From: an uncultured Candidatus Saccharibacteria bacterium
Lineage (GTDB): Bacteria; Patescibacteriota; CALEFQ01; G965231055
Direction of reading: 5' to 3'
Assembly (NCBI GenBank): GCA_965231055.1
Contig: OZ246411.1
Span: 665,875 to 729,874 of the forward strand
DNA length: 64,000 nt
Part shown: piece after piece, positions 1 through 64,000 of the stretch
Layout of the letters: each line of letters begins with the position of its first letter
Position numbering within the stretch: position 1 is the first letter of the stretch
Notes under the pieces: generated by a model
The model's database searches: none
Told to the model about the DNA's origin: nothing
Seen by the model: only the letters and a program-made list of their open reading frames with translations
Program-made: the position numbers and the translations under genes

Positions 1-2
1 AA

Positions 3-1433
3 CTAGACGAAGAAGCACTAAAAGTATCAAAGGCGTATGCAAAATCTGAAAAGATTATAAAAAAATCAGAAAACAGGAAGGCCAATATAAACCAAGTTGA
101 GGATGGAAAAGAACAAGTAGCCAAGTATATTTCTGAATTCAAAAAACTTGAAACAGGGCTAGTGGTCCTCACGGGAGTTTTGCCAGAGATCGCAGGATAC
201 CCAGAAAAACAAAGGTTTTTGTTTTTATTTGAAAACAACATGGAGCTAAGAGCGGGCGGAGGGTTTATAGCTGCAATAGGATCCGCTGAAACTTCCAATG
301 GCGCAATCAAAAATTTGAGCGTGGGGGATTCATACAAAATAGAATCAATTCTTGCTAACTATACTGAGGCACCAGATTGGTTCAAGCAATACAATGCAGG
401 AACTAAATGGTATATACGAGATTCGAGCATTGCTTCATCTGATTTTCCCACTGTCGCCAAAAAAACCCTAGATACCTACAAACTCATTAAGGACAAAGAT
501 CCATTTGATGGTGTGGTAGCTATAACACCTACGCTACTTGAAAATCTCATCAGTGTAACTGGTGACATAACACTTGAAGATTATCCGTATCTATTTACAT
601 CAGAAAACACCGCTCAAATAATACAAGAACACACTCAATACAGATACAAGGATCTTGGAATTAGCGAAAATGAACGCAAAGATTTGCTTGCAGATCTCAG
701 CGCGGTGGTTTTGGCCAAGGTTTTTAGTATTAAATCAGATGATCTTGGTAAGCTCCTCTCTCAAATCCAAAAAAGCTTCGCTGAAAAACACATCATGATA
801 TTTCTTAAAAACGGTGAGGCAGAAAGTGTTTTAGAAACACTAGGATGGGCAGGAAAAGTGAACACGGAAAATGATCTAAATTATTTCTCTCAAGTAGATA
901 ATAACGTAGCTGCACTAAAAACAGATGGGGCAGTGGAAAGAAACTCTGATCTAACTATTTCCACAGACAAAGAAACAAAAAGAATAAGAATAAGAGCGGT
1001 TATTACATATAAAAACACCGCTAGATCATTTACGCCACTTTATACTCGTTATAGAACTTATGGATGGTTACTGGTTCCTTTTGGATCTGAAATATTGAGC
1101 TACCAAGATGCGGATAGCGGTGACAAAGACGAAGGAAACAACAACGGCGAAGTAAAAGTATTCAACGAAGACTCAATCAATAAAACTCGGTTTGAATATT
1201 TTAAATCAATTGAACCATCCACTAAAGAGAGTATTGTGATAGAATATTTATTACCCAAAACCATAAAATACGAAAATCTCAGAACACTTATCCAAAAACA
1301 ACCTGGTGTTACAGATGCCACAACCACAGTAAGATTCGAGGAGCTTTCAGATAGCATAACAACGAATTTGGAAAATAATGATGGAACTTTTACTAGCCAA
1401 TTAAACGAGGACAAATATATTTACTTTGATTAA
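3..1433 (+). CDS. DUF4012-domain protein, 5'-partial (frame open to window edge)
   Basis: The motif FLFLFENNMELRAGGGFIAAIG matches the DUF4012 signature NNAELRxxGGFIG. The reading frame upstream of the GTG at 162 stays open back to nt 3, so the true start lies before the window. Confidence 0.6.
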   Translation, partial: LDEEALKVSKAYAKSEKIIKKSENRKANINQVEDGKEQVAKYISEFKKLETGLVVLTGVLPEIAGYPEKQRFLFLFENNMELRAGGGFIAAIGSAETSNGAIKNLSVGDSYKIESILANYTEAPDWFKQYNAGTKWYIRDSSIASSDFPTVAKKTLDTYKLIKDKDPFDGVVAITPTLLENLISVTGDITLEDYPYLFTSENTAQIIQEHTQYRYKDLGISENERKDLLADLSAVVLAKVFSIKSDDLGKLLSQIQKSFAEKHIMIFLKNGEAESVLETLGWAGKVNTENDLNYFSQVDNNVAALKTDGAVERNSDLTISTDKETKRIRIRAVITYKNTARSFTPLYTRYRTYGWLLVPFGSEILSYQDADSGDKDEGNNNGEVKVFNEDSINKTRFEYFKSIEPSTKESIVIEYLLPKTIKYENLRTLIQKQPGVTDATTTVRFEELSDSITTNLENNDGTFTSQLNEDKYIYFD

Positions 1434-1450
1434 TAATAATTTCAATACAA

Positions 1451-2656
1451 ATGAAGAATAGTAAAATCACGATCCCAGTAATTGTTATAATCTGCTTACT
1501 CATTGGTTTTGGGGGAGGTATGTTTTTTCAGAGCCAAAACAGTAACTCAGAAATTAAATACGATATTTTCAACAAAACTACTAGCGAAGTAGATATAGAT
1601 TTCTCTTTGTTTTGGAATACTTGGGAGCTTTTAAATAAAAAATACATAAATCAGCCGATAGATCAGCAAAAGCTTTTTTACGGAGCTATAAAGGGGATGG
1701 TCGAGGCGATTGATGATCCTTATTCTTCTTTTATGGATCCAGAAGAAACCACCGAATTTCAAGACGAACTAAATGGTGAATTTGAGGGAATAGGAGCGGA
1801 GATAGGAATGAAAAATGATAAGATCGTGGTAATTGCACCCATAGAAAATTCTCCGGCAAGTAAGGCAGGGGTGCGCGCGGGGGATTGGATTATTTCAATC
1901 AACGACGAAACTACAACGGATCTTTCGCTATTGGAAGCAGTAAATAAGATAAGAGGTGAATCGGGAACAGAAGTTAAGCTATCTATAATACGAACTGAAA
2001 ATCAAACCGAACCCACAGAAATAACTATTAAAAGAGCGAAGATAGAGGTACCTTCCGTAAAATCAGAAGAACTAGATGGTGGAATAGTAAAAATCAATAT
2101 TAGTTCTTTTGGCACAGATACCGCTACGGAGTTTAGTAAAATAGCGAGATCACTTCAACAAAAAGAAACCAAAGGCATCATAATAGATTTACGCAATAAT
2201 TCAGGAGGTCTTCTGACGGCATCCATAGATATGCTCAGTGAATTCATAGAAACGGGTAAAGTAGTAGTCACAGAGGAATTTGGCGATGGCAAAAAACAAG
2301 AATTTAGAACTTCAGGTGCTGAGACCCTAAAAGACATACCCACGGTGGTCTTGGTCAATGAAGGCAGTGCCTCTGCCTCAGAAATCATGGCTGGTGCATT
2401 AAGCGAATTAAAGAAAATACCTTTAATAGGAAAAAATACCTACGGAAAAGGAACAGTCCAGGATCTCGAAAACTTGGCACAAAAAACTAGCATCAGAATT
2501 ACCGTGGCTAAGTGGCTTTTACCAAGTGGTGAGCAAATACCAGAAGATGGAATCAAGCCAGATCATGAAGTTGAGCTCACACTGGAAGATTACGAAAAAG
2601 ACAAAGATCCACAGCTTGATAAAGCGCTTGATATTCTAAATTCAAAGATCAAATAA
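1451..2656 (+). CDS. ctpA: Carboxyl-terminal processing protease, S41 family with PDZ domain
   Basis: N-terminal TM anchor. GAIKGMVEAIDDPYSSF and a PDZ-like segment SPASKAGVRAGDWIISING match the Ctp/Prc-type tail-specific protease architecture. LRNNSGG is also present. Confidence 0.7.
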   Translation: MKNSKITIPVIVIICLLIGFGGGMFFQSQNSNSEIKYDIFNKTTSEVDIDFSLFWNTWELLNKKYINQPIDQQKLFYGAIKGMVEAIDDPYSSFMDPEETTEFQDELNGEFEGIGAEIGMKNDKIVVIAPIENSPASKAGVRAGDWIISINDETTTDLSLLEAVNKIRGESGTEVKLSIIRTENQTEPTEITIKRAKIEVPSVKSEELDGGIVKINISSFGTDTATEFSKIARSLQQKETKGIIIDLRNNSGGLLTASIDMLSEFIETGKVVVTEEFGDGKKQEFRTSGAETLKDIPTVVLVNEGSASASEIMAGALSELKKIPLIGKNTYGKGTVQDLENLAQKTSIRITVAKWLLPSGEQIPEDGIKPDHEVELTLEDYEKDKDPQLDKALDILNSKIK

Positions 2657-2922
2657 TGACCGTACAGATAAAAATTTACGGCAAAGTTCAGGGAGTTAGC
2701 TTTAGATATTGCGCTAAACAAAATGCAATAAAACATAAAGTAAACGGCTATGCAAAGAATGAAGCTGACGGAAGTGTTCTGATTGAGGCACAGGGCGAAG
2801 AAAATGACTTGAAAAGATTTATTGAGTGGTGTAGAGTTGGTAGTCTAAATGCCACAGTTGATGGCATTGACGTAGTCATATCAGAAAACAAGACAATCTT
2901 TAATTCATTTGAAATAAGATAA
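2656..2922 (+). CDS. acyP: Acylphosphatase
   Basis: An 88-aa protein with VQGVSFRYCAK ... VNGYAKNEADGSVLIEAQG, matching the acylphosphatase signatures V.GVFFR and GWV.N..DGSVE. It overlaps the ctpA stop (ATGA). Confidence 0.7.
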   Translation: MTVQIKIYGKVQGVSFRYCAKQNAIKHKVNGYAKNEADGSVLIEAQGEENDLKRFIEWCRVGSLNATVDGIDVVISENKTIFNSFEIR

Positions 2923-2926
2923 TATT

Positions 2927-3376
2927 ATGAAAGTAATTTTGATCAAAAACGTAGACAAGCTGGGAAAAGTTGATGACATTGTGGATGTAGCAGATGGTTA
3001 TGCACGCAATTTTCTTTTCACCCAAAATCTTGCCATAGTAGCAAGCGAGGGATCACTACGAGTTCTAGATGAAAAGCGAAAGCAAAATGAAAAGAAAAAT
3101 ACTGAACTAGCTAAAAACGCAAAAGAAGTTTCAAAGAAACTAGGAACCGCAATAATAAAGCTAAATGCCAAATCTGGTGATGATGGAAAGCTTTTTGGTT
3201 CGATAACCGAAACCCAAATCAGCGAAGAGGTGGAAAGACTCTATGAATACAAAATAGATCCAAAAGATATAGAATTCAACGAGTCAATTAAAAAAATAGG
3301 CAACTATAGTGCCGTACTAAGACTAGCAAAAGGTGTAACCGCAACAGTTAAAATAATAGTATCAAAAGCTTCCTAA
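2927..3376 (+). CDS. rplI: Ribosomal protein L9
   Basis: MKVILIKNVDKLGKVDDIVDVADGYARNFL matches the L9 N-terminal domain consensus. Length is 149 aa. Confidence 0.85.
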   Translation: MKVILIKNVDKLGKVDDIVDVADGYARNFLFTQNLAIVASEGSLRVLDEKRKQNEKKNTELAKNAKEVSKKLGTAIIKLNAKSGDDGKLFGSITETQISEEVERLYEYKIDPKDIEFNESIKKIGNYSAVLRLAKGVTATVKIIVSKAS

Positions 3377-3393
3377 TATAATAGTAAAAAAAT

Positions 3394-3419
3394 AAATCCC
3401 CTCCAGAAAGAGGGGATTT
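3394..3419. terminator. Bidirectional rho-independent terminator between rplI (+) and rpmA (-)
   Basis: Perfect 10-bp stem AAATCCCCTC/GAGGGGATTT with a 6-nt loop, A/T runs on both sides. Confidence 0.7.
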
Positions 3420-3433
3420 ATAGTATAATTTTT

Positions 3434-3712
3434 TTACTTAGTCACTACCATTACAGTTGTTACAATGCTCTTGTTACCAGAAAACTTTGTGACTCTTTTC
3501 TTTTTAAACTTCACTACGCCTTCGGCTGTAGCAAATATACTAAAATCTTTAGCATATTTAGTGTTCACACCAGCTCGGTATTTCTTGCCTCGTTGTCGCA
3601 ATATAATAACTCCCGGAGTTATCTTTGCTCCACTGTTGCGTTTGATACCCAGTCTTTGTCCTGGTGAATCTTTTAAGTTTGATGCTGTACCGCCAGATTT
3701 TCTATGTGCCAT
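3434..3712 (-). CDS. rpmA: Ribosomal protein L27
   Basis: MAHRKSGG..SNLKDSPGQRLGIKR..G..ITPGVIILRQRG matches the L27 consensus (MAHKKGGGS.RNGRDS..KRLGVK). It has a C-terminal extension. Confidence 0.85.
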   Translation of the reverse strand: MAHRKSGGTASNLKDSPGQRLGIKRNSGAKITPGVIILRQRGKKYRAGVNTKYAKDFSIFATAEGVVKFKKKRVTKFSGNKSIVTTVMVVTK

Positions 3713-3811
3713 AATTTTATAATAAATACCTGCTGATTATATCAGATTTTCCATAAGTGTCAACACTAAATTAATATACGTATCATGAATTTATTAGTCT
3801 AATAACAACAA

Positions 3812-4177
3812 ATGTATCCCAAAAAATCACTTATTATAAGCATGGCTCTGGCTACTATTGCATTTATTGCGGGGCTCTCTATTGGATTGGTGTATAAAAC
3901 CAAGCCACAACAAGTAAGCAAATGCGAGCAAATCAGGGCTGATTTATCCAAAATACCACTTTTAGACGAGAAAAAACAGGAAAATCAAGGGAATTCAGAC
4001 GAAAAAGCCACTACACAGAAGGAAGGTGTGATGTTTGTAGCCTCCAAAAATGGAACCAAATATTACATAGATGGCAAGGGATACTCAAGCCGAATAAAAG
4101 AAGAAAATAAGGTTTTTTTTAAGACAAAAGAGGAGGCAGAAAAAGCAGGATATGAACCGGGAAGTGGGGTAGAGTAA
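3812..4177 (+). CDS. Hypothetical membrane-anchored protein; C-terminal ~45 aa resemble the Ada-type/competence-nuclease metal-binding motif but lack the Cys residues
   Basis: N-terminal TM helix. The C-terminal ASKNGTKYYIDGKGYSSRIKEENKVFFKTKEEAEKAGYEP parallels the K(Y/H)H..C....IK..N...F.S.EEA..AGY.PC motif with Cys replaced. Confidence 0.4.
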   Translation: MYPKKSLIISMALATIAFIAGLSIGLVYKTKPQQVSKCEQIRADLSKIPLLDEKKQENQGNSDEKATTQKEGVMFVASKNGTKYYIDGKGYSSRIKEENKVFFKTKEEAEKAGYEPGSGVE

Positions 4178-4241
4178 TTACGTTGAATTTTTCTGCGTTT
4201 TACGATATCATAACAGCGTAAACCAATTTAATTTTCAACAT

Positions 4242-5402
4242 ATGAATATATATTTTGATAACGCAGCCACCACACAAACAGACAAAAAAGTAGTGGAAAA
4301 AATGCTTCCCTTTTTTGGAGAAAAATATGGCAACACCTCGTCAATTCACGCTTTTGGCTCAGAAGCTCTTTTTGCAGTAGATAAAGCCCGCAAGCAAGTT
4401 GCTGACTTTTTAAACTGCAACCCCGAAGAAATAATCTTTACGAGTAGCGCCACTGAGTCAAACAATACCATCCTAAAAACAATTCCAAATATTATACGAG
4501 GCAAATATCCTAAGAAAAATAAAATAGTGATAAGCTCCGTGGAGCATCATTGCGTCCTTGATTCTGCAAAATCAATGAAAGACAATGGATTTGAAATAGT
4601 CATGCTCCCAATAGACAAAGAGGGGATTGTAGATATAAAAAAAGCTAAATCCTTGATAAATGACGAGGTCGCTCTCGTCTCAGTCATGTATGCAAATAAT
4701 GAAATCGGAACAATTATGCCCATAAGAGAACTAGCTGACTTGGCACATAAAAATGGTGCACTATTTCACACAGACGCAGTTCAGGCTATCAATTATCTTG
4801 ATTGTGATGTGAAAAAACTTGATGTGGATTTTCTTTCTTTGTCTGCACATAAGTTTTACGGACCAAAGGGTACCGGAGCCCTATACCACAGATCTGGTAT
4901 AAAAATCACTCCCTACTTGCATGGAGGAGCCCAAGAATTCAACTATAGGGCGGGTACGCTAAACACTCCTGGAATAGTTGGACTAGGTGAAGCTATAGCT
5001 ATGGCAAAAAAAGAAAGAAACAAAAGATATTCTCACGCGCAAGCGCTCAAAAATAAACTCTTTCAATCTCTAAAAAAGGAACTCGGGGATGACATAAGAT
5101 TAAACGGATCCAATGAAAAACGCCTACCAAACAATCTAAATATTTCATTCAGCAAAGTTGAAGGAGAAGGCATGCTTTTGGGTCTTGACCTAGAGGGTGT
5201 CGCGGCATCTACTGGATCTGCGTGCTCCTCAATGTCACTTGAGCCCTCTCATGTACTCATGGCACTTTACAATGATCCACTCAAAGCACATGGCTCAATA
5301 CGATTTTCATTCGGAAAATACAATACATTGGCGGAGGTAAAAAGAGCTTCAAAAATAATAGCAAAAGTATATAAAAGATTAAGAGCACTTTCACCCTTAT
5401 AA
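4242..5402 (+). CDS. iscS: Cysteine desulfurase (class I NifS/IscS)
   Basis: MNIYFDNAATT, SAHKFYGPKG (PLP-Lys) and GS.CSS active-site Cys region; 386 aa. Confidence 0.8.
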   Translation: MNIYFDNAATTQTDKKVVEKMLPFFGEKYGNTSSIHAFGSEALFAVDKARKQVADFLNCNPEEIIFTSSATESNNTILKTIPNIIRGKYPKKNKIVISSVEHHCVLDSAKSMKDNGFEIVMLPIDKEGIVDIKKAKSLINDEVALVSVMYANNEIGTIMPIRELADLAHKNGALFHTDAVQAINYLDCDVKKLDVDFLSLSAHKFYGPKGTGALYHRSGIKITPYLHGGAQEFNYRAGTLNTPGIVGLGEAIAMAKKERNKRYSHAQALKNKLFQSLKKELGDDIRLNGSNEKRLPNNLNISFSKVEGEGMLLGLDLEGVAASTGSACSSMSLEPSHVLMALYNDPLKAHGSIRFSFGKYNTLAEVKRASKIIAKVYKRLRALSPL

Positions 5403-5416
5403 TTAATCACAAATTT

Positions 5417-5803
5417 ATGTATACAAAGCAAATAATAAACGAGTTCAAAGATCCAAAAAACAGAGGAGTTATAAAAAATCCAGACGGGGTGGGGGAAATA
5501 GGAAATCCTACCTGTGGAGATATGATGACTCTATATATAAAAGTAGACAGTAAAAAGAAGCTTTCCGATGTTAAGTTTCAGACATATGGGTGTGGCGCAG
5601 CCATTGCCACTTCTTCCATGCTCACAAAAATGGCAAAAGGAAAAACAATAAGTACGGCTAGCAAGATTACCAAAGACGATATACTAAAAAAGCTTGGAGG
5701 CAAAGACAAAATACCTCTTCAAAAATTTCATTGTAGTGTACTTGCAGTGGACGCATTAAAAGAGGCCATAAAGGACTACGAGAAAAAAACAAAGACTAAA
5801 TGA
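5417..5803 (+). CDS. iscU: Fe-S cluster assembly scaffold IscU/NifU-like
   Basis: NPTCGDMMTLYIKVD, YGCGAAIATSS, FHCSVLAVDALK supply the three conserved Cys of IscU. It lies directly downstream of the cysteine desulfurase. Confidence 0.8.
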   Translation: MYTKQIINEFKDPKNRGVIKNPDGVGEIGNPTCGDMMTLYIKVDSKKKLSDVKFQTYGCGAAIATSSMLTKMAKGKTISTASKITKDDILKKLGGKDKIPLQKFHCSVLAVDALKEAIKDYEKKTKTK

Positions 5804-6705
5804 CAAGCACAACGAGTTCAATAATAATAGCGTTATACCTGGCTGCTATTCCTGTGGCGTTTTGGGTTTGGATGTTTTTCAGAAGCAAAAAAAGTGATTT
5901 TGAATCACCACGACTCTGGATTAAACTATTCTTTGGGGGAATCCTATCTACAATCCCCGCTGCGTTTATTGAGTTCGTTTATTCTGACATAGTGCTTTCT
6001 GATGTGGGGAAGCTATGCTTGCAAGGGGCATGCGACATAACACAGAAAGGCAATTTATCAATATTGCTGTTTTCACTTTTTATAATAGTTGCCCCCGCCG
6101 AAGAATTACTTAAGTATCTTTTTCTCAAACAAACAATATGGGGACACCCAAAATTTACCACAGTAGCTGATGGCATAAAATTTGGAGTTGTAGTGGCACT
6201 CGGATTCGCAGCTTTTGAAAACTTTTTGTATTTTGTAGAAATAATAAGAGAAGGGGAAGTGACAAGACTGGCGTCTACTTTCCTTATACGACTATTCCTA
6301 TCAACCCTTGCACACACCGTTTACACTGGAATCGTAGGATACTACATCGCCAAAGCAAGATTTTATGTTGGCAACACCAAGTTCACTATTTTCAAAGGAC
6401 TGCTTATCGCTATAATTATTCATGGCTTATTTAATTTCTTTCTATTCTCAAATTTAGGAATATATGCACTACTTATAATCGTAGTAACACTAGTATCTCT
6501 TATATTGGCTGCCAACGATATTAAAAACAGATCATCCATAGCACAGAATATAGATACAGTGGGGGACACAAAACAAGCTAAGCTAGTAACTTCAAACCAA
6601 AATATAGAGGAGCTCCTGGAATCACAACGAGCAAAAAGAAATCAAGATGTGATAAAAGAAATCTATCAAGGGGAAAGATTGAAAAAGCTAAAAAACAAAC
6701 AATAG
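5800..6705 (+). CDS. PrsW-like intramembrane metalloprotease (M82 family)
   Basis: Polytopic membrane protein with the EExxK (APAEELLKY), FxxxH (LAHTVYTG) and HxxxN (IIHGLFNF) motifs typical of PrsW. The ATGA overlap with iscU suggests co-transcription. Confidence 0.55.
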   Translation: MTSTTSSIIIALYLAAIPVAFWVWMFFRSKKSDFESPRLWIKLFFGGILSTIPAAFIEFVYSDIVLSDVGKLCLQGACDITQKGNLSILLFSLFIIVAPAEELLKYLFLKQTIWGHPKFTTVADGIKFGVVVALGFAAFENFLYFVEIIREGEVTRLASTFLIRLFLSTLAHTVYTGIVGYYIAKARFYVGNTKFTIFKGLLIAIIIHGLFNFFLFSNLGIYALLIIVVTLVSLILAANDIKNRSSIAQNIDTVGDTKQAKLVTSNQNIEELLESQRAKRNQDVIKEIYQGERLKKLKNKQ

Positions 6706-6711
6706 TCATAG

Positions 6712-6740
6712 AGGGGAGTAACCAGGCTCTCCTTTGTTTT
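6712..6740 (+). terminator. Rho-independent terminator after the prsW-like gene
   Basis: Stem AGGGGAG/CTCTCCT (one G-U pair), 8-nt loop, followed by TTGTTTT. Confidence 0.5.
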
Positions 6741-6953
6741 AGATGATATAGAGTCGCACAATGTACCTTATGCGACATGTATATAGTGATTTCTTGGCTC
6801 TATATAGAGATAAGCTGTTTTTCACAAAATCAAATTGATCACTCACTTCTCCATGTTTGATATAAAAAATATAAATTATTTTAATTCCCTCTCTAACCCT
6901 TTCTACATCGCTGACATAAAACTATTTATTTCCACTTTTATTTTGTATTTAAA

Positions 6954-6976
6954 AACGGCGTTTTAAAAACGCCGTT
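6954..6976 (-). terminator. Rho-independent terminator for the M23 peptidase gene
   Basis: Hairpin ACGGCGTT..AACGCCGT followed on the minus strand by a U-rich tract. Confidence 0.5.
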
Positions 6977-6991
6977 AATAAAAATTGGATT

Positions 6992-8251
6992 CTAGTATGG
7001 CGGATACCCCGTAGTCATATATGAGAAGCTTTTACCTCCGGAAGAGGTTCTTACTATATTTATATTTGTGTAGAATGAATAGTGAAGGTGTGATCCCGTA
7101 CTAAATCCAGTAGAACCAACTCCACCTATCCTCTGCCCCTTAACAACTGATTGACCTTCGCCAACAGCAAAACTAGAAAGGTGAGCATATGCAGTATAAC
7201 CACCAAGTCCATCATGCTGAAGCACTATCCAATTACCCCATCCTGACGAACCGGTTCCAGTTGCCAAAACCTTACCGTTGGCAGTTGCCAAAACTGGAGT
7301 TCCAGTAGGAGCACCGAAATCTATTCCGTTGTGAAAATAGCATCCATTTATAACTGGATACACAGCCCAATCAACGCAACCATATCCTTGAGTCACATAT
7401 CCAGCTCCTCCTAATGGATGAGTAAAATCACCCTTGGACACAGATCCCGAAACAGGACCAGCCTGCAACAATGTTATGGTATTTTGAAGGCTATAAAGCT
7501 CCTGCCATAGTTTTGCCTCTTTTTCCTCAGCGGCGCTCTTGTAGCTCTTGTAGAGCTCTTCTTGTCCTTGCGTAGCATCAAGTAGTTCCTTTTGCTCTTG
7601 TCGTTTGGAATCAATTTCATTTACTTGGTCTTGTTGAGAACTTTTGAGACTAGATAGCTCATCTTTTTTTTGACTCATTTCATCCTTCTTGTTCGTAGCT
7701 TCTTTTCTAAGAGTGCTCAATTCTTTGATTTGAGAGGTTATATCGGATTGAATGCTTTCGTGTGTGGATTTACTTCTAAGGTAATTTGAGAGTGAAGAAT
7801 ATTTTAAAAATATTTCTACAAGAGAAGTCTTGGAGGTGTGATACATGGACCTAATGAGTTCTCGTAAACTCGCCTTGCCCCTCGTAATTTTGGCATTAGC
7901 TTCCTCGATTTCTTTCTCGGCAAGAGAAATCTCTGATTGAACTAATGACATTTCCGAGCCAGTCTGTTCTAGGGCAGATTGTGCAACTGATATTTGAGCA
8001 TTTATAGCATCAATTTCTTGCTGAATTGTATTTGCTTCATTGCGTTTCTCTTGGGCTTGCTCTGAATACTGACTTATTTGTGAATTCAATCTATCTATCT
8101 CTGATTGTTTTTTTGAAATTTGATCCTTTAGCTCGGTCACAGTTACTGCATTTACATCAAAAACAAACACAGAAAAACAAAAACACACCATCAATGATAG
8201 TATAGATGCCTTAAACCAAAATGACTTTTTGTTTTTATTTAATTTCATCAT
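6992..8251 (-). CDS. M23 family metallopeptidase with N-terminal coiled-coil (EnvC-like murein hydrolase activator/endopeptidase)
   Basis: Signal peptide, long Q/E/K-rich coiled-coil region, and a C-terminal M23/LytM domain (HNGIDFGAPTGTPV ... GSTGFSTGSHLHY). Confidence 0.8.
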   Translation of the reverse strand: MMKLNKNKKSFWFKASILSLMVCFCFSVFVFDVNAVTVTELKDQISKKQSEIDRLNSQISQYSEQAQEKRNEANTIQQEIDAINAQISVAQSALEQTGSEMSLVQSEISLAEKEIEEANAKITRGKASLRELIRSMYHTSKTSLVEIFLKYSSLSNYLRSKSTHESIQSDITSQIKELSTLRKEATNKKDEMSQKKDELSSLKSSQQDQVNEIDSKRQEQKELLDATQGQEELYKSYKSAAEEKEAKLWQELYSLQNTITLLQAGPVSGSVSKGDFTHPLGGAGYVTQGYGCVDWAVYPVINGCYFHNGIDFGAPTGTPVLATANGKVLATGTGSSGWGNWIVLQHDGLGGYTAYAHLSSFAVGEGQSVVKGQRIGGVGSTGFSTGSHLHYSFYTNINIVRTSSGGKSFSYMTTGYPPY

Positions 8252-8292
8252 TATATTATTATACCATTTATAATGATTTTTAGCAATATATT

Positions 8293-9744
8293 CTAACTAA
8301 GCTTTTCAATAGCTAGTTTTACCCTAGAAATTGTCTTCTCTTTTCCTAATAATTCCATGATCTCAAAAACTCCTGGACTTTTATCTCTTCCACTTAGCGC
8401 TGCCCGTAGTGGCCAGAACATATTTCCTGGTTTTATATTTTTTGTCTCACATACTTTTCTTAACTTTTCTTCTAGAGAATCTCTTTTGAAATCTACGTCT
8501 TCAAATTTCTGAATATCTTCTAGCGAAGTTTTTAAAATAGAGAGTGTAGTAGACTTATCCATTTTCTTTCCGATCAATAATTCACCTTCGTATTTTGGTT
8601 CAATAAAGAAAAAGGCAATAGACTCCCCTATCTCATTTATTTTTTTAATTCTTTCTTGTTCTAGTAGCACTGCACTTTTTATATAATCATCTTTGAAAGA
8701 CGAAATATCTCCAACCACTTTTTGCAAATATGGTTTTGAGAGCTCAACGAGTTTGTTTATATTCATTTTTCTTATATACAAACCATTTATCCAATCAAGC
8801 TTCTTGATATCAAACACGGAGGGAGCTTTGTTTATATTTTTTGGATCAAATTCTGAAATCAATTCATCTCTGGTGAAAATTTCTTTTTCAGTTTTGGGAT
8901 TCCAACCAAGAAAAACCAAAAAATTCATAAGAGACTCTGCCAAATAACCCTGATCTCTATAATCCAAAAAAGCAGTTGAACCATCTCTTTTGCTAAGTTT
9001 TTTTCTTTGCTCGTTTACTATCATGGGAAGGTGACCTAACTCAGGCATTTGAAAACCAAATGCCTTGTAGAGCAATATGTGCTTGGGAGTTGAGGGGAGC
9101 CACTCCTCTGCCCTAAAAACATGAGTAATATTCATAAGATGATCATCTACCACAACTGCCAAGTGATAAGTGGGAAATCCATCAGACTTGATCAAAACTT
9201 GGTCGTCAATTTCTTTATTGTAAAATCTGACCTTGCCCCTAATCATATCCTTGAATTCAACAAAACCCTCATCAGGAACTTTCAGTCTTATGACAAATGG
9301 AGTTTGCGCGTCTTCCAATTTTTTTATTTCATCTTTGGACAAATTCAGGCAGTGTCTATCATATCTTGGGGGAAGTTTTTTTGATTGCTGAATTTCACGC
9401 ATCTTCGTAAGTCTCTCCGAGGTACAAAAGCATTTATAAGCCAATCCTTTTTTCAATAGCACATCGGCGTGTTCTTTGTAGAGAGACAATCGCTCCGACT
9501 GAATATAGCTTTGTGTCATTCCGGATTTGTTTGGACCTTCGTCAAAATCTATACCAAACCACTTAAATGCTTCCAGAATCTCTTCAAAAGCACCCTCCTG
9601 AAACCTAGTGCGATCAGTATCTTCTATTCTTAATATAAATTTGCCGTTATTGTGTTTAGCAAAAAGCCAATTGAAAAGGGCTGTTCTCATGCCTCCGATA
9701 TGAAGTCTCCCCGTAGGAGATGGTGCAAATCTCACTCTAACCAT
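8293..9744 (-). CDS. gltX: Glutamyl-tRNA synthetase
   Basis: VRVRFAPSPTGRLHIGGMRTALFNWLFA (HIGH motif) and KLSKRDG (KMSKS motif). Start chosen at the internal Met (MVRVRF); the longer ORF begins at 9777. Confidence 0.85.
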   Translation of the reverse strand: MVRVRFAPSPTGRLHIGGMRTALFNWLFAKHNNGKFILRIEDTDRTRFQEGAFEEILEAFKWFGIDFDEGPNKSGMTQSYIQSERLSLYKEHADVLLKKGLAYKCFCTSERLTKMREIQQSKKLPPRYDRHCLNLSKDEIKKLEDAQTPFVIRLKVPDEGFVEFKDMIRGKVRFYNKEIDDQVLIKSDGFPTYHLAVVVDDHLMNITHVFRAEEWLPSTPKHILLYKAFGFQMPELGHLPMIVNEQRKKLSKRDGSTAFLDYRDQGYLAESLMNFLVFLGWNPKTEKEIFTRDELISEFDPKNINKAPSVFDIKKLDWINGLYIRKMNINKLVELSKPYLQKVVGDISSFKDDYIKSAVLLEQERIKKINEIGESIAFFFIEPKYEGELLIGKKMDKSTTLSILKTSLEDIQKFEDVDFKRDSLEEKLRKVCETKNIKPGNMFWPLRAALSGRDKSPGVFEIMELLGKEKTISRVKLAIEKLS

Positions 9745-10477
9745 TTTGTTTATTCTTAAATTTACTAATAAATACAATCCATGGAAACTTAATAGTGGCA
9801 GTCAATATTCGCCTAAATCTCTTCGGACTTGGGTGCCTAATGACACGCCACAACCACTCCAATCTTAACGAAATAAAAAACTTGGGAGCTCTTTTTCTTT
9901 TTTCGGTTACAAAATCTAGCGCTCCACCAATTCCCATAGCAACTACGCCTTGGGGCAATCTATTTTTTATATCGAAAATAAGCTTTTCTTGTTTTATCAT
10001 TCCTATACCAACCAGCAATAATGTATTTGGTTTGATTTCATTTACGAAATCATGTCTACCATCAAAATTAGCTCCGCTTAGATTTAAATTTGGATACTTC
10101 TTTTTTAGGGCAGACTCTATTTCTTCAAAAGAAGATAATCCTTTCTCGGGAACAATAAGAAAAACATTTCCAGACTTAGTATTTAAAAATTCCATCACAT
10201 CAAGCATGAGATCACTTCCGGCAACTCTCTCCTTGAAAGGATTTCCAAGATAACTTCCCGCAAATAACAATCCAGCTCCATCAGGAATAAGCAAATCAGC
10301 TGAGTTAAGAATTTTGTGAAACTCTTTATTTTTTAAAGACTCAATAACAAATTCTGAGTTTGGGGTAGCAATGAAATACGATCCAACCCCCTTATTAAAA
10401 AAACCAGAAACCACACCAAGCGCTTCTTTTCTTGATATATTATCTACTTTTACGCCTAAAATATCTATTTTATTCAT
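9737..10477 (-). CDS. WecB/TagA/CpsF-family glycosyltransferase (GT26)
   Basis: KIDILGVKVDNISRKEAL... and a C-terminal RLEWLWRVIRHPSPKRFRR match TagA/WecG consensus. Start set at MNKIDILGV, where an AGGGA lies ~10 nt upstream; the upstream ATG at 10498 is an alternative. Confidence 0.7.
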   Translation of the reverse strand: MNKIDILGVKVDNISRKEALGVVSGFFNKGVGSYFIATPNSEFVIESLKNKEFHKILNSADLLIPDGAGLLFAGSYLGNPFKERVAGSDLMLDVMEFLNTKSGNVFLIVPEKGLSSFEEIESALKKKYPNLNLSGANFDGRHDFVNEIKPNTLLLVGIGMIKQEKLIFDIKNRLPQGVVAMGIGGALDFVTEKRKRAPKFFISLRLEWLWRVIRHPSPKRFRRILTATIKFPWIVFISKFKNKQNG

Positions 10478-11132
10478 TGAACCATCCCTTAGAAACATCG
10501 GGGGGCCTGAGTATCACCCCATAAATTGACTTATAAACCCTTCCATTGTTTTCAATTTGAATGCTCTCCATAACATCAACGCTATCAGGAACGAATACCA
10601 TTTTTTCGAAACCACCACGCATAAAAGATTTTATTTTTTTTATGCTTATGGAATCACTCGGCTTTATTCTACCAATAGTGACATGAGGTATGAATTGTCC
10701 CTTGGAAATAAATTTTACATTTGCTTCGATGAGCTTTTTGTTGATTTCGTTTCGCATACTCCTAAGCTCTCGCGTAGGAAAAGCTTCGAGCGCGAGAAGC
10801 ATGATTTCATTATCGTCACCCCTGAAAACTATTATTCGACTCAAGTCTATTTTGAAGTTATGCCGAAGTCTCACCACATCATAAACAACAGACTTGATTA
10901 TTTTAGTCTTTAAACCACTCTGATCACCTAAAAATGAAATTGTAATATGTAGATTTAGCCTAGGTACAAAATCCAACGATGTACAGCCCTTTCTAAGTAT
11001 CTTTTGCTGTAAATCAAAAACATCAGACATGATACCTCTCGGCAATTTTATAGCTACAAAAAGCCTCTTTTTTAAGCTATTTTTGGATTTTACCATGACT
11101 AGATTATAACACAATAAAATGATAAAATTCAA
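10470..11132 (-). CDS. thpR: RNA 2',3'-cyclic phosphodiesterase (2H phosphoesterase, ThpR/LigT family)
   Basis: Two H-x-T-x motifs (LHITISFLG and PHVTIGRI) plus the RLFVAIKLP N-terminal region. The true start may be the internal Met at ~11096. Confidence 0.65.
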   Translation of the reverse strand: MNFIILLCYNLVMVKSKNSLKKRLFVAIKLPRGIMSDVFDLQQKILRKGCTSLDFVPRLNLHITISFLGDQSGLKTKIIKSVVYDVVRLRHNFKIDLSRIIVFRGDDNEIMLLALEAFPTRELRSMRNEINKKLIEANVKFISKGQFIPHVTIGRIKPSDSISIKKIKSFMRGGFEKMVFVPDSVDVMESIQIENNGRVYKSIYGVILRPPDVSKGWFNE

Positions 11133-11150
11133 TAGCGTTAATTTTGAACC

Positions 11151-12191
11151 ATGGAAATATATGATGTTGTTATAATTGGGGCAGGCCCTGCTGGACTAAG
11201 AGCCTCACAGGTGCTTTCTAGAAATGGAAAGAAGGTTTTGGTTTTGGAAAAAAACACTGTCCCCTGTCAAAAAATTTGCGCGGAAGGAGTTACTTCAAAA
11301 ACATTAAAATTACATTATTTTCCAAGGGAATGCATAACCAAAAAGTTTTATAATATCGAAGCTATATTCTTTGGAAAACGGAAAATAAGCTTTAGTTCCA
11401 AAGAGCCACTTCTTTGCTCAATAAATAGAGTGAATATGGGCAAGACCATGTCTGAGGAAGCGATTAAACATGGCTCTACCATAAAGTACTGCGAAAAAGT
11501 ATTGAGTATCAAAAAAGAGACTGATGGTGCGCTAATAATTGAGACTGATAAAAACTCATATAAATCAAAGCAATTAATAGGCGCCGAGGGAATGCACTCG
11601 GTAACACGAAATTTTTTAAATATACCCGTCTCCAAGTGTGGCTTCGGAATACAGTATAAAATCAGGGGTTACTACAAAAACCTAGAACTCCACCTAAACA
11701 CAAAATTTTTCGGGCCATTGTATTGTTGGATTTTTCCAAATGACAACTTTTTTTACTTAGGAACTGGCTCAGAAAAAGAAATAATGACGCCCAATCAAAT
11801 CAAAACAAACCTATCAGAATTCTGTAAAAAACATAAAATAAATATTGATAATGCGGAAATTCAATCAGCAGGACTAAACATAGATTATCAAGGATTCAAA
11901 TTTGGAAATATTTTTCTTGCTGGAGAATCTGCTGGATTGGTTCAAAACCTCACTGGCGAAGGCATATACAATGCACTCGTCTCCGGAGATGAAATTGCAA
12001 ATCTCATACTTGATCCAAGCTTCGAGACAAAGGAAATAAATGAGATGATCGAATCAAAAAGGGATCAAGAAAGGTTAAAGCAAATTTATAATTTTTGTCC
12101 CACACTTATTTCTTTTATATTTTTCTTGGCTCCTTTTTTGGCAAAAATACCAATAATAAAAAGACGATTCGAGAAAGCAGCATTTCATTAG
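11151..12191 (+). CDS. FAD-dependent oxidoreductase, geranylgeranyl reductase family
   Basis: N-terminal Rossmann dinucleotide-binding motif YDVVIIGAGPAGLRAS...VLVLEK; 346 aa. Confidence 0.6.
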   Translation: MEIYDVVIIGAGPAGLRASQVLSRNGKKVLVLEKNTVPCQKICAEGVTSKTLKLHYFPRECITKKFYNIEAIFFGKRKISFSSKEPLLCSINRVNMGKTMSEEAIKHGSTIKYCEKVLSIKKETDGALIIETDKNSYKSKQLIGAEGMHSVTRNFLNIPVSKCGFGIQYKIRGYYKNLELHLNTKFFGPLYCWIFPNDNFFYLGTGSEKEIMTPNQIKTNLSEFCKKHKINIDNAEIQSAGLNIDYQGFKFGNIFLAGESAGLVQNLTGEGIYNALVSGDEIANLILDPSFETKEINEMIESKRDQERLKQIYNFCPTLISFIFFLAPFLAKIPIIKRRFEKAAFH

Positions 12192-12201
12192 ACCAGCTTA
12201 T

Positions 12202-14175
12202 ATGAAAATAGATGTCGTACAAATAGCTCCTCTTGAAAATACAGGACAAATGTCTTCAGAATTTTCATATCTTATTCCAGAAAATTTTGATTTAAAAATT
12301 GGAACTTTGGTAAAAGCACCTTTTGGGAGAAAAGACATAGAAGGAATAGTGATAAGAAAAGATTCAATAGAGCAACCCAAATTCAAACTCAAGCCAGTCA
12401 CAATGATTATAGAAAATGAGGCTCTTAGACCCTATCATATAGAGCTGGCTAAATGGATGAGCTTACGATACATAACACCTCTTGGCGTAGCACTAAAAAC
12501 AATGCTCCCCAAAAGACCCAAATACCTACCAAAGATCAATCCAACGCAAGAACAAAAAAAAGCAAAACACCAAAAATTAAAACTAACCGCAGAACAAGAA
12601 AAATCAATCAAAGAGATCAAGAATACAAAAGAAAGTACAACTCTTGTGTTTGGAGTGACTGGTTCTGGTAAAACAGAAATCTATCTAAGACTAATAGAAG
12701 AAACTATTAAAAATAACAAGCAAGCACTTTTTCTAATACCTGAAATCGCACTCACCCCACAAACAACTGAAAGGGTAAAAAGTTTTTTTGCAAATGAAGA
12801 AATAGCTATTATGCATAGCAAAATTTCCGAGAGCAAAAAATATGAGTACTGGCTAAAAATCAAAAGTGGGCAAATCAGGATAGTAGTGGGTGCTCGCTCT
12901 GCCATATTCGCACCTTTCAAAGACCTCGGAATAATAATCATGGACGAGGAGCAGGATCAAAGCTTTAAACAATGGGAGAAAAAACCCAAATATCATTCGA
13001 GAGAAGTTGCTAGGTGGATCGCTGAAAATCTGAAAATTAAACTAGTTATGGGCTCAGCAACCCCTTCTATAGAGAGCTATTACTACGCTAAAAAAGGAAT
13101 CTATCATCTAACCAGACTAACAAAAAGAATCAGAGCAACGTCGCTCTCGGAGGATTTACCAAAAGTTTCGATAATCGACACCAAAGACGAATATGAAAAA
13201 CGCAATTTTGATATATTGAGCGAAACACTAAAAGAGAAAATTCTGTTGGCCGTGAATTCAAAAAAACAAACACTAATACTGCTTAATAGAAAAGGATTTT
13301 CAACTACAACCTATTGCAAAGACTGCAATCATATTTTCAAATGCCCGCGTTGCGATCTACCGCTTGTTATGTACAAAAATAAATCTATTCTTAAATGCAA
13401 TCATTGCAGTTTCAAAACCAATAGCTTTGTATTTTGTCCCAAATGCAAATCCACAAATATCACCACAAAAGGAAAGGGCACAGAAAAACTCGAACGTGAA
13501 ATAAAAGACATGATTCCAAATGCAAAAATTCTGAGAGTCGATAGTGAAACGATGACAAAGAGCTCCGATATACAAAAAATAGATGATTTTAAAAAAGGAA
13601 AATACGACATAATGATAGGAACACAGATGATAGCTAGAGGATTAGATCTTCCACAAGTAGATCTCGTAGGAATAATCAACCCAGAAAGAGGACTCAATTT
13701 TCCAGATTTTAGAGCCAACGAAAATGTTTTCGAGTTGATAATGCAAGTTGCAGGTAGAGCAGGAAGAAAAGATTCTATTGGCGAAGTGATTCTCCAAACA
13801 TTTAGCCCAGAACATTTCACTATTAAATACGCATCACAACATGATTACGAGAGTTTCTATTCCAGTGAAATAGCACAAAGAAAAGCGCTTAAATATCCCC
13901 CATTCAAAGATACTGCACTAATAGCTTTTGGCTCAAAAACAGAAGACAAATGTAAATCAGAATTACTAAAGCTCGTAGGACTTATCCCAAAAAATATTTA
14001 CGAAAAAATTGAGATACTGGGACCAGCTCCAGCTTTTATATCAAAAGAAAAGAAATTGTACATATGGAAAATCGCGCTCAAATTTAGTTCTGAAAATTAC
14101 GAAGAAATCGCTGAGTTCTTAATGAAAATGAATTTGAAATTTAAAATAGACATAAACCCATCCTCCTTGCTATAG
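12202..14175 (+). CDS. priA: Primosomal protein N' (replication restart helicase PriA)
   Basis: Walker A GVTGSGKTEIY, DEEQD box, and zinc-binding CxxC pairs (CKDCNHIFKCPRCD...CNHCS...CPKCKS) typical of PriA; 657 aa. Confidence 0.85.
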   Translation: MKIDVVQIAPLENTGQMSSEFSYLIPENFDLKIGTLVKAPFGRKDIEGIVIRKDSIEQPKFKLKPVTMIIENEALRPYHIELAKWMSLRYITPLGVALKTMLPKRPKYLPKINPTQEQKKAKHQKLKLTAEQEKSIKEIKNTKESTTLVFGVTGSGKTEIYLRLIEETIKNNKQALFLIPEIALTPQTTERVKSFFANEEIAIMHSKISESKKYEYWLKIKSGQIRIVVGARSAIFAPFKDLGIIIMDEEQDQSFKQWEKKPKYHSREVARWIAENLKIKLVMGSATPSIESYYYAKKGIYHLTRLTKRIRATSLSEDLPKVSIIDTKDEYEKRNFDILSETLKEKILLAVNSKKQTLILLNRKGFSTTTYCKDCNHIFKCPRCDLPLVMYKNKSILKCNHCSFKTNSFVFCPKCKSTNITTKGKGTEKLEREIKDMIPNAKILRVDSETMTKSSDIQKIDDFKKGKYDIMIGTQMIARGLDLPQVDLVGIINPERGLNFPDFRANENVFELIMQVAGRAGRKDSIGEVILQTFSPEHFTIKYASQHDYESFYSSEIAQRKALKYPPFKDTALIAFGSKTEDKCKSELLKLVGLIPKNIYEKIEILGPAPAFISKEKKLYIWKIALKFSSENYEEIAEFLMKMNLKFKIDINPSSLL

Positions 14176-14200
14176 AGACATTACTGTTGTAAAATTACTA

Positions 14201-15010
14201 TTGAATATTATGCAAATTAAAAACACAAAAAACATAATAATATTTTACATAATGATCGCGCTTGCTAGTGCCGGTCTCGTGGTTTTTATCTGGAAATTCA
14301 CAGGAATAAATACACAGCTAACTGCCGAAACTGACAACTCCACAATAGTGGCCGAGATCACGCCGGAAGAGGTAAAAACTATGATTGATAAAAATGAAAA
14401 TTTCTTCCTAGTAGACGTACGAGACGCCACTGAATACAGCAAAAATGGTCATATCGAGGGTGCGCTCAATATACCACTTTCAGAACTTGAAGCTAAGCAA
14501 ATTGTACTACCAAAAGATAAACTAATAATAGTAATGTGCGATGGTAATAATTGCCGAAGAAGTTCCTATGGAGTAGCTGCACTATACAAGCTTGGGTTTA
14601 GAAATTTGAAAAACTTTAAATCAGGAACGGCTGGATGGAAAGAAGCGGGATACGATCTAGTCAACGGAGCTCCACCGGTACTACCAACAATAATTAGTGA
14701 AATTAGTTGCGAGGAGCTTAAAAATAAAATGAATTCGGAAAACAACTTATTTATTATAGACATTAGATCAAAAGAAGAATATAACGCTGGACACATAACA
14801 AACGCTCAACGATTCGATTACACAAGCATTAAACAATCTTTCAGAGATGGCAAAATCCCCTCAGACAAAGAGCTGATAATCTACGACTCAACCAATCTCC
14901 GAGCTAGAGTTGCAACAGAAGAACTAATGACAGTCAACGCTAGTAATATAAAAATGCTGACGGGTGGAATGGATGAGTGGATAGCCAAAGGATTCCAAAT
15001 CGAAGAATAA
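14201..15010 (+). CDS. Membrane-anchored tandem rhodanese-domain protein
   Basis: N-terminal TM helix. Rhodanese domain 1 (FLVDVRDATEYSKNGHIEGALNIP ... VMCDGNNCRRS) carries a Cys loop. Domain 2 (FIIDIRSKEEYNAGHITNA ... IIYDSTNLRA) has Asp in place of the catalytic Cys and is probably inactive. Confidence 0.65.
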   Translation: MNIMQIKNTKNIIIFYIMIALASAGLVVFIWKFTGINTQLTAETDNSTIVAEITPEEVKTMIDKNENFFLVDVRDATEYSKNGHIEGALNIPLSELEAKQIVLPKDKLIIVMCDGNNCRRSSYGVAALYKLGFRNLKNFKSGTAGWKEAGYDLVNGAPPVLPTIISEISCEELKNKMNSENNLFIIDIRSKEEYNAGHITNAQRFDYTSIKQSFRDGKIPSDKELIIYDSTNLRARVATEELMTVNASNIKMLTGGMDEWIAKGFQIEE

Positions 15011-15020
15011 TCTCAAATAA

Positions 15021-15056
15021 AAACCCGCCTTCGAAAAGATCTGGCGGGTTTTTTAT
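15021..15056. terminator. Bidirectional rho-independent terminator
   Basis: AAACCCGCC ... GGCGGGTTT stem followed by TTTTT; lies between convergent genes. Confidence 0.6.
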
Positions 15057-15063
15057 ATTCCAA

Positions 15064-15708
15064 TTATTTATCTGATTGCAGAATCTGATCAATTTTAGCA
15101 GAAACGGTTTCCAAGGAAAAACCGACGGTACTTATATCAAATTCTTCGTTATTGATAAAAATATACGGAGTATAATTTACCGAAGAATCATTTCCACTTT
15201 TCATATCATTCTTAACTCTTTCTTTTACTGCATTATTTGTTCTGTCGCTCTTGAACTGATCCATGTTTAATCCAAGAGAATTAGCTATCGCCAAAACATC
15301 CGCGTCCTCCAAGCTATTTGCCTCCATCAAAGCATCATGCATTTCCCAAAATTTACCCTGAAGTCCAGCAGCCTCAGCAGCGGAGGCCACATCAAAAGCA
15401 GTTGGGTGAAGAGATGCTATAGGATAGTGTCTATGAACAAATTTAATTTTACCAGCATATTTGTCTAGCAAAGTTTTCGAGATCTTGTGAAAAGTTCTGC
15501 ATCCAGGGCAAAAATAGTCACTATAAACAACGATTTCAATTGGAGCATCATCATCTCCCCTTTGCCAATCATCTTGGCTTATCGACACCTTTAAATCACT
15601 TTCACTTGTGGCGTCATCTTTTTCCTTGGTTGAGCCCAGGATAAACATAAGCGCTATAATAATAACTATAATAGCTACTACAATAATCACTATATGGGAT
15701 GTTTTCAT
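15064..15708 (-). CDS. DsbA-family thiol:disulfide oxidoreductase, membrane-anchored
   Basis: N-terminal TM helix plus a thioredoxin-fold CPGC active site (DYFCPGCRTFH) and a DsbA-like helical insert. Confidence 0.7.
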   Translation of the reverse strand: MKTSHIVIIVVAIIVIIIALMFILGSTKEKDDATSESDLKVSISQDDWQRGDDDAPIEIVVYSDYFCPGCRTFHKISKTLLDKYAGKIKFVHRHYPIASLHPTAFDVASAAEAAGLQGKFWEMHDALMEANSLEDADVLAIANSLGLNMDQFKSDRTNNAVKERVKNDMKSGNDSSVNYTPYIFINNEEFDISTVGFSLETVSAKIDQILQSDK

Positions 15709-15712
15709 ATAT

Positions 15713-16075
15713 TTATTTATTAAAATTATTTAAACCTCTTTTTAATGTAGCCATAGCGAAACTTGAGCAAGTCAGTTTCTCAGGAGGTAACCCCCCGAGA
15801 GCACTCACCACATCTGCATCATCAAGCTTCATTATTTCTGCAATTTTTTTACCCATAACCATCTCACTCATCATAGATGCGGAAGCCACGGCAGCAGCAC
15901 AACCCAAGACTTTGTATTTTATATCAGTAAGTATATCGTCATCGACTGTGCCCCAGATTTTTATCGTATCACCGCATGTTGGATTAATCACCTCACTCAC
16001 AAATGAGGGATTTTTTATTTCACCTACATTTTTAGGGTTTTTGAAATGCTCCTCTACTAGTTCGTTGTATTTCAT
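15713..16075 (-). CDS. Second IscU/NifU-like scaffold paralog
   Basis: NPTCGDTIKIW, LGCAAAVASAS and LTCSSFAMATLK conserve the three IscU Cys positions; 120 aa. It is distinct from the iscU at 5417. Confidence 0.65.
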   Translation of the reverse strand: MKYNELVEEHFKNPKNVGEIKNPSFVSEVINPTCGDTIKIWGTVDDDILTDIKYKVLGCAAAVASASMMSEMVMGKKIAEIMKLDDADVVSALGGLPPEKLTCSSFAMATLKRGLNNFNK

Positions 16076-16079
16076 AAAT

Positions 16080-17225
16080 TTAGAATAATAGAATCACACC
16101 GAGCATAACAAGAATTGCGCCCATTATCAATTTGAGCCAACGCTTGCCTCTGTGTTCAAATTCTTTCACGGCAACCATATTTGAAGTAACACCAATAATC
16201 ACAAGAACCACAATGAGAGGTACTACAAACATCAAATTGTAAATGGAAAGATATCCGGCAGTAGTAGCTAACGAGGATGCACTATCGGCAATTAGCTTAC
16301 TAGTACCCAAATACAAAGGAAGTGAGCAAGGAGCCTCAAACAAAGTCACCATAACAGCAAGTAGCGCCACCAATGGATAGCTTGCCACCATGGCAAGCTT
16401 TTGAATTTTGGGAAAAGCACCTTTGCTTATGCCCAAAAACAATCCTTTTCCAAACCAGAAAAAATCTTTGAGATTTATTATCCCAGCGAAAATCAAAATC
16501 ACACCCAATACAGTATTTAAAGTAAGTGAAATAACAGCATAGTATTGATTCCCCAGAAGTTGTTCTATGCTTTTTACAAAAACAAGTCCTATTACAAAAT
16601 AAACTACAAAAGTAGTTACTATATAAATAATTCCGGTGATCCAAAGTCGGCTTCTTTTTCCAGCAAATGTAATAAGATAACCAAGGAGAAAAACTATAAC
16701 TGCTATAGCGCATGGATTGATTCCGTCTATAAGCCCCAAAGTCAGCACAACTGACAGATTTTTTAGATCCATATTTGAAGTTGCCTCACTCGAGACCACG
16801 CAAAACTCGTCGCTCTCGCTAAGTGCTCCCTGATAACCCTCTATCCCATCAACCAAAACATATATTTCAACAAATCCGAGCTTGGAAAGCTTCATACCAG
16901 ATTCCTCAGCGAGACTACAAGTCGTAGTGGAACAATAAACTACAGTAGGCTTGGTTTTGTCAAAACGCGAAATCGTATCTTTGTTTATTTCGTTTATAGG
17001 ACAAGAAACTGCATCAGGAATATGCCCCAAAGAAAATTCTCTTTCACTTCTCACATCTATAAGCTGAACATCTTTTGATTCAGAAATTTCTCTAAATTCA
17101 CTGACTGTAATATTTTTTATAGATGATATGTCTCCGAGTGCCCATTTGCCATCCACAATAAATCCTGTGAAGCCAGCCACAATGGCGATAATGCCAAGTA
17201 TAAATATTTTTTGCCAAGTATTCAT
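16080..17225 (-). CDS. Rhodanese-domain / CcdA (DsbD transmembrane domain) fusion protein
   Basis: N-terminal TM, then a rhodanese fold (VQLIDVRSEREFSLGHIPDAVSCP ... VVYCSTTTCSLAEE) with an atypical CSTTTCS loop. A CcdA-like polytopic domain follows, with two TM Cys (GINPCAIAV and FEAPCSLPLYLG). Confidence 0.65.
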   Translation of the reverse strand: MNTWQKIFILGIIAIVAGFTGFIVDGKWALGDISSIKNITVSEFREISESKDVQLIDVRSEREFSLGHIPDAVSCPINEINKDTISRFDKTKPTVVYCSTTTCSLAEESGMKLSKLGFVEIYVLVDGIEGYQGALSESDEFCVVSSEATSNMDLKNLSVVLTLGLIDGINPCAIAVIVFLLGYLITFAGKRSRLWITGIIYIVTTFVVYFVIGLVFVKSIEQLLGNQYYAVISLTLNTVLGVILIFAGIINLKDFFWFGKGLFLGISKGAFPKIQKLAMVASYPLVALLAVMVTLFEAPCSLPLYLGTSKLIADSASSLATTAGYLSIYNLMFVVPLIVVLVIIGVTSNMVAVKEFEHRGKRWLKLIMGAILVMLGVILLF

Positions 17226-17233
17226 GCCCTAGC

Positions 17234-18454
17234 TTATTTAATAGATTTTTTAGTTGCCTCTATTACTCTTTTTACAGCTAACAAGTATCCTGCCTCTCTA
17301 AATGTATTTGAGTTATTTTTTGATGCAAAAACTTTTTCACAAGCTAAGTCTATATGCTTTTTAAGCTTAGCGTTGACATCAGACAAAGACCAATGCTCGT
17401 TTTGTTTGTTTTGCAACCATTCAAAATAGGACACTATAACTCCACCACTATTTACCAATATATCAGGAATCACTGGGATCTTTTTTTGTGATAAAACTTC
17501 GTCAGCTTCTGGGCTAACAGGACCATTGGCTATTTCCAAAACCATTTTAGCTCTAACTGCATTAACATTTGAATCTGTAATAACTCCATCAATAGCCGAA
17601 GGTGCCAAAACATCTAACTCAAGAGATAGCAATTCTTCGTTGGTAATATCCTTGGCAAATCCTTTTAGGTTTCTATTGGCTTTTTTGTATGCAATAGCTT
17701 TTTCTATGTCGATACCGTTTTCATCATAAGTTGCAGTTTTTGAATCCGAAATCGCAACTATTTTATACCCAGCTTGGCTTGCGAGTTTTGCAAACCATCC
17801 GCCAGCATTGCCTATTCCCTGAACCGCTATAGTAGAACCATTTTTTAATCCCAGTTTTTCTGCAAAAAATTGGAGTGTGTAAAGCGCACCTTGACCCGTA
17901 GCTGCATCTCTGCCCTCTGATCCACCTTCCTCCAAAGGCTTACCCGTAATTACTGCGGGAACTGATTCGCCTACCAATTTTTCGTACTCATCTCTCATCC
18001 ATTTCATAATTCTAGCATCTGTATTTACATCAGGAGCTGGAACATCCAAATCTGGGCCGATATTACGATATATACCCCTTATAAAGCCCCTAGAAAGCGA
18101 TTCTAGCTCTTTTACGCTTAATTCCGAGGGATCTACTGTGACACCACCTTTTCCACCACCCAGAGGAATCCCTGCGAGCGAGCACTTCCAAGTCATCCAC
18201 ATAGCAAGAGCTTTTACCTCGTCAGGATTTACGTTTTCGTGAAATCTGATACCTCCCTTATATGGACCAAGCGCACTTGAGTGTTGAGATCTGTAACCCT
18301 TAAAGATTTTGATATTTCCTGAATCCATTTTTACAGGAATAGAAATCTCTATAAATCTCTCGGGAGATTTCAAGATTTCAATAATCTCACCGTCCTCAGC
18401 AAAACTTGAGGAAACTTTATCTAATTGTTTTTTTGCGTTTTCGAATGCATTCAT
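17234..18454 (-). CDS. gdhA: Glutamate dehydrogenase (Glu/Leu/Phe/Val dehydrogenase family)
   Basis: KGGIRFHENVNPDEVKALAMWMTWKCSLAGIPLGGGKGG contains the catalytic Lys region. C-terminal NAD(P)-binding GIGNAGG. Confidence 0.8.
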   Translation of the reverse strand: MNAFENAKKQLDKVSSSFAEDGEIIEILKSPERFIEISIPVKMDSGNIKIFKGYRSQHSSALGPYKGGIRFHENVNPDEVKALAMWMTWKCSLAGIPLGGGKGGVTVDPSELSVKELESLSRGFIRGIYRNIGPDLDVPAPDVNTDARIMKWMRDEYEKLVGESVPAVITGKPLEEGGSEGRDAATGQGALYTLQFFAEKLGLKNGSTIAVQGIGNAGGWFAKLASQAGYKIVAISDSKTATYDENGIDIEKAIAYKKANRNLKGFAKDITNEELLSLELDVLAPSAIDGVITDSNVNAVRAKMVLEIANGPVSPEADEVLSQKKIPVIPDILVNSGGVIVSYFEWLQNKQNEHWSLSDVNAKLKKHIDLACEKVFASKNNSNTFREAGYLLAVKRVIEATKKSIK

Positions 18455-19065
18455 TAGAAAATATTAATATTTAAAAGTAATAACCCACCAAGTATTAAAA
18501 GAATTATTCCTGCGATAATATCTAGAGTCTTTGCATTTTTAATTCTACTACTTATAAATTTGGCTATTAGTATGGAGACAAGGGCACCCAAAAGAAAACC
18601 CACTCCAAATCCAAGTATCTCAGTAAGTGTTCTCGCCCTATCCCACATAACCACAGAAGCAACCACAAAATCATTTAATCCGCTAACCAAAATATAAATC
18701 AAAAATCCGATTAAAAAATTGTGTAGATATCCTTTGGAAAGTCCACCTCTCTCAACATGGCGATTTACATGAAATGGTATGCGTTCTGCGAAAGCATCCC
18801 AAAGTTCTTTGAGAGCTATAACTATAACTATGACGGCTGGAATTTTTATAGCAAAACCCGAGAGCTCATAATCTCCAAAAAGCCACGCAACTATCATAGC
18901 TAGTACCAATCCAACAATAGCACCCACAAAATTACCAAGCATCAGAAACCTTTTGCTTTTTCCCGAAGTCTTTTTGAGTGAGATAGCTACCAAAATCAAA
19001 TCATCTACCCCCGTAGCAAACCAAGCAAAAATTCCCAATAAAATTGCGCCAATCAGAGGCAACAT
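18454..19065 (-). CDS. CadD-family (cadmium-resistance-transporter-like) membrane protein
   Basis: Two internal repeats with intramembrane Asp (ATGVDDLILV and SGLNDFVVAS) parallel the TSIDYLVIL / GADNIGIFV repeats of CadD; ~200 aa, 5-6 TM. Confidence 0.45.
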   Translation of the reverse strand: MLPLIGAILLGIFAWFATGVDDLILVAISLKKTSGKSKRFLMLGNFVGAIVGLVLAMIVAWLFGDYELSGFAIKIPAVIVIVIALKELWDAFAERIPFHVNRHVERGGLSKGYLHNFLIGFLIYILVSGLNDFVVASVVMWDRARTLTEILGFGVGFLLGALVSILIAKFISSRIKNAKTLDIIAGIILLILGGLLLLNINIF

Positions 19066-19161
19066 GTTTTTTATTTATGTTGAATTGAAGTTTTAGTATA
19101 CCATAAAATAGTCTTCCCTAAAACTAAATTTCCACAAAAATTCATAGCACAAAAGAGATAA

Positions 19162-19191
19162 AAATAGCCCCGCAGAATTGCAGGGCTATTT
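19162..19191 (-). terminator. Terminator hairpin downstream of surface protein gene 19202-21214 (copy 1 of a repeated hairpin)
   Basis: AAATAGCCC [cGCAGAATTGCa] GGGCTATTT followed by a U-tract on the minus strand. Confidence 0.55.
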
Positions 19192-19201
19192 GATTATCAT
19201 T

Positions 19202-21214
19202 TTATCTAATTGGCGTATTATCTATATCTAGTGGTTTTTTCTTGTCATCATCTTTTCTTCTCTTTCCAAGTATCCACCATAGAAATAGGATAATAATTAT
19301 GAGTATTAGCCAGAACCACCATTTCGTGAGAAGCCATTTGAAACTATTCCAGAAACTAGATGCTTCCGCTTTTAGGTTTGGATCATCTTGATCATCCGCT
19401 CCCAAAACTGTACCATCTTTTTCTTCGTCTTTATTCTCATCTTCTTCTGTGGCTTCGTCATCCGCTCCTCCACCAGTTCCAAATGCGGTGGTGCCAGCAA
19501 CAGTTCCCGTAGTAGCGGTTGTCGTAGTAGAAGAAGTTGTCCCTCTATTTATAGTATTTTCTTCTGTGTTTTCATCTGTGACACCAGCGACAGTTCCTTG
19601 ATCATCGGCATCATCATCGTTGTCTTGGTCATCATCTTGTGGAACATCTTCAGTTGCCAAGGTGAGTCCCCAAACGGATGAATCAACACTCCATCTTCCA
19701 AAACTGTCTTTGGCTTTTACTTTCCAAGAATAATTTCCCTCTGGCAAATTCAATGTAAGATTTGTATCGGTTGTATAGTGAGTAGCTCCATTTACGGTAA
19801 GTTCATATTCGGTAGCATCATCAACTGCGGTCCATGTAAAAGCTACATCGGCTGGTTCGGTTTCAAATCCATTTGCAGGAGAGATAAGTGTAGGCGCATC
19901 TGGAGCAGTAGTATCAACTGTAAATTGCCATGTTTCACTCCAAGGACTTTCATTTCCCGCAGAATCCCTTGCAATCACCTTCCATGAGTGCAAGCCTTCT
20001 GAAAAAACCCATGGATACTGTTTCTCAGTTAAGTCAGAGACAAGAAGTGAATCATCAAGATACACATCGTAATACAATGAATCAACCACAACACCCTTTA
20101 TAGAAGGAATTGTTCCAAAATCTTCATAATCCCATTCCAAAGTAATATTTGGATCATTTGTTACAAAACTATTTACGGGAGCATAAAGTACTGGGGCGTT
20201 TGGACTTATCGTATCAATAGTAAAATTCCAAGTTTCGCTCCAGGGACCTTTTACACCATCAGAATCAATAACTCTCATTTTCCACTGCCAATCGCCATTT
20301 ATTCCCATCATAAAAGCACAAATATCATTACTGGTAGTTTGCGATGGATCAGTAATCTTAATCTGAACAGATAAAGGACCCCTTAAAGAAACTTCGAATC
20401 CAGATAAAAACGAGCTATCCTGATTCGGATTCCAAGAAAAAGAGGGGCAAGAATTCCCAACTAAAGAATTATTTGCTGGAGCAACTAGTATAGGAGTTTT
20501 TAGAGTGGGTTTTTCAATAATAAAATTCCATGTTTCACTCCAAGGACCTTTCATACCTCTATGATCAACAACTCTCATCTTCCACTGCCAGTTCCCAGTA
20601 GTTAAACGAATTCCAGCAAGATTTGTTTGATAAGCATCATTGATAGAAAACTGCATATAATCAGAACCGTTACGATAAAGTTTTAGTTCGTAACCCGACA
20701 ACCCAGAAATTTCTTGATTTGAATCCCAGATAAAATTAGGATAAAGTGAATTTATCGTTGAGTTATTGGCTGGAGAAATTAGTATTACTCGAGCCAGTTC
20801 CCTAGGAGCTACGCTGTAAATGCCAGAGGAATCAATTAGACCGCTAGCACCAAATGATTTTGTATTGGAATTAGTTTTTACTATAGCTTTGTCTTTTGCA
20901 ACTACTGAAAGTTCTTTTTCAACTACTTTGACTTCCGAGGTAGCTTCGTCAGCTTTTGATACAACCTCATCTACCACGACTTCTGGTTCAGTCACCTCTT
21001 CTGGCTCTTCTTGAGCTAGATCAGATAGTGGAGCTCCTGGGACTATTTCATCTTCCAAGACAACACTCTCTACTGGAGTAACTTCTTCTGTCGCAACTTC
21101 TTCAGGAGCATTTGCGTAAATAGCTGGAGCAGAATTCATAAAGAGCATAGAAAAGATAACACAAAAAGCAAAAAGCTTTAGTGCACTTTTCTTTGAACTG
21201 GAGGGGATTTTCAT
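19202..21214 (-). CDS. Large secreted surface protein with FN3-like repeats, acidic/Thr-rich stalk and a C-terminal KWWFWLIL membrane anchor
   Basis: Signal peptide. Four repeats carry W..K....D..G..(S/G)PWSETW(N/Q)FT(I/V)(D/E), resembling fibronectin-III. DDQDNDDDADD and T-rich low complexity follow. The C-terminus is FWNSFKWLLTKWWFWLILIIIILFLWWILGKRRKDDDKKK. Confidence 0.6.
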   Translation of the reverse strand: MKIPSSSKKSALKLFAFCVIFSMLFMNSAPAIYANAPEEVATEEVTPVESVVLEDEIVPGAPLSDLAQEEPEEVTEPEVVVDEVVSKADEATSEVKVVEKELSVVAKDKAIVKTNSNTKSFGASGLIDSSGIYSVAPRELARVILISPANNSTINSLYPNFIWDSNQEISGLSGYELKLYRNGSDYMQFSINDAYQTNLAGIRLTTGNWQWKMRVVDHRGMKGPWSETWNFIIEKPTLKTPILVAPANNSLVGNSCPSFSWNPNQDSSFLSGFEVSLRGPLSVQIKITDPSQTTSNDICAFMMGINGDWQWKMRVIDSDGVKGPWSETWNFTIDTISPNAPVLYAPVNSFVTNDPNITLEWDYEDFGTIPSIKGVVVDSLYYDVYLDDSLLVSDLTEKQYPWVFSEGLHSWKVIARDSAGNESPWSETWQFTVDTTAPDAPTLISPANGFETEPADVAFTWTAVDDATEYELTVNGATHYTTDTNLTLNLPEGNYSWKVKAKDSFGRWSVDSSVWGLTLATEDVPQDDDQDNDDDADDQGTVAGVTDENTEENTINRGTTSSTTTTATTGTVAGTTAFGTGGGADDEATEEDENKDEEKDGTVLGADDQDDPNLKAEASSFWNSFKWLLTKWWFWLILIIIILFLWWILGKRRKDDDKKKPLDIDNTPIR

Positions 21215-21309
21215 ATGATTTTTTTAGATAATATCTTAATATAATATCACATAAATATACAATAAAATACAAGCTAGGTCAAACTAAAAATACACTTTCA
21301 AAATGACAA

Positions 21310-21339
21310 AAATAGCCCCACGAAATTGCGGGGCTATTT
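21310..21339 (-). terminator. Terminator hairpin downstream of surface protein gene 21363-24317 (copy 2 of the repeated hairpin)
   Basis: Perfect 10-bp stem AAATAGCCCC/GGGGCTATTT with loop ACGAAATTGC, then a U-tract on the minus strand. The arms are identical to the 19162 hairpin apart from its terminal C. Confidence 0.55.
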
Positions 21340-21362
21340 ATAAAATTTGCTTCTATTTTGAA

Positions 21363-24317
21363 TTATGCGACATTATCTTTGGAGTTTTTTCTATTTTTAG
21401 CAAGAACTCTCCGTAGCACTACAAATACTATCACTAAAATCAACCAGAACCACCATTTAGTGAAAAGGTTTTTCATAATTTTTCCAAATGCTCCAGCTGT
21501 TGCTCTTAGATCAAAGCCATCATTGTCAGTATTAGCATCGTCTTTTACAGACTCATCGCTATTGGATTTTGCGATTTGTTCTAATTTGCTAGAAGTAGAT
21601 TCGCCTGCAACAATTCCTTCTGACTCGGTTGAGATTGAAGAGGTTGAGCCCTGAGTTGCTGCTGAAGCAGTGCTTGAACTCGTGCTAGCAGAAGTCGTAT
21701 CTGAATCATCTGAGGAAGATGACACCATCTCTTCTTTATTTGTAATAACTACCAATTCTTCTGCGAGAGGTGCGGATGCGTGACCATTTTTATCAAATGC
21801 CATCACAGCATAATAAAAAGTTTCACCATAATCATTGCCCTTTAGAGCATCTATGTATGTATATTTTGTATTTGCTTCAACATCCATAGCGCCAACATTT
21901 GTTTCATTATCCACTGCGAAGCTCTTGCTTTTTGATTTGTAAATCTTGACACTCTTTGTTTCTTCATCATTGGCAGTTTTGAAAACTATGTCATATCTAG
22001 CATCAGATTTCTGTATTTTTTCTATGCTAACTGGTTTGAGAGGATTGGTATTGTCAAATTCAGTTGTAACAACATCAGACTCCACAACATCAGATCCAGC
22101 AATTGCTTTGACCTGAAAATTGTATACACCATCTTGCGTAAGAACATCCTTGGTAACAGTACAATTATCAGTATTTCCGCCATTAGCCAATAGGACATCT
22201 TCTCCGAATTTCACAAAACTAGAATCTGAAGGTGATTTTTTGTAGCAAGAAATAGCAACTTCTCTACCCTGAGTATCCAATGCCACAAAATTTAAATCAA
22301 ATTCACTATCTATTAGCTCTTGTGGTTCTGCCAATCTGATTACTAAGGAAGATGAAGCCGAAGCAACACCTCCAAAAGCCAAAACTCCAAAGCCTACTGC
22401 AACGACTGCGAGAAGTTTTCTTGAGTCTATTTTTTTCTTAGGCATAATGGCAAAGAGCAATGCAAATGCCATTGAAATAACTGAAATCATAACAAATATA
22501 ATTCTATAGTCAGCTCCGGTCACGGGTAATGTTTCAGGGGTAGTGGCTCCGAGAACTTTCCCCGGAATAATATTGGTAATAGTATTTTCTGAAACAGCGA
22601 CTGGTACGCTATCATCATTCTCAACTTGCGCTAATATATTGACTTCGGTACCTACGAAATTTGTATCCACATATCCAGTAGCCTGCGCCAATGCCAAGAT
22701 TTCTCCAGGTTCTTGATTGTTCATGCCCCTAGCAAAAGCTACGTCCTTATAAATACCATCAGATATATCCGATGCGACATCTCCTATATATGAAAGTGTT
22801 ATAACTTCATCTTTTGCCATAGATCCTATCGTCCAATCTCCAGGCGAAGCATAAGTTGGTTCCAAAACCACTCCCAAGTCTTTGAGACTTCCTCTTTGGT
22901 TTGAAACTGCATTGAAACTGCCGGCTCTGTATTTTATTCCTTCTGGGAGAAGATCTGTCACCACGGCATTGTCCAATGAATTTCCGATCAAGCTTATATT
23001 GATAGAATATTTGATATCGCTTCCAGCGTCCAAAAATGCACTACCTGCATCATTGGATTTTGAAATATACAATACTGGAGCATCCTGCTCTGTTTCAATT
23101 TTGGTGTTTGTAAAAACACATCTGATCACTTCTTCTGCCCCGAGACTTACAAATTCTTGATTTGGATCAGGAAGTGCCGCCATGTTCACAGAATATTCAT
23201 CTGAAATATTTGGCATTTGTTGTTCGTCTTGTTCACAAGTCACAGATGTCTCATAACCTGGATAAGCCTCTTCTTCTATCACGTATCTTCCTACCGGCAA
23301 ATCTGCAATATATGGATTGTCTATTTCAGAAAGCTGAAAATCCACAGAGGTTTGATCTAACCTAGAAACAGAAAAATCAAATTTAGTTGGATCATTCTCT
23401 ATATTTGGCACATCTTTTTCTACGATTAGAGTACCGTAAGCTTGTGCTGAGATAGTTTGTCTATTCACTACATCAACATCCACAGACTTTCCTTCCCCTA
23501 CTGTAATTTGATATCCTGGTAATCCAGAATCATCATCTCGAGAAATACTATAAAGTTCATATCCACTAGGAATATTTGTTTCAGAAATTGTATATGTACC
23601 TGCTGATCTTATATATTCATGGGAACCGCCATCTGTGAGACTTGCCATATCTCCATCCAAATCTATACTAAAACTTTGAGCTACATCATAGATATCTTCA
23701 CCATTTGGACCTACCACATCTTTATGAACCGTTATGCTTGCTGGGTTTTCAATGTAAGGATCTGGACTAACTGGTATATCTCTACCACCAACGTCATTTA
23801 ATGAGATTTTAATTCTTGCCCCTGGCCAATCAGCGGCATCGTCACCTAAAAGACTATTCCAATAAATCGTAGCTGTGGTTTTTTTAGGGATAAAGGATAG
23901 ATTGTATTCTAAGCAAGTATCGGCACCACAATCAACTTCGCCAATTAAGCTCAATATCACATTATCAGCACCATCATCTGAAAAAATCAAAGCATCTCTA
24001 TTAAAATTAAGGATACCGACGGGGTCATTGCCAAATAATTTATAGCTATGTTTAATTTCTATCGAATGAGCTTCGTCAACTGTTAAATTTTCTATTTCTA
24101 GTCTGGTTGGAATATTTTGTCCTTCCTGGTAATGTTTTATATCTCCAGGTGTCCATGTCCCATCTGTTTCCATTGCCTCAAGAGAATACTTATAAACTTT
24201 CGCATTCACACCCGCCACATTATAAAAACCTGGATTCATTAAACTCAAAAACAACGCAAATAGCGCCATTGTAAGAAACGCTACTTTTACGTTTTTTCTA
24301 ATTCTTGCTTGGCTCAT
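21363..24317 (-). CDS. Composite surface protein: LPXTG-type adhesin with Cna-B/pilin-like domains, fused in frame to a second secreted module ending in the KWWFWLIL anchor
   Basis: N-terminal signal peptide. Cna-B-like motifs (GTYTISETNIPSGYEL, VGRYVIEEEAYPGYETS). LPVTG followed by a hydrophobic stretch and KKK at aa ~606-630. Then a signal-peptide-like segment (MPKKKIDSRKLLAVVAVGFGVLAFGGVASASS), FN3/Ig-like domains, a Ser/Thr-rich region, and the C-terminus LFTKWWFWLILVIVFVVLRRVLAKNRK. Confidence 0.6.
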   Translation of the reverse strand: MSQARIRKNVKVAFLTMALFALFLSLMNPGFYNVAGVNAKVYKYSLEAMETDGTWTPGDIKHYQEGQNIPTRLEIENLTVDEAHSIEIKHSYKLFGNDPVGILNFNRDALIFSDDGADNVILSLIGEVDCGADTCLEYNLSFIPKKTTATIYWNSLLGDDAADWPGARIKISLNDVGGRDIPVSPDPYIENPASITVHKDVVGPNGEDIYDVAQSFSIDLDGDMASLTDGGSHEYIRSAGTYTISETNIPSGYELYSISRDDDSGLPGYQITVGEGKSVDVDVVNRQTISAQAYGTLIVEKDVPNIENDPTKFDFSVSRLDQTSVDFQLSEIDNPYIADLPVGRYVIEEEAYPGYETSVTCEQDEQQMPNISDEYSVNMAALPDPNQEFVSLGAEEVIRCVFTNTKIETEQDAPVLYISKSNDAGSAFLDAGSDIKYSINISLIGNSLDNAVVTDLLPEGIKYRAGSFNAVSNQRGSLKDLGVVLEPTYASPGDWTIGSMAKDEVITLSYIGDVASDISDGIYKDVAFARGMNNQEPGEILALAQATGYVDTNFVGTEVNILAQVENDDSVPVAVSENTITNIIPGKVLGATTPETLPVTGADYRIIFVMISVISMAFALLFAIMPKKKIDSRKLLAVVAVGFGVLAFGGVASASSSLVIRLAEPQELIDSEFDLNFVALDTQGREVAISCYKKSPSDSSFVKFGEDVLLANGGNTDNCTVTKDVLTQDGVYNFQVKAIAGSDVVESDVVTTEFDNTNPLKPVSIEKIQKSDARYDIVFKTANDEETKSVKIYKSKSKSFAVDNETNVGAMDVEANTKYTYIDALKGNDYGETFYYAVMAFDKNGHASAPLAEELVVITNKEEMVSSSSDDSDTTSASTSSSTASAATQGSTSSISTESEGIVAGESTSSKLEQIAKSNSDESVKDDANTDNDGFDLRATAGAFGKIMKNLFTKWWFWLILVIVFVVLRRVLAKNRKNSKDNVA
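22515..22529 (-). other. Internal LPVTG sortase-recognition motif inside ORF 21363-24317
   Basis: ACA TTA CCC GTG ACC GGA on the minus strand encodes TLPVTG, followed by the hydrophobic IIFVMISVISMAFALLFAI and then MPKKK. The in-frame ATG is at 22445-22443. Confidence 0.6.
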
Positions 24318-24445
24318 TTAATTTTAGTTTAAATAGTAAATTCGATAATAAGTCGTGTAAAATATTTTTAGCGTAAATCTTAAAATACTACTAAAAACGA
24401 CATAAGTCAATGATAATTGGACTTGCGTATTTGACAATTTTGTTG

Positions 24446-24454
24446 TGATATAAT
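24446..24454 (+). promoter_or_regulatory. Extended -10 promoter element (TGaTATAAT) upstream of membrane-protein gene A
   Basis: TGATATAAT sits ~55 nt upstream of the ATG at 24510. A strong SD (GGGAGGAAGGG) precedes the ATG. Confidence 0.3.
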
Positions 24455-24509
24455 AGCTTGTAGTCAAATTGATTGTTCACTACATAAAACTTCAATAAGG
24501 GAGGAAGGG

Positions 24510-24914
24510 ATGAAAAACTTTAATGCTAAACTCTTATCGGTATTGCTTGGGATTTTTGTTCTTTTGGCAATTGCTATCCCCTGTTTTTACGCCGTAGATA
24601 TTGCTGAGATCAATGCCTTTCTGTATCCATTGGGATGCGAACCGGGTCAGATAATCCCAATTTCAATGGTCATGCTGGGAATCATATCGGGAATAATTTT
24701 TGAAAAGATACTAGGAACGCAGAAACTCTCGGGATTCGTACTTGGTTTTTTCTCAGCTAGCATGGTCGTCACCCTATGCATATCAATCAATAATAACTGC
24801 GAAAAAGCACTGAAATCCATGGTTTTCATTCTGGTGTTTGTGTTCATTTTCTACATTACCGCCCTAATAAACGGGATAATCTCAAAAGAAAGTTCGTCGG
24901 AACACAAAGAATAG
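24510..24914 (+). CDS. Small polytopic membrane protein A (4 TM), unknown function
   Basis: 134 aa, highly hydrophobic. Strong SD GGGAGG 7 nt upstream. Own terminator downstream. Confidence 0.5.
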   Translation: MKNFNAKLLSVLLGIFVLLAIAIPCFYAVDIAEINAFLYPLGCEPGQIIPISMVMLGIISGIIFEKILGTQKLSGFVLGFFSASMVVTLCISINNNCEKALKSMVFILVFVFIFYITALINGIISKESSSEHKE

Positions 24915-24946
24915 AAGCGCATCACGAGAAGATCATTACAAGAAAT

Positions 24947-24980
24947 AGCGACTGGAAAAAAACCGGTCGCTTTTTATTTT
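24947..24980 (+). terminator. Rho-independent terminator after gene A
   Basis: AGCGACTGG-AAAAAAA-CCGGTCGCT followed by TTTTTATTTT. Confidence 0.6.
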
Positions 24981-25067
24981 ATCCTAGCGATTGACAAAAA
25001 AGAGATTTCTGATAGTTTTGCAGCATATCTGCTCATTTAAAAACCTTATCCGTAAAGGAGAAATGTC

Positions 25068-25781
25068 GTGAAAAATTTTATAACTCATTTGTCTCGAGTG
25101 ATTTGTGTTTTGATTCATCTCACGCTTCTGTCACTGGTTGGATTCTTCTATTTCAATAATTTTTATGCAGAAATAGTGGGAATCCTGTTATTCAGCTCGC
25201 TGGTATCTGGAATAATTTTTGGAAAATGGAAAGTTGCCACCTCTAGGGCAGCAATTTACTGCCTTATCATTCCAAATACCCTGTTGATCATTGGATTCAT
25301 CACAGCCCGATTAATCACTATCGAAACATCATTACTGAAAGCACTACCCTGTTTGGTTTTCACAGTCGCGATCACCACAATTTTGAATGTTTTTGGAATT
25401 ATCTGCCAAGAAATCCTAGAAAGAACGGTGCTAAGAGTTCTCAAGGCGTTACTGGTGTTTTGGCAATCGGGAATGATAATGATGTTCACTGAAATCGACG
25501 CCATCTTTTCCGTAATCACGGTCAACATGGTGGCTGCAATGTGCCTGGGAATAATTCTCGGAAATGCCAGAATATCGGAGTATAAAGAATTCGGACACCA
25601 GTTGCATGTATGGTATTACCCAGCAATAGTATTGTCTTCAATGCTATTAATCACCATTTCATGTCATTTATTTGGCATAAAATACCACTTCCACTACGGA
25701 ACAAATTTGGGTGTTCTCAGTTCTTTCATTTCAGGACTAGTGGGTTTGCTAGTATACAAACTCGTATCTCAAAAAACCTGA
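25068..25781 (+). CDS. Polytopic membrane protein B (~7 TM), unknown function
   Basis: 237 aa. GTG start preceded by AAAGGAG. A TTGACA -35-like element lies at 24991. Own terminator. Confidence 0.5.
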   Translation: MKNFITHLSRVICVLIHLTLLSLVGFFYFNNFYAEIVGILLFSSLVSGIIFGKWKVATSRAAIYCLIIPNTLLIIGFITARLITIETSLLKALPCLVFTVAITTILNVFGIICQEILERTVLRVLKALLVFWQSGMIMMFTEIDAIFSVITVNMVAAMCLGIILGNARISEYKEFGHQLHVWYYPAIVLSSMLLITISCHLFGIKYHFHYGTNLGVLSSFISGLVGLLVYKLVSQKT

Positions 25782-25800
25782 TAACAATTTTATCAAAGCA

Positions 25801-25831
25801 AGGTCATGCAAATATGCGTGACCTTTTTTAA
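25801..25831 (+). terminator. Rho-independent terminator after gene B
   Basis: AGGTCA [12-nt loop] TGACCT followed by TTTTTTAATAAT. Confidence 0.5.
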
Positions 25832-25919
25832 TAATCCTAAAAACTAGACATACCAATCTAAATTTGTTAGTTTCTAACCATCTGTTCCTTTTATAACCAA
25901 AAACGAGAGGGGGTGCCAA

Positions 25920-26612
25920 GTGAAATGGACAAAAATCATCGCGCTTGAGAAGAAAATCGTATTCGGAATTCTTTTGGCAGAGATCGCGCTATTATCACTT
26001 TCTGCCTACGCATCGACATACCTGGGGTGGAACTGGTTTGCAAGATTAATGATTTCTGCAATCATCGGTTTCACTGCGGGAATGATTGTGTCAAAAAAGA
26101 CAGACCAAGCAGATGCAACTATCAAGATGTTGATTGCTACGTCAATTATTCAGTTCGCAACCGGAATAATTCTATTATCAATGAAGTTCTGGCTAACAGG
26201 ATTGATGCAAGCTATTCCGGGAACAATAGCCATGGTAGTATCTTTCGTGGTTGGCACTGATCCCCATGAGAAAAAATGGAGATTGATAAGCTTATCGATT
26301 TCAGCAACCACTCCAATACTATTGAAACTACTCCTTGCACATACATACCTCACAATTTTGACACTGGTATTTATCTTCGCCTTGCACGGTATTACATTTT
26401 TAGAAATCTGGCGCAAGCGTAAAGAACCCTCCGAAAGAATCTCGATGTGTTGGTACTTGTTTTGGGCCTTCATGTCGATCATCTCATCAACAACGGCATT
26501 ATCAGAAAGATATGGAAGTGGGATGTTAGACTTAACCACCCTAGCACTAGGAACCGTGATTATGGCTATCACAGTTCAAATTACGAGATCATTGCCTCAA
26601 CAAAAACGCTAA
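25920..26612 (+). CDS. Polytopic membrane protein C (~7 TM), unknown function
   Basis: 230 aa. GTG start with GAGAGGGGGTG SD. Contains a YLGWNW motif in TM2, shared loosely with B and E. Confidence 0.5.
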   Translation: MKWTKIIALEKKIVFGILLAEIALLSLSAYASTYLGWNWFARLMISAIIGFTAGMIVSKKTDQADATIKMLIATSIIQFATGIILLSMKFWLTGLMQAIPGTIAMVVSFVVGTDPHEKKWRLISLSISATTPILLKLLLAHTYLTILTLVFIFALHGITFLEIWRKRKEPSERISMCWYLFWAFMSIISSTTALSERYGSGMLDLTTLALGTVIMAITVQITRSLPQQKR

Positions 26613-26633
26613 GCCACAGCTCTCTCGAAAATA

Positions 26634-26663
26634 AAGGATCCAATTGCGGATCCTTTTCTTTTA
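26634..26663 (+). terminator. Rho-independent terminator after gene C
   Basis: AAGGATCC-AATTGC-GGATCCTT followed by TTCTTTTAT. Confidence 0.6.
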
Positions 26664-26802
26664 TCATAATCACTAATTTCGAAGACGAACCAATAATACT
26701 ATTCTAAACAACCTATCTCAAATATTCACAATTTTTTATCCACTGGACAGAAGTACTGATTAGTAATAGTCTGGATTCAAAGGTGATCTTTTCACACGAA
26801 AA

Positions 26803-26830
26803 CAGCGCGACAAATCGCGGTGTTTTTTTC
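26803..26830 (+). promoter_or_regulatory. Terminator-like hairpin plus U-tract inside the 5' leader of gene D (possible attenuator)
   Basis: CGCGA-CAAA-TCGCG then GTGTTTTTTTC immediately 5' of the SD AAAAGGAGGA and the ATG at 26849. Gene C already has its own terminator at 26634. Confidence 0.3.
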
Positions 26831-26848
26831 AAAAGGAGGAGTTTTGCA

Positions 26849-27568
26849 ATGAGAAGGTATCTGAGTTCGGTGAAAAAATGGGCAAAAGTATTTGCCAAAG
26901 CGGTGGTTAGCCTCTGTTTTGCAGCCACACTTCTGGGTGTTGGGTTTATTTCTACTCACAGCCTCATACCGGAAATGGCATTGCCAATCATATTGTTGGC
27001 ACTTGCTGTTGGGTTTTTGACCGGCGGAAGATGTGAAGATATTACAAACATGGACACTCGAATTCCATGCGTAACCTTCATAGTCTCTATTTGCAGCTAT
27101 GCGGCATTTCAAAAAACCACACCGATGAGCGTCGAAAACGGAATTTCAGGAATATGCATGAGCCTAGTACTGGGGATTACGACAATACTCGGCATATACT
27201 TCAACCGAAAAATCAAACCAATGTTCTGGATATCGGCTATATCAATCATGCTTTTCTGGCAAACCTCGACTTTGCTCTACGCAGTAGCCCCTCTCTGGAT
27301 ACTAGGAATTGATGGAATAATCGCAGCAACTCTCGGTATATTTTTCGGAATACAAATAAACAACTTTAAACCAAAATCTATCAGATTTCGAACCAACCGA
27401 ACCATCACTGTCATTGCTGCATGCATAGCTGTTTTTGCCTCAAACTGGATTATCGGATCAAGATCAGGAAATAGCGATGTAGTTATGTCGCTCATAACAA
27501 CTGCAAGCTCACTTTCCGCAGGGCTTCTCACCTATTTCTCCACACGAAGAAAAAACAATGCTCATTAA
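26849..27568 (+). CDS. Polytopic membrane protein D (~7 TM), unknown function
   Basis: Start set at MRRYLSS: AGGAGG lies 8 nt upstream, and the longer ORF from 26783 lacks an RBS. 240 aa. Confidence 0.5.
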   Translation: MRRYLSSVKKWAKVFAKAVVSLCFAATLLGVGFISTHSLIPEMALPIILLALAVGFLTGGRCEDITNMDTRIPCVTFIVSICSYAAFQKTTPMSVENGISGICMSLVLGITTILGIYFNRKIKPMFWISAISIMLFWQTSTLLYAVAPLWILGIDGIIAATLGIFFGIQINNFKPKSIRFRTNRTITVIAACIAVFASNWIIGSRSGNSDVVMSLITTASSLSAGLLTYFSTRRKNNAH

Positions 27569-27584
27569 CTCAACAAAAACATAC

Positions 27585-27616
27585 ATAGCCCATCTCCCGG
27601 TGGGCTATATTCTTTT
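27585..27616 (+). terminator. Rho-independent terminator after gene D
   Basis: ATAGCCCA-TCTCCCGG-TGGGCTAT followed by ATTCTTTT. Confidence 0.55.
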
Positions 27617-27697
27617 AGTGGACTTTTTTTATGTGTTTTGATAGGCTCAAATTGTTCTTTAATAATTTGTTTTCAACTATTGAAAGGGGGTTTTGCT

Positions 27698-28357
27698 ATG
27701 CAATGGAATTCTATAATATTGATCATCTCTGTGCTCGTGATTATGCTATCTTCTGGCTTCATCGCTAACTACGTAGGCTGGGTGTCCGGACTTATTTCTA
27801 TTTCACTAGCTGCGATAGTGCTAGGAACATGGGCATCACCAAGAAAAGAGGCAAAAGAAGCAGGAGAAATGGAAGCGATAGCTATTGTAATTTTTGGAAC
27901 GATATTTTTGTTCATATTCAATCTCGTAACTGCAGTCATTTTGTGGTCTTGGTCGCTAGTCCTCTTTGGAATAATAAATGCGATTCTGTTCTTAATGTTC
28001 GCGATGCAAGGACTGACCGGAAACGACGAGATTCCGAATCGGAAAAACTTCATCATCGCGCTTGGATTCATTGTCACAGGCATAGTATTCCACGGCGAAA
28101 TCGAGCCAATGCTAATTTCTCATTTTATCCTGACAGTTCTACAAGCAAGAGAAATGATCTGGGAAAAAACAGGTTGCAACAGAATGACTATAGCCATCAC
28201 GTTCGGGGCGATATTTATAGCGAGCCAAATATTCTGCCTATCAAGCAGTGATCCGTATCTTTGGGCAAAGATAAGTATCCCCGAATCAGTCTTGGCAGCT
28301 TTTATCGGAGCAGCTGCTATGATCATTTCAAGTGTGGGATCAGCAGATCTCGCATAA
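27698..28357 (+). CDS. Polytopic membrane protein E (~7 TM), unknown function
   Basis: Start set at MQWNS with AAAGGGGG SD. A TTGATA-17-TAATAAT promoter-like element lies at 27639-27667. 220 aa. Confidence 0.5.
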   Translation: MQWNSIILIISVLVIMLSSGFIANYVGWVSGLISISLAAIVLGTWASPRKEAKEAGEMEAIAIVIFGTIFLFIFNLVTAVILWSWSLVLFGIINAILFLMFAMQGLTGNDEIPNRKNFIIALGFIVTGIVFHGEIEPMLISHFILTVLQAREMIWEKTGCNRMTIAITFGAIFIASQIFCLSSSDPYLWAKISIPESVLAAFIGAAAMIISSVGSADLA

Positions 28358-28381
28358 ACATCTCGCATTGTTGAAAACAAA

Positions 28382-28417
28382 AACGGGATTCACCCTGTGT
28401 GACTCCCGTTTTTTTAT
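28382..28417. terminator. Bidirectional terminator between gene E (+) and the pseudouridine synthase gene (-)
   Basis: AACGGGATTCAC-CCTGT-GTGACTCCCGTT followed by TTTTTTTATTT. Confidence 0.6.
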
Positions 28418-29131
28418 TTAGCCTAATAGTTTTTGTTTTATTTCGTCTTCGCTCAGAATCCTGTATTGACCCGATGCGAGATTTCCAAGTTCAAGTTTGT
28501 TTAGTGACACTCTTACAAGTCGCCACACATGTAGTCCTAGATTTCTACACATTCCTCTGATCTGTCTCTTTCTCCCCTCTCCCAATTCAAATTTCAATAA
28601 AGTGTTGGTGCCCTTTGGAGCTATGAGCGTAACTTCTGCTGGTCTAGTTTTGTATCCGTCTATGTCAAAGCTTCCATTTAATTTTTCCAAAACCTCGTCG
28701 CTAAATTTTCCTGAAACCAAGACTTCGTAAACTTTTTTGTGCCCAAACGAAGGATGCGTCATTTTATTGATCAAGTCTCCGTCATTTGAAAATATCATAA
28801 GTCCTTCGCTATCTTTATCGAGGCGACCTGCGTATTCTAGTTTTTCATCAAAATCACCCAGAAGTTCATATATAGATTTTCCTTCTCTGATAAAACGAGA
28901 ACAGATGTATCCAGCTGGCTTGTTTAAAACTATTGTGATTTTTTTCTTTGAGACTGATATAATTTCATCTTTAAATTTTACTACATCCTTACTAGGATCC
29001 ACCTTGGTTCCAAGCTCTGTAACTTTTTCACCATTTACGAAAATATATCCGTGAGCAATCAAAACCTCCGCCTTTCTTCTTGAGGCGATTCCTGCATCTG
29101 CTATAAATTTTTGGAGTCTAACTAGTGCCAT
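28418..29131 (-). CDS. rRNA pseudouridine synthase, RsuA/RluB family (S4 domain + catalytic domain)
   Basis: N-terminal S4 RNA-binding motif (RLQKFIADAGIASRRKAEVLI), catalytic GRLDKDSEGL, and C-terminal GRKRQIRGMC. Confidence 0.7.
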   Translation of the reverse strand: MALVRLQKFIADAGIASRRKAEVLIAHGYIFVNGEKVTELGTKVDPSKDVVKFKDEIISVSKKKITIVLNKPAGYICSRFIREGKSIYELLGDFDEKLEYAGRLDKDSEGLMIFSNDGDLINKMTHPSFGHKKVYEVLVSGKFSDEVLEKLNGSFDIDGYKTRPAEVTLIAPKGTNTLLKFELGEGRKRQIRGMCRNLGLHVWRLVRVSLNKLELGNLASGQYRILSEDEIKQKLLG

Positions 29132-29170
29132 AAGTATTAATTAACTTTAGTTTACTATACCATTTAGCTA

Positions 29171-29207
29171 TAAAAAAACGAAGCTGATCACATGTACCAG
29201 CTCCGTT
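29171..29207 (-). terminator. Rho-independent terminator after surface protein gene 29228-30388
   Basis: AACGGAGCTG ... CAGCTTCGTT hairpin (minus strand) followed by UUUUUUUA. Confidence 0.55.
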
Positions 29208-29227
29208 TTCATATATTTAACTTACAA

Positions 29228-30388
29228 TTATTTTTTTAAACCGAGATTATTGAATGGCTCTTTGGTTTCATTTTTCTTCTCATCTTCATCGTCATCTTTC
29301 TTTTTGGTAAGTAACCAAATTATGAAAGCTACGATCAAAGCTATAATCAACCAGAACCACCATTGCTTCAAAAGCCATTTAAACCAATCACCAAGTTTTT
29401 GCATGAATGATTTGGCTTCAGCTTTTACTTCCGGAGCTTTGTCATCAGAAGTTCCAAGAATAATTCCGGAATTATCTGAATCATTATCATTGGTAGTGAT
29501 TTTGTCATTACTATCTTTGTCTGCGTCTGTTTTTGACGTGTCTTTATCATCATCTCCAGCAACAGTTCCTTTGGCAAGTGTAAATGCAATCATATCACTC
29601 CATTCGCTGTAATTTCCTGCTCTGTCTGCTGATCTTACTTTCGCGAAGTAATCTCCAGCTTCAAGATTTGAAATTACTATACTGTTATTGGCAATTACTT
29701 TTGAATCAAAAGCGTAAGTTTGAAAATTGGTATTTTTTGCAACAACCACATTGTAACCATAAACTCCACTAGATAGATTGCTTGGAGCAATTTGATCATC
29801 TGAGGTGGTCCAATTCAAGTTAACGCTATCTTTGAACTTGCTTGAATTTACAGTTGTGAAAGAAGGAGAATTTGGATTTCTGGTTTCAGTCCAGAATCTA
29901 GCATAAGAACTTTTCTCAACTTGACCTTTCATGTTTTCCACTTCCATTTGAACAACCCAAGATCCATCACCAAGCTGCTTGATTTGTTTTTCTATAATCT
30001 TGTTTGATATCACGGCTGATGTTCCAGAAATAGAAACCTCAAAGTGAGCATAGTTTATTCCTGCTGGTTTGCATTCTGATCCAGCGCTCTGACCGTAATC
30101 ACAATTTCCAGCTGTGTGCCAAACATTGAATCTGGCTACTTTGAGTCCAGCTTCATCAACCACACTTGCGTTTACAGTTACAAATTTCTCACTATGCGTG
30201 AAAAGATCTGAAACACTAGCGTTTCCATTGTAATTGATCTCACCGAGATGAAAATCTTTGATTATAGTAGAAGAAGCGCTAGTTTTGGATGGAATCACGA
30301 ATCCCATAGCCAAAATAGCAATCAAAGCTACTACCAAGATTTTGCCTGTTTTAAGCCAATTTTTCATAATTTTTAACTTATTTAACAA
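29228..30388 (-). CDS. Secreted surface protein with FN3-like domain, acidic stalk and C-terminal KWWFWLII membrane anchor
   Basis: Signal peptide. FN3-like VNLNWTTSDD...AGDYFAKVRSADRAGNYSEWSDMIAFTL. D/K/T/S-rich stalk. C-terminus AEAKSFMQKLGDWFKWLLKQWWFWLIIALIVAFIIWLLTKKKDDDEDEKK, homologous to the C-termini of 19202-21214 and 21363-24317. Confidence 0.6.
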   Translation of the reverse strand: MLNKLKIMKNWLKTGKILVVALIAILAMGFVIPSKTSASSTIIKDFHLGEINYNGNASVSDLFTHSEKFVTVNASVVDEAGLKVARFNVWHTAGNCDYGQSAGSECKPAGINYAHFEVSISGTSAVISNKIIEKQIKQLGDGSWVVQMEVENMKGQVEKSSYARFWTETRNPNSPSFTTVNSSKFKDSVNLNWTTSDDQIAPSNLSSGVYGYNVVVAKNTNFQTYAFDSKVIANNSIVISNLEAGDYFAKVRSADRAGNYSEWSDMIAFTLAKGTVAGDDDKDTSKTDADKDSNDKITTNDNDSDNSGIILGTSDDKAPEVKAEAKSFMQKLGDWFKWLLKQWWFWLIIALIVAFIIWLLTKKKDDDEDEKKNETKEPFNNLGLKK

Positions 30389-30467
30389 ATAAAAAATTAC
30401 TTTTACGCTTTACCCTAATACAAAGTACTAAATTAGTCAAGTTTATTCTTTATGAGATAATATTTTG

Positions 30468-30496
30468 ACTTGACAAAATGCTTTTAAAGTTGTAGT
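30468..30496 (+). promoter_or_regulatory. Candidate sigma70-type promoter (TTGACA-17-TAGTAA with upstream TG) for gene 30647-32563
   Basis: TTGACA at 30468 and TGTAGTAA at 30489-30496. Confidence 0.25.
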
Positions 30497-30646
30497 AAGG
30501 AGTGTCACGCTGTATAAGAATAATAATCAGTTTCAGTCAACGGAACTGTAAAAAACCCCATTTTATGTGTTTTTTCAGCTCTGTTCATTGAAAATTTGCG
30601 TGGAAACAATAACAACAATTTGCCTCAAAGAGGCAAGGAGGATGTC

Positions 30647-32563
30647 ATGGTAAAGCTTAATAACTTTTTTTTCGCTGTATTCACCGTTTGTTTGATTACA
30701 ACCCTTTTCCCCACAATTTCGTGGGCGACAAACTGCGACACACAAATCTCAATAAGTTTCGACCAGTGTCGCACAGGTTCAACAGCCGGCCTAAGTAATT
30801 ATCACGATTGCGGGGTTGGCCACGAAGGACCGGACCAGTGCTATAGGTTTACTATTTCGTCCACAACCACAATCAGATTTCGCGGAAAGGCTGATTTCGA
30901 TGCCGACTGGTCTATCGCAACTGAGTGTGGACCAGACATCGGCGATGTCCGATGCATCGATTTCACACAGGGCGGAAATCCGGACTTCAGCTGCGGAAGT
31001 TTCTCCGTGAATACTTACAGTATTATGGACGAGACAATTACACTGAATGCTGGATCATACAAGATTTGGGTCGACGGATACTATTCGTACTCGGATGGAA
31101 ATTATGCGCTCATGATTACAAACGAAAGCGCAACAAATACTCCAACCCGTACACCGACTCGAACTCCGACGAGAACGCCAACGCGTACTCCAACATCAGT
31201 TCCGCCAACCAATACCGCAACTCGGACACCGACACGGACACCCACAAGTGTACCTGCCACAAGCACGCCATTCCCAACAAACACTTCAGTTCCTCAGACA
31301 CACACACCCGCACCGACAAATACTCAAAGCCCCACAACACCCACACCATCCCCGATTCCAACGTGTTATAACAATGCATTGGAAAACCCGGGGTTTGAAA
31401 TGTGGGACGAGCCAGAACTTCCGCCAATGGAATGGATTCTTAGCAACCCTGAGGATTCATACGCAAGGATGGAGCCAGTCAATTATTATGACGGTGAATA
31501 TTCTTGCAGAATTGCTTGGTGGGATGCCACACATTCCATCTATCTTTCACAAGCTATGTCGATGATTCAGGGAACCGAATTGCATCTGCGGATAAAATAT
31601 CTCGATATGAATCCGCACGCCCACATTCAAATCAAGAATACATTTATCAACTCCGTGGGTGATAGTATCGGTGAATCCTGGAGCGAAGCATCTGCAACAA
31701 ATGCAGATTGGCAAACGCTCGAAATTTTCGTCATGGCTCCGCCGGGAACCGTGGCCTCTATCTTTTCGATCGAAGCCGAAGCAGATGTGCCGGAATATCA
31801 GGGTGAAACTTTCATAATCCTTGTGGACAATGCGGAAATTTGCAGTATATACCAGCACAGCCCGACACCAACACGAACCGCAACGCCCGTACCAACCAAT
31901 ACCGCTATACCGACAAACACTGCAACTCGGACACCGACACGTACACCAACGAGTGCATCCGCTACAAGCACACCGACAAGTACTCCGATTCCTGCAACTC
32001 GAACACCCACTCCGACAAATACACATAATCCTAACCCAACATCCACCCCAACAGTAATTCCTTCAACAAATACCCCGCACCACAATCCAACCTCAACACC
32101 CACTATCCAGCAACCTACGAATACCGCAATACCATACACACCGGAACCAACCCCGACAGCAGAATGCCCAGAGCTCGGAATCAGGATTCAAATGCCTGAT
32201 TTCACATCTCCCGGAGACCCGTTCTTTGTAACAGGTCACATCTGCAACACTGTCGGACACGAGTTTAAAGACATCATGGTGTTTTTTATCCTCGATGTTT
32301 ACGAGGATTACTGGTTTTGGCCAAGTTGGAGTCATTACGGTCTAAACGTAGGCGGAACGATCGACTACATTGTCCAAGATATCAATCAAGGACATGAGGA
32401 AGTTGACGTGATTCCAACCTTTTACTGGCCCGACACTGGTGACTTAGAAGCTCGTGGGTTGTCGATCTGGGGAGCACTTGTTGTTCAAGACGAAGATGGA
32501 GTATCACTCATCCTCGGAGAATTCGACAGACACAGCTTTGGCTTCGGACCCAATCCCAACTAA
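30647..32563 (+). CDS. Secreted multidomain protein: PPC (pre-peptidase C-terminal)-like domain, Thr-Pro linker, CBM4/9-like jelly-roll domain, second Thr-Pro linker, unknown C-terminal domain. Compositionally foreign (GC-rich).
   Basis: Start set at MVKLNNFFF with GGAGG 6 nt upstream. Signal peptide. PPC-like motifs [26 protein letters not shown] and [37 protein letters not shown] linkers. NPGFEMWDE...[12 protein letters not shown] resembles carbohydrate-binding-module family 4/9. GC content is visibly far above the flanking DNA. Confidence 0.6.
31141..31330 (+). repeat. Coding tandem/imperfect repeats encoding the first Thr-Pro-rich linker
   Basis: Iterated ACnCCnACnCGn units (TPTRTP). The segment GCAACTCGGACACCGACACGGACACCCAC recurs at 31918-31950. 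Confidence 0.7.
31861..32110 (+). repeat. Coding repeats encoding the second Thr-Pro-rich linker (internal duplication of linker 1)
   Basis: [15 protein letters not shown] is shared with linker 1, and the nucleotide identity is near-perfect over ~25 nt. Confidence 0.7.
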
Positions 32564-32665
32564 TCTCATCCACGCAAACGCTCTTGGGCCAACTGCTTTT
32601 TCAAAGTATGTTGGCCCTCGTTATTTTGAATGTCTCACTGTGAGATATTCAAAAATACGAGGAAA

Positions 32666-32698
32666 TAAAAAATACTCTGAAATTTACAGAGTATTTTT
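32666..32698. terminator. Strong bidirectional rho-independent terminator
   Basis: Perfect 12-bp stem AAAAATACTCTG/CAGAGTATTTTT with loop AAATTTA, between convergent genes. Confidence 0.7.
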
Positions 32699-32709
32699 TA
32701 AATTAGCGA

Positions 32710-33552
32710 TCAAGACATCGCTTTTAAAAATCTGTTAACATATTGAGATGGGATGGTTCTTCCCATAACTATATTCGGAGTAAAGTTTGGACCATGCCAG
32801 TCACTACCAGCTGTAATATATAGATCGAACATATTTGCGATAGACTTAATCATTTTTATCTCCTCATGAGTGTGTTTGGGAAAATACACTTCGATGCCTT
32901 TAAGACCAAGTTTAGCTAATTTTAGTATCATTTCTTTATAACTATCTAAACCCATATTTCTCAACTCCCTACCTGAATGAGCTAACACCGAAATACCCCC
33001 AGACTTACTAATCAAAGAGAAACTCTGTTCGGGCGTCATCATCCAAGAATCATCCTCAATAGTAAAAACATATCTTTTTAAGATTTCTTTAAGGGAAATA
33101 GATTGATTTAAGTGCTCTAAAACTAATCTAGCCAATGTATTCCTACTAACATATGCCTCATGATTTTTTTTGAGATTATTAAAATTCAAATTAATTCCTG
33201 GAAAAATCTTATTCAATTTTTTTATAATAGAGCGAGCCCTTTCGTTATACCCATTAATTGTACTAAACAAACCTTTGTTCAATAGTGACATATTAAGATT
33301 AGCACCGTAGCCCAACACATGCAAGGATTTTTTTATGCCAGATAATCTCAGGGTAGTAGAAATTTCAATACCGTTAATATATTTTATCCCACTATAACGC
33401 GCAAACTCTTTTGCTTCTTTGTTATTAGAAATAAAATTATGTTCAGTGATTGAAAAGACTGAAATATTTTGCTTCTTTGCTTCCTTAACCATTTGCAATG
33501 GCGACAATTCCCCATCAGAAAAATAAGAATGTGTATGTAGATCTATATACAT
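32710..33552 (-). CDS. PHP-domain metal-dependent phosphoesterase (TrpH/YciV-like)
   Basis: MYIDLHTHSYFSDGELSP...VFSITEHN matches the PHP motif DLHxHSxxSDGxxSP...TDH. VLAHSGR and DWHG are downstream His/Asp motifs. Confidence 0.65.
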   Translation of the reverse strand: MYIDLHTHSYFSDGELSPLQMVKEAKKQNISVFSITEHNFISNNKEAKEFARYSGIKYINGIEISTTLRLSGIKKSLHVLGYGANLNMSLLNKGLFSTINGYNERARSIIKKLNKIFPGINLNFNNLKKNHEAYVSRNTLARLVLEHLNQSISLKEILKRYVFTIEDDSWMMTPEQSFSLISKSGGISVLAHSGRELRNMGLDSYKEMILKLAKLGLKGIEVYFPKHTHEEIKMIKSIANMFDLYITAGSDWHGPNFTPNIVMGRTIPSQYVNRFLKAMS

Positions 33553-33609
33553 GTATTAATTATATCAAAAAAACTCTCGCTGTACTAATTAGTCCAACGA
33601 GAGTGTCAT

Positions 33610-34377
33610 TCAATAGCTTTTTAGTGAGCGACATATTGTCTGGTAGTTATTTTTAAATTGAACTCCGTGTAAAACCAGATTAAATAGGTTTTCATACCAA
33701 TTCATAAGAAGAACACCTCGCTCAAAGTCGATTGAACCCTTGCATGATATAAGAAACCCCATAGCTGAGGATGAATCTACGCCGTAAATTTCGTCAAATA
33801 GATTAAAGCACTTTTTGAGATTTGAAGGCGTAACCAAATAGGGGCTCTTGTGCTTACAAGCATAATAAGTAAGTGCATTACCAGGACCATGGAGCAGCTT
33901 ACTTACAAAAATTCTACCTTCTTCATTACTAAGTGACCTGATTAATTGTCTTCTGCATATTGTTCTATTGTCATGAAGTACATACGCGGTCAAGTCAGAA
34001 AAAGAAAACCAATGAGTTGAAGTACTTATTGAATTAATATTAAGATCCCCCTTAATATTAAATCCAAAGGTAAGCGATGGATTATACCTGGGATACCACA
34101 ATGGCGAATTAAGATCTACGAATTCGTCTTCCGTATGAACGACGAGATCTATATCTTGCTCTGTTTTTTTTGACAATATTTCTCGAGATCGTTTTAATGC
34201 AGAATAACAATCATGGCTTACAACACCGCAAGAACTAGACACGACCACGGCAATGTCCATGTCTACAGACGATTCATTATAGAGCCATGAACCATAAACT
34301 TTAGCACTTTGCAAGTATTTAATCTTACGCAATTCTATACCAACATCACGTAGAATATTCTTTTTCGTCTTATCCAT
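33610..34377 (-). CDS. Nucleotidyltransferase-fold protein (Pol-beta-like NTase domain + uncharacterised C-terminal domain)
   Basis: KVYGSWLYNESSVDMDIAVVV contains the GS...DxD motif. IDLVVHTEDEF supplies the third acidic residue. 255 aa, similar in size to KNTase/ANT enzymes but with unknown specificity. Confidence 0.5.
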   Translation of the reverse strand: MDKTKKNILRDVGIELRKIKYLQSAKVYGSWLYNESSVDMDIAVVVSSSCGVVSHDCYSALKRSREILSKKTEQDIDLVVHTEDEFVDLNSPLWYPRYNPSLTFGFNIKGDLNINSISTSTHWFSFSDLTAYVLHDNRTICRRQLIRSLSNEEGRIFVSKLLHGPGNALTYYACKHKSPYLVTPSNLKKCFNLFDEIYGVDSSSAMGFLISCKGSIDFERGVLLMNWYENLFNLVLHGVQFKNNYQTICRSLKSY

Positions 34378-34585
34378 AACATCCTCCTATGAAATAATTA
34401 TTAAAGAGCTGCTATTAGCGAAATTTATACACAAAAGCCACTAATAGCTTAATCATATAATACGATTAAACTACTTGATTTTAGGAAAAGAATCAAGTAT
34501 CATCTTTTAAGCAGTTTAATAACTCCCAATCCTTCTTTCACCACTATGTAGCTAATACTTCTCGCACTACTAGTTCATCTAATAA

Positions 34586-34708
34586 TCCGGGATCGTCTAA
34601 TGGCCTGCCTCGCATTGACGAGCAACGCGAGTCAAGGCGGGCCTGCCTCGCCTGAAGGATTTTGTGATATAGGGATGGTTTCTATTTTGCGAGTCAAGGC
34701 GGGTAGGA
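34586..34708 (+). pseudogene. tRNA-Gln 5' fragment (nt 1-19 and 20-27) split by a 97-bp GC-rich insertion; duplicate of the 5' end of the downstream intact tRNA-Gln
   Basis: AATAATCCGGGATCGTCTAATGG (34581-34603) matches AATAATCCGGGATCGTCTAACGG at 34755-34778. TAGGACAG (34701-34708) matches tRNA positions 20-27, after which the similarity ends. The insert carries the internal direct repeats CCTGCCTCGC and GCGAGTCAAGGCGGG. Confidence 0.45.
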
Positions 34709-34760
34709 CAGTTCGTTATAAATAACAATACTAGATAAATAGCATATATACATTGAATAA

Positions 34761-34834
34761 TCCGGGATCGTCTAACGGTAGGACAGTGGACTCTGGATCC
34801 ACTAATCTTGGTTCAAATCCAAGTCCCGGAGCCA
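34761..34834 (+). tRNA. tRNA-Gln (anticodon CUG), CCA encoded
   Basis: Manual fold: acceptor TCCGGGA/TCCCGGA, D-arm GTCT-AACGGTA-GGAC, anticodon arm GTGGA-CTCTGGA-TCCAC (CTG), variable TAAT, T-arm CTTGG-TTCAAAT-CCAAG, discriminator G, CCA. Confidence 0.85.
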
Positions 34835-34878
34835 GGGCTTCGCCTACGACTCTGTCGCGAGCTATGCCCTGTAAAAAA

Positions 34879-34900
34879 CCGCCCGTAAGGCGATTTTTTG
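34879..34900. terminator. Weak hairpin/U-tract terminator between tRNA-Gln (+) and ftsX (-)
   Basis: CGCC-CGTAA-GGCG followed by ATTTTTTG. Confidence 0.35.
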
Positions 34901-34906
34901 TTTGCG

Positions 34907-35818
34907 CTATTTGCTCAGATATCTACCTATCGCTATAGAACTGCTTATCACTCCGAACACAACTCCGCATCCGAGCAAGAACAAGAAAATCCAATGCAAA
35001 TTTGAAATGTAATAAGACATCAGATCGAGATTCCCGCTTCCAAAAAAGTTGGCAATTTTGGGAGTTGCAAAATGCAAAATTGGATAAAGAATTCCTGTGG
35101 TTATAATGCTCGCGAAAAATCCGTATAAAATTCCTTCAAATATAAATGGCCACCTGATAAACCAATTTGAAGCACCCACCAATCTCATAATACCTATTTC
35201 CTCTCTGTGAGAATAAATAGCAAGTCTCACAGTATTGAAAATAACTAGAATAGAAACTATCGCGAAAACACCGCTCACCACCAAAGCAATTTGCCTAGAA
35301 GTTCTAGTGATACGAGTAAGTCTCTCTATAATAGATTTATTGTCCGTGTAATCAACTTCACTTATCACGCCCTTGAAATCTTCTGGGTTTAGCTTCTGGT
35401 TTATTCCTTCGTAAGTATTTGGATTTTTTGCTTTGACCACCATAGAATTTTCTAGAGGATTTTCACCGAGCTCATCTATAGCTTCAAGTATTTCTTTTCT
35501 ACCTGCATTGTCTTTTCTAAATTCCTCTAGCCCCTCGTCTTTGGAAATAAAAATAGTAGAATCAACTTCACTAAAGCTTTCTACGTACTTTTGAACATTT
35601 TTCATTTGAGCGCTAGTGGCTTCGTCTTCAAAGTAAACTGTAATATCAACTTTCTTTTCTAGATCCTTGATAGTAAAATCACTGAGAAAGTTTAGAAGCC
35701 CCAGGCTACTTACTATAAATAGAGTAATCACCATGATTCCAGTGGTCGCCAAACTAACCAGAAGATTTCTCTTGAAGTTTTCAAATGCGAATTGAATGCC
35801 TCGTCCAAAATATCTCAC
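34907..35818 (-). CDS. ftsX: Cell division protein FtsX (ABC-transporter permease-like)
   Basis: Four-TM FtsX architecture with a large first extracellular loop. Conserved C-terminal region IGIMRLVGASNWFIRWPFIFEG. Immediately downstream of ftsE. Confidence 0.8.
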   Translation of the reverse strand: MRYFGRGIQFAFENFKRNLLVSLATTGIMVITLFIVSSLGLLNFLSDFTIKDLEKKVDITVYFEDEATSAQMKNVQKYVESFSEVDSTIFISKDEGLEEFRKDNAGRKEILEAIDELGENPLENSMVVKAKNPNTYEGINQKLNPEDFKGVISEVDYTDNKSIIERLTRITRTSRQIALVVSGVFAIVSILVIFNTVRLAIYSHREEIGIMRLVGASNWFIRWPFIFEGILYGFFASIITTGILYPILHFATPKIANFFGSGNLDLMSYYISNLHWIFLFLLGCGVVFGVISSSIAIGRYLSK

Positions 35819-35839
35819 TTTTTTGTATAATTTATATAA

Positions 35840-36532
35840 TTATAAAACGTATTTTCCTTCTTTTTGATCGCGTATCAATCTCCCCTTATCCATTGTGATA
35901 ACTCTTTTCTTTATCGTATTGATTATATCTTTGTTGTGAGTTACAAGTAGCGTAGTTGTGCCCATCTGATTGATCTTCATAATAAGCTCAATAATTTCCC
36001 AAGCATTGATAGAGTCTAGGTTACCAGTAGGCTCGTCCGCAATAAGAATTTTAGGTTCGTGAATCATGGCGCGCGCTATCGCAACTCTTTGCTTTTCTCC
36101 TCCGGAGAGTTGATTTGGAAAATGATCAGCTTCTTCCTTTAAACCTACCAAATCAAGCATCTTTGGTACTCTACTTTTTATTTCTTTATCAGTTAGTCCA
36201 CAAACTTGCATAGCGAAAGCGACATTTTCATAAGCTGTCTTTTTTTCTAGCAGTTTAAAATCCTGAAACACAACACCCACAGTTTTGCGAAGCTTTGGAA
36301 CTTGGCTTTTCTTTATACTGTCAATATTGAAATTATCAACCTTAACCGTTCCTTCATCTGGAAACTCCTCAGCTATCAAAAGTCTTACTAGAGTAGATTT
36401 GCCAGCGCCCGATTGACCCACCAAAGAAACAAACTCGCCTGATTCTATTTCAAAACTAACATCGTGGACAGATGGTCTCTTTGCCCCTTCATATTGTTTT
36501 GTTACATTTTCAAGTTTTATCATTGACATCAC
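35840..36532 (-). CDS. ftsE: Cell division ATP-binding protein FtsE
   Basis: Walker A GQSGAGKST, ABC signature LSGGEKQRVAIARA, Walker B ILIADEPTGNLD. Confidence 0.85.
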   Translation of the reverse strand: MMSMIKLENVTKQYEGAKRPSVHDVSFEIESGEFVSLVGQSGAGKSTLVRLLIAEEFPDEGTVKVDNFNIDSIKKSQVPKLRKTVGVVFQDFKLLEKKTAYENVAFAMQVCGLTDKEIKSRVPKMLDLVGLKEEADHFPNQLSGGEKQRVAIARAMIHEPKILIADEPTGNLDSINAWEIIELIMKINQMGTTTLLVTHNKDIINTIKKRVITMDKGRLIRDQKEGKYVL

Positions 36533-36545
36533 TTGTTATTTTATA

Positions 36546-37611
36546 CTAAAGCTGGTTTAATCGCAAAAAAGAATCCACAAATCCAGTTAGCTTACCTCCC
36601 AAAACCGCTTCAACATCCTTTTCTTCGTATTTTGTACGGTGATCTTTGACCAATTTATATGGATGGAGCACATAAGATCTGATTTGATTTCCCCATTCTA
36701 CAGAAATATGTTCCCCTTTCGCCTTTTTACGTTCTTTCTGAGCTAGCTCATACATACGCAGACCTATTTTTGAATACAATATCTTCATCGCCCTATCTTT
36801 GTTTTGAGCTTGAGATCTTTCAGACTGACAAGTAGCAACAAGCTTTGAGGGTAAATGAGTAATACGCACAGCCGAATCTGTCTTGTTTACATGCTGACCT
36901 CCGGCCCCTGAAGCTCTATAAGTATCTACTTTCAAATCCTTGGGATCTATTTCCACCTCAACCACATCTATCTCAGGAACTACTTCTACTAAAGCAAATG
37001 AAGTGTGTCTCGCCTTGTCTGCATCATAAGGTGAAATTCTAACAAGTCGGTGAACTCCTGATTCGGATTTGAGATATCCATACGCATTTACGCCAGTAAC
37101 CATAATTGAGGCGCTTTTGATTCCAGCTTCCATTCCCTTGTGTTCGTGTAAAACTGAAACGGAAAAACCTTTTTTGTCGGAATATCTCACGATCATCCTC
37201 ATAAGCATTTCGGCAAAATCCTGAGCATCTACTCCACCAGCTCCTGCAGAAAAAGATACTATCGCATTTCTTCGGTCATATTTCCCTGAAAAAAATGTTT
37301 CAATCTCTTTTTCATCAATTTTTTTTGCTAGTTCCGAAATTTCTTTTGAAGCATCCTCACCTGCTTTTTCAAATTCTTCGATAGCTTCAATTTCACCATC
37401 TAGCGTCTTCCAAAAACTCACCTGTTTTTTTAACGCTTCCAATTCCTGCATTTTCTTACTCGCCGAAGCATGATTATCCCAAAAACCAGGACTCACAGTT
37501 TCTTCTTCTATTTGTTTTATCTCTTTTTCTTTCTGATCAAGGTCAAAGACAGTCCTTAACCGAGAGCACTTTTTTCTTTATATCGTCTATCTGTTTGTTT
37601 GTATTTTCCAT
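36546..37611 (-). CDS. prfB: Peptide chain release factor 2, with programmed +1 ribosomal frameshift (ORF1 37611..37546, +1 shift at CUU UGA C, ORF2 37544..36546)
   Basis: Upstream frame reads MENTNKQIDDIKKKVLSVKDCL then UGA. The +1 frame continues DLDQKEKEIKQIEEETVSPGFWDN into the RF2 body, which has SPYDADKARHTSFA and GGQ (GAGGQHVNKTDSAVR). An SD-like AAGGA lies upstream of the CUU UGA C shift site. Confidence 0.8.
37542..37548 (-). promoter_or_regulatory. RF2 autoregulatory +1 frameshift site CTT TGA C
   Basis: Reverse complement of GTCAAAG at 37542-37548. In-frame UGA after codon 22 with an SD-like AAGGAC upstream, matching the classical prfB frameshift context. Confidence 0.75.
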
Positions 37612-37692
37612 ATTGAGTACTGAATAGCTATTATATCAAATAAACGACATCAATTCAATAAAAAACTCCCCGAAATCTCGGGGAGTCTATAA

Positions 37693-37896
37693 TTATCTTA
37701 CTTTTCTTTTGGTAGAAGCCTTTTTGTCTTGATATAGCGTATGAATCCCTTCGTTTCCAAACAACACTCCAATTCCCCACAAGATCAAGAATGCAGGCCA
37801 AATATAAGAAACACCCTCAACCACACCTGCGGTTTCCAAGAATAAAGCAAAACCAGCCAAAATGGCTATTATTGCTGTATAATTTTTTATGCCCAT
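37693..37896 (-). CDS. Small hypothetical membrane protein (2 TM)
   Basis: 67 aa with two hydrophobic helices and a basic C-terminal tail. No recognisable domain. Confidence 0.3.
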   Translation of the reverse strand: MGIKNYTAIIAILAGFALFLETAGVVEGVSYIWPAFLILWGIGVLFGNEGIHTLYQDKKASTKRKVR

Positions 37897-37967
37897 AAAA
37901 CACCTCCCTTCATTTTGTTTTTATTTTAGAAATTTATTATATCACTCGCAGTGAATCCGTAAAAGCC

Positions 37968-38597
37968 CTATTTTTGGTTTGCAAATTTACACATACTGTT
38001 TAATTTGCATCGAGCGCAATTGGGAGAGCGAGAAAAACAGACTTCTTTACCAAATCTCACAAAAATTCTATTTATATAAATCCAATCTTTCTCTTTGTAT
38101 ATTTGTTTTAGTGCCGATTCAGTACTTTCTGGCGTTTTGGTTTTTATTATACCGATGCGATTGAAAATTCTATGAACATGAACGTCGACTGCGATTGCTG
38201 GTTTTTTGAACGCATAATTGATTACGCAACTAGCGGTCTTTCGTCCTACTCCCGGTAACTGAATTAGCTCAGTCATCGATGAAGGAACTATGCCCCTATA
38301 TTTTTCTACAATAATTTTGGAAGTATTTATTAGATTTTTGGATTTACTTCCCGCAAGTCCAGAAGGCTTAACGATCTTTTCAACTTTATCCCTATCAGCA
38401 TCGGCTAGTTTTTTTACATTACCGTAAATCGCAAAAAGCTTTTTACTAACTTTTGCGGTAGTCTCATCTTTGGTGCGCTGTGAAATTATAGTAGAAACCA
38501 AAACCCTGAATGGATCACCAAACTCCACAACGCTCTTGTCCAAGAAATCTTGCTTAAGGATATTTAGTATTTTGTAAGCTTTGGTGTTTACGGTCAT
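37968..38597 (-). CDS. nth: Endonuclease III (HhH-GPD DNA glycosylase with 4Fe-4S cluster)
   Basis: HhH-GPD LPGVGRKTASCV, catalytic Lys/Asp region, and C-terminal C-x6-C-x2-C-x5-C (CFSRSPNCARCKLNSMC). Confidence 0.8.
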   Translation of the reverse strand: MTVNTKAYKILNILKQDFLDKSVVEFGDPFRVLVSTIISQRTKDETTAKVSKKLFAIYGNVKKLADADRDKVEKIVKPSGLAGSKSKNLINTSKIIVEKYRGIVPSSMTELIQLPGVGRKTASCVINYAFKKPAIAVDVHVHRIFNRIGIIKTKTPESTESALKQIYKEKDWIYINRIFVRFGKEVCFSRSPNCARCKLNSMCKFANQK

Positions 38598-38782
38598 TAT
38601 TTAGCTTTTGAAATTTTTAGTTTTGCGCTACTAAGTATCCCGGTTAGTTTTTTGTGGATTTCTTTTGACTCTTCAACTAGCTTCAATCCCTCATCAACAT
38701 CAATTTCAGCAGAATCTAAAATCCCAGAAATTTCTTCTAGTCTTTTGTATAGTTCTTGAAAATTGGCTTTTTTCTTTATCAT
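38597..38782 (-). CDS. xseB: Exodeoxyribonuclease VII small subunit
   Basis: 61 aa helical protein, FQELYKRLEEISGILDSAEIDVDEGLKLVEESKEIHKKL, consistent with XseB. Directly downstream of xseA. Confidence 0.7.
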   Translation of the reverse strand: MIKKKANFQELYKRLEEISGILDSAEIDVDEGLKLVEESKEIHKKLTGILSSAKLKISKAK

Positions 38783-38798
38783 TTGTAGAAATTATTTA

Positions 38799-39917
38799 TT
38801 ATTTTTTGATACGTTTAGCTTTTATTCTTCCGTCGTTGAATTGAAGATCAAATACACTGTTTGGCGCTACATCATGCTTTGATTTCATGATCTTTCCGTT
38901 TTGATGCGCTATGGCATAACCCCTAGTCAAAAGCTTTTGGGGACTCAGAGAGTTGATGATCGAAAAAAATCTATCTATATTGTTTTTCTTTAATTCTATG
39001 GAGTTTTTGAAATTGGCAATGATTCCTTCTAGCGTTTTATCGATATACTTTTGCATTTCGGAAGTTTTTTCTTGATACTTAAGTATTTTCGAAAGTATCA
39101 TGTCTATTGATTGCATTAGCTCTCTCATATCTGGAGCGACCTCTTCCGCAGCATTTGAGGGTGTAGAAGAGCGATGATCAGCCACAAGCTCGGCTATGGT
39201 CACGTCTTTTTCGTGTCCTATAGCTACGACCACTGGAATTTTTGAGCTGGCTATGGCCCTCGCGATTTCTTCAGAGTTATATCCCATCAAATCTTCGAGA
39301 GATCCTCCACCTCGTGTTACCACTAGAACATCAATATCTGTTTTTTGATTGAAATAATTGATAGCACTTACTACGCTCTTCGCGCACTTATCACCCTGAA
39401 CAAAAACATCATGCAAAATCACTTCCGCCAGAGGAAACCTAGCACCCAAAATTTTGATAAAATCTTTTGAGGCAGCACCATCTTTGGAAGTAACAAGTCC
39501 TATTTTTTGTGGAAACTCGGGAAGAGCTCTCTTTCTAGACTCATCAAATAATCCCTCTTTTTGAAGTTTGATTTTTAATTCCTCAATTTGTTTTTGAAGT
39601 TTGCCCTGACCAAGCTCCTCTATTTCAAGAATTTTGAGCTGAAAATCGCCTCTTTTGGCATAGAGTGTCGCTTGAGCAAAAACACAAATCTCTTTTCCAG
39701 CCTGAAGAACCACTCCGGATTTCTGAATCACCTCACTAGTCACCACACATTTGATCTGGGATTTTTCATCCTGCAAAACCAAATAGTTGTACCACCAATT
39801 TGGAGATGAATTGTATTCCTGCACTTCACCCTTGACCCAAACATTTAGATTTTCAAGGAGCCCCTTGGCTTCAAGGTTTATTTCGGTAACTGTAAAAATC
39901 TTTTTATCTTCACTCAT
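38799..39917 (-). CDS. xseA: Exodeoxyribonuclease VII large subunit
   Basis: N-terminal OB-fold (VWVKGEVQEYNSSPNWWYNYLVLQD) and catalytic core TRGGGSLEDL...VAIGHEKD. Confidence 0.8.
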   Translation of the reverse strand: MSEDKKIFTVTEINLEAKGLLENLNVWVKGEVQEYNSSPNWWYNYLVLQDEKSQIKCVVTSEVIQKSGVVLQAGKEICVFAQATLYAKRGDFQLKILEIEELGQGKLQKQIEELKIKLQKEGLFDESRKRALPEFPQKIGLVTSKDGAASKDFIKILGARFPLAEVILHDVFVQGDKCAKSVVSAINYFNQKTDIDVLVVTRGGGSLEDLMGYNSEEIARAIASSKIPVVVAIGHEKDVTIAELVADHRSSTPSNAAEEVAPDMRELMQSIDMILSKILKYQEKTSEMQKYIDKTLEGIIANFKNSIELKKNNIDRFFSIINSLSPQKLLTRGYAIAHQNGKIMKSKHDVAPNSVFDLQFNDGRIKAKRIKK

Positions 39918-40653
39918 CTTTTTTGTCTTTTATTTTATTTTTGGCGGGACAGATAGACAAGAAATCACAAAATTTACAATATTTATTTATCTTTGGTGAA
40001 AATTCTTTTTGAGATTTTATTTGATCCACTTTATATCCCACATTTTCGATAAGATCAGAATACATCTCATCGTCTATGTCTACTGTATGAAATGTATTGT
40101 CCAAAAGATACCAGTACGAAGCTTTGGCCACTGTTCGTTTTAGTCTGTTTTGGATGATAAACGCGTACATCAGCAACTGCAGATTGCTTTTTTCTGAATC
40201 TGGTTTACCAGTTTTATAATCTATCAAGTGCAATTCTTCATCTTCTACATCTGCTCTATCTATTCTTCCTGAAATTTTGAATTTGTTTTGTATGGGAAAA
40301 TCATAAAAATCTTCAAGAAGCGCTGGCTCTCTTTTTGAATAAGGTGAAGCGCAAAAAACTCTCATCATCTGCACGGCCTTTGTACCCCATTTGTTTTCAT
40401 CTACTCTATCCGTAAAACCTTTTCTATTTTCGGTCCATCTTTCTTTGAGACGCTTTTCCATTTCTTTTGCATTTCTTTGTTCTTTTTTCAAAAGATCATA
40501 ATAATCTTTGAGCGTATTGTGCACATGCGCTCCCATAGTGAGATATGGTTTTGGGGAGGCGTATTTTTCTGCAATTTTATCAATATAAACGCACTTGTAT
40601 TTGAAAGGACAAGTGTCGTAGGTTTCTATTTTGTGAGGGGAAATTGAAAACAA
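39910..40653 (-). CDS. PD-(D/E)xK nuclease, Cas4-like/RecB-family with Fe-S Cys cluster (standalone; no CRISPR array in window)
   Basis: N-terminal Cys (YDTCPFKYKC), PD-(D/E)xK core (GRIDRADVEDEELHLIDYKTGK), and C-terminal CKFCDFLSIC triad, as in Cas4/AddB nuclease domains. Confidence 0.6.
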   Translation of the reverse strand: MFSISPHKIETYDTCPFKYKCVYIDKIAEKYASPKPYLTMGAHVHNTLKDYYDLLKKEQRNAKEMEKRLKERWTENRKGFTDRVDENKWGTKAVQMMRVFCASPYSKREPALLEDFYDFPIQNKFKISGRIDRADVEDEELHLIDYKTGKPDSEKSNLQLLMYAFIIQNRLKRTVAKASYWYLLDNTFHTVDIDDEMYSDLIENVGYKVDQIKSQKEFSPKINKYCKFCDFLSICPAKNKIKDKKDE

Positions 40654-40686
40654 AAATAAAATTAGATCGCTTTCGACTAAACAAGA

Positions 40687-41205
40687 TTAGAATTCACTCA
40701 TCAAAACCAATGCGATTTTTTCTCCAAATTCTTCGGAAGCTTCTGGACCACTCGCTGTAATTATATTTCCTTGGGTTTCGGTAGATACTCCTGAAAAATT
40801 GGCTCCGGCTTTAAGCAAGGTGTCTTTTTCTGATTCAAACGCTGTGGCTCTTATGCCCTGTAAAATTCCAGCATTTGCAAATATCGTAGGAGCAATACAA
40901 ATAGCCCCCAAAACTTTTTTCATTTCATTGGCTTTTCTTACAAGCTCCAATACCTTTTCATCAGTGAAATACACAGAAGCTCCCGATCCACCTATAAACA
41001 CAAATGCGTCAAAGTCTTCTGCATTTACTTCACTAAGCGCAAAATCTGCGGAAACCTTAAAGCCATTGCTACTCACTGCTTCACCTTTTTCTTTGCTTGC
41101 GATTTGGGTTTGAAAGCCATAGTTTTCAATGGCTTCTTTGGTTTTGGTAAATTCTTGGTCATTGAAACCTTGATTTGCCACGATGATAAGTGCTTTTTTG
41201 TCCAT
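40687..41205 (-). CDS. DJ-1/PfpI family protein
   Basis: KKVLGAICIAPTIFANAGIL with nucleophilic Cys in the GAIC motif; 172 aa. Confidence 0.7.
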   Translation of the reverse strand: MDKKALIIVANQGFNDQEFTKTKEAIENYGFQTQIASKEKGEAVSSNGFKVSADFALSEVNAEDFDAFVFIGGSGASVYFTDEKVLELVRKANEMKKVLGAICIAPTIFANAGILQGIRATAFESEKDTLLKAGANFSGVSTETQGNIITASGPEASEEFGEKIALVLMSEF

Positions 41206-41246
41206 AATAAAAAATTTAATCTATATCTAATTATTCTATTCCAAAT

Positions 41247-42392
41247 TTATCTAGCTATCAAGTGCCATATTTCACTCACAGCACCCACAACAAGAATAGC
41301 TATTAAAACAAATATTAGTATCGGGTGAAAGTTAAATGCACATTCTGGCTTTTTCTCTCTCTTTTTCTTTAGCTTTGTGTATATTGTAAGCGAAATAATA
41401 CTAAGAGATCCCACAAAAATAGCTCCAATAAATCCAATCAACGTCGCAAATCCCACAAGATTTAAGGCATAAAGACCAAGTGGAATAGCCACCATCAAAA
41501 TCCATCCTGGGTTTTTGCCCATTTTATAGTCGTATCTATACACTTCCGAAAGAGTATATCCAGTAGTAAAAAATGCCGAGGTCACAGTACAAATTGTGAG
41601 AAATGTACCAGCGGCAAGAATGGGCCAGCCAAGTTTAGTAGCTAAGCTCGCAATAGAATCCTCAGAAACATTTTCAACCCCCACCACACCAATCACAACA
41701 GATACAAAAAGAATATAAATCACGAGAGCTATTGAAACTGCAGTGATCGCTGCGTATTTGAGTTTTTTCTTGTTTCTAGAAAGAATATCATCAGCCATAG
41801 TAAGAGCCACACTCCCCTCAAACGCAAAAAGCACTACTCCAAATGGAATAAAAAAGTTTTTTAGATTCATTCCACCAAAAGATCCAAGATCAATGCTGGG
41901 CGCTCCATATGCAAAGATAAGAATAACGATAATAGCCACTATGGTGACAATTGCGAATTGTATCTTTTTTATAGCCTTTACTCCAAAATAAATACCGATA
42001 CTACAAGCTAGAGTAAAAATAATACCGTAAATTTTTTCGCTCCCTCCAAAAATATTCCCAAACGCTAGATGCAAAACCTTTCCACTAATAATAATATAAG
42101 CAAGCAATACACCATACTGACTTATGACTTGAAGTATCGAAGTAAAAATTTTGGCAGTTTTTCCAAGATACTTTCCAGCATAATCAGGAAGCTGGTGATG
42201 AATACCCTTAGTAGAAAGTTCAATCTCAAGAAAACAAGACATTGTGAGCACAGAAAAACAAGCAAAAGCAAACATATACCCCATCCCAATCCAAAAACCA
42301 ACTTGAGCTATCACATACGGAAGTGCAAAAATACCAACACCCACTATGGTGCCGGTAATCGTAGTTACCGCAAAAAAGAAATTCTTGTTCAT
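41247..42392 (-). CDS. Amino-acid transporter (aromatic/Trp-Tyr permease-like, APC superfamily)
   Basis: 11-TM profile with the N-terminal TITGTIVGVGIFALPYV motif typical of amino-acid permeases. Confidence 0.6.
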   Translation of the reverse strand: MNKNFFFAVTTITGTIVGVGIFALPYVIAQVGFWIGMGYMFAFACFSVLTMSCFLEIELSTKGIHHQLPDYAGKYLGKTAKIFTSILQVISQYGVLLAYIIISGKVLHLAFGNIFGGSEKIYGIIFTLACSIGIYFGVKAIKKIQFAIVTIVAIIVILIFAYGAPSIDLGSFGGMNLKNFFIPFGVVLFAFEGSVALTMADDILSRNKKKLKYAAITAVSIALVIYILFVSVVIGVVGVENVSEDSIASLATKLGWPILAAGTFLTICTVTSAFFTTGYTLSEVYRYDYKMGKNPGWILMVAIPLGLYALNLVGFATLIGFIGAIFVGSLSIISLTIYTKLKKKREKKPECAFNFHPILIFVLIAILVVGAVSEIWHLIAR

Positions 42393-42715
42393 TATTTATT
42401 GGCGTCTTTTTTCTGCAATTTTTGAGAGATAAAAAATCCTAGAAATCCTCCGACTATAGCACCGATCCAAAATCCAGCAGAGCCACATGATTCATATCCA
42501 CCAGAATTAAACAGGTTATCAAGGAATTTATTGCATCCGTGGTTAGCTCCCCATATCATAGATGGGTACCAAGTAATAAGTCCCAAGATGATCGCACTAG
42601 CCAATGAAACGCAAGTAGAGACGACATAGCTTTTGATTTTCGATTCCATCTTTTGTTTATTTATTAATAAGTAAACTATTATACCACACAAAACAAGTGG
42701 CTTGAAATTTAGCAC
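42392..42715 (-). CDS. Small membrane protein with Gly-zipper (GlsB/YeaQ/YmgE-like?)
   Basis: GFWIGAIVGGFLGFFIS glycine-zipper TM helix. The start may be the internal Met (MESKIK). Confidence 0.3.
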   Translation of the reverse strand: MLNFKPLVLCGIIVYLLINKQKMESKIKSYVVSTCVSLASAIILGLITWYPSMIWGANHGCNKFLDNLFNSGGYESCGSAGFWIGAIVGGFLGFFISQKLQKKDANK

Positions 42716-42771
42716 CTCTGCATGTATATTATAAACTATCTATCCTAAATGAGACTACTTAAGAGCATTTT

Positions 42772-42845
42772 GCGGGATTGGTCTAGTGGTAGGACGTAAC
42801 CTTCCCAAGGTTGAGGCGCGAGTTCGATTCTCGTATCCCGCTCCA
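42772..42845 (+). tRNA. tRNA-Gly (anticodon CCC), CCA encoded
   Basis: Manual fold: acceptor GCGGGAT/ATCCCGC, D-arm GTCT-AGTGGTA-GGAC, anticodon arm TAACC-TTCCCAA-GGTTG (CCC), T-arm GCGAG-TTCGATT-CTCGT, discriminator T, CCA. Confidence 0.85.
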
Positions 42846-42892
42846 AGGCTTCATCTCGCAGACTAGCCATCTAAATAGCATATCGATAATTA

Positions 42893-42968
42893 GCCGGCAT
42901 AGCTCAGTTGGTAGAGCAACCCCTTCGTAAGGGGTAGGTCATCAGTTCAAGTCTGATTGCCGGCTCCA
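42893..42968 (+). tRNA. tRNA-Thr (anticodon CGU), CCA encoded
   Basis: Manual fold: acceptor GCCGGCA/TGCCGGC, D-arm GCTC-AGTTGGTA-GAGC, anticodon arm ACCCC-TTCGTAA-GGGGT (CGT), variable AGGTC, T-arm ATCAG-TTCAAGT-CTGAT, discriminator T, CCA. Confidence 0.85.
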
Positions 42969-42976
42969 GTTCTAGA

Positions 42977-42995
42977 GAGATTAGGTTATAGGTTT
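42977..42995 (+). repeat. 19-bp direct repeat copy 1 (GAGATTAGGTTATAGGTTT)
   Basis: Perfect copy at 43034-43052. The intervening DNA is rich in ATTAG(A/G)GG micro-repeats. Confidence 0.7.
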
Positions 42996-43033
42996 TAGAA
43001 GTATTAGTGGAACTAGAGGGATTAGAGGAATTA

Positions 43034-43052
43034 GAGATTAGGTTATAGGTTT
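43034..43052 (+). repeat. 19-bp direct repeat copy 2 (GAGATTAGGTTATAGGTTT)
   Basis: Identical to 42977-42995. Confidence 0.7.
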
Positions 43053-43091
43053 AAGCATCGTTTGAATCTTTTCACATTGAATTCACACTAT

Positions 43092-43175
43092 ACTGTCATG
43101 CTGAACTTGTTTCAGCATCCATATACGGCGTCGAAGACGCCGACTTAGACCCTGAAACAAGTTCAGGGTGACAGT
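43092..43175. other. 84-nt structured element: closing 7-bp stem enclosing three perfect hairpins (four-way junction); candidate small ncRNA or cis element
   Basis: P1 ACTGTCA/TGACAGT. H1 ATGCTGAA-CTTGT-TTCAGCAT. H2 GGCGTC-GAA-GACGCC. H3 CCCTGAA-ACAAG-TTCAGGG. The H1 and H3 cores are reverse complements of each other, with compensatory changes in their outer base pairs. Confidence 0.35.
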
Positions 43176-43268
43176 AAAAGAGGTTTGATCCTGTCTAACG
43201 AAGACTGGGATCCTTCGCATCCCGCTTTGCGGGATACTCAGGATGACCTAAAATATTTCCATAAAAAA

Positions 43269-43289
43269 GAAGCTGGGGTTACCAGCTTC
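43269..43289 (-). terminator. Rho-independent terminator after the PPIase gene
   Basis: GAAGCTGG-GGTTA-CCAGCTTC with UUUUUUAU downstream on the minus strand. Confidence 0.65.
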
Positions 43290-43305
43290 TTTGATTTTTA
43301 AATGT

Positions 43306-44307
43306 TTATTTTACCAGTTTCCAGATCTTTACATCAGACTTATTGGCTGAAAGCCAGTCTTGGAAAGTTTTGGTGACTATCAATATATGCGAAACATCTC
43401 TTTCTTCTCCGCTCTCACCATCTCTAATATCATTTACTCTAATGATATGAAATCCGAATTCAGTTTCCACCAAATCACTCATCGCACCTTTGTCCAAATC
43501 AAACGCAACACTTTCAAACTCGGCTACGGTCAAACCCTTGGTGACCCAGCCCAATTCCCCGCTAGCATCTGCGCTCGAGGGATCATTGCTATATTTCTTG
43601 GCTGCGTCCTCAAAGCTGATAGTTCCAGCCTTGATTTCATCTAGTATTTTTTGGGCATTGAACCTAGCTTCTTCCTTGTATCCATATTCGGTAAGCACTT
43701 TTTCAGAAAGCTTGTCCTGAAGCAGTGATTCTTTGAGAATCTTGTTTTTGAAAGTTCTGATTGAGATACCATATAGATCAGCAACTAGCATTCCTACATC
43801 CTCTCCATTGCTTTGATCTACTACTGACTGGTATTCATCATTTACTTCGGATCTACTCACATTTACATCGTGCTTATCTGCCAAAACATCTACTATTTTA
43901 TTGTCTATAACTCTATCAACTATATCTGCGTCAATTTGCTCCTTCAACTGCTTGCCTTCTTCGGAGTTGAAATCAATTCCGTACTGACTTTCATAAAAGT
44001 TCAAAACTGATTCTCTTGTGATTATATAATCAGAATAAGGAATCATTTCAAGATTCACAAACGCCACAGGATATGGCACATACTCCAAAGTCTTTTTCAC
44101 AAATTTGTTGGTTTCATATTTTGAGGCTAGATCAAATCCATACACACCCACACCAAAACCAATTATAAAAACAAAAAAACAACAAGTTAAAACAATTCCC
44201 ATTAATCCTGCGATTTTTTTGATTTTACTATTGCGAGTATCGCAATTTTTTTTCTCTGACTGATCTGTGATTTGTGGTTTTACCCCGGCTTTTTTAATGC
44301 TGTCCAT
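43306..44307 (-). CDS. Membrane-anchored parvulin-type peptidyl-prolyl isomerase (PrsA/PpiC-like foldase)
   Basis: N-terminal TM. PpiC-type domain ...FEDAAKKYSNDPSSADASGELGWVTKGLTVAEFESVAFDL...ETEFGFHIIRV. Confidence 0.7.
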   Translation of the reverse strand: MDSIKKAGVKPQITDQSEKKNCDTRNSKIKKIAGLMGIVLTCCFFVFIIGFGVGVYGFDLASKYETNKFVKKTLEYVPYPVAFVNLEMIPYSDYIITRESVLNFYESQYGIDFNSEEGKQLKEQIDADIVDRVIDNKIVDVLADKHDVNVSRSEVNDEYQSVVDQSNGEDVGMLVADLYGISIRTFKNKILKESLLQDKLSEKVLTEYGYKEEARFNAQKILDEIKAGTISFEDAAKKYSNDPSSADASGELGWVTKGLTVAEFESVAFDLDKGAMSDLVETEFGFHIIRVNDIRDGESGEERDVSHILIVTKTFQDWLSANKSDVKIWKLVK

Positions 44308-44338
44308 TTTTTATTTTAAAAAATTTATAATCTATTTT

Positions 44339-44767
44339 TTATGAACCTGAGAAATACTTCCACCACTTGTAAATATTTGATTTTGTAAATAAATTTTCTG
44401 TTTTGTTTTCTAGATCACTGTCCTTCTTTTCTACACCAAAATGCTCGACTCTGTCAATATCTCCAGGGATAGCCAAAACCTCTTCTCCTTCCTTTTGCAG
44501 TCCCAATTCCTCGCGTGCCATCTTCTCTCTATAATACTCTGTATTGTAATATTGTAAAAGCCTATCTAGCTGTCTGTTTTCCTCACTTAACATGAAAATC
44601 TGGTTTTCAAGGTCGGAAATCTCCTTGTTTATCTCGTATTTTCGCTTAGCTATGCGAATAAGTGCAAAAAGGATTCCTACCAGTATTATTATTCCAATAA
44701 CCAAAAAAACCTTGGATTGGAGGAATTTTTTGGCTATTGATTCGTTGTTTGAATATGATCGTCTCAA
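44339..44767 (-). CDS. Septum formation initiator family protein (FtsB/DivIC-like)
   Basis: Single N-terminal TM followed by a coiled coil (EINKEISDLENQIFMLSEENRQL) and the REELG motif. Size and architecture match DivIC/FtsB. Confidence 0.5.
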   Translation of the reverse strand: MRRSYSNNESIAKKFLQSKVFLVIGIIILVGILFALIRIAKRKYEINKEISDLENQIFMLSEENRQLDRLLQYYNTEYYREKMAREELGLQKEGEEVLAIPGDIDRVEHFGVEKKDSDLENKTENLFTKSNIYKWWKYFSGS

Positions 44768-44787
44768 TTTTTTTGTAAGTAGCTTAC

Positions 44788-45429
44788 TTATTCCTCGTCC
44801 ACAGAGTCATCCAAAATATCAAAATCATGGCTTACTTTTTTCTTTTCTGGTACTGCTCTGATTTTTTTAGTAAATCTGCCTACCTTTATCTTTTCTATGA
44901 ATTTAACCAAATCTTCGGCGGTAAGTCCTTCCCCACTTGCTTTTTGGATTTTTGCGCACACTTCAGAAATCTTTTCCTTAACTTCTTGAGGATTTGAAAC
45001 AGAAAACAAGATCAGGGGATCTTTGGATATTGTAGTAAAAATATTGACATGGCCGAAATTAAACAAAGTCGCGAGCATTCCCTCTACCTTGAAAGTGATA
45101 TCTATAATTTTATCATATGAAGTCTCTCTCACCTCTCTAGAAAAAAGTCCCTTCTGATGAATGCGTACAATTCTTTTATTGGTAATCAAGTATGAATCCA
45201 AATACCAAGTGAACCACTCGTATATCAATAATACTACGCCCACCACAATTAGTCCCACAAAAACTAGAGCGAGCCACTTATTGGCCAAAAGATATTTCAT
45301 CAGCAAAAAAGGTATCGCAATGATCAAGGCTGATTTGAGTAACGGCAAAAGAAAAGTGAGTGGGTGTTTGCGAAGAAACATCACCATATCTTCTCCGGGC
45401 TTTAGTGTGTGAGAAAAGTATTCAGACAT
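44788..45429 (-). CDS. Membrane protein with bacterial PH domain (bPH_2/YdbT-like)
   Basis: Two TM helices followed by YLITNKRIVRIHQKGLFSREVRETSYDKIIDI, characteristic of bPH_2 domains. Confidence 0.55.
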   Translation of the reverse strand: MSEYFSHTLKPGEDMVMFLRKHPLTFLLPLLKSALIIAIPFLLMKYLLANKWLALVFVGLIVVGVVLLIYEWFTWYLDSYLITNKRIVRIHQKGLFSREVRETSYDKIIDITFKVEGMLATLFNFGHVNIFTTISKDPLILFSVSNPQEVKEKISEVCAKIQKASGEGLTAEDLVKFIEKIKVGRFTKKIRAVPEKKKVSHDFDILDDSVDEE

Positions 45430-45581
45430 ATTAGTAAAATAATGGCGCGATTAATAATAAAACCATGCCAAAAACCACAGCGATAGTTAGAATCCACAAA
45501 ACAAATTTTTGACCTTTGTGTAGTGCCATATGAGTTATTATACAATATAATTTAGCTATTTTAAACCCTTTTTAGTGCAAA

Positions 45582-47360
45582 TTACTCTTCTTTCAAAACC
45601 TGCAGAAAAGTTTCTTGAGGAATATGGAGTTTTCCTGACTGCTTCATCCTCTTTTTTCCTTTTTTCTGTTTTTCCAAAAGCTTCATTTTTCGAGTCACAT
45701 CTCCACCATAAAGGTGCGCGATAACATCTTTTCTAAAAGATCCGATGTCTTCTCTCGCCACCACCCTGCCATCAACCAGTGCCTGAAGTGGGATTTTGAA
45801 CTGTTGCCGAGGAATCAGGTCTTTTAGTCTAGTTAGCAAAGTTTTGGCTTTTGCCACAGATCTGTCTCTATGTGTAATTTGGGAAAAGGCCTCGTAATTT
45901 TCACGATTTATCAAAACATCCAGTTTCACGAGATCTCCCTCTCTAAAATCTATCAACTCATAATTTAGTGAAGCGTAACCTTGGCTGACACTTTTTAATT
46001 TGTCATAAAATCCTATCACGAGTTCAGCCAAAGGAAGCTCAGCAGAAATTTCTATTTTGTCTCCGATATATTCCGTAGTTTTGTAAACACCTCGTTTTAT
46101 ATGAATAAGCTCCATCAATTCACCTATGTATTTTTGGGGACTGATTATTTCCACTTTGGTCCATGGCTCCAAAATAGCCAAAATTTCATCCTTAGGAGGT
46201 AAATCAGATGGTGAATGAATAACACTCTCCTCGCCCTTGGTTTTTATTTTGTAAGTAACTGTAGGCGAAGTCACTATGATATTTTGGTCATACTCTCTTT
46301 TTAGTCGTTCCTGAATTATTTCAAGGTGCAGTAATCCCAGACACCCCACTCTAAAACCAAATCCCAATGCTTTTGAGTTTTCCTGTTCAAATGAAAGCGC
46401 AGCATCGCTAAGCCTCAGTTTTTCTAGCGCTTCTTTGAGTGAAGGATAATCCTCCCCGCTTTCAGGATAAAATCCAGCAAACACCACAGGCAATGGCTCT
46501 TTGTATCCATCAAGAGGAATAATTTTCTGTTTTTCACTTTCACTAAGCAAAGCTACAGTATCACCCACTCGCACATCAGCAATCTCTTTGAGCCCCGTGG
46601 CTATGTATCCTACCTCATTTACCCCAAGTTTTTTTACAGCTTTTTGCTGTGGAGTAAAAATTCCCACCTCAACAACTTCAGAAACCTTGCCAGTTGCCAT
46701 CATCTTGATCGTATCACCGTTTTTAATCTCTCCATCCACCACTCTAATATACGCTTCCACTCCTTTATAGTTGCTAAATCTAGAATCAAAGATGAGCGCT
46801 CTCGTTGGAGATGCTTTGCCTTTTGGAGCGGGAACCTTTTCTATGATCGCTTTTATAAGCGCCACTACTCCCTCACCGGTTTTTCCTGAAACTCTATAAA
46901 CCTCTTCATCGCCTACTAGTTTTTTGATTTCTTTTTCTATCGCCTCTACATTTACATTGGGAAGGTCAATTTTGTTTATTACAGGAATAATAACAAGATT
47001 CTGGTCAATCGCCTGATAAAGATTTGAAAGAGTCTGCGCCTCTATACCTTGAGAAGCGTCAACCAAAAGCACAGCACCCTCGCATGCTGCTATAGACCTA
47101 GACACTTCATAAGTAAAATCCACATGCCCCGGAGTATCTATAAGATTGAGTTCATAATCAACTCCATCAAGTATGTAGTTCATCTTCACCGGCTGAAGCT
47201 TGATCGTAATTCCTTTTTCTCGTTCCAAATCCATCATATCAAGCAACTGCGCCTTCATCTTACGCTTAGATACTGCCCCCGTGGTTTCAATAAAACGATC
47301 CGCCAAGGTGGACTTGCCGTGATCTACGTGAGCTATTATGCAAAAATTTCTTATTTCCAT
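45582..47360 (-). CDS. lepA: Translation elongation factor 4 (LepA)
   Basis: IRNFCIIAHVDHGKSTLADR G1 motif, DTPGHVDF G3 motif, NKIDL G4 motif, and the LepA-specific C-terminal domain; 592 aa. Confidence 0.9.
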   Translation of the reverse strand: MEIRNFCIIAHVDHGKSTLADRFIETTGAVSKRKMKAQLLDMMDLEREKGITIKLQPVKMNYILDGVDYELNLIDTPGHVDFTYEVSRSIAACEGAVLLVDASQGIEAQTLSNLYQAIDQNLVIIPVINKIDLPNVNVEAIEKEIKKLVGDEEVYRVSGKTGEGVVALIKAIIEKVPAPKGKASPTRALIFDSRFSNYKGVEAYIRVVDGEIKNGDTIKMMATGKVSEVVEVGIFTPQQKAVKKLGVNEVGYIATGLKEIADVRVGDTVALLSESEKQKIIPLDGYKEPLPVVFAGFYPESGEDYPSLKEALEKLRLSDAALSFEQENSKALGFGFRVGCLGLLHLEIIQERLKREYDQNIIVTSPTVTYKIKTKGEESVIHSPSDLPPKDEILAILEPWTKVEIISPQKYIGELMELIHIKRGVYKTTEYIGDKIEISAELPLAELVIGFYDKLKSVSQGYASLNYELIDFREGDLVKLDVLINRENYEAFSQITHRDRSVAKAKTLLTRLKDLIPRQQFKIPLQALVDGRVVAREDIGSFRKDVIAHLYGGDVTRKMKLLEKQKKGKKRMKQSGKLHIPQETFLQVLKEE

Positions 47361-47414
47361 TTGATACTAAATTCAAACACCTATACTAATCTATTTGGTG
47401 CTTTTTTACAATCG

Positions 47415-48368
47415 CTAATCAAACTTACCTATAAACTGAATTTCTTTTTCAAGCTCCACCCCTAGCCTTTCTTTTACTTCTTTTTGGATCTTGGTGATAA
47501 GGGTAAAAATATCCTTTGCCGTGGCATCACCGTGATTTACTATGATATTGGCGTGTTCATCTGAAACTTTGGCTCCGCCTACTTCATATCCTTTTAACCC
47601 CAATGACTCAATAATAAACCCTGCGGGAAGTTTGCCTTTTGATTTTTCTATCACTTCATCGGTTTTGGGAGAAAGCTCGCGTAGCTTTCTTAGAACCTCT
47701 TCGCTATATTCTAAAGTTTCCAAGTTTTTGAAATCGCATCCACAGCTAGGAAGCTTGGGTAGTGAATTTTTACGCTTCGCCAAAATCTCATCACATCCTT
47801 TTTTGATCTCTTCTTCACTTCCCTTTTCCATATTTAAGCCAACTGAAACTATAAAATAGCCACCTTTTTTCTTAAACACACTTGCTCTATACGAAAACTC
47901 GCATTCCTCTTTGGTAAAAGTCTTTTCACTCCCATCCTTGAGACTTATCGCCACCACCTCACTCACAAAATCCCTAGTCGCCACCCCATACGCCCCAGCG
48001 TTTCCTGAAATAGCCCCTCCAAGAGTCCCCGGAATCCAGCCAAGTTTATAAAATTTATCAAAACAATTAGTAGTAGAAAAATCCACCACATCATTTAGTA
48101 TTTCTCCAGAAAAAGCCATCACCCGATCGCCACCCTCCTTGATCCCGCTAATTTTATTTATCATCACCATCCCATCAAACCCCGTATCACTAATCAGCAC
48201 ATTTGAACCCTTCCCGAGCACCAAAATAGGCAAATGCTTTTCATTGGCAAACTTGATAGCCTCTATGGCATCTTCCTTTGAATGAATTTTAGCAAAATAC
48301 TTCGCATTTCCACCTACTTTGAAGGTACTAAATTCTTTTAAGCTTATGTTTTGATCAATTTTTAGCAT
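47415..48368 (-). CDS. murB: UDP-N-acetylenolpyruvoylglucosamine reductase
   Basis: N-terminal FAD-binding domain (LKEFSTFKVGGNAKYF...ILVLGKGSNVLISD) and C-terminal MurB domain (ESLGLKGYEVGGAKVSDEHANIIVN). Confidence 0.8.
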   Translation of the reverse strand: MLKIDQNISLKEFSTFKVGGNAKYFAKIHSKEDAIEAIKFANEKHLPILVLGKGSNVLISDTGFDGMVMINKISGIKEGGDRVMAFSGEILNDVVDFSTTNCFDKFYKLGWIPGTLGGAISGNAGAYGVATRDFVSEVVAISLKDGSEKTFTKEECEFSYRASVFKKKGGYFIVSVGLNMEKGSEEEIKKGCDEILAKRKNSLPKLPSCGCDFKNLETLEYSEEVLRKLRELSPKTDEVIEKSKGKLPAGFIIESLGLKGYEVGGAKVSDEHANIIVNHGDATAKDIFTLITKIQKEVKERLGVELEKEIQFIGKFD

Positions 48369-48428
48369 AAAGTTTTGTTTATCAATAAAACAAATCTTGA
48401 ATTAAAAAGTTTTAAATCAAGAAGTGAT

Positions 48429-51134
48429 TTATTTATTCTCGATTATTTTTTTATTAAAAACTTCTTCAAATTTTTCAAACAAAGCGCTATTTATACGTCC
48501 TTCATTGAAAAATGGCAAGCCTATTAATTTGAATTGTTTGTTTTGAATTTTTAGATTTACTATGTGTTTTTTTTCAATATTTAATAGTAGTTTTTGCTTC
48601 CACCCCTCTTTTGACTTTTCAAAAGTCTTTTTATCATCCATAAACTGATCACCTTTCGGCTCAATGAATATCTGATATATATTTTCCTTTTTACTCTTTT
48701 TACTAGTTAAGAACATAACAAAATCGGGATAAAAAGGTTCTCCGTTTTCAAAACTATAAATTTTAAAATGGTGCTCATTTCTTATAAGCGCAACATTGTC
48801 GTATTTATTACTGAGTTTTTCCATTGATTTCTCCAAAAAACGCATCAACGCTTCTTCCTCGCTAGTTCCCCAGATTTCATTTTGGGCAAACCAGCTTTTA
48901 TCTGAAAAATTAAAATCGTGCATTTCTTTGGCGCGAGGGCTATCCTGATCTAATTGAAGAATTTTGGCGTTTTCAAACACTTTATTGATCAAAAATGCCT
49001 TGAATTCTGTTGTTCCGTAAAATTCTCTCTTTTCTTTTCCTAAACTATCCAGTATCTTATCAACAACAAATTTTGTTATGTTGAGTTTATTTATCTGGGT
49101 AAGATTTTGTAATGACTCTGCGGTTGCTTTTACATTTACAGAAACACCACCTAAATATTTTTTACTGGTAATAAATTCATCAATGGATTTAAGATTGGGA
49201 AGATGTTTTATGAGCGTGTTAAACCTACCCGATGGATTATGAGATAAAGCACTTCGTATTATATTGCAATCAAAGTCAGTTAAGCTAAATTCTTTTATTT
49301 GAACTTTGGTGTTTTGACCTACGCCAGTTTTTTTATTGAAAATTTCTGATTCCAAGGATTCATAAGTCGGCAATGTGTAAATATTGGCTTCCATGTCTTT
49401 ATTAAATTGCACGCCTATATCTTTTAACCCGAAAACGTTATCTCCCGTGTTGACGTGGCGAGAATTGAGAAATATATAACCTTTTTTCCACAAACCTGTT
49501 TTTTTGAAATCCTCTTTGATTTCTAATTTTCTTTGCACTGTGTGAGATGGAATTATACCTTCTTTAACCAAAGCACCCTCTAATTCCTGTATGTATCTTG
49601 AATTAGTTACGCTGTGATAATAAAGTTGTTCGAGTATTCTAAGTTCGTTAGAAATATCATCGTTAAATTTTCGCCTATATTTGTCGGCAAAATTCTTTAT
49701 AGTAAATGGGTAATACCTAGCGCCTCTCCCAATAAGTTGGGCCTCCTGCACAGTTGTCTTACCGGGTCTGTTGTTTTTTGCATCTCTACTGTTGTAAAGT
49801 CGCACAATATCAAAAAGATTTAAAACATCCCAACCTTCATTTAGTTTTTCTGTAGCAAATATTGCACGTATTTGATTATTGGAATCTTCCAATGAGTTTA
49901 ACAGTATTTGTTTTTGCTCTAAGTCTTTATCATCATCAACAGTAAGGCACTTATCCGGAGCAAAATCATTTTTTATCTCTCCAACCAAATTAGCCAACGT
50001 AATTTTATTTTGCTTGAAGAAAGAAAGAGCTTTTTTTACAACATTTGATTCACCGGATTCTGCCAACAGTTCCATCCTTAAAATATCTTTTACTTCTAGC
50101 GCAGTAATGAATTTATGAAAATTTTCTTTGAATTGACTAGATACCACTATTTGAGGATCAAAAGTGTTGTTATCCTGTTTCCGTGGACTTGTGACTCGAT
50201 TAGCCTTAAATAGCACTACTGGTTTGAGTGAGATTTTATTCTTCTCAGCTACTTTTAACCTATATTGAGATATTAAAATAGCTACAAGCACCCTATCCAT
50301 TAAAGGGGCATCTACTTGTTTTGTTGAAACTTCCTTTGAAAAACCATCAAGTCTGTATTGCTTTAAATCATAACGATAAATCGCCTTGTCTTTATATTTT
50401 TCCAAAATTTCGGGGTATTCTTGTTCAAGTCTTGCCGTAGCTGTAAACTCTAAAAGCACATTATCTTTTTGATCATTAGCGTTTAAAATTCGCATCACTG
50501 TTTTTTCCCAATTCTGTCTATCTTCAGCTTCAGCCTTACTGAGTTTACCATTAGTTTCTGCGGATAGATTGTGCGCCTCATCTGCTATTAAGACTATTTT
50601 TTTATCTTCGATACCTTCATAAGTGAGTGCGTTTTCTCCTGCAAAATTAAAGCGAGAATGCAAAAGAGCTGTTGTGGAAAAAATAATGTTTATATCGTCT
50701 TCATTTACCCCTTCAAAATTATCAACTTTTTTGATTTTTATTTCCTGTCCGCTAAACATGATTTTGTCGGCAAACAAATATTTTTTAGAACTTGGATCAA
50801 GAAAATTGGCTTTGGTTTTTTGGATAATGTTGCCAAGACGAGTAAAGAAAATGAAATTGCGATAACCTTTTTGGTAAAAATACAAAATATTAGCCGCCAT
50901 GATGAGCGTCTTGCCAGAGCCGGTCGCCATATTGAACATCAGATGAATAGGCTTTTGTTTTTGGTGATATTCTTCACAATAATAATAAAACCTCCCCAAT
51001 GCTTCTTTTTGATATTCACGCACAGAAAAATCTGGATTGAGATTCTTTAAAACATCGGCTTTTTCAGTCGCTTTGTTTTTAAAAACATCAGCACCGGCAA
51101 AGTTTTTGTATGAATTGAATTCATCGTAAAGCAT
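48429..51134 (-). CDS. res: Type III restriction enzyme, Res subunit (SF2 helicase-like + endonuclease)
   Basis: Helicase motif I MATGSGKTLIMA, motif II LIADEAHNL, and motif VI QLIGRGARY, with a C-terminal nuclease region. Start set at the internal Met (MLYDEF); the ORF is open from 51188. Confidence 0.8.
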   Translation of the reverse strand: MLYDEFNSYKNFAGADVFKNKATEKADVLKNLNPDFSVREYQKEALGRFYYYCEEYHQKQKPIHLMFNMATGSGKTLIMAANILYFYQKGYRNFIFFTRLGNIIQKTKANFLDPSSKKYLFADKIMFSGQEIKIKKVDNFEGVNEDDINIIFSTTALLHSRFNFAGENALTYEGIEDKKIVLIADEAHNLSAETNGKLSKAEAEDRQNWEKTVMRILNANDQKDNVLLEFTATARLEQEYPEILEKYKDKAIYRYDLKQYRLDGFSKEVSTKQVDAPLMDRVLVAILISQYRLKVAEKNKISLKPVVLFKANRVTSPRKQDNNTFDPQIVVSSQFKENFHKFITALEVKDILRMELLAESGESNVVKKALSFFKQNKITLANLVGEIKNDFAPDKCLTVDDDKDLEQKQILLNSLEDSNNQIRAIFATEKLNEGWDVLNLFDIVRLYNSRDAKNNRPGKTTVQEAQLIGRGARYYPFTIKNFADKYRRKFNDDISNELRILEQLYYHSVTNSRYIQELEGALVKEGIIPSHTVQRKLEIKEDFKKTGLWKKGYIFLNSRHVNTGDNVFGLKDIGVQFNKDMEANIYTLPTYESLESEIFNKKTGVGQNTKVQIKEFSLTDFDCNIIRSALSHNPSGRFNTLIKHLPNLKSIDEFITSKKYLGGVSVNVKATAESLQNLTQINKLNITKFVVDKILDSLGKEKREFYGTTEFKAFLINKVFENAKILQLDQDSPRAKEMHDFNFSDKSWFAQNEIWGTSEEEALMRFLEKSMEKLSNKYDNVALIRNEHHFKIYSFENGEPFYPDFVMFLTSKKSKKENIYQIFIEPKGDQFMDDKKTFEKSKEGWKQKLLLNIEKKHIVNLKIQNKQFKLIGLPFFNEGRINSALFEKFEEVFNKKIIENK

Positions 51135-51188
51135 AATATTTTTTACTCGCTTATGCAAAAACCATCTTATTATTATCCATAGTGGCAA

Positions 51189-51908
51189 CTACAATGCCCT
51201 CTTATCACGATCTGCATGATTAATACTAATATTTTTAAGCACTTTTGAAATAATGCCCGAAATTTTTGTTACAATTCCATCCTGCATTGTAAAGCAAAAC
51301 GTGGCAACAATTACCGCAAGTACAATAAAGATGTTGGCTTTAGGAAAAAAAACTGCAATAAACAATAAAATAACTCCGGTGGCAAATAAAAAAATTACAA
51401 CTTCGCCAAAAAAGTCCATGACTACAATCTTTTTGTTTTGCTCCAACATACGATCACGATCGTAATCGAGTTTTAACTTTTTATATAGCGGTAATTCTTG
51501 AGATTCTTTTATGTAAGATTGTTCGATCCCCTCAGTAAAAGGTTTTTCAAGATATTTTACAATGAGATCCATTTTTTCTTGCGAGATTTCTCGATATTTT
51601 TGTGCTAACTTTTCTAGCCCCATCTTATCGCTATCCAACACCTCTTTTAACCATATTAAAATTAAAAATACAGTTAAAAATAGTATTATTAAACCCAGTT
51701 TAAAATAAGTAGCATTATAGGTGTTTTCTATAAAGAAGCTTAAGCCTGCAAAACCCAGAATAATAATTGTTATATGCTGATAAAAGGATCGCCTTTGATT
51801 AATATTGGAAATAATCTGATTCAAAAAATCACGACCACTCTGAGAATGCACAGAATTCATCGTTTCATATTCTTTTTTTAGGAAATCTTTGAATTCTAAA
51901 CTATTCAT
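51189..51908 (-). CDS. Hypothetical polytopic membrane protein encoded between mod and res
   Basis: 239 aa with 2 TM + charged coiled-coil-like segment + 2-3 TM. Its start overlaps the mod stop and its stop abuts the res start, so it is translationally coupled inside the R-M operon. Confidence 0.4.
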   Translation of the reverse strand: MNSLEFKDFLKKEYETMNSVHSQSGRDFLNQIISNINQRRSFYQHITIIILGFAGLSFFIENTYNATYFKLGLIILFLTVFLILIWLKEVLDSDKMGLEKLAQKYREISQEKMDLIVKYLEKPFTEGIEQSYIKESQELPLYKKLKLDYDRDRMLEQNKKIVVMDFFGEVVIFLFATGVILLFIAVFFPKANIFIVLAVIVATFCFTMQDGIVTKISGIISKVLKNISINHADRDKRAL

Positions 51909-53781
51909 TATAAAATTTATTGTTTAACTTATTATCTTCTTTATTCACTCCGTATTCTTTATCATCAATCTCACTCAAATTTACATAAAGCTGATTTTTA
52001 TCTAAACACTCGATTAAAAACTTCTTTTGATTGGCAACAGATAACTCTGTAAAATCTTTTGCACTAGCGTCAATAGTTTTCGGATCTACTTTATAGCTCA
52101 AGAATGCTATTTCTTTCATCTCACCCCAAAGTTTGACAAGTTCTTTGCTTGTTTTGGCATCTCTAATTTCTCTAATCCATTTTTCATTCCATTCCGCCAG
52201 CTCCATATAAACAAAATCGCCACCGCCTTGCCAGTTTACCGCTTTAGAAATTCCGCCCTGTTCACCGGCAATAACTTTTTTCAATCTCGCTTCCGGCAAT
52301 TCATGGATATAATCCATCTGTTCAATGCCAATGTATTGTCGTCCGGTTTTATGTGCTACCGCCAAAGTTGTGCCACTTCCAGCAAAAAAATCTAAAACTA
52401 AATCATTTCCAACACTTCCTATTTGTAAAATTCTCTGTAATAATTTTTCAGGCTTTGGTGTGTCAAAAATATTTTTTCCTAATAATTTTTTTAGCTCTTC
52501 CTTTGCAGCTTGAGTAGATCCAGAATCTTCATTTGAAAAGATTGTATTGGGTACTATTCCTTGCTGCACCTCGCTCAAAAATATTTTTCTTCTAGGAACA
52601 TTTTTGTCATCTTTGCCAAACCATAATCTATTATCATAGTAGTACTCTAAAAGTTTTTCTTTTGAGTATGCTGGATATCTACCATCTGATGGCGCCCATT
52701 TAACTTTATTTGGGAAAATTATCTCATAATTATTTTTTTCTGAACCACTTTTTGCATCCATTTTTACAGAAACCCATGGGCCCCTTGGATCATTATCTGG
52801 ATTTTTGTAAGTTTTATTTAATTCGTCTGAGCGCTCAAGCAAATTGGGTCGCCAAACTTCTTTATTTCTTGCAAAAACTAAAACGTGATCATGATTTTGA
52901 TTAAAATATTTTGCATCATTTTGCACAACATTTTTCTTGTGCCAGATTATATTTGCTACAAAATTTTCTCTTCCCAAAATATCGTCGCAAAGCACTTTCA
53001 AATAGTGCGATTCGTTATCATCAATATTTATCCAAATACTTCCATCCTCACTCAATAATTGCTTTGCTATTTCCAGTCTATTTTTTATAAAAACCAGCCA
53101 AGAAGAATGATTAAAGCTGTCATTATAACCAAAAGAATCATTTCCAGTATTATACGGCGGGTCAATGTAAATCAATTTCACTTTTCCGGCAAATTCTTTT
53201 TTGAGCGAGGCGAGTGCGAGCAGGTTATTGCCTTTGATAATCAAATTGTCTTTAATTACGCCTTTTTCATCGCGCTTGAAGCCGTCCAGTTTGTGTTCAC
53301 CCTTTTTGTCTATCCGTTTGAAATTGGTAAACACCTTAGCGTCCAGCAAGCGATTGATGTCGTCCGGAGCCAGTGTTTCATTATAAAAAATCTCATCTCT
53401 TTTTTGGTCTTCTTTTGTCATTCCGCCTTCCAAAACACAATCCTTATAGGGCCACGCCAAAACCACTTCCTTGTTTTCGCTCACATATTTATCGCCTGCA
53501 GTTAAACCGATTTTATTTTTGAAAGCAGTATAAGAATCAGGCAAAAATTGTTTGTTGGATATAAAACGGATAAATTTTTCTTTATCAAAAATCAGCGTTT
53601 TTCCCACCTCAAAAAAGAAGTGTTGTTTTGTTGCCTTGTCGGAGAGTAAAAGTTTTATAAGCTCAGGATCATTTTTGCGTGCTAATTCCTGCGCTTGATT
53701 TTTCAATAACGCGCCATCTTGTGAAACAAGACGTTCATCTTTTTTTAATAAATCCACTATTTGTTCAAAAATATTTTTCAT
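51901..53781 (-). CDS. mod: Type III R-M N6-adenine DNA methyltransferase, Mod subunit (beta-class)
   Basis: Motif IV IYIDPPYNTG precedes motif I VLDFFAGSGTTLAVA. 626 aa with a central target-recognition region. Confidence 0.8.
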   Translation of the reverse strand: MKNIFEQIVDLLKKDERLVSQDGALLKNQAQELARKNDPELIKLLLSDKATKQHFFFEVGKTLIFDKEKFIRFISNKQFLPDSYTAFKNKIGLTAGDKYVSENKEVVLAWPYKDCVLEGGMTKEDQKRDEIFYNETLAPDDINRLLDAKVFTNFKRIDKKGEHKLDGFKRDEKGVIKDNLIIKGNNLLALASLKKEFAGKVKLIYIDPPYNTGNDSFGYNDSFNHSSWLVFIKNRLEIAKQLLSEDGSIWINIDDNESHYLKVLCDDILGRENFVANIIWHKKNVVQNDAKYFNQNHDHVLVFARNKEVWRPNLLERSDELNKTYKNPDNDPRGPWVSVKMDAKSGSEKNNYEIIFPNKVKWAPSDGRYPAYSKEKLLEYYYDNRLWFGKDDKNVPRRKIFLSEVQQGIVPNTIFSNEDSGSTQAAKEELKKLLGKNIFDTPKPEKLLQRILQIGSVGNDLVLDFFAGSGTTLAVAHKTGRQYIGIEQMDYIHELPEARLKKVIAGEQGGISKAVNWQGGGDFVYMELAEWNEKWIREIRDAKTSKELVKLWGEMKEIAFLSYKVDPKTIDASAKDFTELSVANQKKFLIECLDKNQLYVNLSEIDDKEYGVNKEDNKLNNKFYNE

Positions 53782-53860
53782 GGTTTTTACGTTTATGAAT
53801 GACTTTATACTATTGTATTCTATTTTTCATTATAAATGAAATGCCTTGAAAAAAATTAGC

Positions 53861-55516
53861 TTAAACCTTATCCTGCCCCTGGTTCCTTACCACAAAAGGC
53901 AAAAAGCCGAAGATCTTGAGGGTTTTGCGCCAGAAGCCCTTTACTATATCTATCTCCTCAAGCTTCATCACAAAGGACACTAGCACAAACACAGCAAGTC
54001 CTCCAATAGATGCGAGCAGGGTCTGGACGAATACTCCCCAGAACCTATGCATATCCACAAAATTGGCGATCAAGATTTTTAGCCCTGGGAAAATAGAAAT
54101 AACTACATCTCCCCTGTTTAGACTGAGTCCCTGAACCACCAAAATCATAACGATAGATGCCAAAACCATCTTTACTACGGATGAGATGATACGTCTGTCG
54201 TCTAGGTGTCCCATGCGCAAATGCAAGACGAAAATCAGCAACAGCATATTTACAAAACTGGCGATAGAAAACGCGAGGGCTAGTCCCGCTACTCCCATTA
54301 TTTTGGCTAGATAAATATTTAGCACTATGTTTACACCGACACTTATAAGACTAATGATCACGGGAGTTTTGGTGTCCTTTAGCGCATAAAAAGCTTTGGC
54401 GACTACGGGAATTATGGACTGGGCAAAAAGACTGATGGTAAAAAATCCTAGAGCCGAGGCAGTGAGCACCGTGTCTTCCCAGTCAAAATTTCCAGTACCA
54501 AGAATGAGCCGGACTACTTGAGCGCGAAGTAATATCAAAATGATGCTAAGTGGTATTACGAAAAACATAATCTGTCTGATGGTTTTTGAGAGAGTTTTGA
54601 TGAAATCTTTGTTGTCATTTTTGGCTGCGAGACTAGAGAGCATCGGGAAAACTGCCGTCGCCATAGATACTCCTACTGCGCCATAAAGCACACTCTGAAG
54701 ATTGTTGGCAAGTGAATACACGGCAATACTTCCAAGTGCAATGGTACTTGCTACTGAGTTACTGATAAACAAATTTATCTGATACCCAGCAAGGCCTAGA
54801 ACTCTGGGCCCCATGAGTTTCAATATTTTTTTCACTCCACTATCTAGACGAAATCTAAATTCAAATTTATATCCCACTTTAATGAGCGCTGGAATTTGTA
54901 CGATAAAATGTAAAAAAGCTCCTGCAACTACTCCATAAGCTACGCCATAAATTCCAAACTTGGGAACTAGAAAAATAATTCCCAAAATAATTCCTAGATT
55001 ATAGACAACGGGAGTTAGTGAGTATGACAAAAATCTATTAAACGAATTTAGTACCCCGCTTGCTATATTACTTAGACATAAAAACACAGGGCTAAGTAGC
55101 ATGATGCGAGAAAGCGAAACTACCAATGCCTTGCCCTCGGCATCAAATCCGGGAACTACAAGATTCGTGAACAATGGCATCAGGAAATACATCACTCCAC
55201 ATACGATCAAAACCCCCACAAACAAAATATTCATCAAGGAATTGGTGATGCCAAATGCTTCTTTGCTTTTCTTTTTTTCTAGATACTCTGTAAAAACTGG
55301 AATAAATGCAGAGGAAATCGCACCTACTACTATGATATTGAAAACGATATCGGGTATTCTAAATGCGGCAAAATAAGCAGAGAGGTCTAGCCCCGCTCCA
55401 AAAGACGAAGTAAGGAGTCTATCTCTATACAAACCAAGTATCCTACTCACTATAGAAAAAACCGCTACTAGTACAGCGGCCGACATTATAGAAATTTTGC
55501 CTCTAGGTGATTTCAT
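53861..55516 (-). CDS. murJ: Lipid II flippase MurJ (MviN)
   Basis: 14-TM MOP-superfamily protein with the N-terminal VSRILGLYRDRLLTSSFGAG...AFRIPD motifs of MurJ. Confidence 0.8.
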   Translation of the reverse strand: MKSPRGKISIMSAAVLVAVFSIVSRILGLYRDRLLTSSFGAGLDLSAYFAAFRIPDIVFNIIVVGAISSAFIPVFTEYLEKKKSKEAFGITNSLMNILFVGVLIVCGVMYFLMPLFTNLVVPGFDAEGKALVVSLSRIMLLSPVFLCLSNIASGVLNSFNRFLSYSLTPVVYNLGIILGIIFLVPKFGIYGVAYGVVAGAFLHFIVQIPALIKVGYKFEFRFRLDSGVKKILKLMGPRVLGLAGYQINLFISNSVASTIALGSIAVYSLANNLQSVLYGAVGVSMATAVFPMLSSLAAKNDNKDFIKTLSKTIRQIMFFVIPLSIILILLRAQVVRLILGTGNFDWEDTVLTASALGFFTISLFAQSIIPVVAKAFYALKDTKTPVIISLISVGVNIVLNIYLAKIMGVAGLALAFSIASFVNMLLLIFVLHLRMGHLDDRRIISSVVKMVLASIVMILVVQGLSLNRGDVVISIFPGLKILIANFVDMHRFWGVFVQTLLASIGGLAVFVLVSFVMKLEEIDIVKGFWRKTLKIFGFLPFVVRNQGQDKV

Positions 55517-55521
55517 GATAA

Positions 55522-57927
55522 TTATTTTGTGGAAAATTGGATCACAAACCTCGCATCAGGTTTTTCTAAGTATTCTAGTATTGCCTTGTTATCAACTATT
55601 TTTATGCTACCCAAAGACGAATTGTGCTTTTCGTATTTGAGATCATTAAATACCACTTCGCCCTTAAATCCCACATTGTCATTGCCTGATTGGTTTTGGA
55701 AAAGTAATTCATAATAATCATCTGGGGTAACTGTAAAAGGAAGCTTGTATTTGAGCTTCACTACTTTGGTTTCAGATGGCGCCACAAAAACCCAGTTTCC
55801 GAACACTGTTTTATCGTCCTCTTCTGAAACTGAGGTGGTACCTAGTATGTTTGATTTGAGCGTATTGTCTATTTCGATTTGCTCTGCCACTTTTTCAAAA
55901 TTGGAATAGTCTCTTGCTGGTAATGCAGTATTATCAAATCCTTCTGCCGAGATCAGCTCACTCCCCTTTGGAGTATAAATTCTCTGCCAGTTGGCATAAG
56001 TAACATCACCAAGAAGATCTCCGGAAAGTTTACCATTGTGACGATACACTATTTCAAGTTCTGCTACGGCACTTCCACTAGCATCTATATTTACTTTGTA
56101 AAAAGTATTGCGCTCTATCTCGTGATTGGTTTTTCCTCCGGCTATGTTGGTATCTACGACTGCCAAATAATCTTTATGGCTATCTCTGATTTTTCCTGAC
56201 CAGTTATTGTCATTGGCATATTTTTGGAGCTCAACTCTTGGTGAATAGAACATCAGATTTTTTTCTTGGAAAGATTTCAAAATGACGCTAGAAGAAGCGA
56301 TCCACGAACTAGAATCTGAAGAAAAGATTTTTTGAATTACCTCAGGAACGAGATATGACAAAATTCTTTTTGGATCATCTGATCCTTTGGCTTTGACTTC
56401 TATTTCTTCTTCAAGTTTCTGGTTTAGATTTTCTGAATTGAAAGTAGTTTTGTATTCGGGGACATACACATCACCAAGTGTCGCCAAAAGCTCACTCACC
56501 ACTTTATCATTCATAAGAACGATAGCATCGACCGATCCTCTTCCAGAATCTTCATAGAATTTTTTGGCGATTTTGGCAGAGCGCTCAAAATCAAAATAAT
56601 AATTTGAGTCCTGAAGTTTGAAATTTTCCGTGACTCTTTTTAGTGGCTCTGGTGGCTCTATGTTGTTTTGGCCTTGTCCACTCGGATCATAAATATCTAT
56701 GAACTCATAGTTTTTGAGTCTGCCGTCAGAAAACGAAAGCAAAACTGAACTTCCCATAAATCCTCCGGATGCTCTTAGCTCGTCTGTATTTCCATTTAGT
56801 ACGAGTAGTTTGAAATCGGCTTTGTCCACTGCGAAAATCTGCTCAAGAAAACTCATAGACGAATCTAGAAATGAAAGTGTTTCGTTTAGCTCGGGAACCT
56901 GAGTTTTGAACTCGTAGATTTTGTCTGAGAGATTTGCAGGCAAACTTTTTGGATTTACTTTGTCCAAAATCTTTTCTGCTTCTCTGGAATAACCAAGGGC
57001 TAATCTGATATGCTCATGGGCTATTTTTATGCTTGGTTCTGAGGCAAAATCCCCATTTCCTCTGGTCAAACTCGTGCTTAGTTCTGCCTTGGTGCCAAAT
57101 GCCAGCTGTTCAAAACCTAGACTAAATTCATTGCCAGCATTCGCGATAAGACTTCCCGCTTCTATGAGTTTTGAGCTATTTGAAGTAATAGGTATAACTT
57201 TCATCAAAGCATTGGCGACACTTCCAAGTGAAGCCAAGGAACTTTTGGCGCCATCTAGTTTTTGGATCGCAAGTGCAAATTGTCCGGAAGCTCCTTTGAA
57301 ATTCAAGCTTTTGAGCTGATCTACACCACTTGTGAGATAATTCACCGCTTCGTTCGCATCATCCTTTACCAATGCCTCTGTCGTCTTACTTTTTCCCAAA
57401 ATCCCTACCGAGCCGATAAGAAGTGCGATGATAGTACACGCGACCCCCACTCCAACAAGTTTTCTAGGAAAACCTTTTTCAAATCTAGGACCAAGAAAAT
57501 TGATATTTGCTATAGAATAAAAATGCGGAATGCTTTTTCTAGGACGAGACTTCAGGGCTATATTAAATATTTTGCCTTTTAGTCCCCTTGTAAATAGTTT
57601 TGCATAAAAACTAAAACTAAAACTTCTAGCTGGATGCAAAAAGTCTATGCTTTCAGTTTGTATCTCGCCAAGAGCGATGTAATAAGGAATTGGGGATGGC
57701 TTTGGCTCTTCCGCTACCTCTGTGATCACGCCTAGATCCATGGCTTTTGGATGTTTTGGTATGGATTTGGGTTTTTGGGAAGGAATAGAATTGAATTTGC
57801 GCATGGTGCTATAGTCATCTCTTTCGTGCTTCAAAACCAAAAGCTCTTCATCTTCATGAAAAATTCTTTTACGTTTAATATCAACACTCCTAAACCTTTT
57901 TTGTGTGTTTATTTTGCCTATATTCAT
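55522..57927 (-). CDS. DUF4012-domain membrane protein (paralog of the 5'-partial gene at 3-1433)
   Basis: Single TM near aa 160. LVLNGNTDELRASGGFMGSSVLLSF matches the DUF4012 signature NNAELRxTGGFIGS. 801 aa. Confidence 0.65.
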   Translation of the reverse strand: MNIGKINTQKRFRSVDIKRKRIFHEDEELLVLKHERDDYSTMRKFNSIPSQKPKSIPKHPKAMDLGVITEVAEEPKPSPIPYYIALGEIQTESIDFLHPARSFSFSFYAKLFTRGLKGKIFNIALKSRPRKSIPHFYSIANINFLGPRFEKGFPRKLVGVGVACTIIALLIGSVGILGKSKTTEALVKDDANEAVNYLTSGVDQLKSLNFKGASGQFALAIQKLDGAKSSLASLGSVANALMKVIPITSNSSKLIEAGSLIANAGNEFSLGFEQLAFGTKAELSTSLTRGNGDFASEPSIKIAHEHIRLALGYSREAEKILDKVNPKSLPANLSDKIYEFKTQVPELNETLSFLDSSMSFLEQIFAVDKADFKLLVLNGNTDELRASGGFMGSSVLLSFSDGRLKNYEFIDIYDPSGQGQNNIEPPEPLKRVTENFKLQDSNYYFDFERSAKIAKKFYEDSGRGSVDAIVLMNDKVVSELLATLGDVYVPEYKTTFNSENLNQKLEEEIEVKAKGSDDPKRILSYLVPEVIQKIFSSDSSSWIASSSVILKSFQEKNLMFYSPRVELQKYANDNNWSGKIRDSHKDYLAVVDTNIAGGKTNHEIERNTFYKVNIDASGSAVAELEIVYRHNGKLSGDLLGDVTYANWQRIYTPKGSELISAEGFDNTALPARDYSNFEKVAEQIEIDNTLKSNILGTTSVSEEDDKTVFGNWVFVAPSETKVVKLKYKLPFTVTPDDYYELLFQNQSGNDNVGFKGEVVFNDLKYEKHNSSLGSIKIVDNKAILEYLEKPDARFVIQFSTK

Positions 57928-58029
57928 ATTAAAATTTCACTTCTATTATGCCACGAGAGCCAAAGATTGTAAATATAAATAAAAACATGCTTTTACACAT
58001 GTTTTCACTTAGTTTAAACGTAAAATTAT

Positions 58030-59169
58030 CTATTTTTTATTGGCTATATTTGCATAGACTTCCTTGTAAACTTCATAGGTTTCGCGTCCCATTTTTTCCC
58101 AGCTAAATCTTTTGATATTTTCATATCCTTTTTGAATGATCTCTTGTCTTTTTGACTCATACGAAATTAGAATTTCTATTTTATTGGCCATGTCCTCAAT
58201 ATTTTTGGGATCGAAGTAAAGTCCGCCCTCACCCACTATCTCGGGAATACTCGCTACCTTTGAACATGCTACAGGCACTCCGCAAGCCTGCGCCTCTAGA
58301 GGTGGCAAACCAAATCCTTCATAAAAAGAGGGAAAGGCAAAGACACTGGCGCCGTTGTATAAACAAACCATATCTTCTTCAGCCACAAATCCTGTGCGTA
58401 TAATATTTTTTTCCAGATTAAGCTTTTGAATTTCTATATCAATCTCTGGATATCTCGGATCTTTTTTCCCAGTAAGTACGAGTTTTAGACTTGGATTTTT
58501 TTTGAGAAGCAAATCAAAGGCTCTAATTAGTCCAAGCAAATTTTTGTGACTCCTGCTAACTCCGGTATAAAGTATGTATTTGGAATCTACGGGAATTCCA
58601 TATTTACCAATAGCACTTTCTACCACTGCTCTGTCTTTAATTTTATAATAATTCTCTTTATCTACTGATTCATAAATCACAACCACTTTGGAAGGATCTA
58701 CATTGAAATTTTTTATTATATCGTTTTTGGTGGCTTCGGATACTGCTATGATTTTTTTTGAGCGCTTTACAGCTCTGCCTATTATTGCCTTGTATAAGCC
58801 AAGTTTAAGCTTTGAGCCATTGTTTCCAGGAAAAAACAGGTGTATGAGGTCATGAATGGTCACGATGAAATTACCAAAATATGAGATAGGCACATTGAAG
58901 TGAGGAAAATGAACAAAATCAAAACCTTTTCCATAAAAACGAAAAGGCAATAAAAATTGTTCGTAAAAAGAATAGTAACTTCCTTTTACTTCGTGTTTTT
59001 TTTGAAATCCTTGTTTGGGTTTGAAATTGTCATATTCCTCTCCCGCCAAAAAAATATCATAAGAGTCATCTGTTTTCTTTGCTAGTTCCCCTATGAGCAT
59101 CTGGGTGTATCTGCCTACACCTGTCCAACCCTTGGGGCCATAAGATCTCGCATCTATTCCTATTTTCAT
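58030..59169 (-). CDS. Glycosyltransferase family 4 (GT-B fold)
   Basis: C-terminal EGFGLPPLEAQACGVPVACSKVASIPEIV (EX7E motif region). Confidence 0.75.
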   Translation of the reverse strand: MKIGIDARSYGPKGWTGVGRYTQMLIGELAKKTDDSYDIFLAGEEYDNFKPKQGFQKKHEVKGSYYSFYEQFLLPFRFYGKGFDFVHFPHFNVPISYFGNFIVTIHDLIHLFFPGNNGSKLKLGLYKAIIGRAVKRSKKIIAVSEATKNDIIKNFNVDPSKVVVIYESVDKENYYKIKDRAVVESAIGKYGIPVDSKYILYTGVSRSHKNLLGLIRAFDLLLKKNPSLKLVLTGKKDPRYPEIDIEIQKLNLEKNIIRTGFVAEEDMVCLYNGASVFAFPSFYEGFGLPPLEAQACGVPVACSKVASIPEIVGEGGLYFDPKNIEDMANKIEILISYESKRQEIIQKGYENIKRFSWEKMGRETYEVYKEVYANIANKK

Positions 59170-60320
59170 TTGTTTACAATTTTATTAAACACTTCTAAAG
59201 TTGCTTTCGCTGTGCTTTCCCATGAAAAGTTTTTTGCGATTTCAAATCCTTTGGTGATAAGTCTTTGTCTTAGATCTTTGTTTTTCATGCACTCCTCTAT
59301 CGCTAAACTTATATCATTCACATTGTAAGGATCAACTGTAATGGCACCAGACTTCACTATTTCAGGTAGTGAAGAAACGTTTGAAGTAATCACAGGAACC
59401 CCCAAGCTCATCGCTTCAAGTGGAGGAAAACCGAATCCTTCGTAAAATGAGGGATAAACGAATACTGAAGCGCCCATGAATAAAGATTTTTTATCTTCGT
59501 CCTTTATAAATCCGGTAAAAATAATATCTTTTGAAAAACGTGATTTTTTTGCTACTCTCACAATTCTATCAAACAACCAACCTCTTATACCACACACTAC
59601 TAGTTTACAATCTGAATTTGTTTTTTGTTTGAAGGATTCAAATGCCTCAAGAATAGTCTCAACATTTTTTCTGGGCTCAATAGTGGCGAAATATAGTAGA
59701 TATCCTTTTTTTAGATTATACTCACTTATTTTTTTGTTTAGAGTAAAATCCTCTTCAAAAATCTGAACATTTTTATCTAGAAATATACCCGAGTGTACCA
59801 CTGAAATTTTGCGCTCAGGAATTTTGTATATATCAACTATATCGTTTTTGGTAGATTCAGAAACTGCGATTATAGCGTCTGCTTTTTTGGCATAGTACTT
59901 GGGACCGACCAATGAATGCCAGAGTCTTTGGATTTGCGTGAAAAATTCTGGATGAATTTTGTATGATAAATCGTGAAATGTCACCACGGTTTTGCAGTTT
60001 TCCGAAACTGATGAAAACAGAATATTGGGAGAAAACAGAATATCAAGTCCACCGACCATTTTGTCTATCTGTGGACGATGCAAAAATCTAAACGAAAAAT
60101 TAAGTAGCTTATTGGGATATGAAAACGCTTTGAGTTTGATATTTTTATTTTCACAAAGAGATTTTACGAATCCCGGCATGGCTCTGCGAGAATTGTAAAA
60201 TAGATAATATTCGTTGATTTTATCTATTTTAAAAAGCGCCTTTAAAAGTTTTATGGTATAAACTTCTATTCCTGTAAGTTTTCCTTCGGAAAGCGCTCTT
60301 ATATCAACACCTATTTTCAT
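59166..60320 (-). CDS. Glycosyltransferase family 4 (GT-B fold)
   Basis: [29 protein letters not shown]. Overlaps the upstream GT gene by 4 nt. Confidence 0.75.
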
Positions 60321-60322
60321 AT

Positions 60323-60943
60323 TTATGACTTCCTTGCTTTTTCTATGTACTCAAATAAAAAGGCGATGAGAATGCTCACAAAAAAGGAAACAACTAAGCT
60401 TATCAAAGCAACCATCCATATCTCCATTTTCTGAGATACTGTTATCGGATCTCTAATGATAACTGTAAATTTCGCATCTTCGCTGTTTGATTTGTTTAGT
60501 ATCTGAGTTCGTTCTGAAAGGATGGTTTTCATAGAGCTAACTACATGATTAGCCTCACTTACATCACCTGCGGTAAATTTCACCAAAACGTTTTGAGAAG
60601 CCATTTTTTCTGCATCAAACACTCTGGAAAGCTCTCTTAGAGTCTTGTCTCCTAGATCAATTCCTGCGCCATTATATATGCTATTAACGATTTCTGGGCT
60701 CAAAAACCAGCTCACAACTGTGTCAGCAAAGAGTTCGCTCGCCTGGAGTGAATAAAATCCATCGTATTTATAATCTTGAGTCTCTTGCTTGCCTTCTCTT
60801 GCTATCGCGATAGCTACAGATGTTTCGAGTTTTTCTGGCATAAAATAATACACCAAAACACTAGATGCAGTGATCACGATCATCAAAATTATGATGAGAA
60901 CTTTTTTTGCGCTGATAACTTTGAGATAATCTATTAATTCCAT
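60323..60943 (-). CDS. Wzz/CapA-like polysaccharide chain-length determinant (N- and C-terminal TM)
   Basis: Two TM helices at the extremes around a periplasmic domain (LIDYLKVISAKKVLIIILMIV ... MEIWMVALISLVVSFFVSILIAF). Lies inside the glycan locus. Confidence 0.45.
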   Translation of the reverse strand: MELIDYLKVISAKKVLIIILMIVITASSVLVYYFMPEKLETSVAIAIAREGKQETQDYKYDGFYSLQASELFADTVVSWFLSPEIVNSIYNGAGIDLGDKTLRELSRVFDAEKMASQNVLVKFTAGDVSEANHVVSSMKTILSERTQILNKSNSEDAKFTVIIRDPITVSQKMEIWMVALISLVVSFFVSILIAFLFEYIEKARKS

Positions 60944-60950
60944 TGTATTT

Positions 60951-62078
60951 TTAATTAATTGAAATATGTTTTACTTTTAGACCTTCTTGGTGCTTCGCCC
61001 ATTCTCTATCGACTAACTCCTTCATTTCGCGCTTGAATCTTTCTTTATCAAAATATTCTGCATGAGCCCTGATTACATTGGGATCATATTTTTCTGGATG
61101 AAATTTTTTCAAAACTTCCATCAAAGAAGCTTCGGTTTGAGTTGGAAATAGCTCTCCGGTAACCCCTGGTATCACATATTCCACGGCACCACCAAAACCA
61201 AAAGCCACCACAGGTCTTCCCGAAGCCATGGCTTCTATTGGGACTATTCCAAAATCTTCTTCAGCTGTAAATACAAAAGCTCGACAACCTTCAAAAAGCT
61301 TAGTGCGCTCTTCATCAGACACCCTGCCAAGAATTTCTACATTTGGGCCAGCGATCTTGCGCAAATAATTTATTTCAGGTCCATCCCCAGCAATCTTTAA
61401 CTGCCATCCAAGTTTATTGAACACTTTTATAGCGAGATCATATCTTTTGTAAGCCACGAGTCTTCCTAGCATGAAAAAATATTCTTGTGGCTGTTTTGTG
61501 TGATCAAATTTTTTGACTTCAACTGGAGGATAAATAACAGAGCAATCTTTTTTATAAAATTTCTTAATCTGCTGACCTATAAACTGAGAGATCCCTATAA
61601 AATGATCAACTCTGTCTGCGGCGACTTTATCCCAAACCCTAAGAGGAGTGAGTATAAAAGGGATCAACTTTCTGACAATTTTATTGTGTCTCAGCTCTCT
61701 ATGATACTGGTGAGTATAATTCCAGAGATATCTAGTTGGGCAATAGCAATAGCACACATGAAGCGTGCTTGAATGAGTAACTATTCCTTTTGCATAAGCT
61801 GAGCTACTCGAAATAACCACGTCAAAATCAGATAGATCGTATTTTTCAACTGCAGAGGGCATGAAAGGAAGATACCACTGATAGTGTTTTACTCCTCCCC
61901 ACATTTTCTGAATAAATGAAGTTTTTATTTCCATTTCACGAAATTTGGGATGAGCTCTTTCTCTATCATAAACCAAAGCAAAAATTGGCGCCTCAGGAAA
62001 AATTTCCTTGAGCGTTCTTACTACCAATTCCGCTCCTCCGTCCTGAGCTAAATGTTCGTGAACTATTGCTACTTTCAT
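60951..62078 (-). CDS. Glycosyltransferase family 4
   Basis: N-terminal VHEHLAQDGGAE and C-terminal EDFGIVPIEAMASGRPVVAF motifs. Confidence 0.7.
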   Translation of the reverse strand: MKVAIVHEHLAQDGGAELVVRTLKEIFPEAPIFALVYDRERAHPKFREMEIKTSFIQKMWGGVKHYQWYLPFMPSAVEKYDLSDFDVVISSSSAYAKGIVTHSSTLHVCYCYCPTRYLWNYTHQYHRELRHNKIVRKLIPFILTPLRVWDKVAADRVDHFIGISQFIGQQIKKFYKKDCSVIYPPVEVKKFDHTKQPQEYFFMLGRLVAYKRYDLAIKVFNKLGWQLKIAGDGPEINYLRKIAGPNVEILGRVSDEERTKLFEGCRAFVFTAEEDFGIVPIEAMASGRPVVAFGFGGAVEYVIPGVTGELFPTQTEASLMEVLKKFHPEKYDPNVIRAHAEYFDKERFKREMKELVDREWAKHQEGLKVKHISIN

Positions 62079-62087
62079 TTTGTTTGA

Positions 62088-63476
62088 TTAGGAAGCTTTT
62101 CTTCTTTTAAGTAATACAAATGGAGTTTTTATAAGTATTCTGATATCTTTGCGCAAACTCCAGTTTTCAATATAATAAGTTTCAAGTCTCACCTCTTCAG
62201 CGAAATCCAAATCAGAGCGCCCCGATATCTGAGCAAAACCAGTTAGCCCCGGTTTTATGGTCCAAAGTTTTTTGTCTTTCTTGCTGTACTCATTTAGAAA
62301 ATGAGGTCTTGGTCCTACCAAGCTCATCTCGCCTCGTAGCACATTAAAAAATTGTGGGGTCTCGTCTATGCTGGTTTTTCTTATAAACTCACCGTATCTC
62401 GTTACCCTTGGATCATTGCTAACTTTAAAAAGTCCCGATCTTTCACTTTTTATTTTCTTTTGATCCTTGTGTGCACCCACATACATTGACCTGAATTTGA
62501 GACAATTAAATGGTTTTCCGTGTAGTCCTGCCCTTGGAGGAAGATCAGCAAATACTGGGCCCCTTGAAGTAAGTTTTATAACAATCGCGGAAAATATCAT
62601 CAAAGGCGAAAAAACAATAATACCAAGGATACTCCCCACAATATCCAAAGTGCGTTTTAGTATTCTGCCCCATCCGTCTAGCGGTGTCATTTTTAATTCT
62701 ACAATGGGAATTCCTGCCACTGGTTTTACTTCTATGTTTGTGGCCTGAGTTTCAAACAAATCAGCAGCGTATTTGAAAGTTATTTTCTGTTCATCAGCGA
62801 AATCGATAATATTCACCATGTCTAGCTTGGGAACATTTGGATCGGCTACCAAGATCTGATCTACTTTTCTGTTCTTGTGCCATTCGCGCACTTTATCCAA
62901 AATATTTTCAACTGTCATTTCTCCATTTGGAGATGGCAAAACTTCCAAAATTTCGTAGCCAGTTTTTCCAGAAGTCATATCAGAAACTATAATTCCGCTT
63001 GTTCTATCTTTGCCTATTATTATAACTCTCTTTACACCTATTCCTTTTTTGTACAAAGAAACCTGAAACAATCCAGTCAAAACTCTGCCTAGCCATACCA
63101 AAAGCATGCTAAAAATCCAAACAGCCAAAACCATAAACCTAGAAGAAAAAAGTTCTTCCTGTCTTAGAAATATAACTAATATCAAAAGCACAATAGCCAA
63201 AGATGAACCAATCAATACATTGTAAAACTCATCTAGTACTCTTTTTGATTTTCTAAGACTATAAGATTTTGATATTGCAAAACAAAAAATCCAAAATATA
63301 GCTACGAAAAACAGCAAAACAAAATAGCTCTTGAATTCAAAAATAACCGGCTTTGAAGCACCTACCGATTCTGCACCATAGAATCTAAAAAGGTAGGCAA
63401 ACAATCCGGCTGATATAACCAAGATATAATCTATTGGTATTTGTACTATCGCAAAAAATAACTCTGATTTTTTCAT
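62088..63476 (-). CDS. Undecaprenyl-phosphate sugar-1-phosphate transferase (WbaP/CpsE-like initiating polyprenyl glycosylphosphotransferase)
   Basis: N-terminal 4-5 TM region. C-terminal bacterial sugar transferase domain KRTLDIVGS...GPVFADLPPRAGLHGKPFNCLKFRSM...LRGEMSLVGPRP. Confidence 0.8.
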   Translation of the reverse strand: MKKSELFFAIVQIPIDYILVISAGLFAYLFRFYGAESVGASKPVIFEFKSYFVLLFFVAIFWIFCFAISKSYSLRKSKRVLDEFYNVLIGSSLAIVLLILVIFLRQEELFSSRFMVLAVWIFSMLLVWLGRVLTGLFQVSLYKKGIGVKRVIIIGKDRTSGIIVSDMTSGKTGYEILEVLPSPNGEMTVENILDKVREWHKNRKVDQILVADPNVPKLDMVNIIDFADEQKITFKYAADLFETQATNIEVKPVAGIPIVELKMTPLDGWGRILKRTLDIVGSILGIIVFSPLMIFSAIVIKLTSRGPVFADLPPRAGLHGKPFNCLKFRSMYVGAHKDQKKIKSERSGLFKVSNDPRVTRYGEFIRKTSIDETPQFFNVLRGEMSLVGPRPHFLNEYSKKDKKLWTIKPGLTGFAQISGRSDLDFAEEVRLETYYIENWSLRKDIRILIKTPFVLLKRRKAS

Positions 63477-63518
63477 GGCAAATTATTGGTTTGCAAATAT
63501 CAAAACTAATTTTATTCA

Positions 63519-63935
63519 AAGACCCAGAAAACCTATAAGCCGGATTCTGTACGCACCTTTTGTGCGCGATAATCATCTATCTCGACTTTGCCTCGCGACA
63601 AAGTTCCTTGCGATTGGATCCCATACTAGATGGGCCCACCAATCTTGCACCAGGTAAAGTTTGCATCTCTCGCTAGTTACTTAGCGAGACTGTGAGCTCT
63701 TACCTCACTCTTTTCACCCTTACCAGTCATACAAAATGCATAACTGGCGGTATTGTCTCTGTTGCACTTGTTCTTAGCCATAAAATTCAAAAGCGAATTC
63801 GCCCCTTGAATAATTTAGCTAGCCACCCGTTAGGTGGTACCATGCCCACAGCAAAGCCGTGGCGGTGTCCGGACTTTCCTCTATTATTGGGCTTTGTAAG
63901 CCAAAATAACAGCGATTATCCAGCTTTCTGGGTCA
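63519..63935 (-). ncRNA. rnpB: RNase P RNA (bacterial type A)
   Basis: Minus-strand transcript contains GAGGAAAGUCCGGAC, AGUGCAACAGAGACAAUACCGCC, GGUAAGGGUGAAAAGAGUGAGGUAAGAGCUCAC and ACAGAAUCCGGCUUAU. All are close matches to the universally conserved M1 RNA regions. P1 pairs GACCCAGAAAGC with GGUUUUCUGGGUC. Confidence 0.85.
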
Positions 63936-63940
63936 CTGGA

Positions 63941-63968
63941 TAGTACTATAAAAAACACCAAAAGTCAA
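63941..63968 (-). promoter_or_regulatory. rnpB promoter (-35 TTGACT, 17-nt spacer, -10 TACTAT)
   Basis: Reverse complement of 63941-63968 reads TTGACT-N17-TACTAT, with the predicted TSS ~7 nt downstream at the start of P1. Confidence 0.5.
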
Positions 63969-64000
63969 TTTTGGCGCCTTGAATTTTAATACCTACAAAT

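Follow-up and report, generated by a model that had tools for sequence, protein, structure and literature searches.

Gene content and organization of the locus

Within the window (the whole stretch of DNA analyzed, 64 kb), five genes on the minus strand make up a predicted operon coding for a six-TM protein, a glutamate dehydrogenase (GDH), a rhodanese-membrane fusion, a NifU-like protein and a DsbA-like protein. A tandem rhodanese lies beyond its 3' end, and a housekeeping NifS-IscU pair, outside the operon, served as comparator.

4242..5803, plus strand: comparator, NifS (4242-5402; Pfam Aminotran_5, 3.4e-89) and IscU (5417-5803; NifU_N, 8e-46)
14201..15010, plus strand: tandem rhodanese, 269 aa, separate convergent transcription unit (Pfam Rhodanese, two domains, 6.7e-37)
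14537-14554, plus strand: its domain-1 loop C113-DGNN-C118, followed by Arg (sequence)
14885-14887, plus strand: D229 of its domain 2, in the place of the catalytic Cys (sequence)
15020..15052, no strand assigned: hairpin AAAACCCGCC-(13 nt)-GGCGGGTTTT, rich in G+C, in the gap that separates the convergent genes (sequence inspection)
15064..15708, minus strand: DsbA-like protein, 214 aa (Pfam Thioredoxin_4, 5e-23; DSBA, 9.9e-16)
15499-15510, minus strand: its C67-P-G-C70 motif (sequence)
15713..16075, minus strand: NifU_N/IscU-like paralog, 120 aa (Pfam NifU_N, 1.2e-32)
16080..17225, minus strand: fusion protein, 381 aa (ORF; Pfam Rhodanese and PF11139)
17234..18454, minus strand: GDH, 406 aa (Pfam ELFV_dehydrog, 9.6e-64)
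18454..19065, minus strand: six-TM protein, 203 aa, family unassigned, with an internal repeat; opens the predicted operon
19162..19191, minus strand: strong terminator-like hairpin (13-bp stem plus T-run) at the end of the gene upstream of the operon

A preliminary description had singled out the tandem rhodanese and the last three operon members as a cluster of four adjacent genes. The four ORFs and their domain calls (Pfam) were upheld, and so was the adjacency; three of the genes are minus-strand operon members and the tandem rhodanese is convergent, on the plus strand. The operon call derives from the intergenic gaps of 4 to 8 bp, the terminators on both flanks and the like layout in the related loci L085 and L086. 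The hairpin at 19162..19191 is the 5' boundary of the predicted operon, and the one at 15020..15052, passed over by the automatic scan because its loop exceeds 8 nt, is a candidate bidirectional terminator. The GDH gene ends 8 bp upstream of the fusion gene, the order GDH-fusion recurs in L086, and the enzyme is probably a source of NAD(P)H encoded within the same operon. The 203-aa six-TM protein gave nothing above threshold in Pfam or NCBIfam, and a counterpart with 54% identity is found upstream of GDH in L086.

When the conservation of these neighbors was examined in relatives, the four-gene layout was present in L085 and L086, the fusion and the NifU-like gene in L001, and a trio of NifU-like, DsbA-like and membrane protein in deeper CPR loci. 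The strong E-values, together with a layout kept in two relatives, place the four-gene observation far beyond chance. The NifU_N gene follows the fusion at 2 to 4 bp in three loci (L085, L001 and the window) and at about 75 bp in L086.

The tandem rhodanese has one hydrophobic N-terminal anchor and carries Asp (D229) for the catalytic Cys in domain 2, as had been described from the beginning; its position and motifs are unchanged in L085 and L086. NCBI's call for this protein is 252 aa, and the starts of its relatives indicate that translation probably begins at the ATG at 14210. Its apparent tie to the other genes consists only of proximity in close relatives and a common C-x4-C loop. The DsbA-like protein, also confirmed as membrane anchored (N-terminal anchor by hydropathy) and bearing a CPGC site, has a DsbA/BdbD-type thioredoxin fold, and among solved structures it comes closest to DsbA-like oxidoreductases, MdbA and BdbD. 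The three signal-anchored proteins of the locus are predicted to be extracytoplasmic, in agreement with the preliminary description.

The NifU-like protein is indeed a second IscU-like copy, separate from the NifS-IscU genes at 4242-5803, and is predicted to be cytoplasmic. It has the NifU_N signature of SufU and IscU, three Cys and one Asp (C34, D36, C59 and C103 are retained), and an alignment places Thr102 (codon 15770-15772) at the position of the conserved His of IscU. This residue is Lys in SufU, a sulfur-transfer protein that likewise works without the cluster-ligand His before the third Cys; the SufU-type insertion is absent from the paralog. Of the 120 best homologs, 116 carry H-C-S, T or V appears solely in the clade of this paralog, and the housekeeping IscU retains the canonical F-H-C-S. 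Unlike SufU and IscU, the paralog falls under every NCBIfam equivalog cut-off (139.5 bits against NifU_clost, whose cut-off is 187.9) and has no adjacent desulfurase gene.

The rhodanese-membrane fusion

The fusion protein combines an N-terminal anchor, a rhodanese domain and a six-helix membrane domain with two cysteines.

17151..17216, minus strand: N-terminal TM anchor, residues ~4-25 (hydropathy; AF2 helix 3-25)
16821..17120, minus strand: rhodanese domain, residues ~36-135 (Pfam match to residues 40-133, E=4.4e-17)
16917..16934, minus strand: active-site loop C98-S-T-T-T-C103, a C-x4-C dithiol motif followed by Ser, Arg absent
16083..16772, minus strand: six-TM membrane domain, residues 152-381, also delimited as 160-380 (Pfam PF11139)
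16710-16712, minus strand: codon of C172, motif D-G-I-N-P-C-A in TM1, invariant in alignments
16326-16328, minus strand: codon of C300, motif E-x-P-C-S-L-P in TM4, invariant in alignments

The assignment of the N-terminal domain to the rhodanese fold was borne out by the AF2 model (pLDDT 86), which in Foldseek matched 3o3w, 3mzz, GlpE and YgaP in the PDB with target-normalised TM-scores of 0.73 to 0.84. PDB profile matches also support a rhodanese, with C98 aligned to the catalytic Cys of rhodanese 6mxv. The preliminary description regarded the active-site loop as odd and devoid of Arg. The Arg is certainly absent, but the loop is no oddity: two-Cys loops occur in all 14 fusions (C-x4-C in 13 and C-x3-C in one) and a U-x4-U counterpart exists in TsoB. 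Judged from these alignments, C98-x4-C103 is a conserved dithiol motif, beyond the mere loss of Arg. The architecture itself is rare (7 of 1.84e9 representative clusters). K/R-rich loops (residues 187-191, 257-282 and 345-362) are located on the side opposite the rhodanese, which the positive-inside rule predicts to be outside.

For the membrane domain, the sole Pfam match above threshold was PF11139 (SfLAP, 36.4 bits versus a cut-off of 35), not the canonical DsbD model PF02683. Both P-C cysteines, in TM1 and TM4, are invariant in 54 of 54 aligned sequences. A profile search of the PDB gave one match, CcdA (5vkv, E=0.062), collinear and with both redox Cys aligned, and Foldseek gave no significant structural match for this domain. 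Members of the family matched DsbD_2 in 9 of 31 cases and DsbD_TM in 3 of 31. By these profiles the domain is a relative within the DsbD/CcdA superfamily, of a PF11139-type branch, whose link to CcdA is real yet remote. The two-Cys membrane half of the proposed rhodanese-CcdA fusion stands, and the CcdA label is a loose one.

Comparison with known systems

With CcdA of Thermus thermophilus (PDB 5VKV; clients ResA and CcmG), the fusion shares the six-TM core, a post-Pro Cys in TM1 and TM4 aligned with C172 and C300, a predicted N-out/C-out topology and, in related loci, thioredoxin and thioredoxin reductase as neighbors. It differs in the marginal similarity, in having PF11139 and not PF02683 as best Pfam model, in its TM1 motif (D-G-I-N-P-C-A versus S-P-C-V-L-P) and in its fused rhodanese, where CcdA works with a separate Trx-fold protein. 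As a CPR bacterium, the host probably lacks c-type cytochromes, a setting unlike that of CcdA. As in DsbD/ScsB, an extracytoplasmic acceptor domain is fused to a two-Cys membrane core and a separate signal or anchor takes the N-terminal domain out of the cytoplasm; however, DsbD has eight TM helices plus terminal domains that are Ig-like (N) and Trx-like (C), whereas the fusion has 1+6 TM helices, a single rhodanese and no C-terminal domain.

The rhodanese-membrane architecture is not unprecedented, since NCBIfam already defines TsoB (NF045694, "rhodanese/DsbD fusion-like selenoprotein"), described with a U-x4-U loop (Haft & Tolstoy 2025, as given in PMC13188914). Residues 48-378 of the fusion lie on model positions 57-389, with collinear rhodanese and DsbD-like regions, and the two-chalcogen loops have equal spacing, C-x4-C here and U-x4-U in TsoB as that source presents it. 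Nevertheless, the fusion scores 34 bits where 805 would be needed to pass, has Cys for Sec, comprises 381 aa against a 572-position model of which the C-terminal ~180 residues are absent, and comes from another lineage, with no Tso operon neighbors seen. We know of no experimental function for TsoB. PspE, a periplasmic rhodanese of E. coli, is reviewed as acting with DsbC (Chng et al. 2012, per PMC5403849), and a comparable role of an extracytoplasmic rhodanese in thiol-disulfide chemistry with Dsb-type proteins is proposed for the fusion; PspE differs in being soluble, with a single Cys and no membrane-transporter fusion, and its effect was seen on overexpression.

The membrane family across genomes

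The family to which the membrane domain belongs is abundant in genomes of CPR and DPANN, and its neighborhoods were counted in 164 loci. Its usual companions are Trx-fold proteins, fused or adjoining, and Trx-TrxR(-GDH) is often next to it; where the fusion has a rhodanese, a Thioredoxin or Glutaredoxin domain forms the N-terminus of other members. Upstream of the membrane gene, a small C-x-x-C lipoprotein is found in 33/164 loci and a DsbA-like gene in 24/164; in at least 12 CPR loci the DsbA-like gene abuts the membrane gene (0 to 2 bp). Lgt, membrane gene, Trx and TrxR adjoin in L006, L007, L009, L011, L012, L027, L095, L097 and L107, the same set without Lgt in L096 and L101, and GDH comes after TrxR in L011, L027, L095, L096 and L101. 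TrxR-bearing clusters have a DsbA-like gene in or near them in L022, L027 and L097, two of which also have Trx. A split form, with an anchored C-x4-C rhodanese, a Trx-like lipoprotein and the membrane gene, is present in DPANN loci (L068, L072, L083, L130, L147, L153 and L164). More remote fusions have CAP and TrxR (L003-L005) or Fer4 and NAD-binding genes (L002) as neighbors. NifS-IscU or SufS-SufU genes are juxtaposed with the family in about 20 of the 164 loci, and three NifU_N lineages appear beside it: a His type next to NifS, the Thr/Val paralog and, within SUF operons, a SufU of the Lys type. These SUF operons provide the membrane protein with a DsbA-like partner on the outside, not with a rhodanese.

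A predicted thiol-redox operon of the cell envelope

The interpretation that we favor, with moderate confidence, is a conserved cell-envelope thiol-redox operon that would export reducing equivalents to an extracytoplasmic dithiol rhodanese. Domains, predicted topology, invariant cysteines and the conserved gene order frame this proposal, and direction, donors and substrates would be as follows. NAD(P)H, plausibly from the co-transcribed GDH, would ultimately feed a cytoplasmic reductant of C172/C300, the immediate donor being either a thioredoxin whose gene lies elsewhere in the genome or the IscU-like paralog next door, which lacks the His. Thiol-disulfide exchange between TM1 (C172) and TM4 (C300) would carry two electrons across the membrane to reduce the C98-C103 disulfide in the rhodanese domain, which is predicted to face outward and would fill the place held by a thioredoxin-fold partner in relatives. 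This dithiol rhodanese might reduce sulfane-sulfur or oxidised-thiol substrates (C98 attacking, C103 resolving) or hand the electrons on, the likely recipients being the anchored DsbA-like CPGC protein and the neighboring tandem rhodanese. Ordinary CcdA-type transfer is favored because of the family context of Trx-fold partners with Trx-TrxR-GDH nearby, and the reductive direction because Trx/TrxR(/GDH) lie beside membrane genes, TrxR also beside the fusions of L003-L005 and the DsbA-like clusters. Against this stand the marginal CcdA match, the null Foldseek result for the membrane domain, the 64-kb window (of a contig of ~844 kb), in which no Trx or TrxR gene was found, and the solved kin of the DsbA-like protein, which are oxidases and not reductases. 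If the prediction holds, a tiny Patescibacteria genome retains a cell-envelope thiol/sulfur redox module, as the preliminary description had emphasized, although how notable this is has been weakened by the frequency of the family in CPR and DPANN.

A plain Trx-to-CcdA pathway leaves the juxtaposition with NifS-IscU or SufS-SufU unexplained. The persulfide-across-the-membrane idea of the preliminary description would make the locus a system for sulfane-sulfur acquisition or relay: the rhodanese would load sulfur on C98 from thiosulfate, polysulfide or persulfides, C103 would resolve the persulfide, freeing sulfide, or the persulfide would pass via C172/C300 to the His-less IscU paralog, which would serve Fe-S assembly with no cysteine desulfurase dedicated to it (outward flow is equally possible). 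Rhodaneses are the classic carriers of persulfide, C98 occupies the position of the catalytic Cys in alignment, the NifU_N gene is close behind the fusion, three of its lineages accompany the family, and the paralog, with no desulfurase adjoining, has specifically lost the cluster-ligand His, as in SufU. We consider this relay unlikely all the same: we know of no DsbD-family protein that carries persulfide, most family members are paired with Trx-fold partners and Trx/TrxR rather than rhodaneses, the SUF-operon version uses a DsbA-like outside partner, the loop lacks the basic residues usual for active thiosulfate sulfurtransferases, and the window already has its own NifS-IscU. The same adjacency to NifS/SufS-NifU_N genes would be accounted for by oxidative folding in a quinone-less cell, in which the DsbA-like protein works as a genuine disulfide oxidase and the membrane protein and rhodanese replace DsbB/VKOR, sending electrons inward to a cytoplasmic acceptor, possibly an IscU/SufU-like persulfide (two electrons yielding sulfide). 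To our knowledge, CPR bacteria generally lack quinones; the DsbA-like genes abutting membrane genes resemble dsbA-dsbB or bdbDC operons, the closest solved relatives (MdbA, BdbD and DsbA) are all oxidases, and PspE with DsbC is reviewed as partly substituting for DsbA/DsbB in E. coli (PMC5403849). This scheme seems quite improbable given that the Trx-TrxR-GDH adjacency points to outward electrons and that, by textbook potentials, electrons leaving a DsbA-type couple would have to move uphill to reach persulfide or NAD(P)+.

The genes might also form no dedicated unit: a CcdA-like reductase of the envelope, an extra IscU, a DsbA and GDH, all ordinary housekeeping proteins, would have been packed together by genome compaction or shared stress regulation, next to an unrelated tandem rhodanese. 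CPR genomes are gene dense, with frequent mixed operons, the remoter fusions have other neighbors, and in Geomonas and Nitrospiraceae the tandem rhodaneses with a C-x4-C loop have no DsbD-like gene adjoining. What makes this very unlikely is the tight coupling (gaps of 0 to 10 bp), the at least three independent juxtapositions of NifU_N with the family, the His loss confined to the paralog beside the fusion, and the pairing of C-x4-C rhodanese and membrane protein, fused and split, in bacteria and archaea. Far-fetched in our opinion is a MerP-to-MerT- or ArsG-like relay, in which Cys pairs would bind a thiophilic metal or metalloid (Fe, Zn, As or Se, for instance) and pass it through the membrane, with the Cys-rich NifU-like protein as its source or destination. 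Selenoproteins do occur among the relatives of the rhodanese loop, and the membrane domain weakly matches the NCBIfam model of an organoarsenical efflux permease, ArsG (29 bits, E=6.3e-7), but all such matches are far under the family cut-offs, CcdA has aligned counterparts of the P-C motifs and of both Cys, and the Trx/TrxR neighbors suit redox chemistry, not transport.

Organization of the locus

All four open reading frames (ORFs) that the preliminary description had placed in a thiol/sulfur-trafficking cluster were recovered at their coordinates by ORF calling. They are indeed adjacent, but they do not share one orientation: the fusion (a rhodanese joined to a two-Cys, six-TM membrane domain), the NifU-like gene and the DsbA-like gene are on the minus strand, and the tandem rhodanese is on the plus strand, convergent with them. 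According to the ORF calls, the minus-strand genes belong to a series of five, with overlaps or gaps of at most 8 bp.

Genes of the locus
18454-19065, minus strand, six-TM protein of 203 aa, first gene of the predicted operon
17234-18454, minus strand, glutamate dehydrogenase (GDH), between the six-TM gene and the fusion
16080-17225, minus strand, fusion, with Pfam Rhodanese at residues 40-133 (4.4e-17) and the membrane domain at residues 160-380
15713-16075, minus strand, NifU-like gene (NifU_N, 1.2e-32)
15064-15708, minus strand, DsbA-like gene (Thioredoxin_4, 5e-23; DSBA, 9.9e-16), last of the five
14201-15010, plus strand, tandem rhodanese, two Pfam Rhodanese domains (E=6.7e-37), convergent

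A strong terminator-like hairpin (19191-19162) is found upstream of the five-gene series. Another hairpin (15020-15052), rich in G+C and bordered by runs of A and T, lies between the DsbA-like gene and the tandem rhodanese that converges on it. The promoter scan stayed at chance level (18 sites versus 16.9 expected). No homologs of thioredoxin (Trx), thioredoxin reductase (TrxR), FNR or Lgt were detected within the 64-kb window. The six-TM protein that opens the series contains an internal repeat (GVDDLILVA / GLNDFVVAS), resembles GDT1, TerC and DUF6404 only below threshold, and has a counterpart (54% identity) upstream of GDH in the homologous locus L086. Where the tandem rhodanese begins is ambiguous: mechanical ORF calling gives a TTG at 14201, the starts of its relatives favor the ATG at 14210 (266 aa), and the NCBI-derived model (252 aa, start at 14252) loses most of the N-terminal anchor.

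A conserved dithiol loop in the rhodanese domains

The N-terminal part of the fusion is a rhodanese by sequence and by predicted fold. It scored 62.8 bits against PF00581 (gathering score, 22.2), while the tandem protein reached 126.5 bits over two domains. The AF2 model of the fusion (pLDDT 86, pTM 0.73) starts with a helix (residues 3-25), followed by an alpha/beta domain that spans residues 36-135 and by six long helices, and Foldseek comparison of the full model with the PDB retrieved exclusively rhodaneses, including 3o3w, 3mzz, GlpE and YgaP, with target-normalised TM-scores of 0.73-0.84 and rmsd of 1.6-2.7 A (0.77 and 1.8 A for BH2092, 3o3w). Thus, the rhodanese fold proposed from the sequence survived structure prediction. 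A profile search of PDB sequences also matched rhodaneses and placed C98 on the catalytic Cys of 6mxv.

The active-site loop, C-S-T-T-T-C-S, differs from the classical C-x-x-G-x-[RK]-[ST] with its basic residues. The lack of Arg, pointed out from the sequence as unusual, is real, but the loop is not a mere oddity, as C-x4-C is conserved across the fusions. All 14 rhodanese fusions available retain C98 and have the loop Y/F-C-x4-C, with one exception (C-x3-C), so that position +5 of the loop is occupied by a conserved second Cys. The remaining Cys of the window protein, C75 and C142, are not conserved among these 14 proteins. The same spacing appears in domain 1 of the tandem rhodanese (C113-DGNN-C118-R in the window, CNGSNC in L086). 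This protein was described as membrane anchored and with Asp in place of the catalytic Cys of its second domain; one N-terminal hydrophobic anchor is predicted, and the replacement (D229) is present, for which reason domain 2 is probably inactive.

Exported tandem rhodaneses of Geomonas terrae (P0363, locus L087) and Nitrospiraceae (P0364, locus L088) also carry C-x4-C in domain 1 (Y-C-N-G-V-K-C). Both are located beside HGD-D and BcrAD_BadFG genes, with TusA additionally in L088. A general linkage of tandem rhodaneses with DsbD-like proteins was considered and rejected, given that these sole relatives outside the CPR (Patescibacteria) adjoin HGD-D/BcrAD genes and TusA and have no DsbD-like gene beside them.

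The membrane domain is a probable divergent relative of CcdA

The membrane domain had been described as CcdA/DsbD type, with two Cys. Both Cys and a remote kinship with CcdA were recovered, but the Pfam family above threshold is PF11139 and not DsbD. Across 54 homologs, D167, N170, P171, C172, Y209, C300, Y329 and F333 are invariant. Each Cys is preceded by Pro (N-P-C172 in TM1 and A-P-C300 in TM4, both invariant in the 54 sequences), and the AF2 helices break at N170-P171-C172 and near P299-C300. The six AF2 helices that follow the rhodanese, together with the positive-inside pattern, predict a six-TM core with both termini outside. The K/R-rich loops (187-191, 257-282 and 345-362) alternate with K/R-free ones (225-228 and 316-318), which places the rhodanese domain, by prediction, outside the membrane.

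When the profile of this domain was compared with the PDB, exactly one sequence appeared at E<=10, CcdA (5vkv, E=0.062), in an alignment collinear over the entire domain, in which N-P-C172 pairs with S-P-C, and A-P-C300 with T-P-C. The window protein itself matched neither PF02683 (DsbD_TM) nor PF13386 (DsbD_2); among 31 close family members, nine matched DsbD_2 (best, 1.8e-8) and three DsbD_TM. Foldseek comparison of a membrane-only AF2 model (pLDDT 84) with the PDB gave nothing significant, the best hits being unrelated transporters (E 0.8). We conclude from profiles and motifs that the domain probably represents a divergent branch of the DsbD/CcdA superfamily.

The match to PF11139 (SfLAP) is just above the gathering threshold of 35 (36.4 bits for the full protein and 38.8 for the membrane domain alone), and the homologous protein P0008 is named "GAP family protein" at NCBI. 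The Pfam name suggests lipid export of the mycobacterial Gap/Sap type. We rejected this candidate: no MmpL/Pks neighbors of glycolipid or sulfolipid export were found in the 164 loci compared, where the neighbors are thiol-redox and Fe-S genes instead.

The NifU-like and DsbA-like proteins

The NifU-like protein is, as had been noticed, a second copy, encoded 10 kb away from NifS (4242-5402) and from a canonical IscU (5417-5803, 155.7 bits). The paralog keeps three Cys and the Asp after the first of them (C34-G-D36, C59 and C103). Immediately before the third Cys it has Thr102, where 116 of the 120 best homologs have His; only three proteins among these 120, all of the window clade, have Thr or Val there. 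In the alignment, the NifU_N protein of L001 likewise has Val at this site. The paralog falls under every NCBIfam equivalog cut-off, with 139.5 bits versus 187.9 for NifU_clost and 87 versus 192.4 for IscU (comparison families TIGR03419 and TIGR01999). Its nearest relatives are NifU proteins of the clostridial type (49-53% identity), and 7c8n and 4eb5 are its relatives in the PDB. An identity as SufU (TIGR01994) was discarded in view of Thr instead of Lys and no Gram-positive insertion (in an alignment with a B. subtilis SufU sequence), a score of 78.6 versus 92.5 bits, and the greater closeness of clostridial-type NifU.

The last gene of the series was rightly taken for a membrane-anchored DsbA. 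It has an N-terminal anchor, a C-P-G-C active site (C67-PG-C70) and matches to PF13462 (82.5 bits) and PF01323 (58.5 bits), and its closest solved relatives are the oxidases MdbA and BdbD. No second C-x-x-C protein was seen within the 64-kb window, a part of the contig of 843,892 bp that carries the exact fusion protein at NCBI.

Distribution of the fusion and of the membrane family

The fusion is rare. A search of 1.84e9 representative proteins gave 7839 matches at E<=1e-3, but both domains were aligned in only seven representatives, and there were only nine clusters at 90% identity. Homologs are annotated as Patescibacteria. No further full-length fusion was present among the metagenome matches listed (600 stretches). 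The membrane domain on its own is abundant in CPR bacteria and DPANN archaea: species representatives contributed at least 570 relatives, and metagenome contigs at least 536. Many members of the family are 350-420 aa long and carry a Thioredoxin or Glutaredoxin domain at the N terminus, where the window protein has the rhodanese. It should be noted that the loci from several metagenome-assembled genomes labeled "uncultured Pseudomonadales" or "Gammaproteobacteria" (L006, L007, L009, L018, L036, L037 and L041) are CPR-like in gene content and similarity, so the taxonomy assigned to these bins may not be reliable.

Gene neighborhoods in relatives

We compared the surroundings of the membrane gene (with or without a fused partner) in 164 loci, chosen by similarity to the window protein, with our own ORF calling and phmmer/hmmsearch seeds; the comparison is descriptive. 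Conservation of the genes as neighbors, which had been left to be checked, was found in two relatives, L085 and L086, whose NifU-like genes are 83% and 74% identical to the window copy. The order in L086 is GDH, fusion, NifU-like, DsbA-like and the convergent tandem rhodanese, and L085 has the same genes minus GDH, with the fusion cut by the contig end. In L001, whose fusion shares 44% identity with that of the window, the next gene, 2 bp downstream, is again a NifU_N gene. More distant fusions have other surroundings. In L003-L005, CAP and TrxR are downstream, and in L002, Redoxin and Lgt are upstream and Fer4 and NAD-binding genes downstream.

Beyond the fusions, several types of neighborhood recur, and the metagenome scan reproduced them. 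Trx and TrxR adjoin in 11 related loci, where Lgt, membrane gene, Trx and TrxR are found together (L006, L007, L009, L011, L012, L027, L095, L097 and L107) or without Lgt (L096 and L101). The SUF type is represented by L016, with Pfam matches in the order sufC, sufB, sufD, SufS, SufU-like, DsbA-like, membrane gene, FNR-like, ferredoxin and SufT. Its SufS/SufU-like/DsbA-like/membrane-gene core is present in 12 loci from several CPR lineages, with gaps of 0-2 bp between the last two genes. In the NifS-IscU type (L015, L090, L092, L093, L102 and L104), the membrane gene is encoded together with NifS, IscU, an ArsR-like regulator and, in some cases, Nfu. The DPANN archaea showed three more. In the first, the membrane gene is accompanied by genes for a CCG-domain (LutA/HdrB-like) protein and a LutB-like Fe-S protein; in the second, it comes after the gene of a small C-x-x-C lipoprotein; and the third is a split version of the fusion, with an anchored C-x4-C rhodanese (CYS[IGM]PC), a Trx-like C-x-x-C lipoprotein and the membrane gene.

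Homologous loci or proteins of particular types
SUF-embedded DsbA-like and membrane genes: L013, L016, L017, L019, L021, L037, L043, L099, L105, L108, L113, L114
Membrane gene followed by CCG-domain gene, list 1: L026, L028, L030, L033, L044, L046, L048, L052, L058
Membrane gene followed by CCG-domain gene, list 2: L080, L110, L135, L137, L143, L145, L149, L155, L165
Split rhodanese: L068, L072, L083, L130, L147, L153, L164
N-terminal C-x-S-x-G-C proteins: L015 (5950-6675), L092 (5124-5852), L102 (5133-5864); P0024, P0027

The sets of loci with TrxR, NifU_N and CCG neighbors did not overlap in the 84 loci first analyzed, and did so only in L101 and L165 of the metagenome set. The NifU_N proteins next to the membrane gene are not of one kind. 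The SUF-operon versions, with R-M-K-C-A-T-L-A, form a separate lineage that resembles SufU but lacks the insertion, and the NifS-linked ones are ordinary H-C-S IscUs. As both differ from the window paralog, at least three NifU_N lineages have been placed beside the membrane family.

Some details of these loci can be added. GDH comes after TrxR in the CPR loci L011, L027, L095, L096 and L101, and is beside the fusion in the window and L086. The stand-alone membrane proteins encoded right after NifS-IscU have an N-terminal C-x-S-x-G-C (again C-x4-C) just before TM1, on the same side as the rhodanese of the fusions. The DPANN membrane genes that precede a CCG-domain gene are often N-terminally extended, with the LutB-like gene present in most of the loci. 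The split archaeal loci often include a basic protein of ca. 100 aa.

Relationship to TsoB

The closest annotated architecture is TsoB (NCBIfam NF045694), a rhodanese/DsbD-like fusion whose motif is given as U-x-x-x-x-U, with two Sec, in a 2026 review (PMC13188914). The fusion scored 34.1 bits against the TsoB model, far below the curated cut-off of 805, but the layout is collinear (fusion residues 48-378 on model positions 57-389), and U-x4-U and C-x4-C have the same two-chalcogen spacing. TsoB has Sec (UGA), whereas the fusion has Cys codons in an uninterrupted ORF, and neither TsoA nor TsoC is among the neighbors of the fusion, which are the GDH, NifU-like and DsbA genes. The C-x4-C loop, this weak collinear match and the TsoB motif make the window protein a short all-Cys analogue of the fusion architecture already annotated. 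The TsoB-type architecture is not known to have been characterised.

In the literature searched on rhodanese-CcdA/DsbD fusions and CPR DsbA, no such fusion was described, apart from TsoB in the selenoprotein review. The component families are known, and TsoB already stands in the catalogue as a rhodanese/DsbD-like fusion with a two-chalcogen x4 loop. What appears to be new is the all-Cys CPR fusion, together with the split C-x4-C rhodanese versions of DPANN archaea; the systematic swap of a Trx-fold partner for a rhodanese; and the repeated embedding, inside SUF or NifS-IscU operons, of genes for DsbA-like and CcdA-like proteins, along with an IscU paralog that lacks the His.

Possible function

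Quinones and respiratory chains are generally considered to be missing from CPR bacteria and DPANN archaea, and the locus bears on how these microbes control the redox state of the cysteines that they export. The main candidate for this control is a divergent family of CcdA-like proteins, which has thousands of members. In one of its clades a dithiol rhodanese has taken the place of the usual thioredoxin-fold partner, giving an all-Cys equivalent of the selenoprotein architecture annotated recently. The best-supported reading, from motifs and gene context, is a CcdA-type transfer of reducing equivalents outward, in which the dithiol rhodanese would be the fused acceptor and the DsbA-like protein would act downstream of it, as might the tandem rhodanese. 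The Trx-fold partners found family-wide, the Trx-TrxR(-GDH) neighbors and the P-C motifs shared with CcdA argue for it, as does the presence of DsbA-like genes within or close to clusters in which TrxR is encoded too (L022, L027 and L097). GDH may be a local supplier of NAD(P)H for the envelope-reducing pathway, and the CCG-domain/LutB-like proteins may serve instead as the cytoplasmic partner that reduces disulfides.

Outward transfer does not explain the repeated linkage with NifU_N and desulfurase genes, nor the oxidase relatives of the DsbA-like protein. A sulfur relay or assimilation route, delivering sulfur into the His-less IscU-like protein, is conceivable, although we consider it rather unlikely. 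An oxidative role, with the membrane protein as a substitute for DsbB, is made plausible by the gene order (dsbA, then membrane gene) and by the precedent of PspE, an E. coli rhodanese that, together with DsbC, can partly replace DsbA/DsbB according to a review (PMC5403849); even so, it seems to us distinctly improbable. That the genes are merely packed in one operon is a slightly poorer bet still, and a relay of thiophilic metals, to which a weak ArsG match points, is very improbable indeed.

A broader and doubtful proposal is that, in CPR bacteria without quinones, a two-Cys membrane protein of the CcdA kind has been wired to the Fe-S/sulfur-mobilisation machinery, replacing or supplementing thioredoxin. 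The cytoplasmic partner would then be a NifU_N protein (IscU, SufU or the His-less paralog), and the thiol or sulfane-sulfur chemistry that the DsbA-like protein and the C-x4-C rhodanese carry out outside the cytoplasm would be in direct coupling with the reduction of persulfide or with the sulfur supply for Fe-S clusters. This could take the form of a transmembrane persulfide relay or of a scaffold-bound persulfide acting as electron sink or source. The membrane family is encoded repeatedly with IscU or SufU genes; should a functional link to Fe-S or sulfur mobilisation lie behind this, envelope redox chemistry and cluster biogenesis would be connected in a new way, and should it not, a large group of "GAP family" or hypothetical proteins would still gain a useful and testable annotation.

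Other features of the window

Upstream of the locus, a 670-aa protein (19202-21214, minus strand) has the look of a surface protein, with a signal sequence and several repeats of ca. 95 aa that carry the motif ...GPWSETWNF.I...; it also has an acidic stretch of low complexity and ends in a TM helix. The following ordinary housekeeping RNAs were also found.

63520-63931, minus strand, bacterial class-A RNase P RNA (200.6 bits)
34761-34831, plus strand, tRNA
42772-42842, plus strand, tRNA
42893-42965, plus strand, tRNA

Follow-up and report, generated by a model that had tools for sequence, protein, structure and literature searches.

A probable natural fusion of two surface-protein genes places an LPXTG sorting signal and a second signal peptide inside one precursor of a CPR sortase cassette

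A classical LPXTG sorting signal by definition closes the protein. The minus-strand open reading frame (ORF) at positions 21363-24317 of the window (the whole stretch of 64,000 nucleotides analyzed here) raises the question of how such a signal can stand in the interior of a protein. The ORF starts with ATG, encodes 984 aa and reads ...KVLGATTPETLPVTGADYRIIFVMISVISMAFALLFAIMPKKKIDSRKLLAVVAVGFGVLAFGGVASASSSLVIRL... without a stop codon; 350 residues follow the basic loop of the sorting signal in frame, which places the signal away from the extreme C-terminus. An earlier note on this DNA offered three readings, namely, a single pro-protein cut by sortase, two genes fused by loss of a stop codon, and internal initiation. 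According to our best explanation, the ORF arose naturally by in-frame fusion of the two leading genes of a conserved CPR sortase cassette. We hold this explanation with moderate confidence, a grade that applies to it as a whole, i.e. to the fusion, the inferred mechanism and the aberrant nature of the window copy taken together.

The arrangement described in the note, an internal LPVTG with hydrophobic span and KKK that runs in frame into a signal-peptide-like segment, was borne out by translation and hydropathy. The nucleotide coordinates given there are correct, the in-frame Met being M625 (ATG 22445-22443), and the residue numbers (~606-660) are about nine too high. A Kyte-Doolittle scan of the ORF detected exactly four hydrophobic segments, namely, the N-terminal signal peptide (aa 9-31, with the VNA|K cleavage site read by eye), TM1 (maximum 2.87), TM2 and TM3. 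The parts of the precursor are collected in Table 1.

Table 1. Features of ORF 21363-24317 and its downstream neighbour (nucleotide positions are those of the window)
Feature	Position (nt)	Strand	Residues	Description
N-terminal Sec signal peptide of precursor	24201..24317	-	aa 1-39	MSQARIRKNVK + hydrophobic core + VNA|K
Adhesin ectodomain	22530..24200	-	aa 40-596	
SpaA_4 prealbumin-like domain in adhesin		-	aa 309-406	Pfam SpaA_4
Conserved pre-LPXTG domain	22530-23057	-	aa 421-596	
LPVTG sortase motif	22515..22529	-	aa 597-601	after family-typical VLGATT
TM1, sorting-signal hydrophobic span	22446..22514	-	aa 602-624	ADYRIIFVMISVISMAFALLFAI, outside to inside
Cytoplasmic basic loop MPKKKIDSRK	22416..22445	-	aa 625-634	starts at ATG 22445-22443; coding sequence holds an A7 run (AAGAAAAAAATAG)
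TM2, h- and c-regions of internal signal peptide	22356..22415	-	aa 635-654	LLAVVAVGFGVLAFGGVASA; predicted signal peptidase I site ASA|SS, cut between nt 22356 and 22355
Two tandem FN3-like beta-sandwich domains	21795..22355	-	aa 655-841	
Ser/Thr/Asp-rich disordered linker	21462..21794	-	aa 842-952	GIVAGEST motif
TM3 and basic cytoplasmic tail	21366..21461	-	aa 953-984	TKWWFWLILVIVFVVL; C-terminal anchor of FN3 module; TKWWFW begins at aa 953 (nt 21461)
Downstream neighbour, surface protein with KWWFW tail	19202..21214	-	670 aa	occupies the usual position of the cassette sortase

The Pfam match to SpaA_4 in the adhesin has an E-value of 4.5e-6 and scores 27.9 bits against a cut-off of 27.3. 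The domain preceding the motif hit 37 related loci in phmmer searches (E-values from 1e-16 to 1e-38); in every one of them the matching ORF is either the fused one or the adhesin upstream, and the best-matching stretch usually stops just short of LPXTG. Counterparts of LPVTG, such as LPATG, LPSTG, LPGTG and similar motifs, are present in 88 of 93 fused cluster representatives and close the upstream gene in 20 loci with separate genes. The basic loop has two roles, providing the sorting signal with its positive tail and the second signal peptide with its n-region, and in alignments it corresponds to the Met-Lys n-region of FN3-family members that are free-standing. TM2 is helical in an AlphaFold model of the 360-aa segment (residues 8-24), as is TM3 (residues 319-358), the latter being also a hydropathy segment. 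A KWWFW-type tail ends two other ORFs of the window as well (19202-21214 and 29228-30388). The first of these, the 670-aa neighbour, was considered as a paralogue of the FN3 module and rejected; BLASTP recovered the shared tail alone, with non-significant E-values. A bare LPxTG is found at chance level, with two matches in the six-frame translation of the window. The tripartite sorting signal together with the signal peptide is beyond chance, because it aligns position by position with homologues and because LPxTG lies 27-61 aa before the start of the family-profile match (which includes the signal peptide) in 88 of the 93 fused cluster representatives.

The C-terminal half of the precursor belongs to a ~320-aa protein family of CPR (Patescibacteria) that carries no annotation, and its FN3 module produced no sequence match in Pfam, NCBIfam or PDB. 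Using a profile (A1) built from the window protein and two distant homologues, P0002 and P0003, we retrieved 111 proteins with E-values between 1e-41 and 1e-71. Residues 625-984 of the window protein align over their whole length with 43 members (23-33% identity); from M625 on, the end-to-end alignment extends to free-standing family proteins of 305-347 aa, their signal peptides included. The fold of this half is predicted to be a tandem of FN3 domains followed by a C-terminal helix. In the AlphaFold model of the 360-aa segment, pLDDT exceeds 90 over the FN3 domains (residues 34-217) and is below 50 over the linker (residues 231-318), and Foldseek matched tandem FN3 structures, e.g. RbmA (4kkp) and neogenin FN5-6, with E-values of ~1e-7. 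The window copy shares with the family a signal peptide, a disordered linker and a membrane helix at the C-terminus with its basic tail, and it retains the (V/A)-x-A site before the LSVR strand in the form GGVASA|SSSLVIRL. The Ala column at position -1 is 94% conserved across the family. In hmmalign columns, profile position 24 (-1) is Ala in 93 of 95 fused and 145 of 157 free-standing members, and position 22 (-3) is V, A, T or I in 92 of the 95 fused ones, so that the -3/-1 site is conserved in fused members as it is in free-standing ones. No Lys is invariant in the FN3 family: the Lys of NYSK is 95% conserved, with Arg in 4% of members. The Lys of PKSPTN was not supported as an obligatory pilin-like acceptor, being just 76% conserved, equally in fused and separate proteins, and missing in P0097, which belongs to a complete cassette.

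To place the fusion among relatives we compared 39 related genome loci. The two halves are fused in 15 and separate in 20, the remaining four being unreadable; fusion thus occurs in 15 of 35 readable loci, and in all 35 the FN3-family gene is either fused to an LPXTG adhesin or directly follows one. In the 20 separate loci the upstream ORF ends in an LPXTG-like motif (LPSSG in L015), a TM and a basic tail, and the halves abut or overlap by 4-17 nt (8 or 17 nt where called genes overlap). The distant homologues P0002 and P0003 (~30% identity) share the layout of LPxTG, TM, basic loop, signal peptide, FN3 and TM. An exhaustive search gave 549 cluster representatives with strong matches (E<=1e-30); layout was scored on the best 150, and 93 of these (62%) are fused. 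On the domain tree the fused and separate states change four times, whereas shuffled labels, which served as the control, gave 13.2 changes on average and never fewer than 9. The fused state is inherited within clades and kept under selection. Each half is homologous to its counterpart, the fusion is genuine and widely distributed, and both signals are fully conserved. The reading of two fused genes holds as history, as the halves are separate genes in 20 related loci, and it does not hold as an accident or error. Uniform separation of the orthologues, which the earlier note had named as an argument against its interpretation, is not what the related loci display; that objection fails because the orthologues are mixed. 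Given a spread of the fusion on the scale of hundreds of relatives, a sortase signal need not stand at the end of a protein.

The two genes belong to a cassette with the order LPXTG adhesin, ~320-aa membrane-anchored tandem-FN3 protein and dedicated sortase. The sortase gene lies immediately downstream in 40 of 41 related loci, i.e. in 38 of the 39 genome loci (hmmsearch E-values from 1e-15 to 1e-93) and in those of P0002 and P0003. A second, distinct sortase is often found near the cassette. In an alignment of 14 sortases, ten of the cassette type and four of the second type, His, Cys and Arg are invariant. Among NCBIfam models the cassette sortase of related loci passes only the general sortase model TIGR01076; its best match is to class C, where it reaches 61 bits and the cut-off is 160.

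Of the readings offered in the earlier note, the polytopic pro-protein cut by sortase is the best functional one, with one addition: signal peptidase I probably also cuts, freeing a membrane hairpin. This second cut is suggested by the -1 Ala and the -3 V/A/T/I, which are equally conserved in fused and free-standing proteins. We infer both cleavages from motif conservation and envisage one precursor separated by sortase and signal peptidase I. The adhesin would be exported through Sec by the N-terminal signal peptide until TM1 of the sorting signal stops transfer, with the Lys/Arg loop kept in the cytoplasm. TM2, once the signal peptide of the second gene, would then restart export of the FN3 domains, which TM3 would hold in the membrane. 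Sortase would cut LPVT|G and pass the adhesin to an acceptor, and signal peptidase I would cut ASA|SS and release the FN3 protein, leaving behind a membrane hairpin of ~53 aa. Fused and unfused arrangements would yield the same mature products, which would explain the evolutionary persistence of both states.

Like the classical Gram-positive signal (the sortase A paradigm; TIGR01167 LPXTG_anchor), the signal in the window consists of LPxTG, ~23 hydrophobic residues and a Lys/Arg cluster, and it is borne by an adhesin of SpaA- and DUF11-like domains. Unlike the classical signal, it is followed by ~350 in-frame residues comprising the second signal peptide, two FN3 domains, the linker and a third membrane helix. 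Whereas the sortase remnant in Streptococcus gordonii is a short C-peptide (PMC11326707), here it would comprise either an entire membrane protein or a hairpin of two helices. The cassette resembles sortase-assembled pilus operons in that the gene for a SpaA-like LPXTG protein lies beside a dedicated sortase with class C as its best match. It differs from them in that this sortase is far under the class C cut-off and each cassette has a single LPXTG protein; moreover, the second component lacks LPXTG, resembles FN3 and not CnaB domains, and is anchored through a membrane helix at its C-terminus. In Streptococcus pyogenes a pilus operon also encodes SipA/LepA, a membrane accessory protein that is no pilin and may be a scaffold for transpeptidation (PMC4049620). 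In both systems the gene for a membrane-anchored non-LPXTG protein is located between the sortase substrate and the sortase, but the CPR protein is a tandem of FN3 domains whereas SipA has a signal-peptidase fold, and the sequences are unrelated. To our knowledge, SipA has not been described as fused to its pilin.

Signal peptidase cuts the structural polyproteins of hepatitis C virus and flaviviruses at internal signal sequences (references 50 and 51 of PMC4049620). The fused precursor shares with them the order of elements, in which a stop-transfer helix leads through a short loop in the cytoplasm to an internal signal with a small-x-small site and on to the next ectodomain, as well as the derivation of several membrane or surface proteins from one translation product. 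It differs in being bacterial and in that sortase would make one of the two cuts by transpeptidation, not proteolysis. We are not aware of any described bacterial example in which sortase and signal peptidase I are combined, and our search of the literature on internal LPXTG signals, on sortases of CPR, Patescibacteria and Microgenomates, and on sortase polyproteins found no description of such a fusion. The fused precursor would thus represent a natural bacterial polyprotein whose processing would join the two enzymes, and it offers a clean system for testing which acceptor a CPR sortase uses.

These observations define a previously unnamed three-part surface cassette, in which an adhesin is combined with a tandem-FN3 membrane protein and a sortase dedicated to them. 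Across hundreds of protein clusters of a major uncultured bacterial radiation, 93 of the top 150 representatives among them, the LPXTG signal is complete yet lies hundreds of residues short of the protein's end; searches for sortase substrates that demand a C-terminal position would miss such proteins or mislabel them as plain anchored proteins. The cassette is probably a main display route for very large adhesins (up to ~2,800 aa) in Microgenomates-type CPR, and it matters because CPR bacteria presumably spend their lives attached to host cells.

The window copy itself is an aberrant member of the family: the cassette sortase is gone from the locus and several residues that are near-invariant in the family have been lost from the second FN3 domain. 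No sortase gene or remnant was found in the 64-kb window or in the ~11 kb flanking its ends (~75 kb altogether), and among the best 120 of 1152 matches to the sortase profile none comes from the 843,892-bp contig. A 203-aa ORF (18454-19065) considered as a divergent sortase was rejected, as it encodes a polytopic membrane protein without a sortase motif. The FN3 module of the window is the most divergent of the 252 members: of 36 near-invariant columns, 10 deviate from the consensus here, whereas the other 251 members deviate in at most 7 (median 1). Its first Cys pair is present, and the second disulfide pair (99% conserved) and eight other near-invariant residues are replaced. This divergence, including the lost Cys pair, suggests that the window copy may be decaying or otherwise employed.

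In this genome the precursor might not be cut by sortase at all, the cassette sortase having been lost, LPVTG being a relic and the adhesin remaining tethered via TM1. The product would then be an uncut three-helix membrane protein or one cut by signal peptidase alone. We regard this as a serious but minority possibility. It accords with a locus free of sortase within ~75 kb, compared with the immediately downstream sortase of nearly all related loci, with the extreme divergence of the FN3 module, and with a tail exchanged for the genome's own KWWFW anchor. However, every element from LPVTG through the hydrophobic span and basic loop to ASA is intact, the 984-codon frame is open, and the pre-LPXTG domain is well conserved (E-value of 1e-38 to L005). 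In addition, the ~75 kb searched leave ~770 kb of the contig where a sortase could lie.

The acceptor of the adhesin could be the FN3 protein itself, although we consider this rather unlikely. Signal peptidase would first expose the conserved FN3 N-terminus (A|A-x-LSVRLEQPKSPTN), and the cassette sortase would join the Thr of LPXT either to the alpha-amine of this N-terminus or to a Lys close by. Where the precursor is fused, the two-helix hairpin would be excised and its flanks re-joined, amounting to sortase-driven protein splicing, and the product would be an adhesin on an FN3 stalk, anchored in the membrane and not in the wall. Such a reaction would explain why the two genes are always coupled 1:1 or fused and have a dedicated sortase, as well as the absence of LPXTG from the FN3 protein and its unusually conserved mature N-terminus.

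Internal initiation, with the ATG at 22445 as the main start of the FN3 protein and the read-through product minor or irrelevant, is improbable. The in-frame ATG is located exactly where free-standing family members begin, and a few fused loci (L005, L008 and L020) keep the Met of the loop. Yet this ATG is preceded by no Shine-Dalgarno-like motif (2 of 6 matches), and ribosomes would read through anyway, as the upstream ORF has no stop. In L038, L040 and L041 no in-frame ATG, GTG or TTG occurs from the middle of TM1 to the cleavage region of the signal peptide, the basic loop lacks a start codon in L009, L014, L018, L019 and L029, and the initiator-Met columns contain Met in 7 of 95 fused members versus 96 of 157 free-standing ones. 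Internal initiation thus cannot serve as a general mechanism, because fused loci without any such codon exist; an internal start codon is missing from most fused forms. Some separate translation may occur in the window copy, since an in-frame ATG opens its second signal peptide.

A sequencing or assembly artefact, i.e. a stop codon or frameshift lost between two genes, for example in the A7 run of the junction, has a negligible probability and is largely refuted. In its favour, related genomes often keep two genes that overlap by just 4-17 nt, so that one indel could fuse them, and removal of one A from AAGAAAAAAATAG yields KKK followed by TAG. Against it, the downstream frame would then have no usable start before the hydrophobic core (TAA GAA AAA ATA GAC ...), and the same in-frame layout recurs, stably within clades, in 93 cluster representatives and in a further 15 loci at species level. 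The identical 984-aa protein is encoded on four contigs from different assemblies, including the Logan assembly of run SRR10912417 and the 843,892-bp NCBI contig; together with the missing downstream start, the 15 loci and the 93 representatives, this led us to reject an error in the A7 homopolymer.

Fusion of an LPXTG adhesin with a tandem-FN3 protein across an internal sorting signal is real and widespread, and apparently undescribed. Full-text literature searches turned up neither internal LPXTG signals nor the cassette formed by the adhesin, the FN3 protein and a dedicated sortase; two CPR genome papers name a sortase only in passing. The internal signal resembles the classical LPXTG sorting signal in its way of working, but in the window it is not C-terminal and thus lies outside the positional definition of that signal. 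On re-reading the DNA of the window, the sequence around LPVTG and the second signal peptide matched that reported in the earlier note exactly; the nucleotide coordinates stood, whereas the residue numbers were about nine too high. According to a hydropathy scan, the fusion protein has no hydrophobic segments other than the N-terminal signal peptide and three spans, and its charge distribution is consistent with the out-in-out-in arrangement proposed in that note.

Layout of the fusion gene and its product in the window
Feature	Position	Strand	Basis or remark
Fusion ORF	21363-24317	-	984 codons, ATG start
LPVTG	aa 597-601, nt 22529-22515	-	translation
First hydrophobic span, 23 residues	aa 602-624	-	hydropathy scan
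Basic stretch MPKKKIDSRK	Met = ATG 22445-22443	-	translation
Second hydrophobic span, ends in ASA	aa 635-654	-	hydropathy scan
Third hydrophobic span, starts TKWWFW	aa 953, ~300 residues after second span	-	hydropathy scan

The N-terminal half has an SpaA_4 prealbumin-like domain, and the last 176 residues before LPVTG match an adhesin or a fused ORF in 37 related loci (E-values 1e-16 to 1e-38). From M625 on, the protein aligns end to end with free-standing Patescibacteria proteins of 305-347 aa, including those of Collierbacteria, Microgenomates and Saccharimonadales. Because the alignment takes in the N-terminal signal peptides of these proteins, M625 falls at their initiator Met. The family had no sequence match in Pfam, NCBIfam or PDB. 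In the structure of the C-terminal half predicted by AlphaFold2 with the family alignment, a signal-peptide helix precedes two confidently modelled β-sandwich domains (pLDDT >90), about 90 residues of disordered linker and a C-terminal membrane helix. Both domains group with tandem fibronectin type III pairs, e.g. those of RbmA and neogenin FN5-6 (Foldseek, E about 1e-7).

In two related loci that we looked up, the gene order is adhesin, FN3 protein, sortase. The adhesin carries a C-terminal sorting signal (LPXTG, membrane span, basic tail), its gene overlaps that of the FN3 protein by 8 or 17 nt, and the FN3 and sortase genes overlap by 4 nt in one locus and are 8 nt apart in the other. When GTDB was scanned by pattern, with each species represented by a single genome, 39 loci were obtained, all from CPR lineages or obviously mislabelled metagenome-assembled genomes. 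The earlier note had asked whether the two halves are separate genes in orthologues: they are in 20 loci, where the upstream ORF ends in LPxTG or LPSSG, a span and a basic tail, and the two genes overlap slightly or lie 0-2 nt apart, but separation is not uniform, since 15 loci have LPxTG, span, basic loop, signal peptide and FN3 fused in frame. Four loci could not be read because of runs of N, a contig edge or the lack of a containing ORF. A sortase ORF lies directly downstream in 38 of the 39 loci, as detected with an HMM built from cassette sortases, and also directly after the genes of two distant homologues of the fusion protein, P0002 and P0003. The His, Cys and Arg of cassette sortases are invariant; these sortases pass the general sortase model, and among class-specific models they come closest to class C, with scores far under its cut-off. 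A second, distinct sortase type is present within a few kb in L006, L013, L025, L028 and L034 (and L002/L004), scoring ~130-150 bits with a pooled sortase HMM versus ~270-300 for the cassette sortase, and L002 has a Peptidase_A4 gene just upstream of the adhesin. The public records of MAGs carrying this CPR-specific cassette at L009-L012, L019-L022, L026, L028, L032-L033, L039 and L042-L043 have titles with 'uncultured Gammaproteobacteria', 'Pseudomonadales' or 'Thermodesulfobacteriota'; this taxonomy is almost certainly erroneous or a placeholder.

A word-indexed family search returned only short proteins and was evidently biased against long ones. An exhaustive profile search over 1.84 billion cluster representatives gave 549 representatives of the FN3 family at E<=1e-30. 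In 93 of the best 150, the FN3 module forms the C terminus of a larger protein (369 to 2,789 aa); LPxTG is located 27-61 aa upstream of the profile-match start in 88 of these 93. MPxTG or FPxTG is present in four more. In a neighbour-joining tree built from 39 FN3 regions, of which 18 are from fused proteins, the distribution of fused and separate forms needs four state changes, compared with a mean of 13.2 and a minimum of 9 for shuffled labels. Midpoint rooting places fused forms at the base, and fused clades cover 25-40% sequence distance with every signal element intact. The fusion is therefore inherited and maintained rather than a series of recent accidents.

How would the fused precursor be processed? 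In a family-HMM alignment of 95 fused and 157 free-standing modules, Ala occupies position -1 at the signal-peptidase site in 93 and 145 modules, respectively, and position -3 is V/A/T/I or V/A/S/I in 92 and 146; Met is found in the initiator-Met columns in 7 and 96. In fused genes, selection still maintains the signal-peptidase site. In the simplest model, which is plausible and in which both cleavages are predicted, the adhesin would be exported by Sec, transfer would be stopped by the sorting-signal helix and export restarted by the internal signal peptide, after which signal peptidase I would cut after Ala and sortase at LPXT|G. Fused and separate arrangements would then give the same mature products, the former plus a small hairpin. 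Internal initiation, another reading in the earlier note, cannot generally account for the FN3 product: three fused loci have no in-frame ATG/GTG/TTG from the middle of the first span to the signal-peptide cleavage region, several more have none within the basic loop, and no Shine-Dalgarno-like sequence precedes the window's ATG. As a rule, the FN3 half of a fused gene must therefore be translated within the long polypeptide.

Loss of a stop codon through sequencing or assembly error, also a concern of that note, is all but ruled out: the identical 984-aa protein is found on four contigs, among them one of 843,892 bp from NCBI and one in a Logan assembly of run SRR10912417; P0002 (LPNTG) and P0003 (LPATG), which are ~30% identical to it, show the same uninterrupted order of elements; and although one A fewer in the A7 run AAGAAAAAAATAG of the junction (22416-22445) gives KKK followed by TAG, such a homopolymer error restores no two normal genes, because in the window sequence the downstream frame would lack a usable start codon. 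A one-A deletion through transcriptional slippage at this run would yield an adhesin with a classical C-terminal sorting signal (...MPKKK-stop); the slippage-type run may be a coincidence, Lys codons being AAA and the genome AT-rich.

The constant pairing of the FN3 protein with the adhesin and a dedicated sortase suggests that it is an assembly partner, such as SipA of Streptococcus pyogenes pilus operons (PMC4049620), or an acceptor of transpeptidation. The cassette is similar to sortase-pilus operons, with a second component that has no relationship to pilins. Among candidate acceptors, the PKSPTN Lys shows 76% conservation and the NYSK Lys 95% (Arg in 4% of members), so that a pilin-like Lys is not clearly supported by the alignment. 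Putative ligation of the adhesin to the FN3 N-terminus exposed by signal peptidase would fit all observations. The remnant predicted for the fusion protein is far larger than the streptococcal sortase remnant, the C-peptide (PMC11326707). Nearly all cassette adhesins have a motif G-x-V-(L/A/E/K)-G-(A/E/S/T), typically (E/Q)VLGAST, just before LPxTG (window 22530-22560; L005-L043). In the FN3 proteins, which lack LPXTG, the motif is found again 10-30 aa ahead of the C-terminal helix; it could extend the element recognised by sortase or mark a site of modification.

The window copy is an atypical, possibly decaying example. Neither a sortase ORF nor a remnant of one is present in the 64 kb of the window or in ~11 kb flanking it; the sortase position is occupied by a gene for a 670-aa surface protein, which shares with the fusion protein only a KWWFW-type tail. 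Of 36 columns with at least 90% conservation, 10 differ in its FN3 module, among them two Arg columns and those of the second Cys pair (both residues), compared with a median of 1 and a maximum of 7 in the other 251 family members. Even so, the gene keeps an open frame, with LPVTG, membrane span, basic loop and ASA all intact. The 670-aa neighbour has the G-x-V-type motif as well (GTVAGVT, GTVLGADD). A nearly identical tail, (F/W)xKWLLx(K/Q)WWFWLI followed by a membrane span and a Lys/Arg/Asp-rich end, is present in ORFs 19202-21214, 21363-24317 and 29228-30388 (all - strand), which encode secreted or surface proteins; it looks like a genome-specific C-terminal anchor module that replaces the usual FN3-family tail. 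Divergently upstream of the fusion gene is a row of five small polytopic membrane ORFs (134, 237, 230, 261 and 239 aa; 24510-28357, + strand) with no match in Pfam or NCBIfam. Clusters of glycosyltransferase, Wzy, MurJ and DUF4012 genes at both window ends (53861-57927 and 162-1433; also in L044 and L046) probably serve surface polysaccharide. GC skew is negative in each 2-kb segment from ~6 kb onward.

Follow-up and report, generated by a model that had tools for sequence, protein, structure and literature searches.

The window analyzed here, a 64-kb (64,000-nucleotide) stretch of DNA from an uncultured Candidatus Saccharibacteria bacterium, contains a block of five adjoining same-strand (+) open reading frames (ORFs), genes A–E, which encode small multi-pass membrane proteins of 134, 237, 230, 239, and 219 aa. 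Hydropathy and AF2 secondary structure predicted four helices in A and ~6–8 in B–E. The starts and lengths of the five genes are identical in independent public gene calls, and the first-pass annotation, which had placed five small polytopic proteins at these positions, was right in this respect (134–239 aa, 4–8 predicted helices). The genes, with their Shine–Dalgarno (SD) sequences and anti-SD duplex energies, and the conserved gene on their right are as follows:

24510–24914, + strand: gene A, 134 aa, 4 transmembrane (TM) helices; SD GGAGG at 24500–24504, dG −11.3 kcal/mol
25068–25781, + strand: gene B, GTG start, 237 aa, ~7 TM; SD AAGGAG at 25055–25060, dG −8.7 kcal/mol; ORFan
25920–26612, + strand: gene C, GTG start, 230 aa, ~7 TM; SD GAGGGGGTG at 25907–25915, dG −14.7 kcal/mol
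26849–27568, + strand: gene D, 239 aa, ~6 TM; SD AAGGAGGAG at 26833–26841, dG −11.6 kcal/mol; ORFan
27698–28357, + strand: gene E, 219 aa, 8 predicted helices; SD AAAGGGGG at 27683–27690, dG −11.9 kcal/mol
28418–29131, − strand: rluB-type pseudouridine synthase (Pfam S4 and PseudoU_synth_2), the conserved right-hand flank

The block lies within a run of genes for KWWFW-anchored surface proteins, as described earlier, with two on its left (19202–21214 and 21363–24317) and one on its right (29228–30388), rluB standing between E and the latter. Immediately upstream of the array lies a divergently transcribed gene for a surface protein of 984 aa that weakly matches a SpaA-like domain; like the array proteins, the neighboring surface proteins lack clear families. 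We found no toxin or LXG/WXG domain among the large neighboring ORFs from ~15 to 34 kb, no recombinase domain in the ORFs of at least 150 aa scanned from 162 to 44307, and no integrase, transposase, or flanking repeats at the array; overall, no toxin, secretion-system, recombinase, phage, or defense gene was recognized in its neighborhood. The genome of the bacterium measures 0.84 Mb, and the genes present point to a small genome and an envelope of the Gram-positive type.

Consistent with the earlier statement that the proteins carry no recognizable domain, searches of Pfam, NCBIfam, PADLOC, and PHROGs returned nothing significant. The best PADLOC and PHROGs E-values (0.0045–0.9) fell on short hydrophobic stretches only and assigned none of the proteins to an anti-phage or phage family. 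Even at E ≤ 1, none of the five matched DUF443 (TsaI) in Pfam, or transporter or S-component families (ECF_trnsprt, BioY, ThiT, and others) in Pfam or NCBIfam; none matched any known immunity family. At E ≤ 10, no PDB sequence relatives were found for a profile of E, C, and L3 (see below), a profile of A and its relative, or B and D alone, and the quality of two AF2 models (pLDDT 43.7 and 54.8) was too low for their folds to be compared. When 1.84 billion representatives were searched exhaustively with HMMER, a single relative emerged, P0008 (here L1), of gene A only (E = 1.7 × 10⁻¹³); gene C had no relative in two separate searches (ORFan). Because the lineage is barely sampled, the orphan status of these proteins is inflated. 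L1 sits on a syntenic contig, L015, from a related genome, where three array genes (L1–L3), rather than five, lie between the conserved flanks.

Each array ORF in the window occupies a cassette consisting of a sigma-70-like promoter, a ~40–80-nt leader, a strong SD, a single ORF for a polytopic protein, and an intrinsic terminator. The regulatory elements are:

24394–24459, + strand: divergent-promoter block upstream of A, with TTGACA at 24431–24436, TGnTATAAT at 24446–24454, and TAGCTT at 24454–24459
24947–24981, + strand: terminator of A, 9-bp stem and T run, −15.3 kcal/mol; hairpin conserved in L015
24991–25018, + strand: promoter of B, TTGACA, 16 nt, TAGTTT, the −10 box being preceded by TG; conserved in L015 at 597–624
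25800–25831, + strand: terminator of B, 11-bp stem, −16.2 kcal/mol
25845–25873, + strand: promoter of C, TAGACA, 17 nt, TAGTTT; resembles the L3 promoter in L015 at 1522–1550
26633–26665, + strand: terminator of C, 9-bp stem, −14.1 kcal/mol
26744–26772, + strand: promoter of D, TGGACA, 17 nt, TAGTCT
26798–26829, + strand: hairpin resembling a terminator, with a U7 run, in the D leader, −14.4 kcal/mol, z −4.4
27585–27618, + strand: terminator of D, 10-bp stem, −15.6 kcal/mol; U tract interrupted
27619–27647, + strand: promoter of E, TGGACT, 17 nt, TAGGCT, the −10 box being preceded by TG
28379–28419, no strand assigned: terminator of E, −17.2 kcal/mol, with an A run and a T run on its two sides

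The promoters proposed earlier were partly sustained: TTGACA at 24431 and 24991 and TGnTATAAT at 24446 are present, but the TTGACA of A lies only 12 nt from TATAAT. A candidate pattern common to all cassettes, T[TGA]GAC[AT]-N16–17-TAGNNT, occurs upstream of all five window genes and all three L015 genes and is better supported as the putative shared promoter of the array. In A it spans 24431–24459, with TAGCTT 17 nt after TTGACA; there, the whole upstream stretch is 82% identical to L015 and alignment columns 15–57 are invariant. For E, an alternative promoter (TTGATA, 17 nt, AATAAT) is found at 27638–27666. The pattern, which was defined only after the sequences had been inspected, gives seven matches in the 64 kb against 2.8 expected. 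A hairpin with a U tract behind it (−14.1 to −17.2 kcal/mol; the tract is interrupted in D) closes each of the five genes, in line with the claim that each has its own rho-independent terminator; that of E, with an A run on one side and a T run on the other, could therefore also serve the convergent rluB. The monocistronic cassette layout proposed earlier is likewise upheld. The additional hairpin in the D leader may be an attenuator or the remnant of a lost cassette. Since the eight cassettes of the two genomes have a common promoter and six of the eight contain an exact TGTTC leader motif, the cassettes look related.

The array also differs from its surroundings in translation signals and base composition. 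Anti-SD duplex energies ranged from −8.7 to −14.7 kcal/mol in all five genes, whereas only 1 of 44 other window genes reached −8 kcal/mol or lower at the start tested, upholding the view that strong SD sequences are characteristic of the array and scarce elsewhere; a rescan of the 64 kb added three further SD-led starts outside it. The block had also been described as visibly GC-richer than its flanks. Overall, the difference is slight (0.39–0.42 versus 0.37), but it is clear at third codon positions, with a GC3 of 0.41–0.45 in array genes versus 0.321 ± 0.036 elsewhere in the window (Mann–Whitney p = 6 × 10⁻⁶) and an enrichment of third-position C. In L015, GC3 is likewise high in L1–L3 (0.38–0.44, versus 0.31 in the rluB fragment of that contig). 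At least one of three SD-led genes outside the array (30647–32563) is GC-rich as well.

Comparison of the two genomes revealed a sharp division between the array and its flanks. RluB shares 93.5% of its amino acids with the copy in L015 (dN 0.04, dS 1.02, dN/dS 0.04), and a 203-aa membrane protein taken as a control, 6 kb off, is 90% identical to its counterpart (dN 0.055, dS 0.66). A and L1, by contrast, share 32% identity (dN 0.63, dN/dS 0.30), their most conserved segment being residues 26–50 (56% identical), which include the predicted outer loop 1 and TM2. E and its positional counterpart L3 share 23% (dN ~1.0; Smith–Waterman score 143, z 16), and B has no detectable counterpart in L015: it shows no similarity to L2, although, as far as the SD, the DNA preceding B and L2 aligns at 72%. 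L1 and L2 are each followed by the same 28-nt terminator. The array coding sequences diverge at approximately the synonymous rate of their neighbors, while promoters, SD sites, and terminators stay conserved. The array ORFs are intact in both genomes, and their length (134–239 codons at ~39–42% GC), agreement with public calls, the A/L1 dN/dS, and the conservation of their signals across species identify them as real genes. The block is an array restricted to this lineage and made up of five expression cassettes, each complete in itself, at a fixed site by rluB. As only two genomes of a very poorly sampled lineage are available, ORFan status and “hypervariability” rest on one comparison; relaxed constraint alone could produce similar divergence, dS being near 1. 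The relative lacks a 670-aa surface-protein gene at the corresponding position, so the whole 19–28 kb stretch is variable.

The suggestion that all five proteins are divergent paralogs was not supported on closer analysis. Pairwise Smith–Waterman comparisons among A–E gave a maximum z of 4.4, against 4.1 for unrelated membrane proteins, and hhalign probabilities were ~1%. With a Hidden Markov Model of E and L3, C ranked first among 39 sequences at an E-value of only 0.034. Collinear similarity peaks at residues 1–50 and 76–100 were consistent in C, E, and L3 only, and their alignment contained no conserved charged, polar, or catalytic residues. Judged from these alignments, a case for protein paralogy can be made only for C and E, which L3 bridges, with C looking weakly related to the other two; A and B give no more than a hint, and relatedness of A, B, and D to C and E lacks statistical support.

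We compared the array with known systems of similar layout. In integrons, single ORFs unrelated to one another line up on one strand, each with an imperfect inverted repeat behind it, and the content varies between conserved flanks. The array shares the same-strand single ORFs, the hairpins, and the varying cassette content, but no IntI-type recombinase was found in ORFs of at least 150 aa from 162 to 44307; in place of attC there are five hairpins of the ordinary kind, GC stems followed by T runs, unrelated in sequence and without an evident core site; and, unlike promoterless integron cassettes, those of the array each come with an SD and a promoter-like element. The products of the mycoplasma vsp, vlp, and vsa loci are lipoproteins that have conserved signal peptides and repeats, and switching is by site-specific inversion or promoter repeats. 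These loci resemble the array in their single-gene units, conserved 5′ regulatory regions, highly divergent coding regions, and small genome; the array products, however, are polytopic, and neither a recombinase nor a simple-repeat switch was seen.

Immunity-gene arrays offer a further comparison. In Staphylococcus aureus, TsaI (DUF443) arrays stand downstream of the T7SS toxin TspA (PMC9484751; PMC7456083); TsaI is a 5-TM protein present in 2–16 tandem copies, with only about the first 75 residues conserved (PMC9484751). Both TsaI and the array are tandem genes for polytopic membrane proteins of roughly 220 aa, vary in copy number between genomes (here 5 versus 3) and strongly in sequence, are conserved mostly in the first helices, and show little sign of intragenic recombination. 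In contrast to TsaI, the array proteins match neither DUF443 nor another family and mostly cannot be aligned with each other, whereas TsaI paralogs clearly can; every array gene has its own promoter and terminator; and no toxin gene or T7SS was recognized beside the array (large ORFs from ~15 to 34 kb). In the firmicute EsaG and TipC immunity arrays, copy-number change is tied to conserved blocks that include intergenic regions (PMC9484751), to which the identical 28-nt terminator flanking L2 and the homologous intergenic modules between cassettes would correspond; EsaG and TipC are, however, soluble or lipid-anchored with highly similar paralogs, and recombination in the present array is putative.

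Taken together, the block is best read as a fast-evolving, copy-number-variable, diversifying accessory envelope array. In the explanation we favor, one promoter–ORF–terminator unit would have been duplicated in tandem to yield the cassettes, with recombination between the conserved intergenic modules driving their turnover thereafter. Their products may be membrane specificity determinants, each expressed independently; the first two to four helices would be retained to fit a common partner while the remainder diversifies, as is reported for the tandem TsaI immunity genes of S. aureus. Their most likely roles would be immunity or exclusion against membrane-acting polymorphic toxins, bacteriocins, or phages. 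We give this explanation as a whole, a cassette array formed by duplication and recombination that encodes membrane specificity determinants, possibly for immunity or exclusion, a probability of roughly 0.35. The functional part, that the proteins serve as immunity or exclusion determinants, is tentative and less likely than not. The locus had earlier been likened to diversified immunity, receptor, or toxin-resistance arrays: the diversifying layout fits (three versus five genes; 32%, 23%, and undetectable identity beside neighbors at 90–93.5%), but no toxin, defense gene, or immunity family match accompanies it.

The proteins could instead belong to the envelope or host interface of a reduced-genome symbiont, co-regulated with the KWWFW surface proteins and diversifying with a host or partner cell rather than serving immunity, a somewhat unlikely reading that draws on the position of the array in a run of surface-protein genes, the variable 19–28 kb stretch with its missing 670-aa gene, and the small genome and Gram-positive-type envelope suggested by gene content. 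The array promoter pattern also precedes the 379/386-aa KWWFW gene (30440–30412), and the TGTTCATT leader motif a gene for a secreted PT-repeat protein, but co-regulation is here a matter of short motifs, and A/L1 conservation peaks at outer loop 1 and TM2, the opposite of what antigenic variation of exposed loops predicts. Less probable in our judgment are lineage-specific membrane proteins under weak constraint, needing hydrophobic helices alone and playing no antagonistic role, which seem special mainly through an unsampled lineage. A dS of ~0.7–1.0 would bring near-neutral proteins to 20–35% identity; the closest further rluB homolog beyond L015 is just 53% identical; the neighboring surface proteins also lack clear families; and the C/E/L3 alignment retains no charged or catalytic residues. 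Against this reading stand the strong, conserved expression signals on every cassette, which argue for a maintained function, along with ORFs intact in both genomes, a gene number of five versus three, and the 90% identity of another polytopic protein in the same genome pair.

Small transporters such as ECF substrate-binding S components (roughly 200 aa, 6 TM, often monocistronic) would suit the size, helix number, and layout of the genes and the scavenging needs of a reduced genome. This reading is very improbable, given the lack of family matches at E ≤ 1, of riboswitches in the cassette leaders, and of conserved polar residues, and an ortholog identity of 23–32% beside flanks at 90–93%, which is unexpected for nutrient transporters. 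Horizontal acquisition from an SD-using donor, or a hot spot for repeated insertion of foreign cassettes, concerns origin only and is compatible with the other readings; we regard it as possible but doubtful. The SD bias, the raised GC3 with its third-position C in the array and in L1–L3, and the GC-rich SD-led gene at 30647–32563 speak for it. Against it, no donor turned up in the 1.84 billion representative proteins or among viral contigs, phages, and plasmids, and mobile-element genes and repeats were not found; the same site and homologous intergenic modules in both genomes mean that any acquisition predates their split.

If the immunity or exclusion reading is true, the array points to interbacterial or phage antagonism in a nearly undescribed lineage and supplies new families of membrane-embedded immunity proteins, a class hard to find by homology; if the proteins are merely weakly constrained and lineage-specific, the finding is ordinary. 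It is a long shot that the array represents a previously undescribed kind, in which conserved promoter–leader–SD–terminator scaffolds hold polytopic ORFs replaced or diverged beyond recognition, giving each strain a private immunity or exclusion repertoire translated, apparently unlike most other genes of the genome, in an SD-dependent manner. The window itself splits cleanly into SD-less genes of low GC3 and an SD-led group of high GC3 to which all five cassette genes belong, a division that offers a way to relate the mode of translation initiation to gene origin in genomes that do not use SD sequences.

The array consists of five genes arranged head to tail on one strand, as the first-pass annotation had reported from the sequence.

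24510-24914, + strand: gene A, 134-aa ORF
25068-25781, + strand: gene B, 237-aa ORF, GTG start
25920-26612, + strand: gene C, 230-aa ORF, GTG start
26849-27568, + strand: gene D, 239-aa ORF
27698-28357, + strand: gene E, 219-aa ORF

Exact look-up showed that public gene calls place the starts of A–E identically and that all five proteins are singletons at 90% identity; the genes are also present on the 843,892-bp NCBI contig and in Logan assemblies of SRR10912417. Hydropathy analysis predicted 4 helices in A and about 6–8 in B–E. AF2 secondary structure gave eight helices for E and four long helices plus a short loop helix for A, in models of low confidence (pLDDT 43.7 for E, modeled with C, and 54.8 for A, modeled with its homolog P0008). 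A search for internal duplication within B–E found none. ORF length, the conserved expression signals and a dN/dS of 0.30 for A exclude spurious ORFs.

A–E had no significant match in Pfam, NCBIfam, PADLOC or PHROGs, and PDB sequence searches returned no relatives at E ≤ 10. An exhaustive phmmer search of 1.84 billion representatives with the five concatenated proteins recovered all five self-hits as positive controls and a sole non-self match, P0008 (136 aa; E = 1.7e-13), which shares 35% identity with A. When C was searched on its own, 5.8 billion proteins yielded no relative. Anchoring on rluB, the conserved right-hand flank gene, in genome contigs, metagenome contigs and the same 5.8 billion proteins yielded no further arrays, and the closest further rluB homolog was 53% identical. 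The neighboring surface proteins likewise lack clear families and the lineage is almost unsampled, so the ORFan status of A–E is less remarkable than it appears.

P0008 is encoded on a 2,753-bp Logan contig of a related genome (L015, run ERR4067841) that is syntenic with the window, starting in conserved sequence 5′ of A and ending inside rluB. The upstream stretch is 82% identical as a whole and includes 43 consecutive invariant columns. Between the conserved flanks lie three genes in L015 versus five in the window. A literature search on accessions ERR4067841 and SRR10912417 found no paper.

L015, L1 (P0008): 136 aa, same promoter type, strong Shine–Dalgarno site (SD), terminator
L015, L2: 256 aa, same promoter type, strong SD, terminator
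L015, L3: 226 aa, same promoter type, strong SD, terminator

Pairwise divergence between the window and the related genome (SW, Smith–Waterman)
rluB pair (flank): 93.5% amino acid identity; dN 0.04; dS 1.02; dN/dS 0.04
203-aa membrane protein, 18454-19065 (control), versus its ortholog on contig L016 of the same sample: 90% amino acid identity; dN 0.055; dS 0.66; dN/dS 0.084
A versus L1: 32% amino acid identity; dN 0.63; dS 2.15; SW z 26.6
E versus L3: 23% amino acid identity; dN about 1.0; dS saturated; SW 143, z 16.4

In this pairwise dN/dS comparison of two genomes, the rate of change of the array proteins was 11–25-fold that of the two flanking genes and about that of flanking synonymous sites. 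L2 showed no detectable similarity to the window proteins (SW z at most 2.2); the upstream regions of L2 and B share 72% aligned identity, reaching to the SD. A homolog of the 670-aa surface protein with a KWWFW-type anchor, encoded upstream of the 203-aa gene, was absent from L016, where positions 3–209 (versus window 19202–19400) belong to a different upstream gene with a product ending in ...ILGTELK. Variation between the two genomes thus includes the surface-protein genes, and the variable stretch probably begins near 19.2 kb and ends near 28.4 kb.

We next consider the expression signals. Pairing of the anti-SD with the 20 nt preceding each start gave duplex energies of −8.7 to −14.7 kcal/mol for A–E, whereas only 1 of 44 other large ORFs (33610–34377) reached −8 kcal/mol at the start tested; within this window, most genes thus do lack an SD, as had been claimed. 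A scan for any combination of SD and start added three plausible SD-led starts.

30647-32563, + strand: GC-rich secreted protein with PT repeats
37693-37896, - strand: 67-aa two-helix protein
4031-4177: possible start, from the SD and start scan

A hairpin (−14.1 to −17.2 kcal/mol) followed by a U tract, interrupted after D, lies 3′ of each gene. A further terminator-like hairpin falls in the leader of D, within the 236-nt C–D spacer, which is longer than any other spacer of the array. This hairpin may act as an attenuator or be what is left of a deleted cassette.

26798-26829, + strand: hairpin of −14.4 kcal/mol with U7, after the predicted promoter of D and before its SD

For gene A, the proposed TTGACA (24431) and TATAAT (24449) are both present but lie only 12 nt apart, so that this pair lacks canonical spacing. 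A shared pattern derived post hoc from the upstream regions of B–E, T[TGA]GAC[AT]-N16-18-TAGNNT, occurs upstream of all five array genes (24431, 24991, 25845, 26744 and 27619) and all three L015 genes; the 64 kb hold 7 occurrences versus 2.8 expected, for a pattern set after the sequences had been seen. TGTTC follows the -10 box by 5–15 nt in six of the eight leaders from both loci, with the variants TGCTC in B and TGATC in D, and by itself is not enriched in the window. Rfam searches in gathering and E-value modes detected no riboswitch or other family in the array block.

The block had been described as visibly GC-richer. GC at third codon positions (GC3) is clearly raised (0.41–0.45 versus 0.321±0.036 elsewhere; Mann–Whitney p = 6e-6), with C increased at the cost of T, whereas overall GC (0.39–0.42) exceeds the window mean of 0.37 only slightly. 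Neither the remaining + strand genes nor the remaining membrane-protein genes show raised GC3, except one 14-helix gene (0.40). Both translation signals and codon composition of the array differ from those of most window genes.

The proposal that all five proteins are divergent paralogs was not supported. The top pairwise SW z values (B–D 4.4, C–E 4.3, A–B 3.3) were close to those of decoys, unrelated window membrane proteins that reached 4.1, and hhalign probabilities among array proteins were about 1% throughout. HMMs of E+L3, A+L1 and E+L3+C gave no significant paralogy against decoy membrane proteins. Only C and E are probable remote paralogs by sequence: L3 bridges them (z 6.5 and 16.4, respectively), the C–E, C–L3 and E–L3 similarity peaks coincide at residues 1–50 and 76–100, and an HMM of E+L3 ranked C first among 37 non-members, yet only at E = 0.034. 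A and the N-terminal half of B are collinear (MKNF..., SGIIF-K, KAL--VF, GII--E), an alignment backed by two in-frame nucleotide matches that still falls below significance, and D matched nothing. The promoter, leader and SD architecture that the cassettes have in common, and a 28-nt terminator identical after L1 and L2, suggest that they descend, as units, from one ancestor.

The array comprises genes for orphan polytopic membrane proteins, each in a self-contained expression cassette, set at a fixed location with conserved regulatory scaffolds and differing between the two genomes through extreme coding divergence and gene number. Such cassettes would have arisen by tandem duplication and may turn over via recombination between intergenic modules. 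The new evidence of hypervariability partly supports the earlier comparison with diversified immunity, receptor or toxin-resistance arrays. With low confidence (roughly 0.3), the proteins may confer immunity to, or exclusion of, membrane-acting toxins or phages. Among known systems, the TsaI array of S. aureus comes closest in function; in it, a five-helix immunity protein is present in 2–16 tandem copies and conserved only over about its first 75 residues (PMC9484751). Unlike that system, A–E fall outside the TsaI family by sequence, and no toxin gene was recognized next to them.

Several rival explanations compete with immunity or exclusion. The proteins might be host-interface envelope components co-regulated with the KWWFW surface proteins, and the promoter pattern also precedes the neighboring 379/386-aa surface-protein gene; outer loop 1 and TM2 are conserved between A and L1, an argument against exposed loops simply undergoing antigenic variation. 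They might instead be lineage-specific membrane proteins under weak constraint, to be set beside ORFs that stay open and regulatory modules that stay conserved despite the protein divergence. Horizontal origin of the cassettes would be compatible with any function; viral contigs, plasmids and phages contained no relatives of the array proteins. That these polytopic proteins, matched by no Pfam or NCBIfam model, are transporters is unlikely. Exosortase- or rhombosortase-like enzymes acting on the KWWFW anchors were also considered and rejected, as no family matched and the C/E/L3 alignment lacks conserved Cys, His or Arg residues.

Three large surface proteins around the array share a C-terminal module, (T/K)(K/Q)WWFWLI followed by a hydrophobic helix and a basic cluster, which looks like an anchoring or sorting signal specific to the lineage and had no match among NCBIfam and Pfam sorting-domain models.

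19202-21214, - strand: KWWFW-type surface protein, shared C-terminal module
21363-24317, - strand: KWWFW-type surface protein, shared C-terminal module
29228-30388, - strand: KWWFW-type surface protein, shared C-terminal module

The second of these, a 984-aa ORF, carries a mid-protein sortase-type signal (LPVTG, hydrophobic helix and KKK, at about 22400–22530) directly followed by an apparent second signal peptide, RKLLAVVAVGFGVLAFGGVASA, and may represent two fused genes or a processed protein. The 0.84-Mb contig, the presence of DUF4012, TagA/WecG and PrsW, and the surface-protein LPVTG motif hint at an organism, possibly Patescibacteria-like, whose genome is reduced and whose envelope is of the Gram-positive type.

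Other genes in the window also have distinctive leaders. The gene at 30647–32563 encodes a 638-aa secreted protein (48% GC, TPTRTPTR-type Pro/Thr repeats) with a likely start at 30647 and the SD AAGGAGG; its leader (30470–30646) contains TTGACA, 17 nt and TAGTAA plus the array-leader motif TGTTCATT, and the gene could be part of the array's regulon or of its acquired gene class. The 67-aa gene is an SD-led monocistronic membrane-protein gene beyond the array, with its own TGATATAAT promoter, a terminator and a very strong SD (AGGGAGGTG, −15.1 kcal/mol). The ORF at 33610–34377 (- strand) encodes a 255-aa protein that looks cytoplasmic and matched no family; with AGGAGG at its annotated start, it is the only further large ORF to show a strong SD there, and its GC3 is an ordinary 0.31. 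Almost none of the window's genes has an SD. A -10-like box ending 5–7 nt before the start codon, found in about 12 of 43 window genes, suggests leaderless mRNAs.

6992-8251: example gene for these start-site features
32710-33552: example gene for these start-site features
14201-15010: example gene for these start-site features
35840-36532: example gene for these start-site features
43306-44307: example gene for these start-site features

Other SD-less genes have short A-rich leaders, and the 203-aa gene, for instance, has TGGTATACT and then 29 nt, a stretch conserved in L016.
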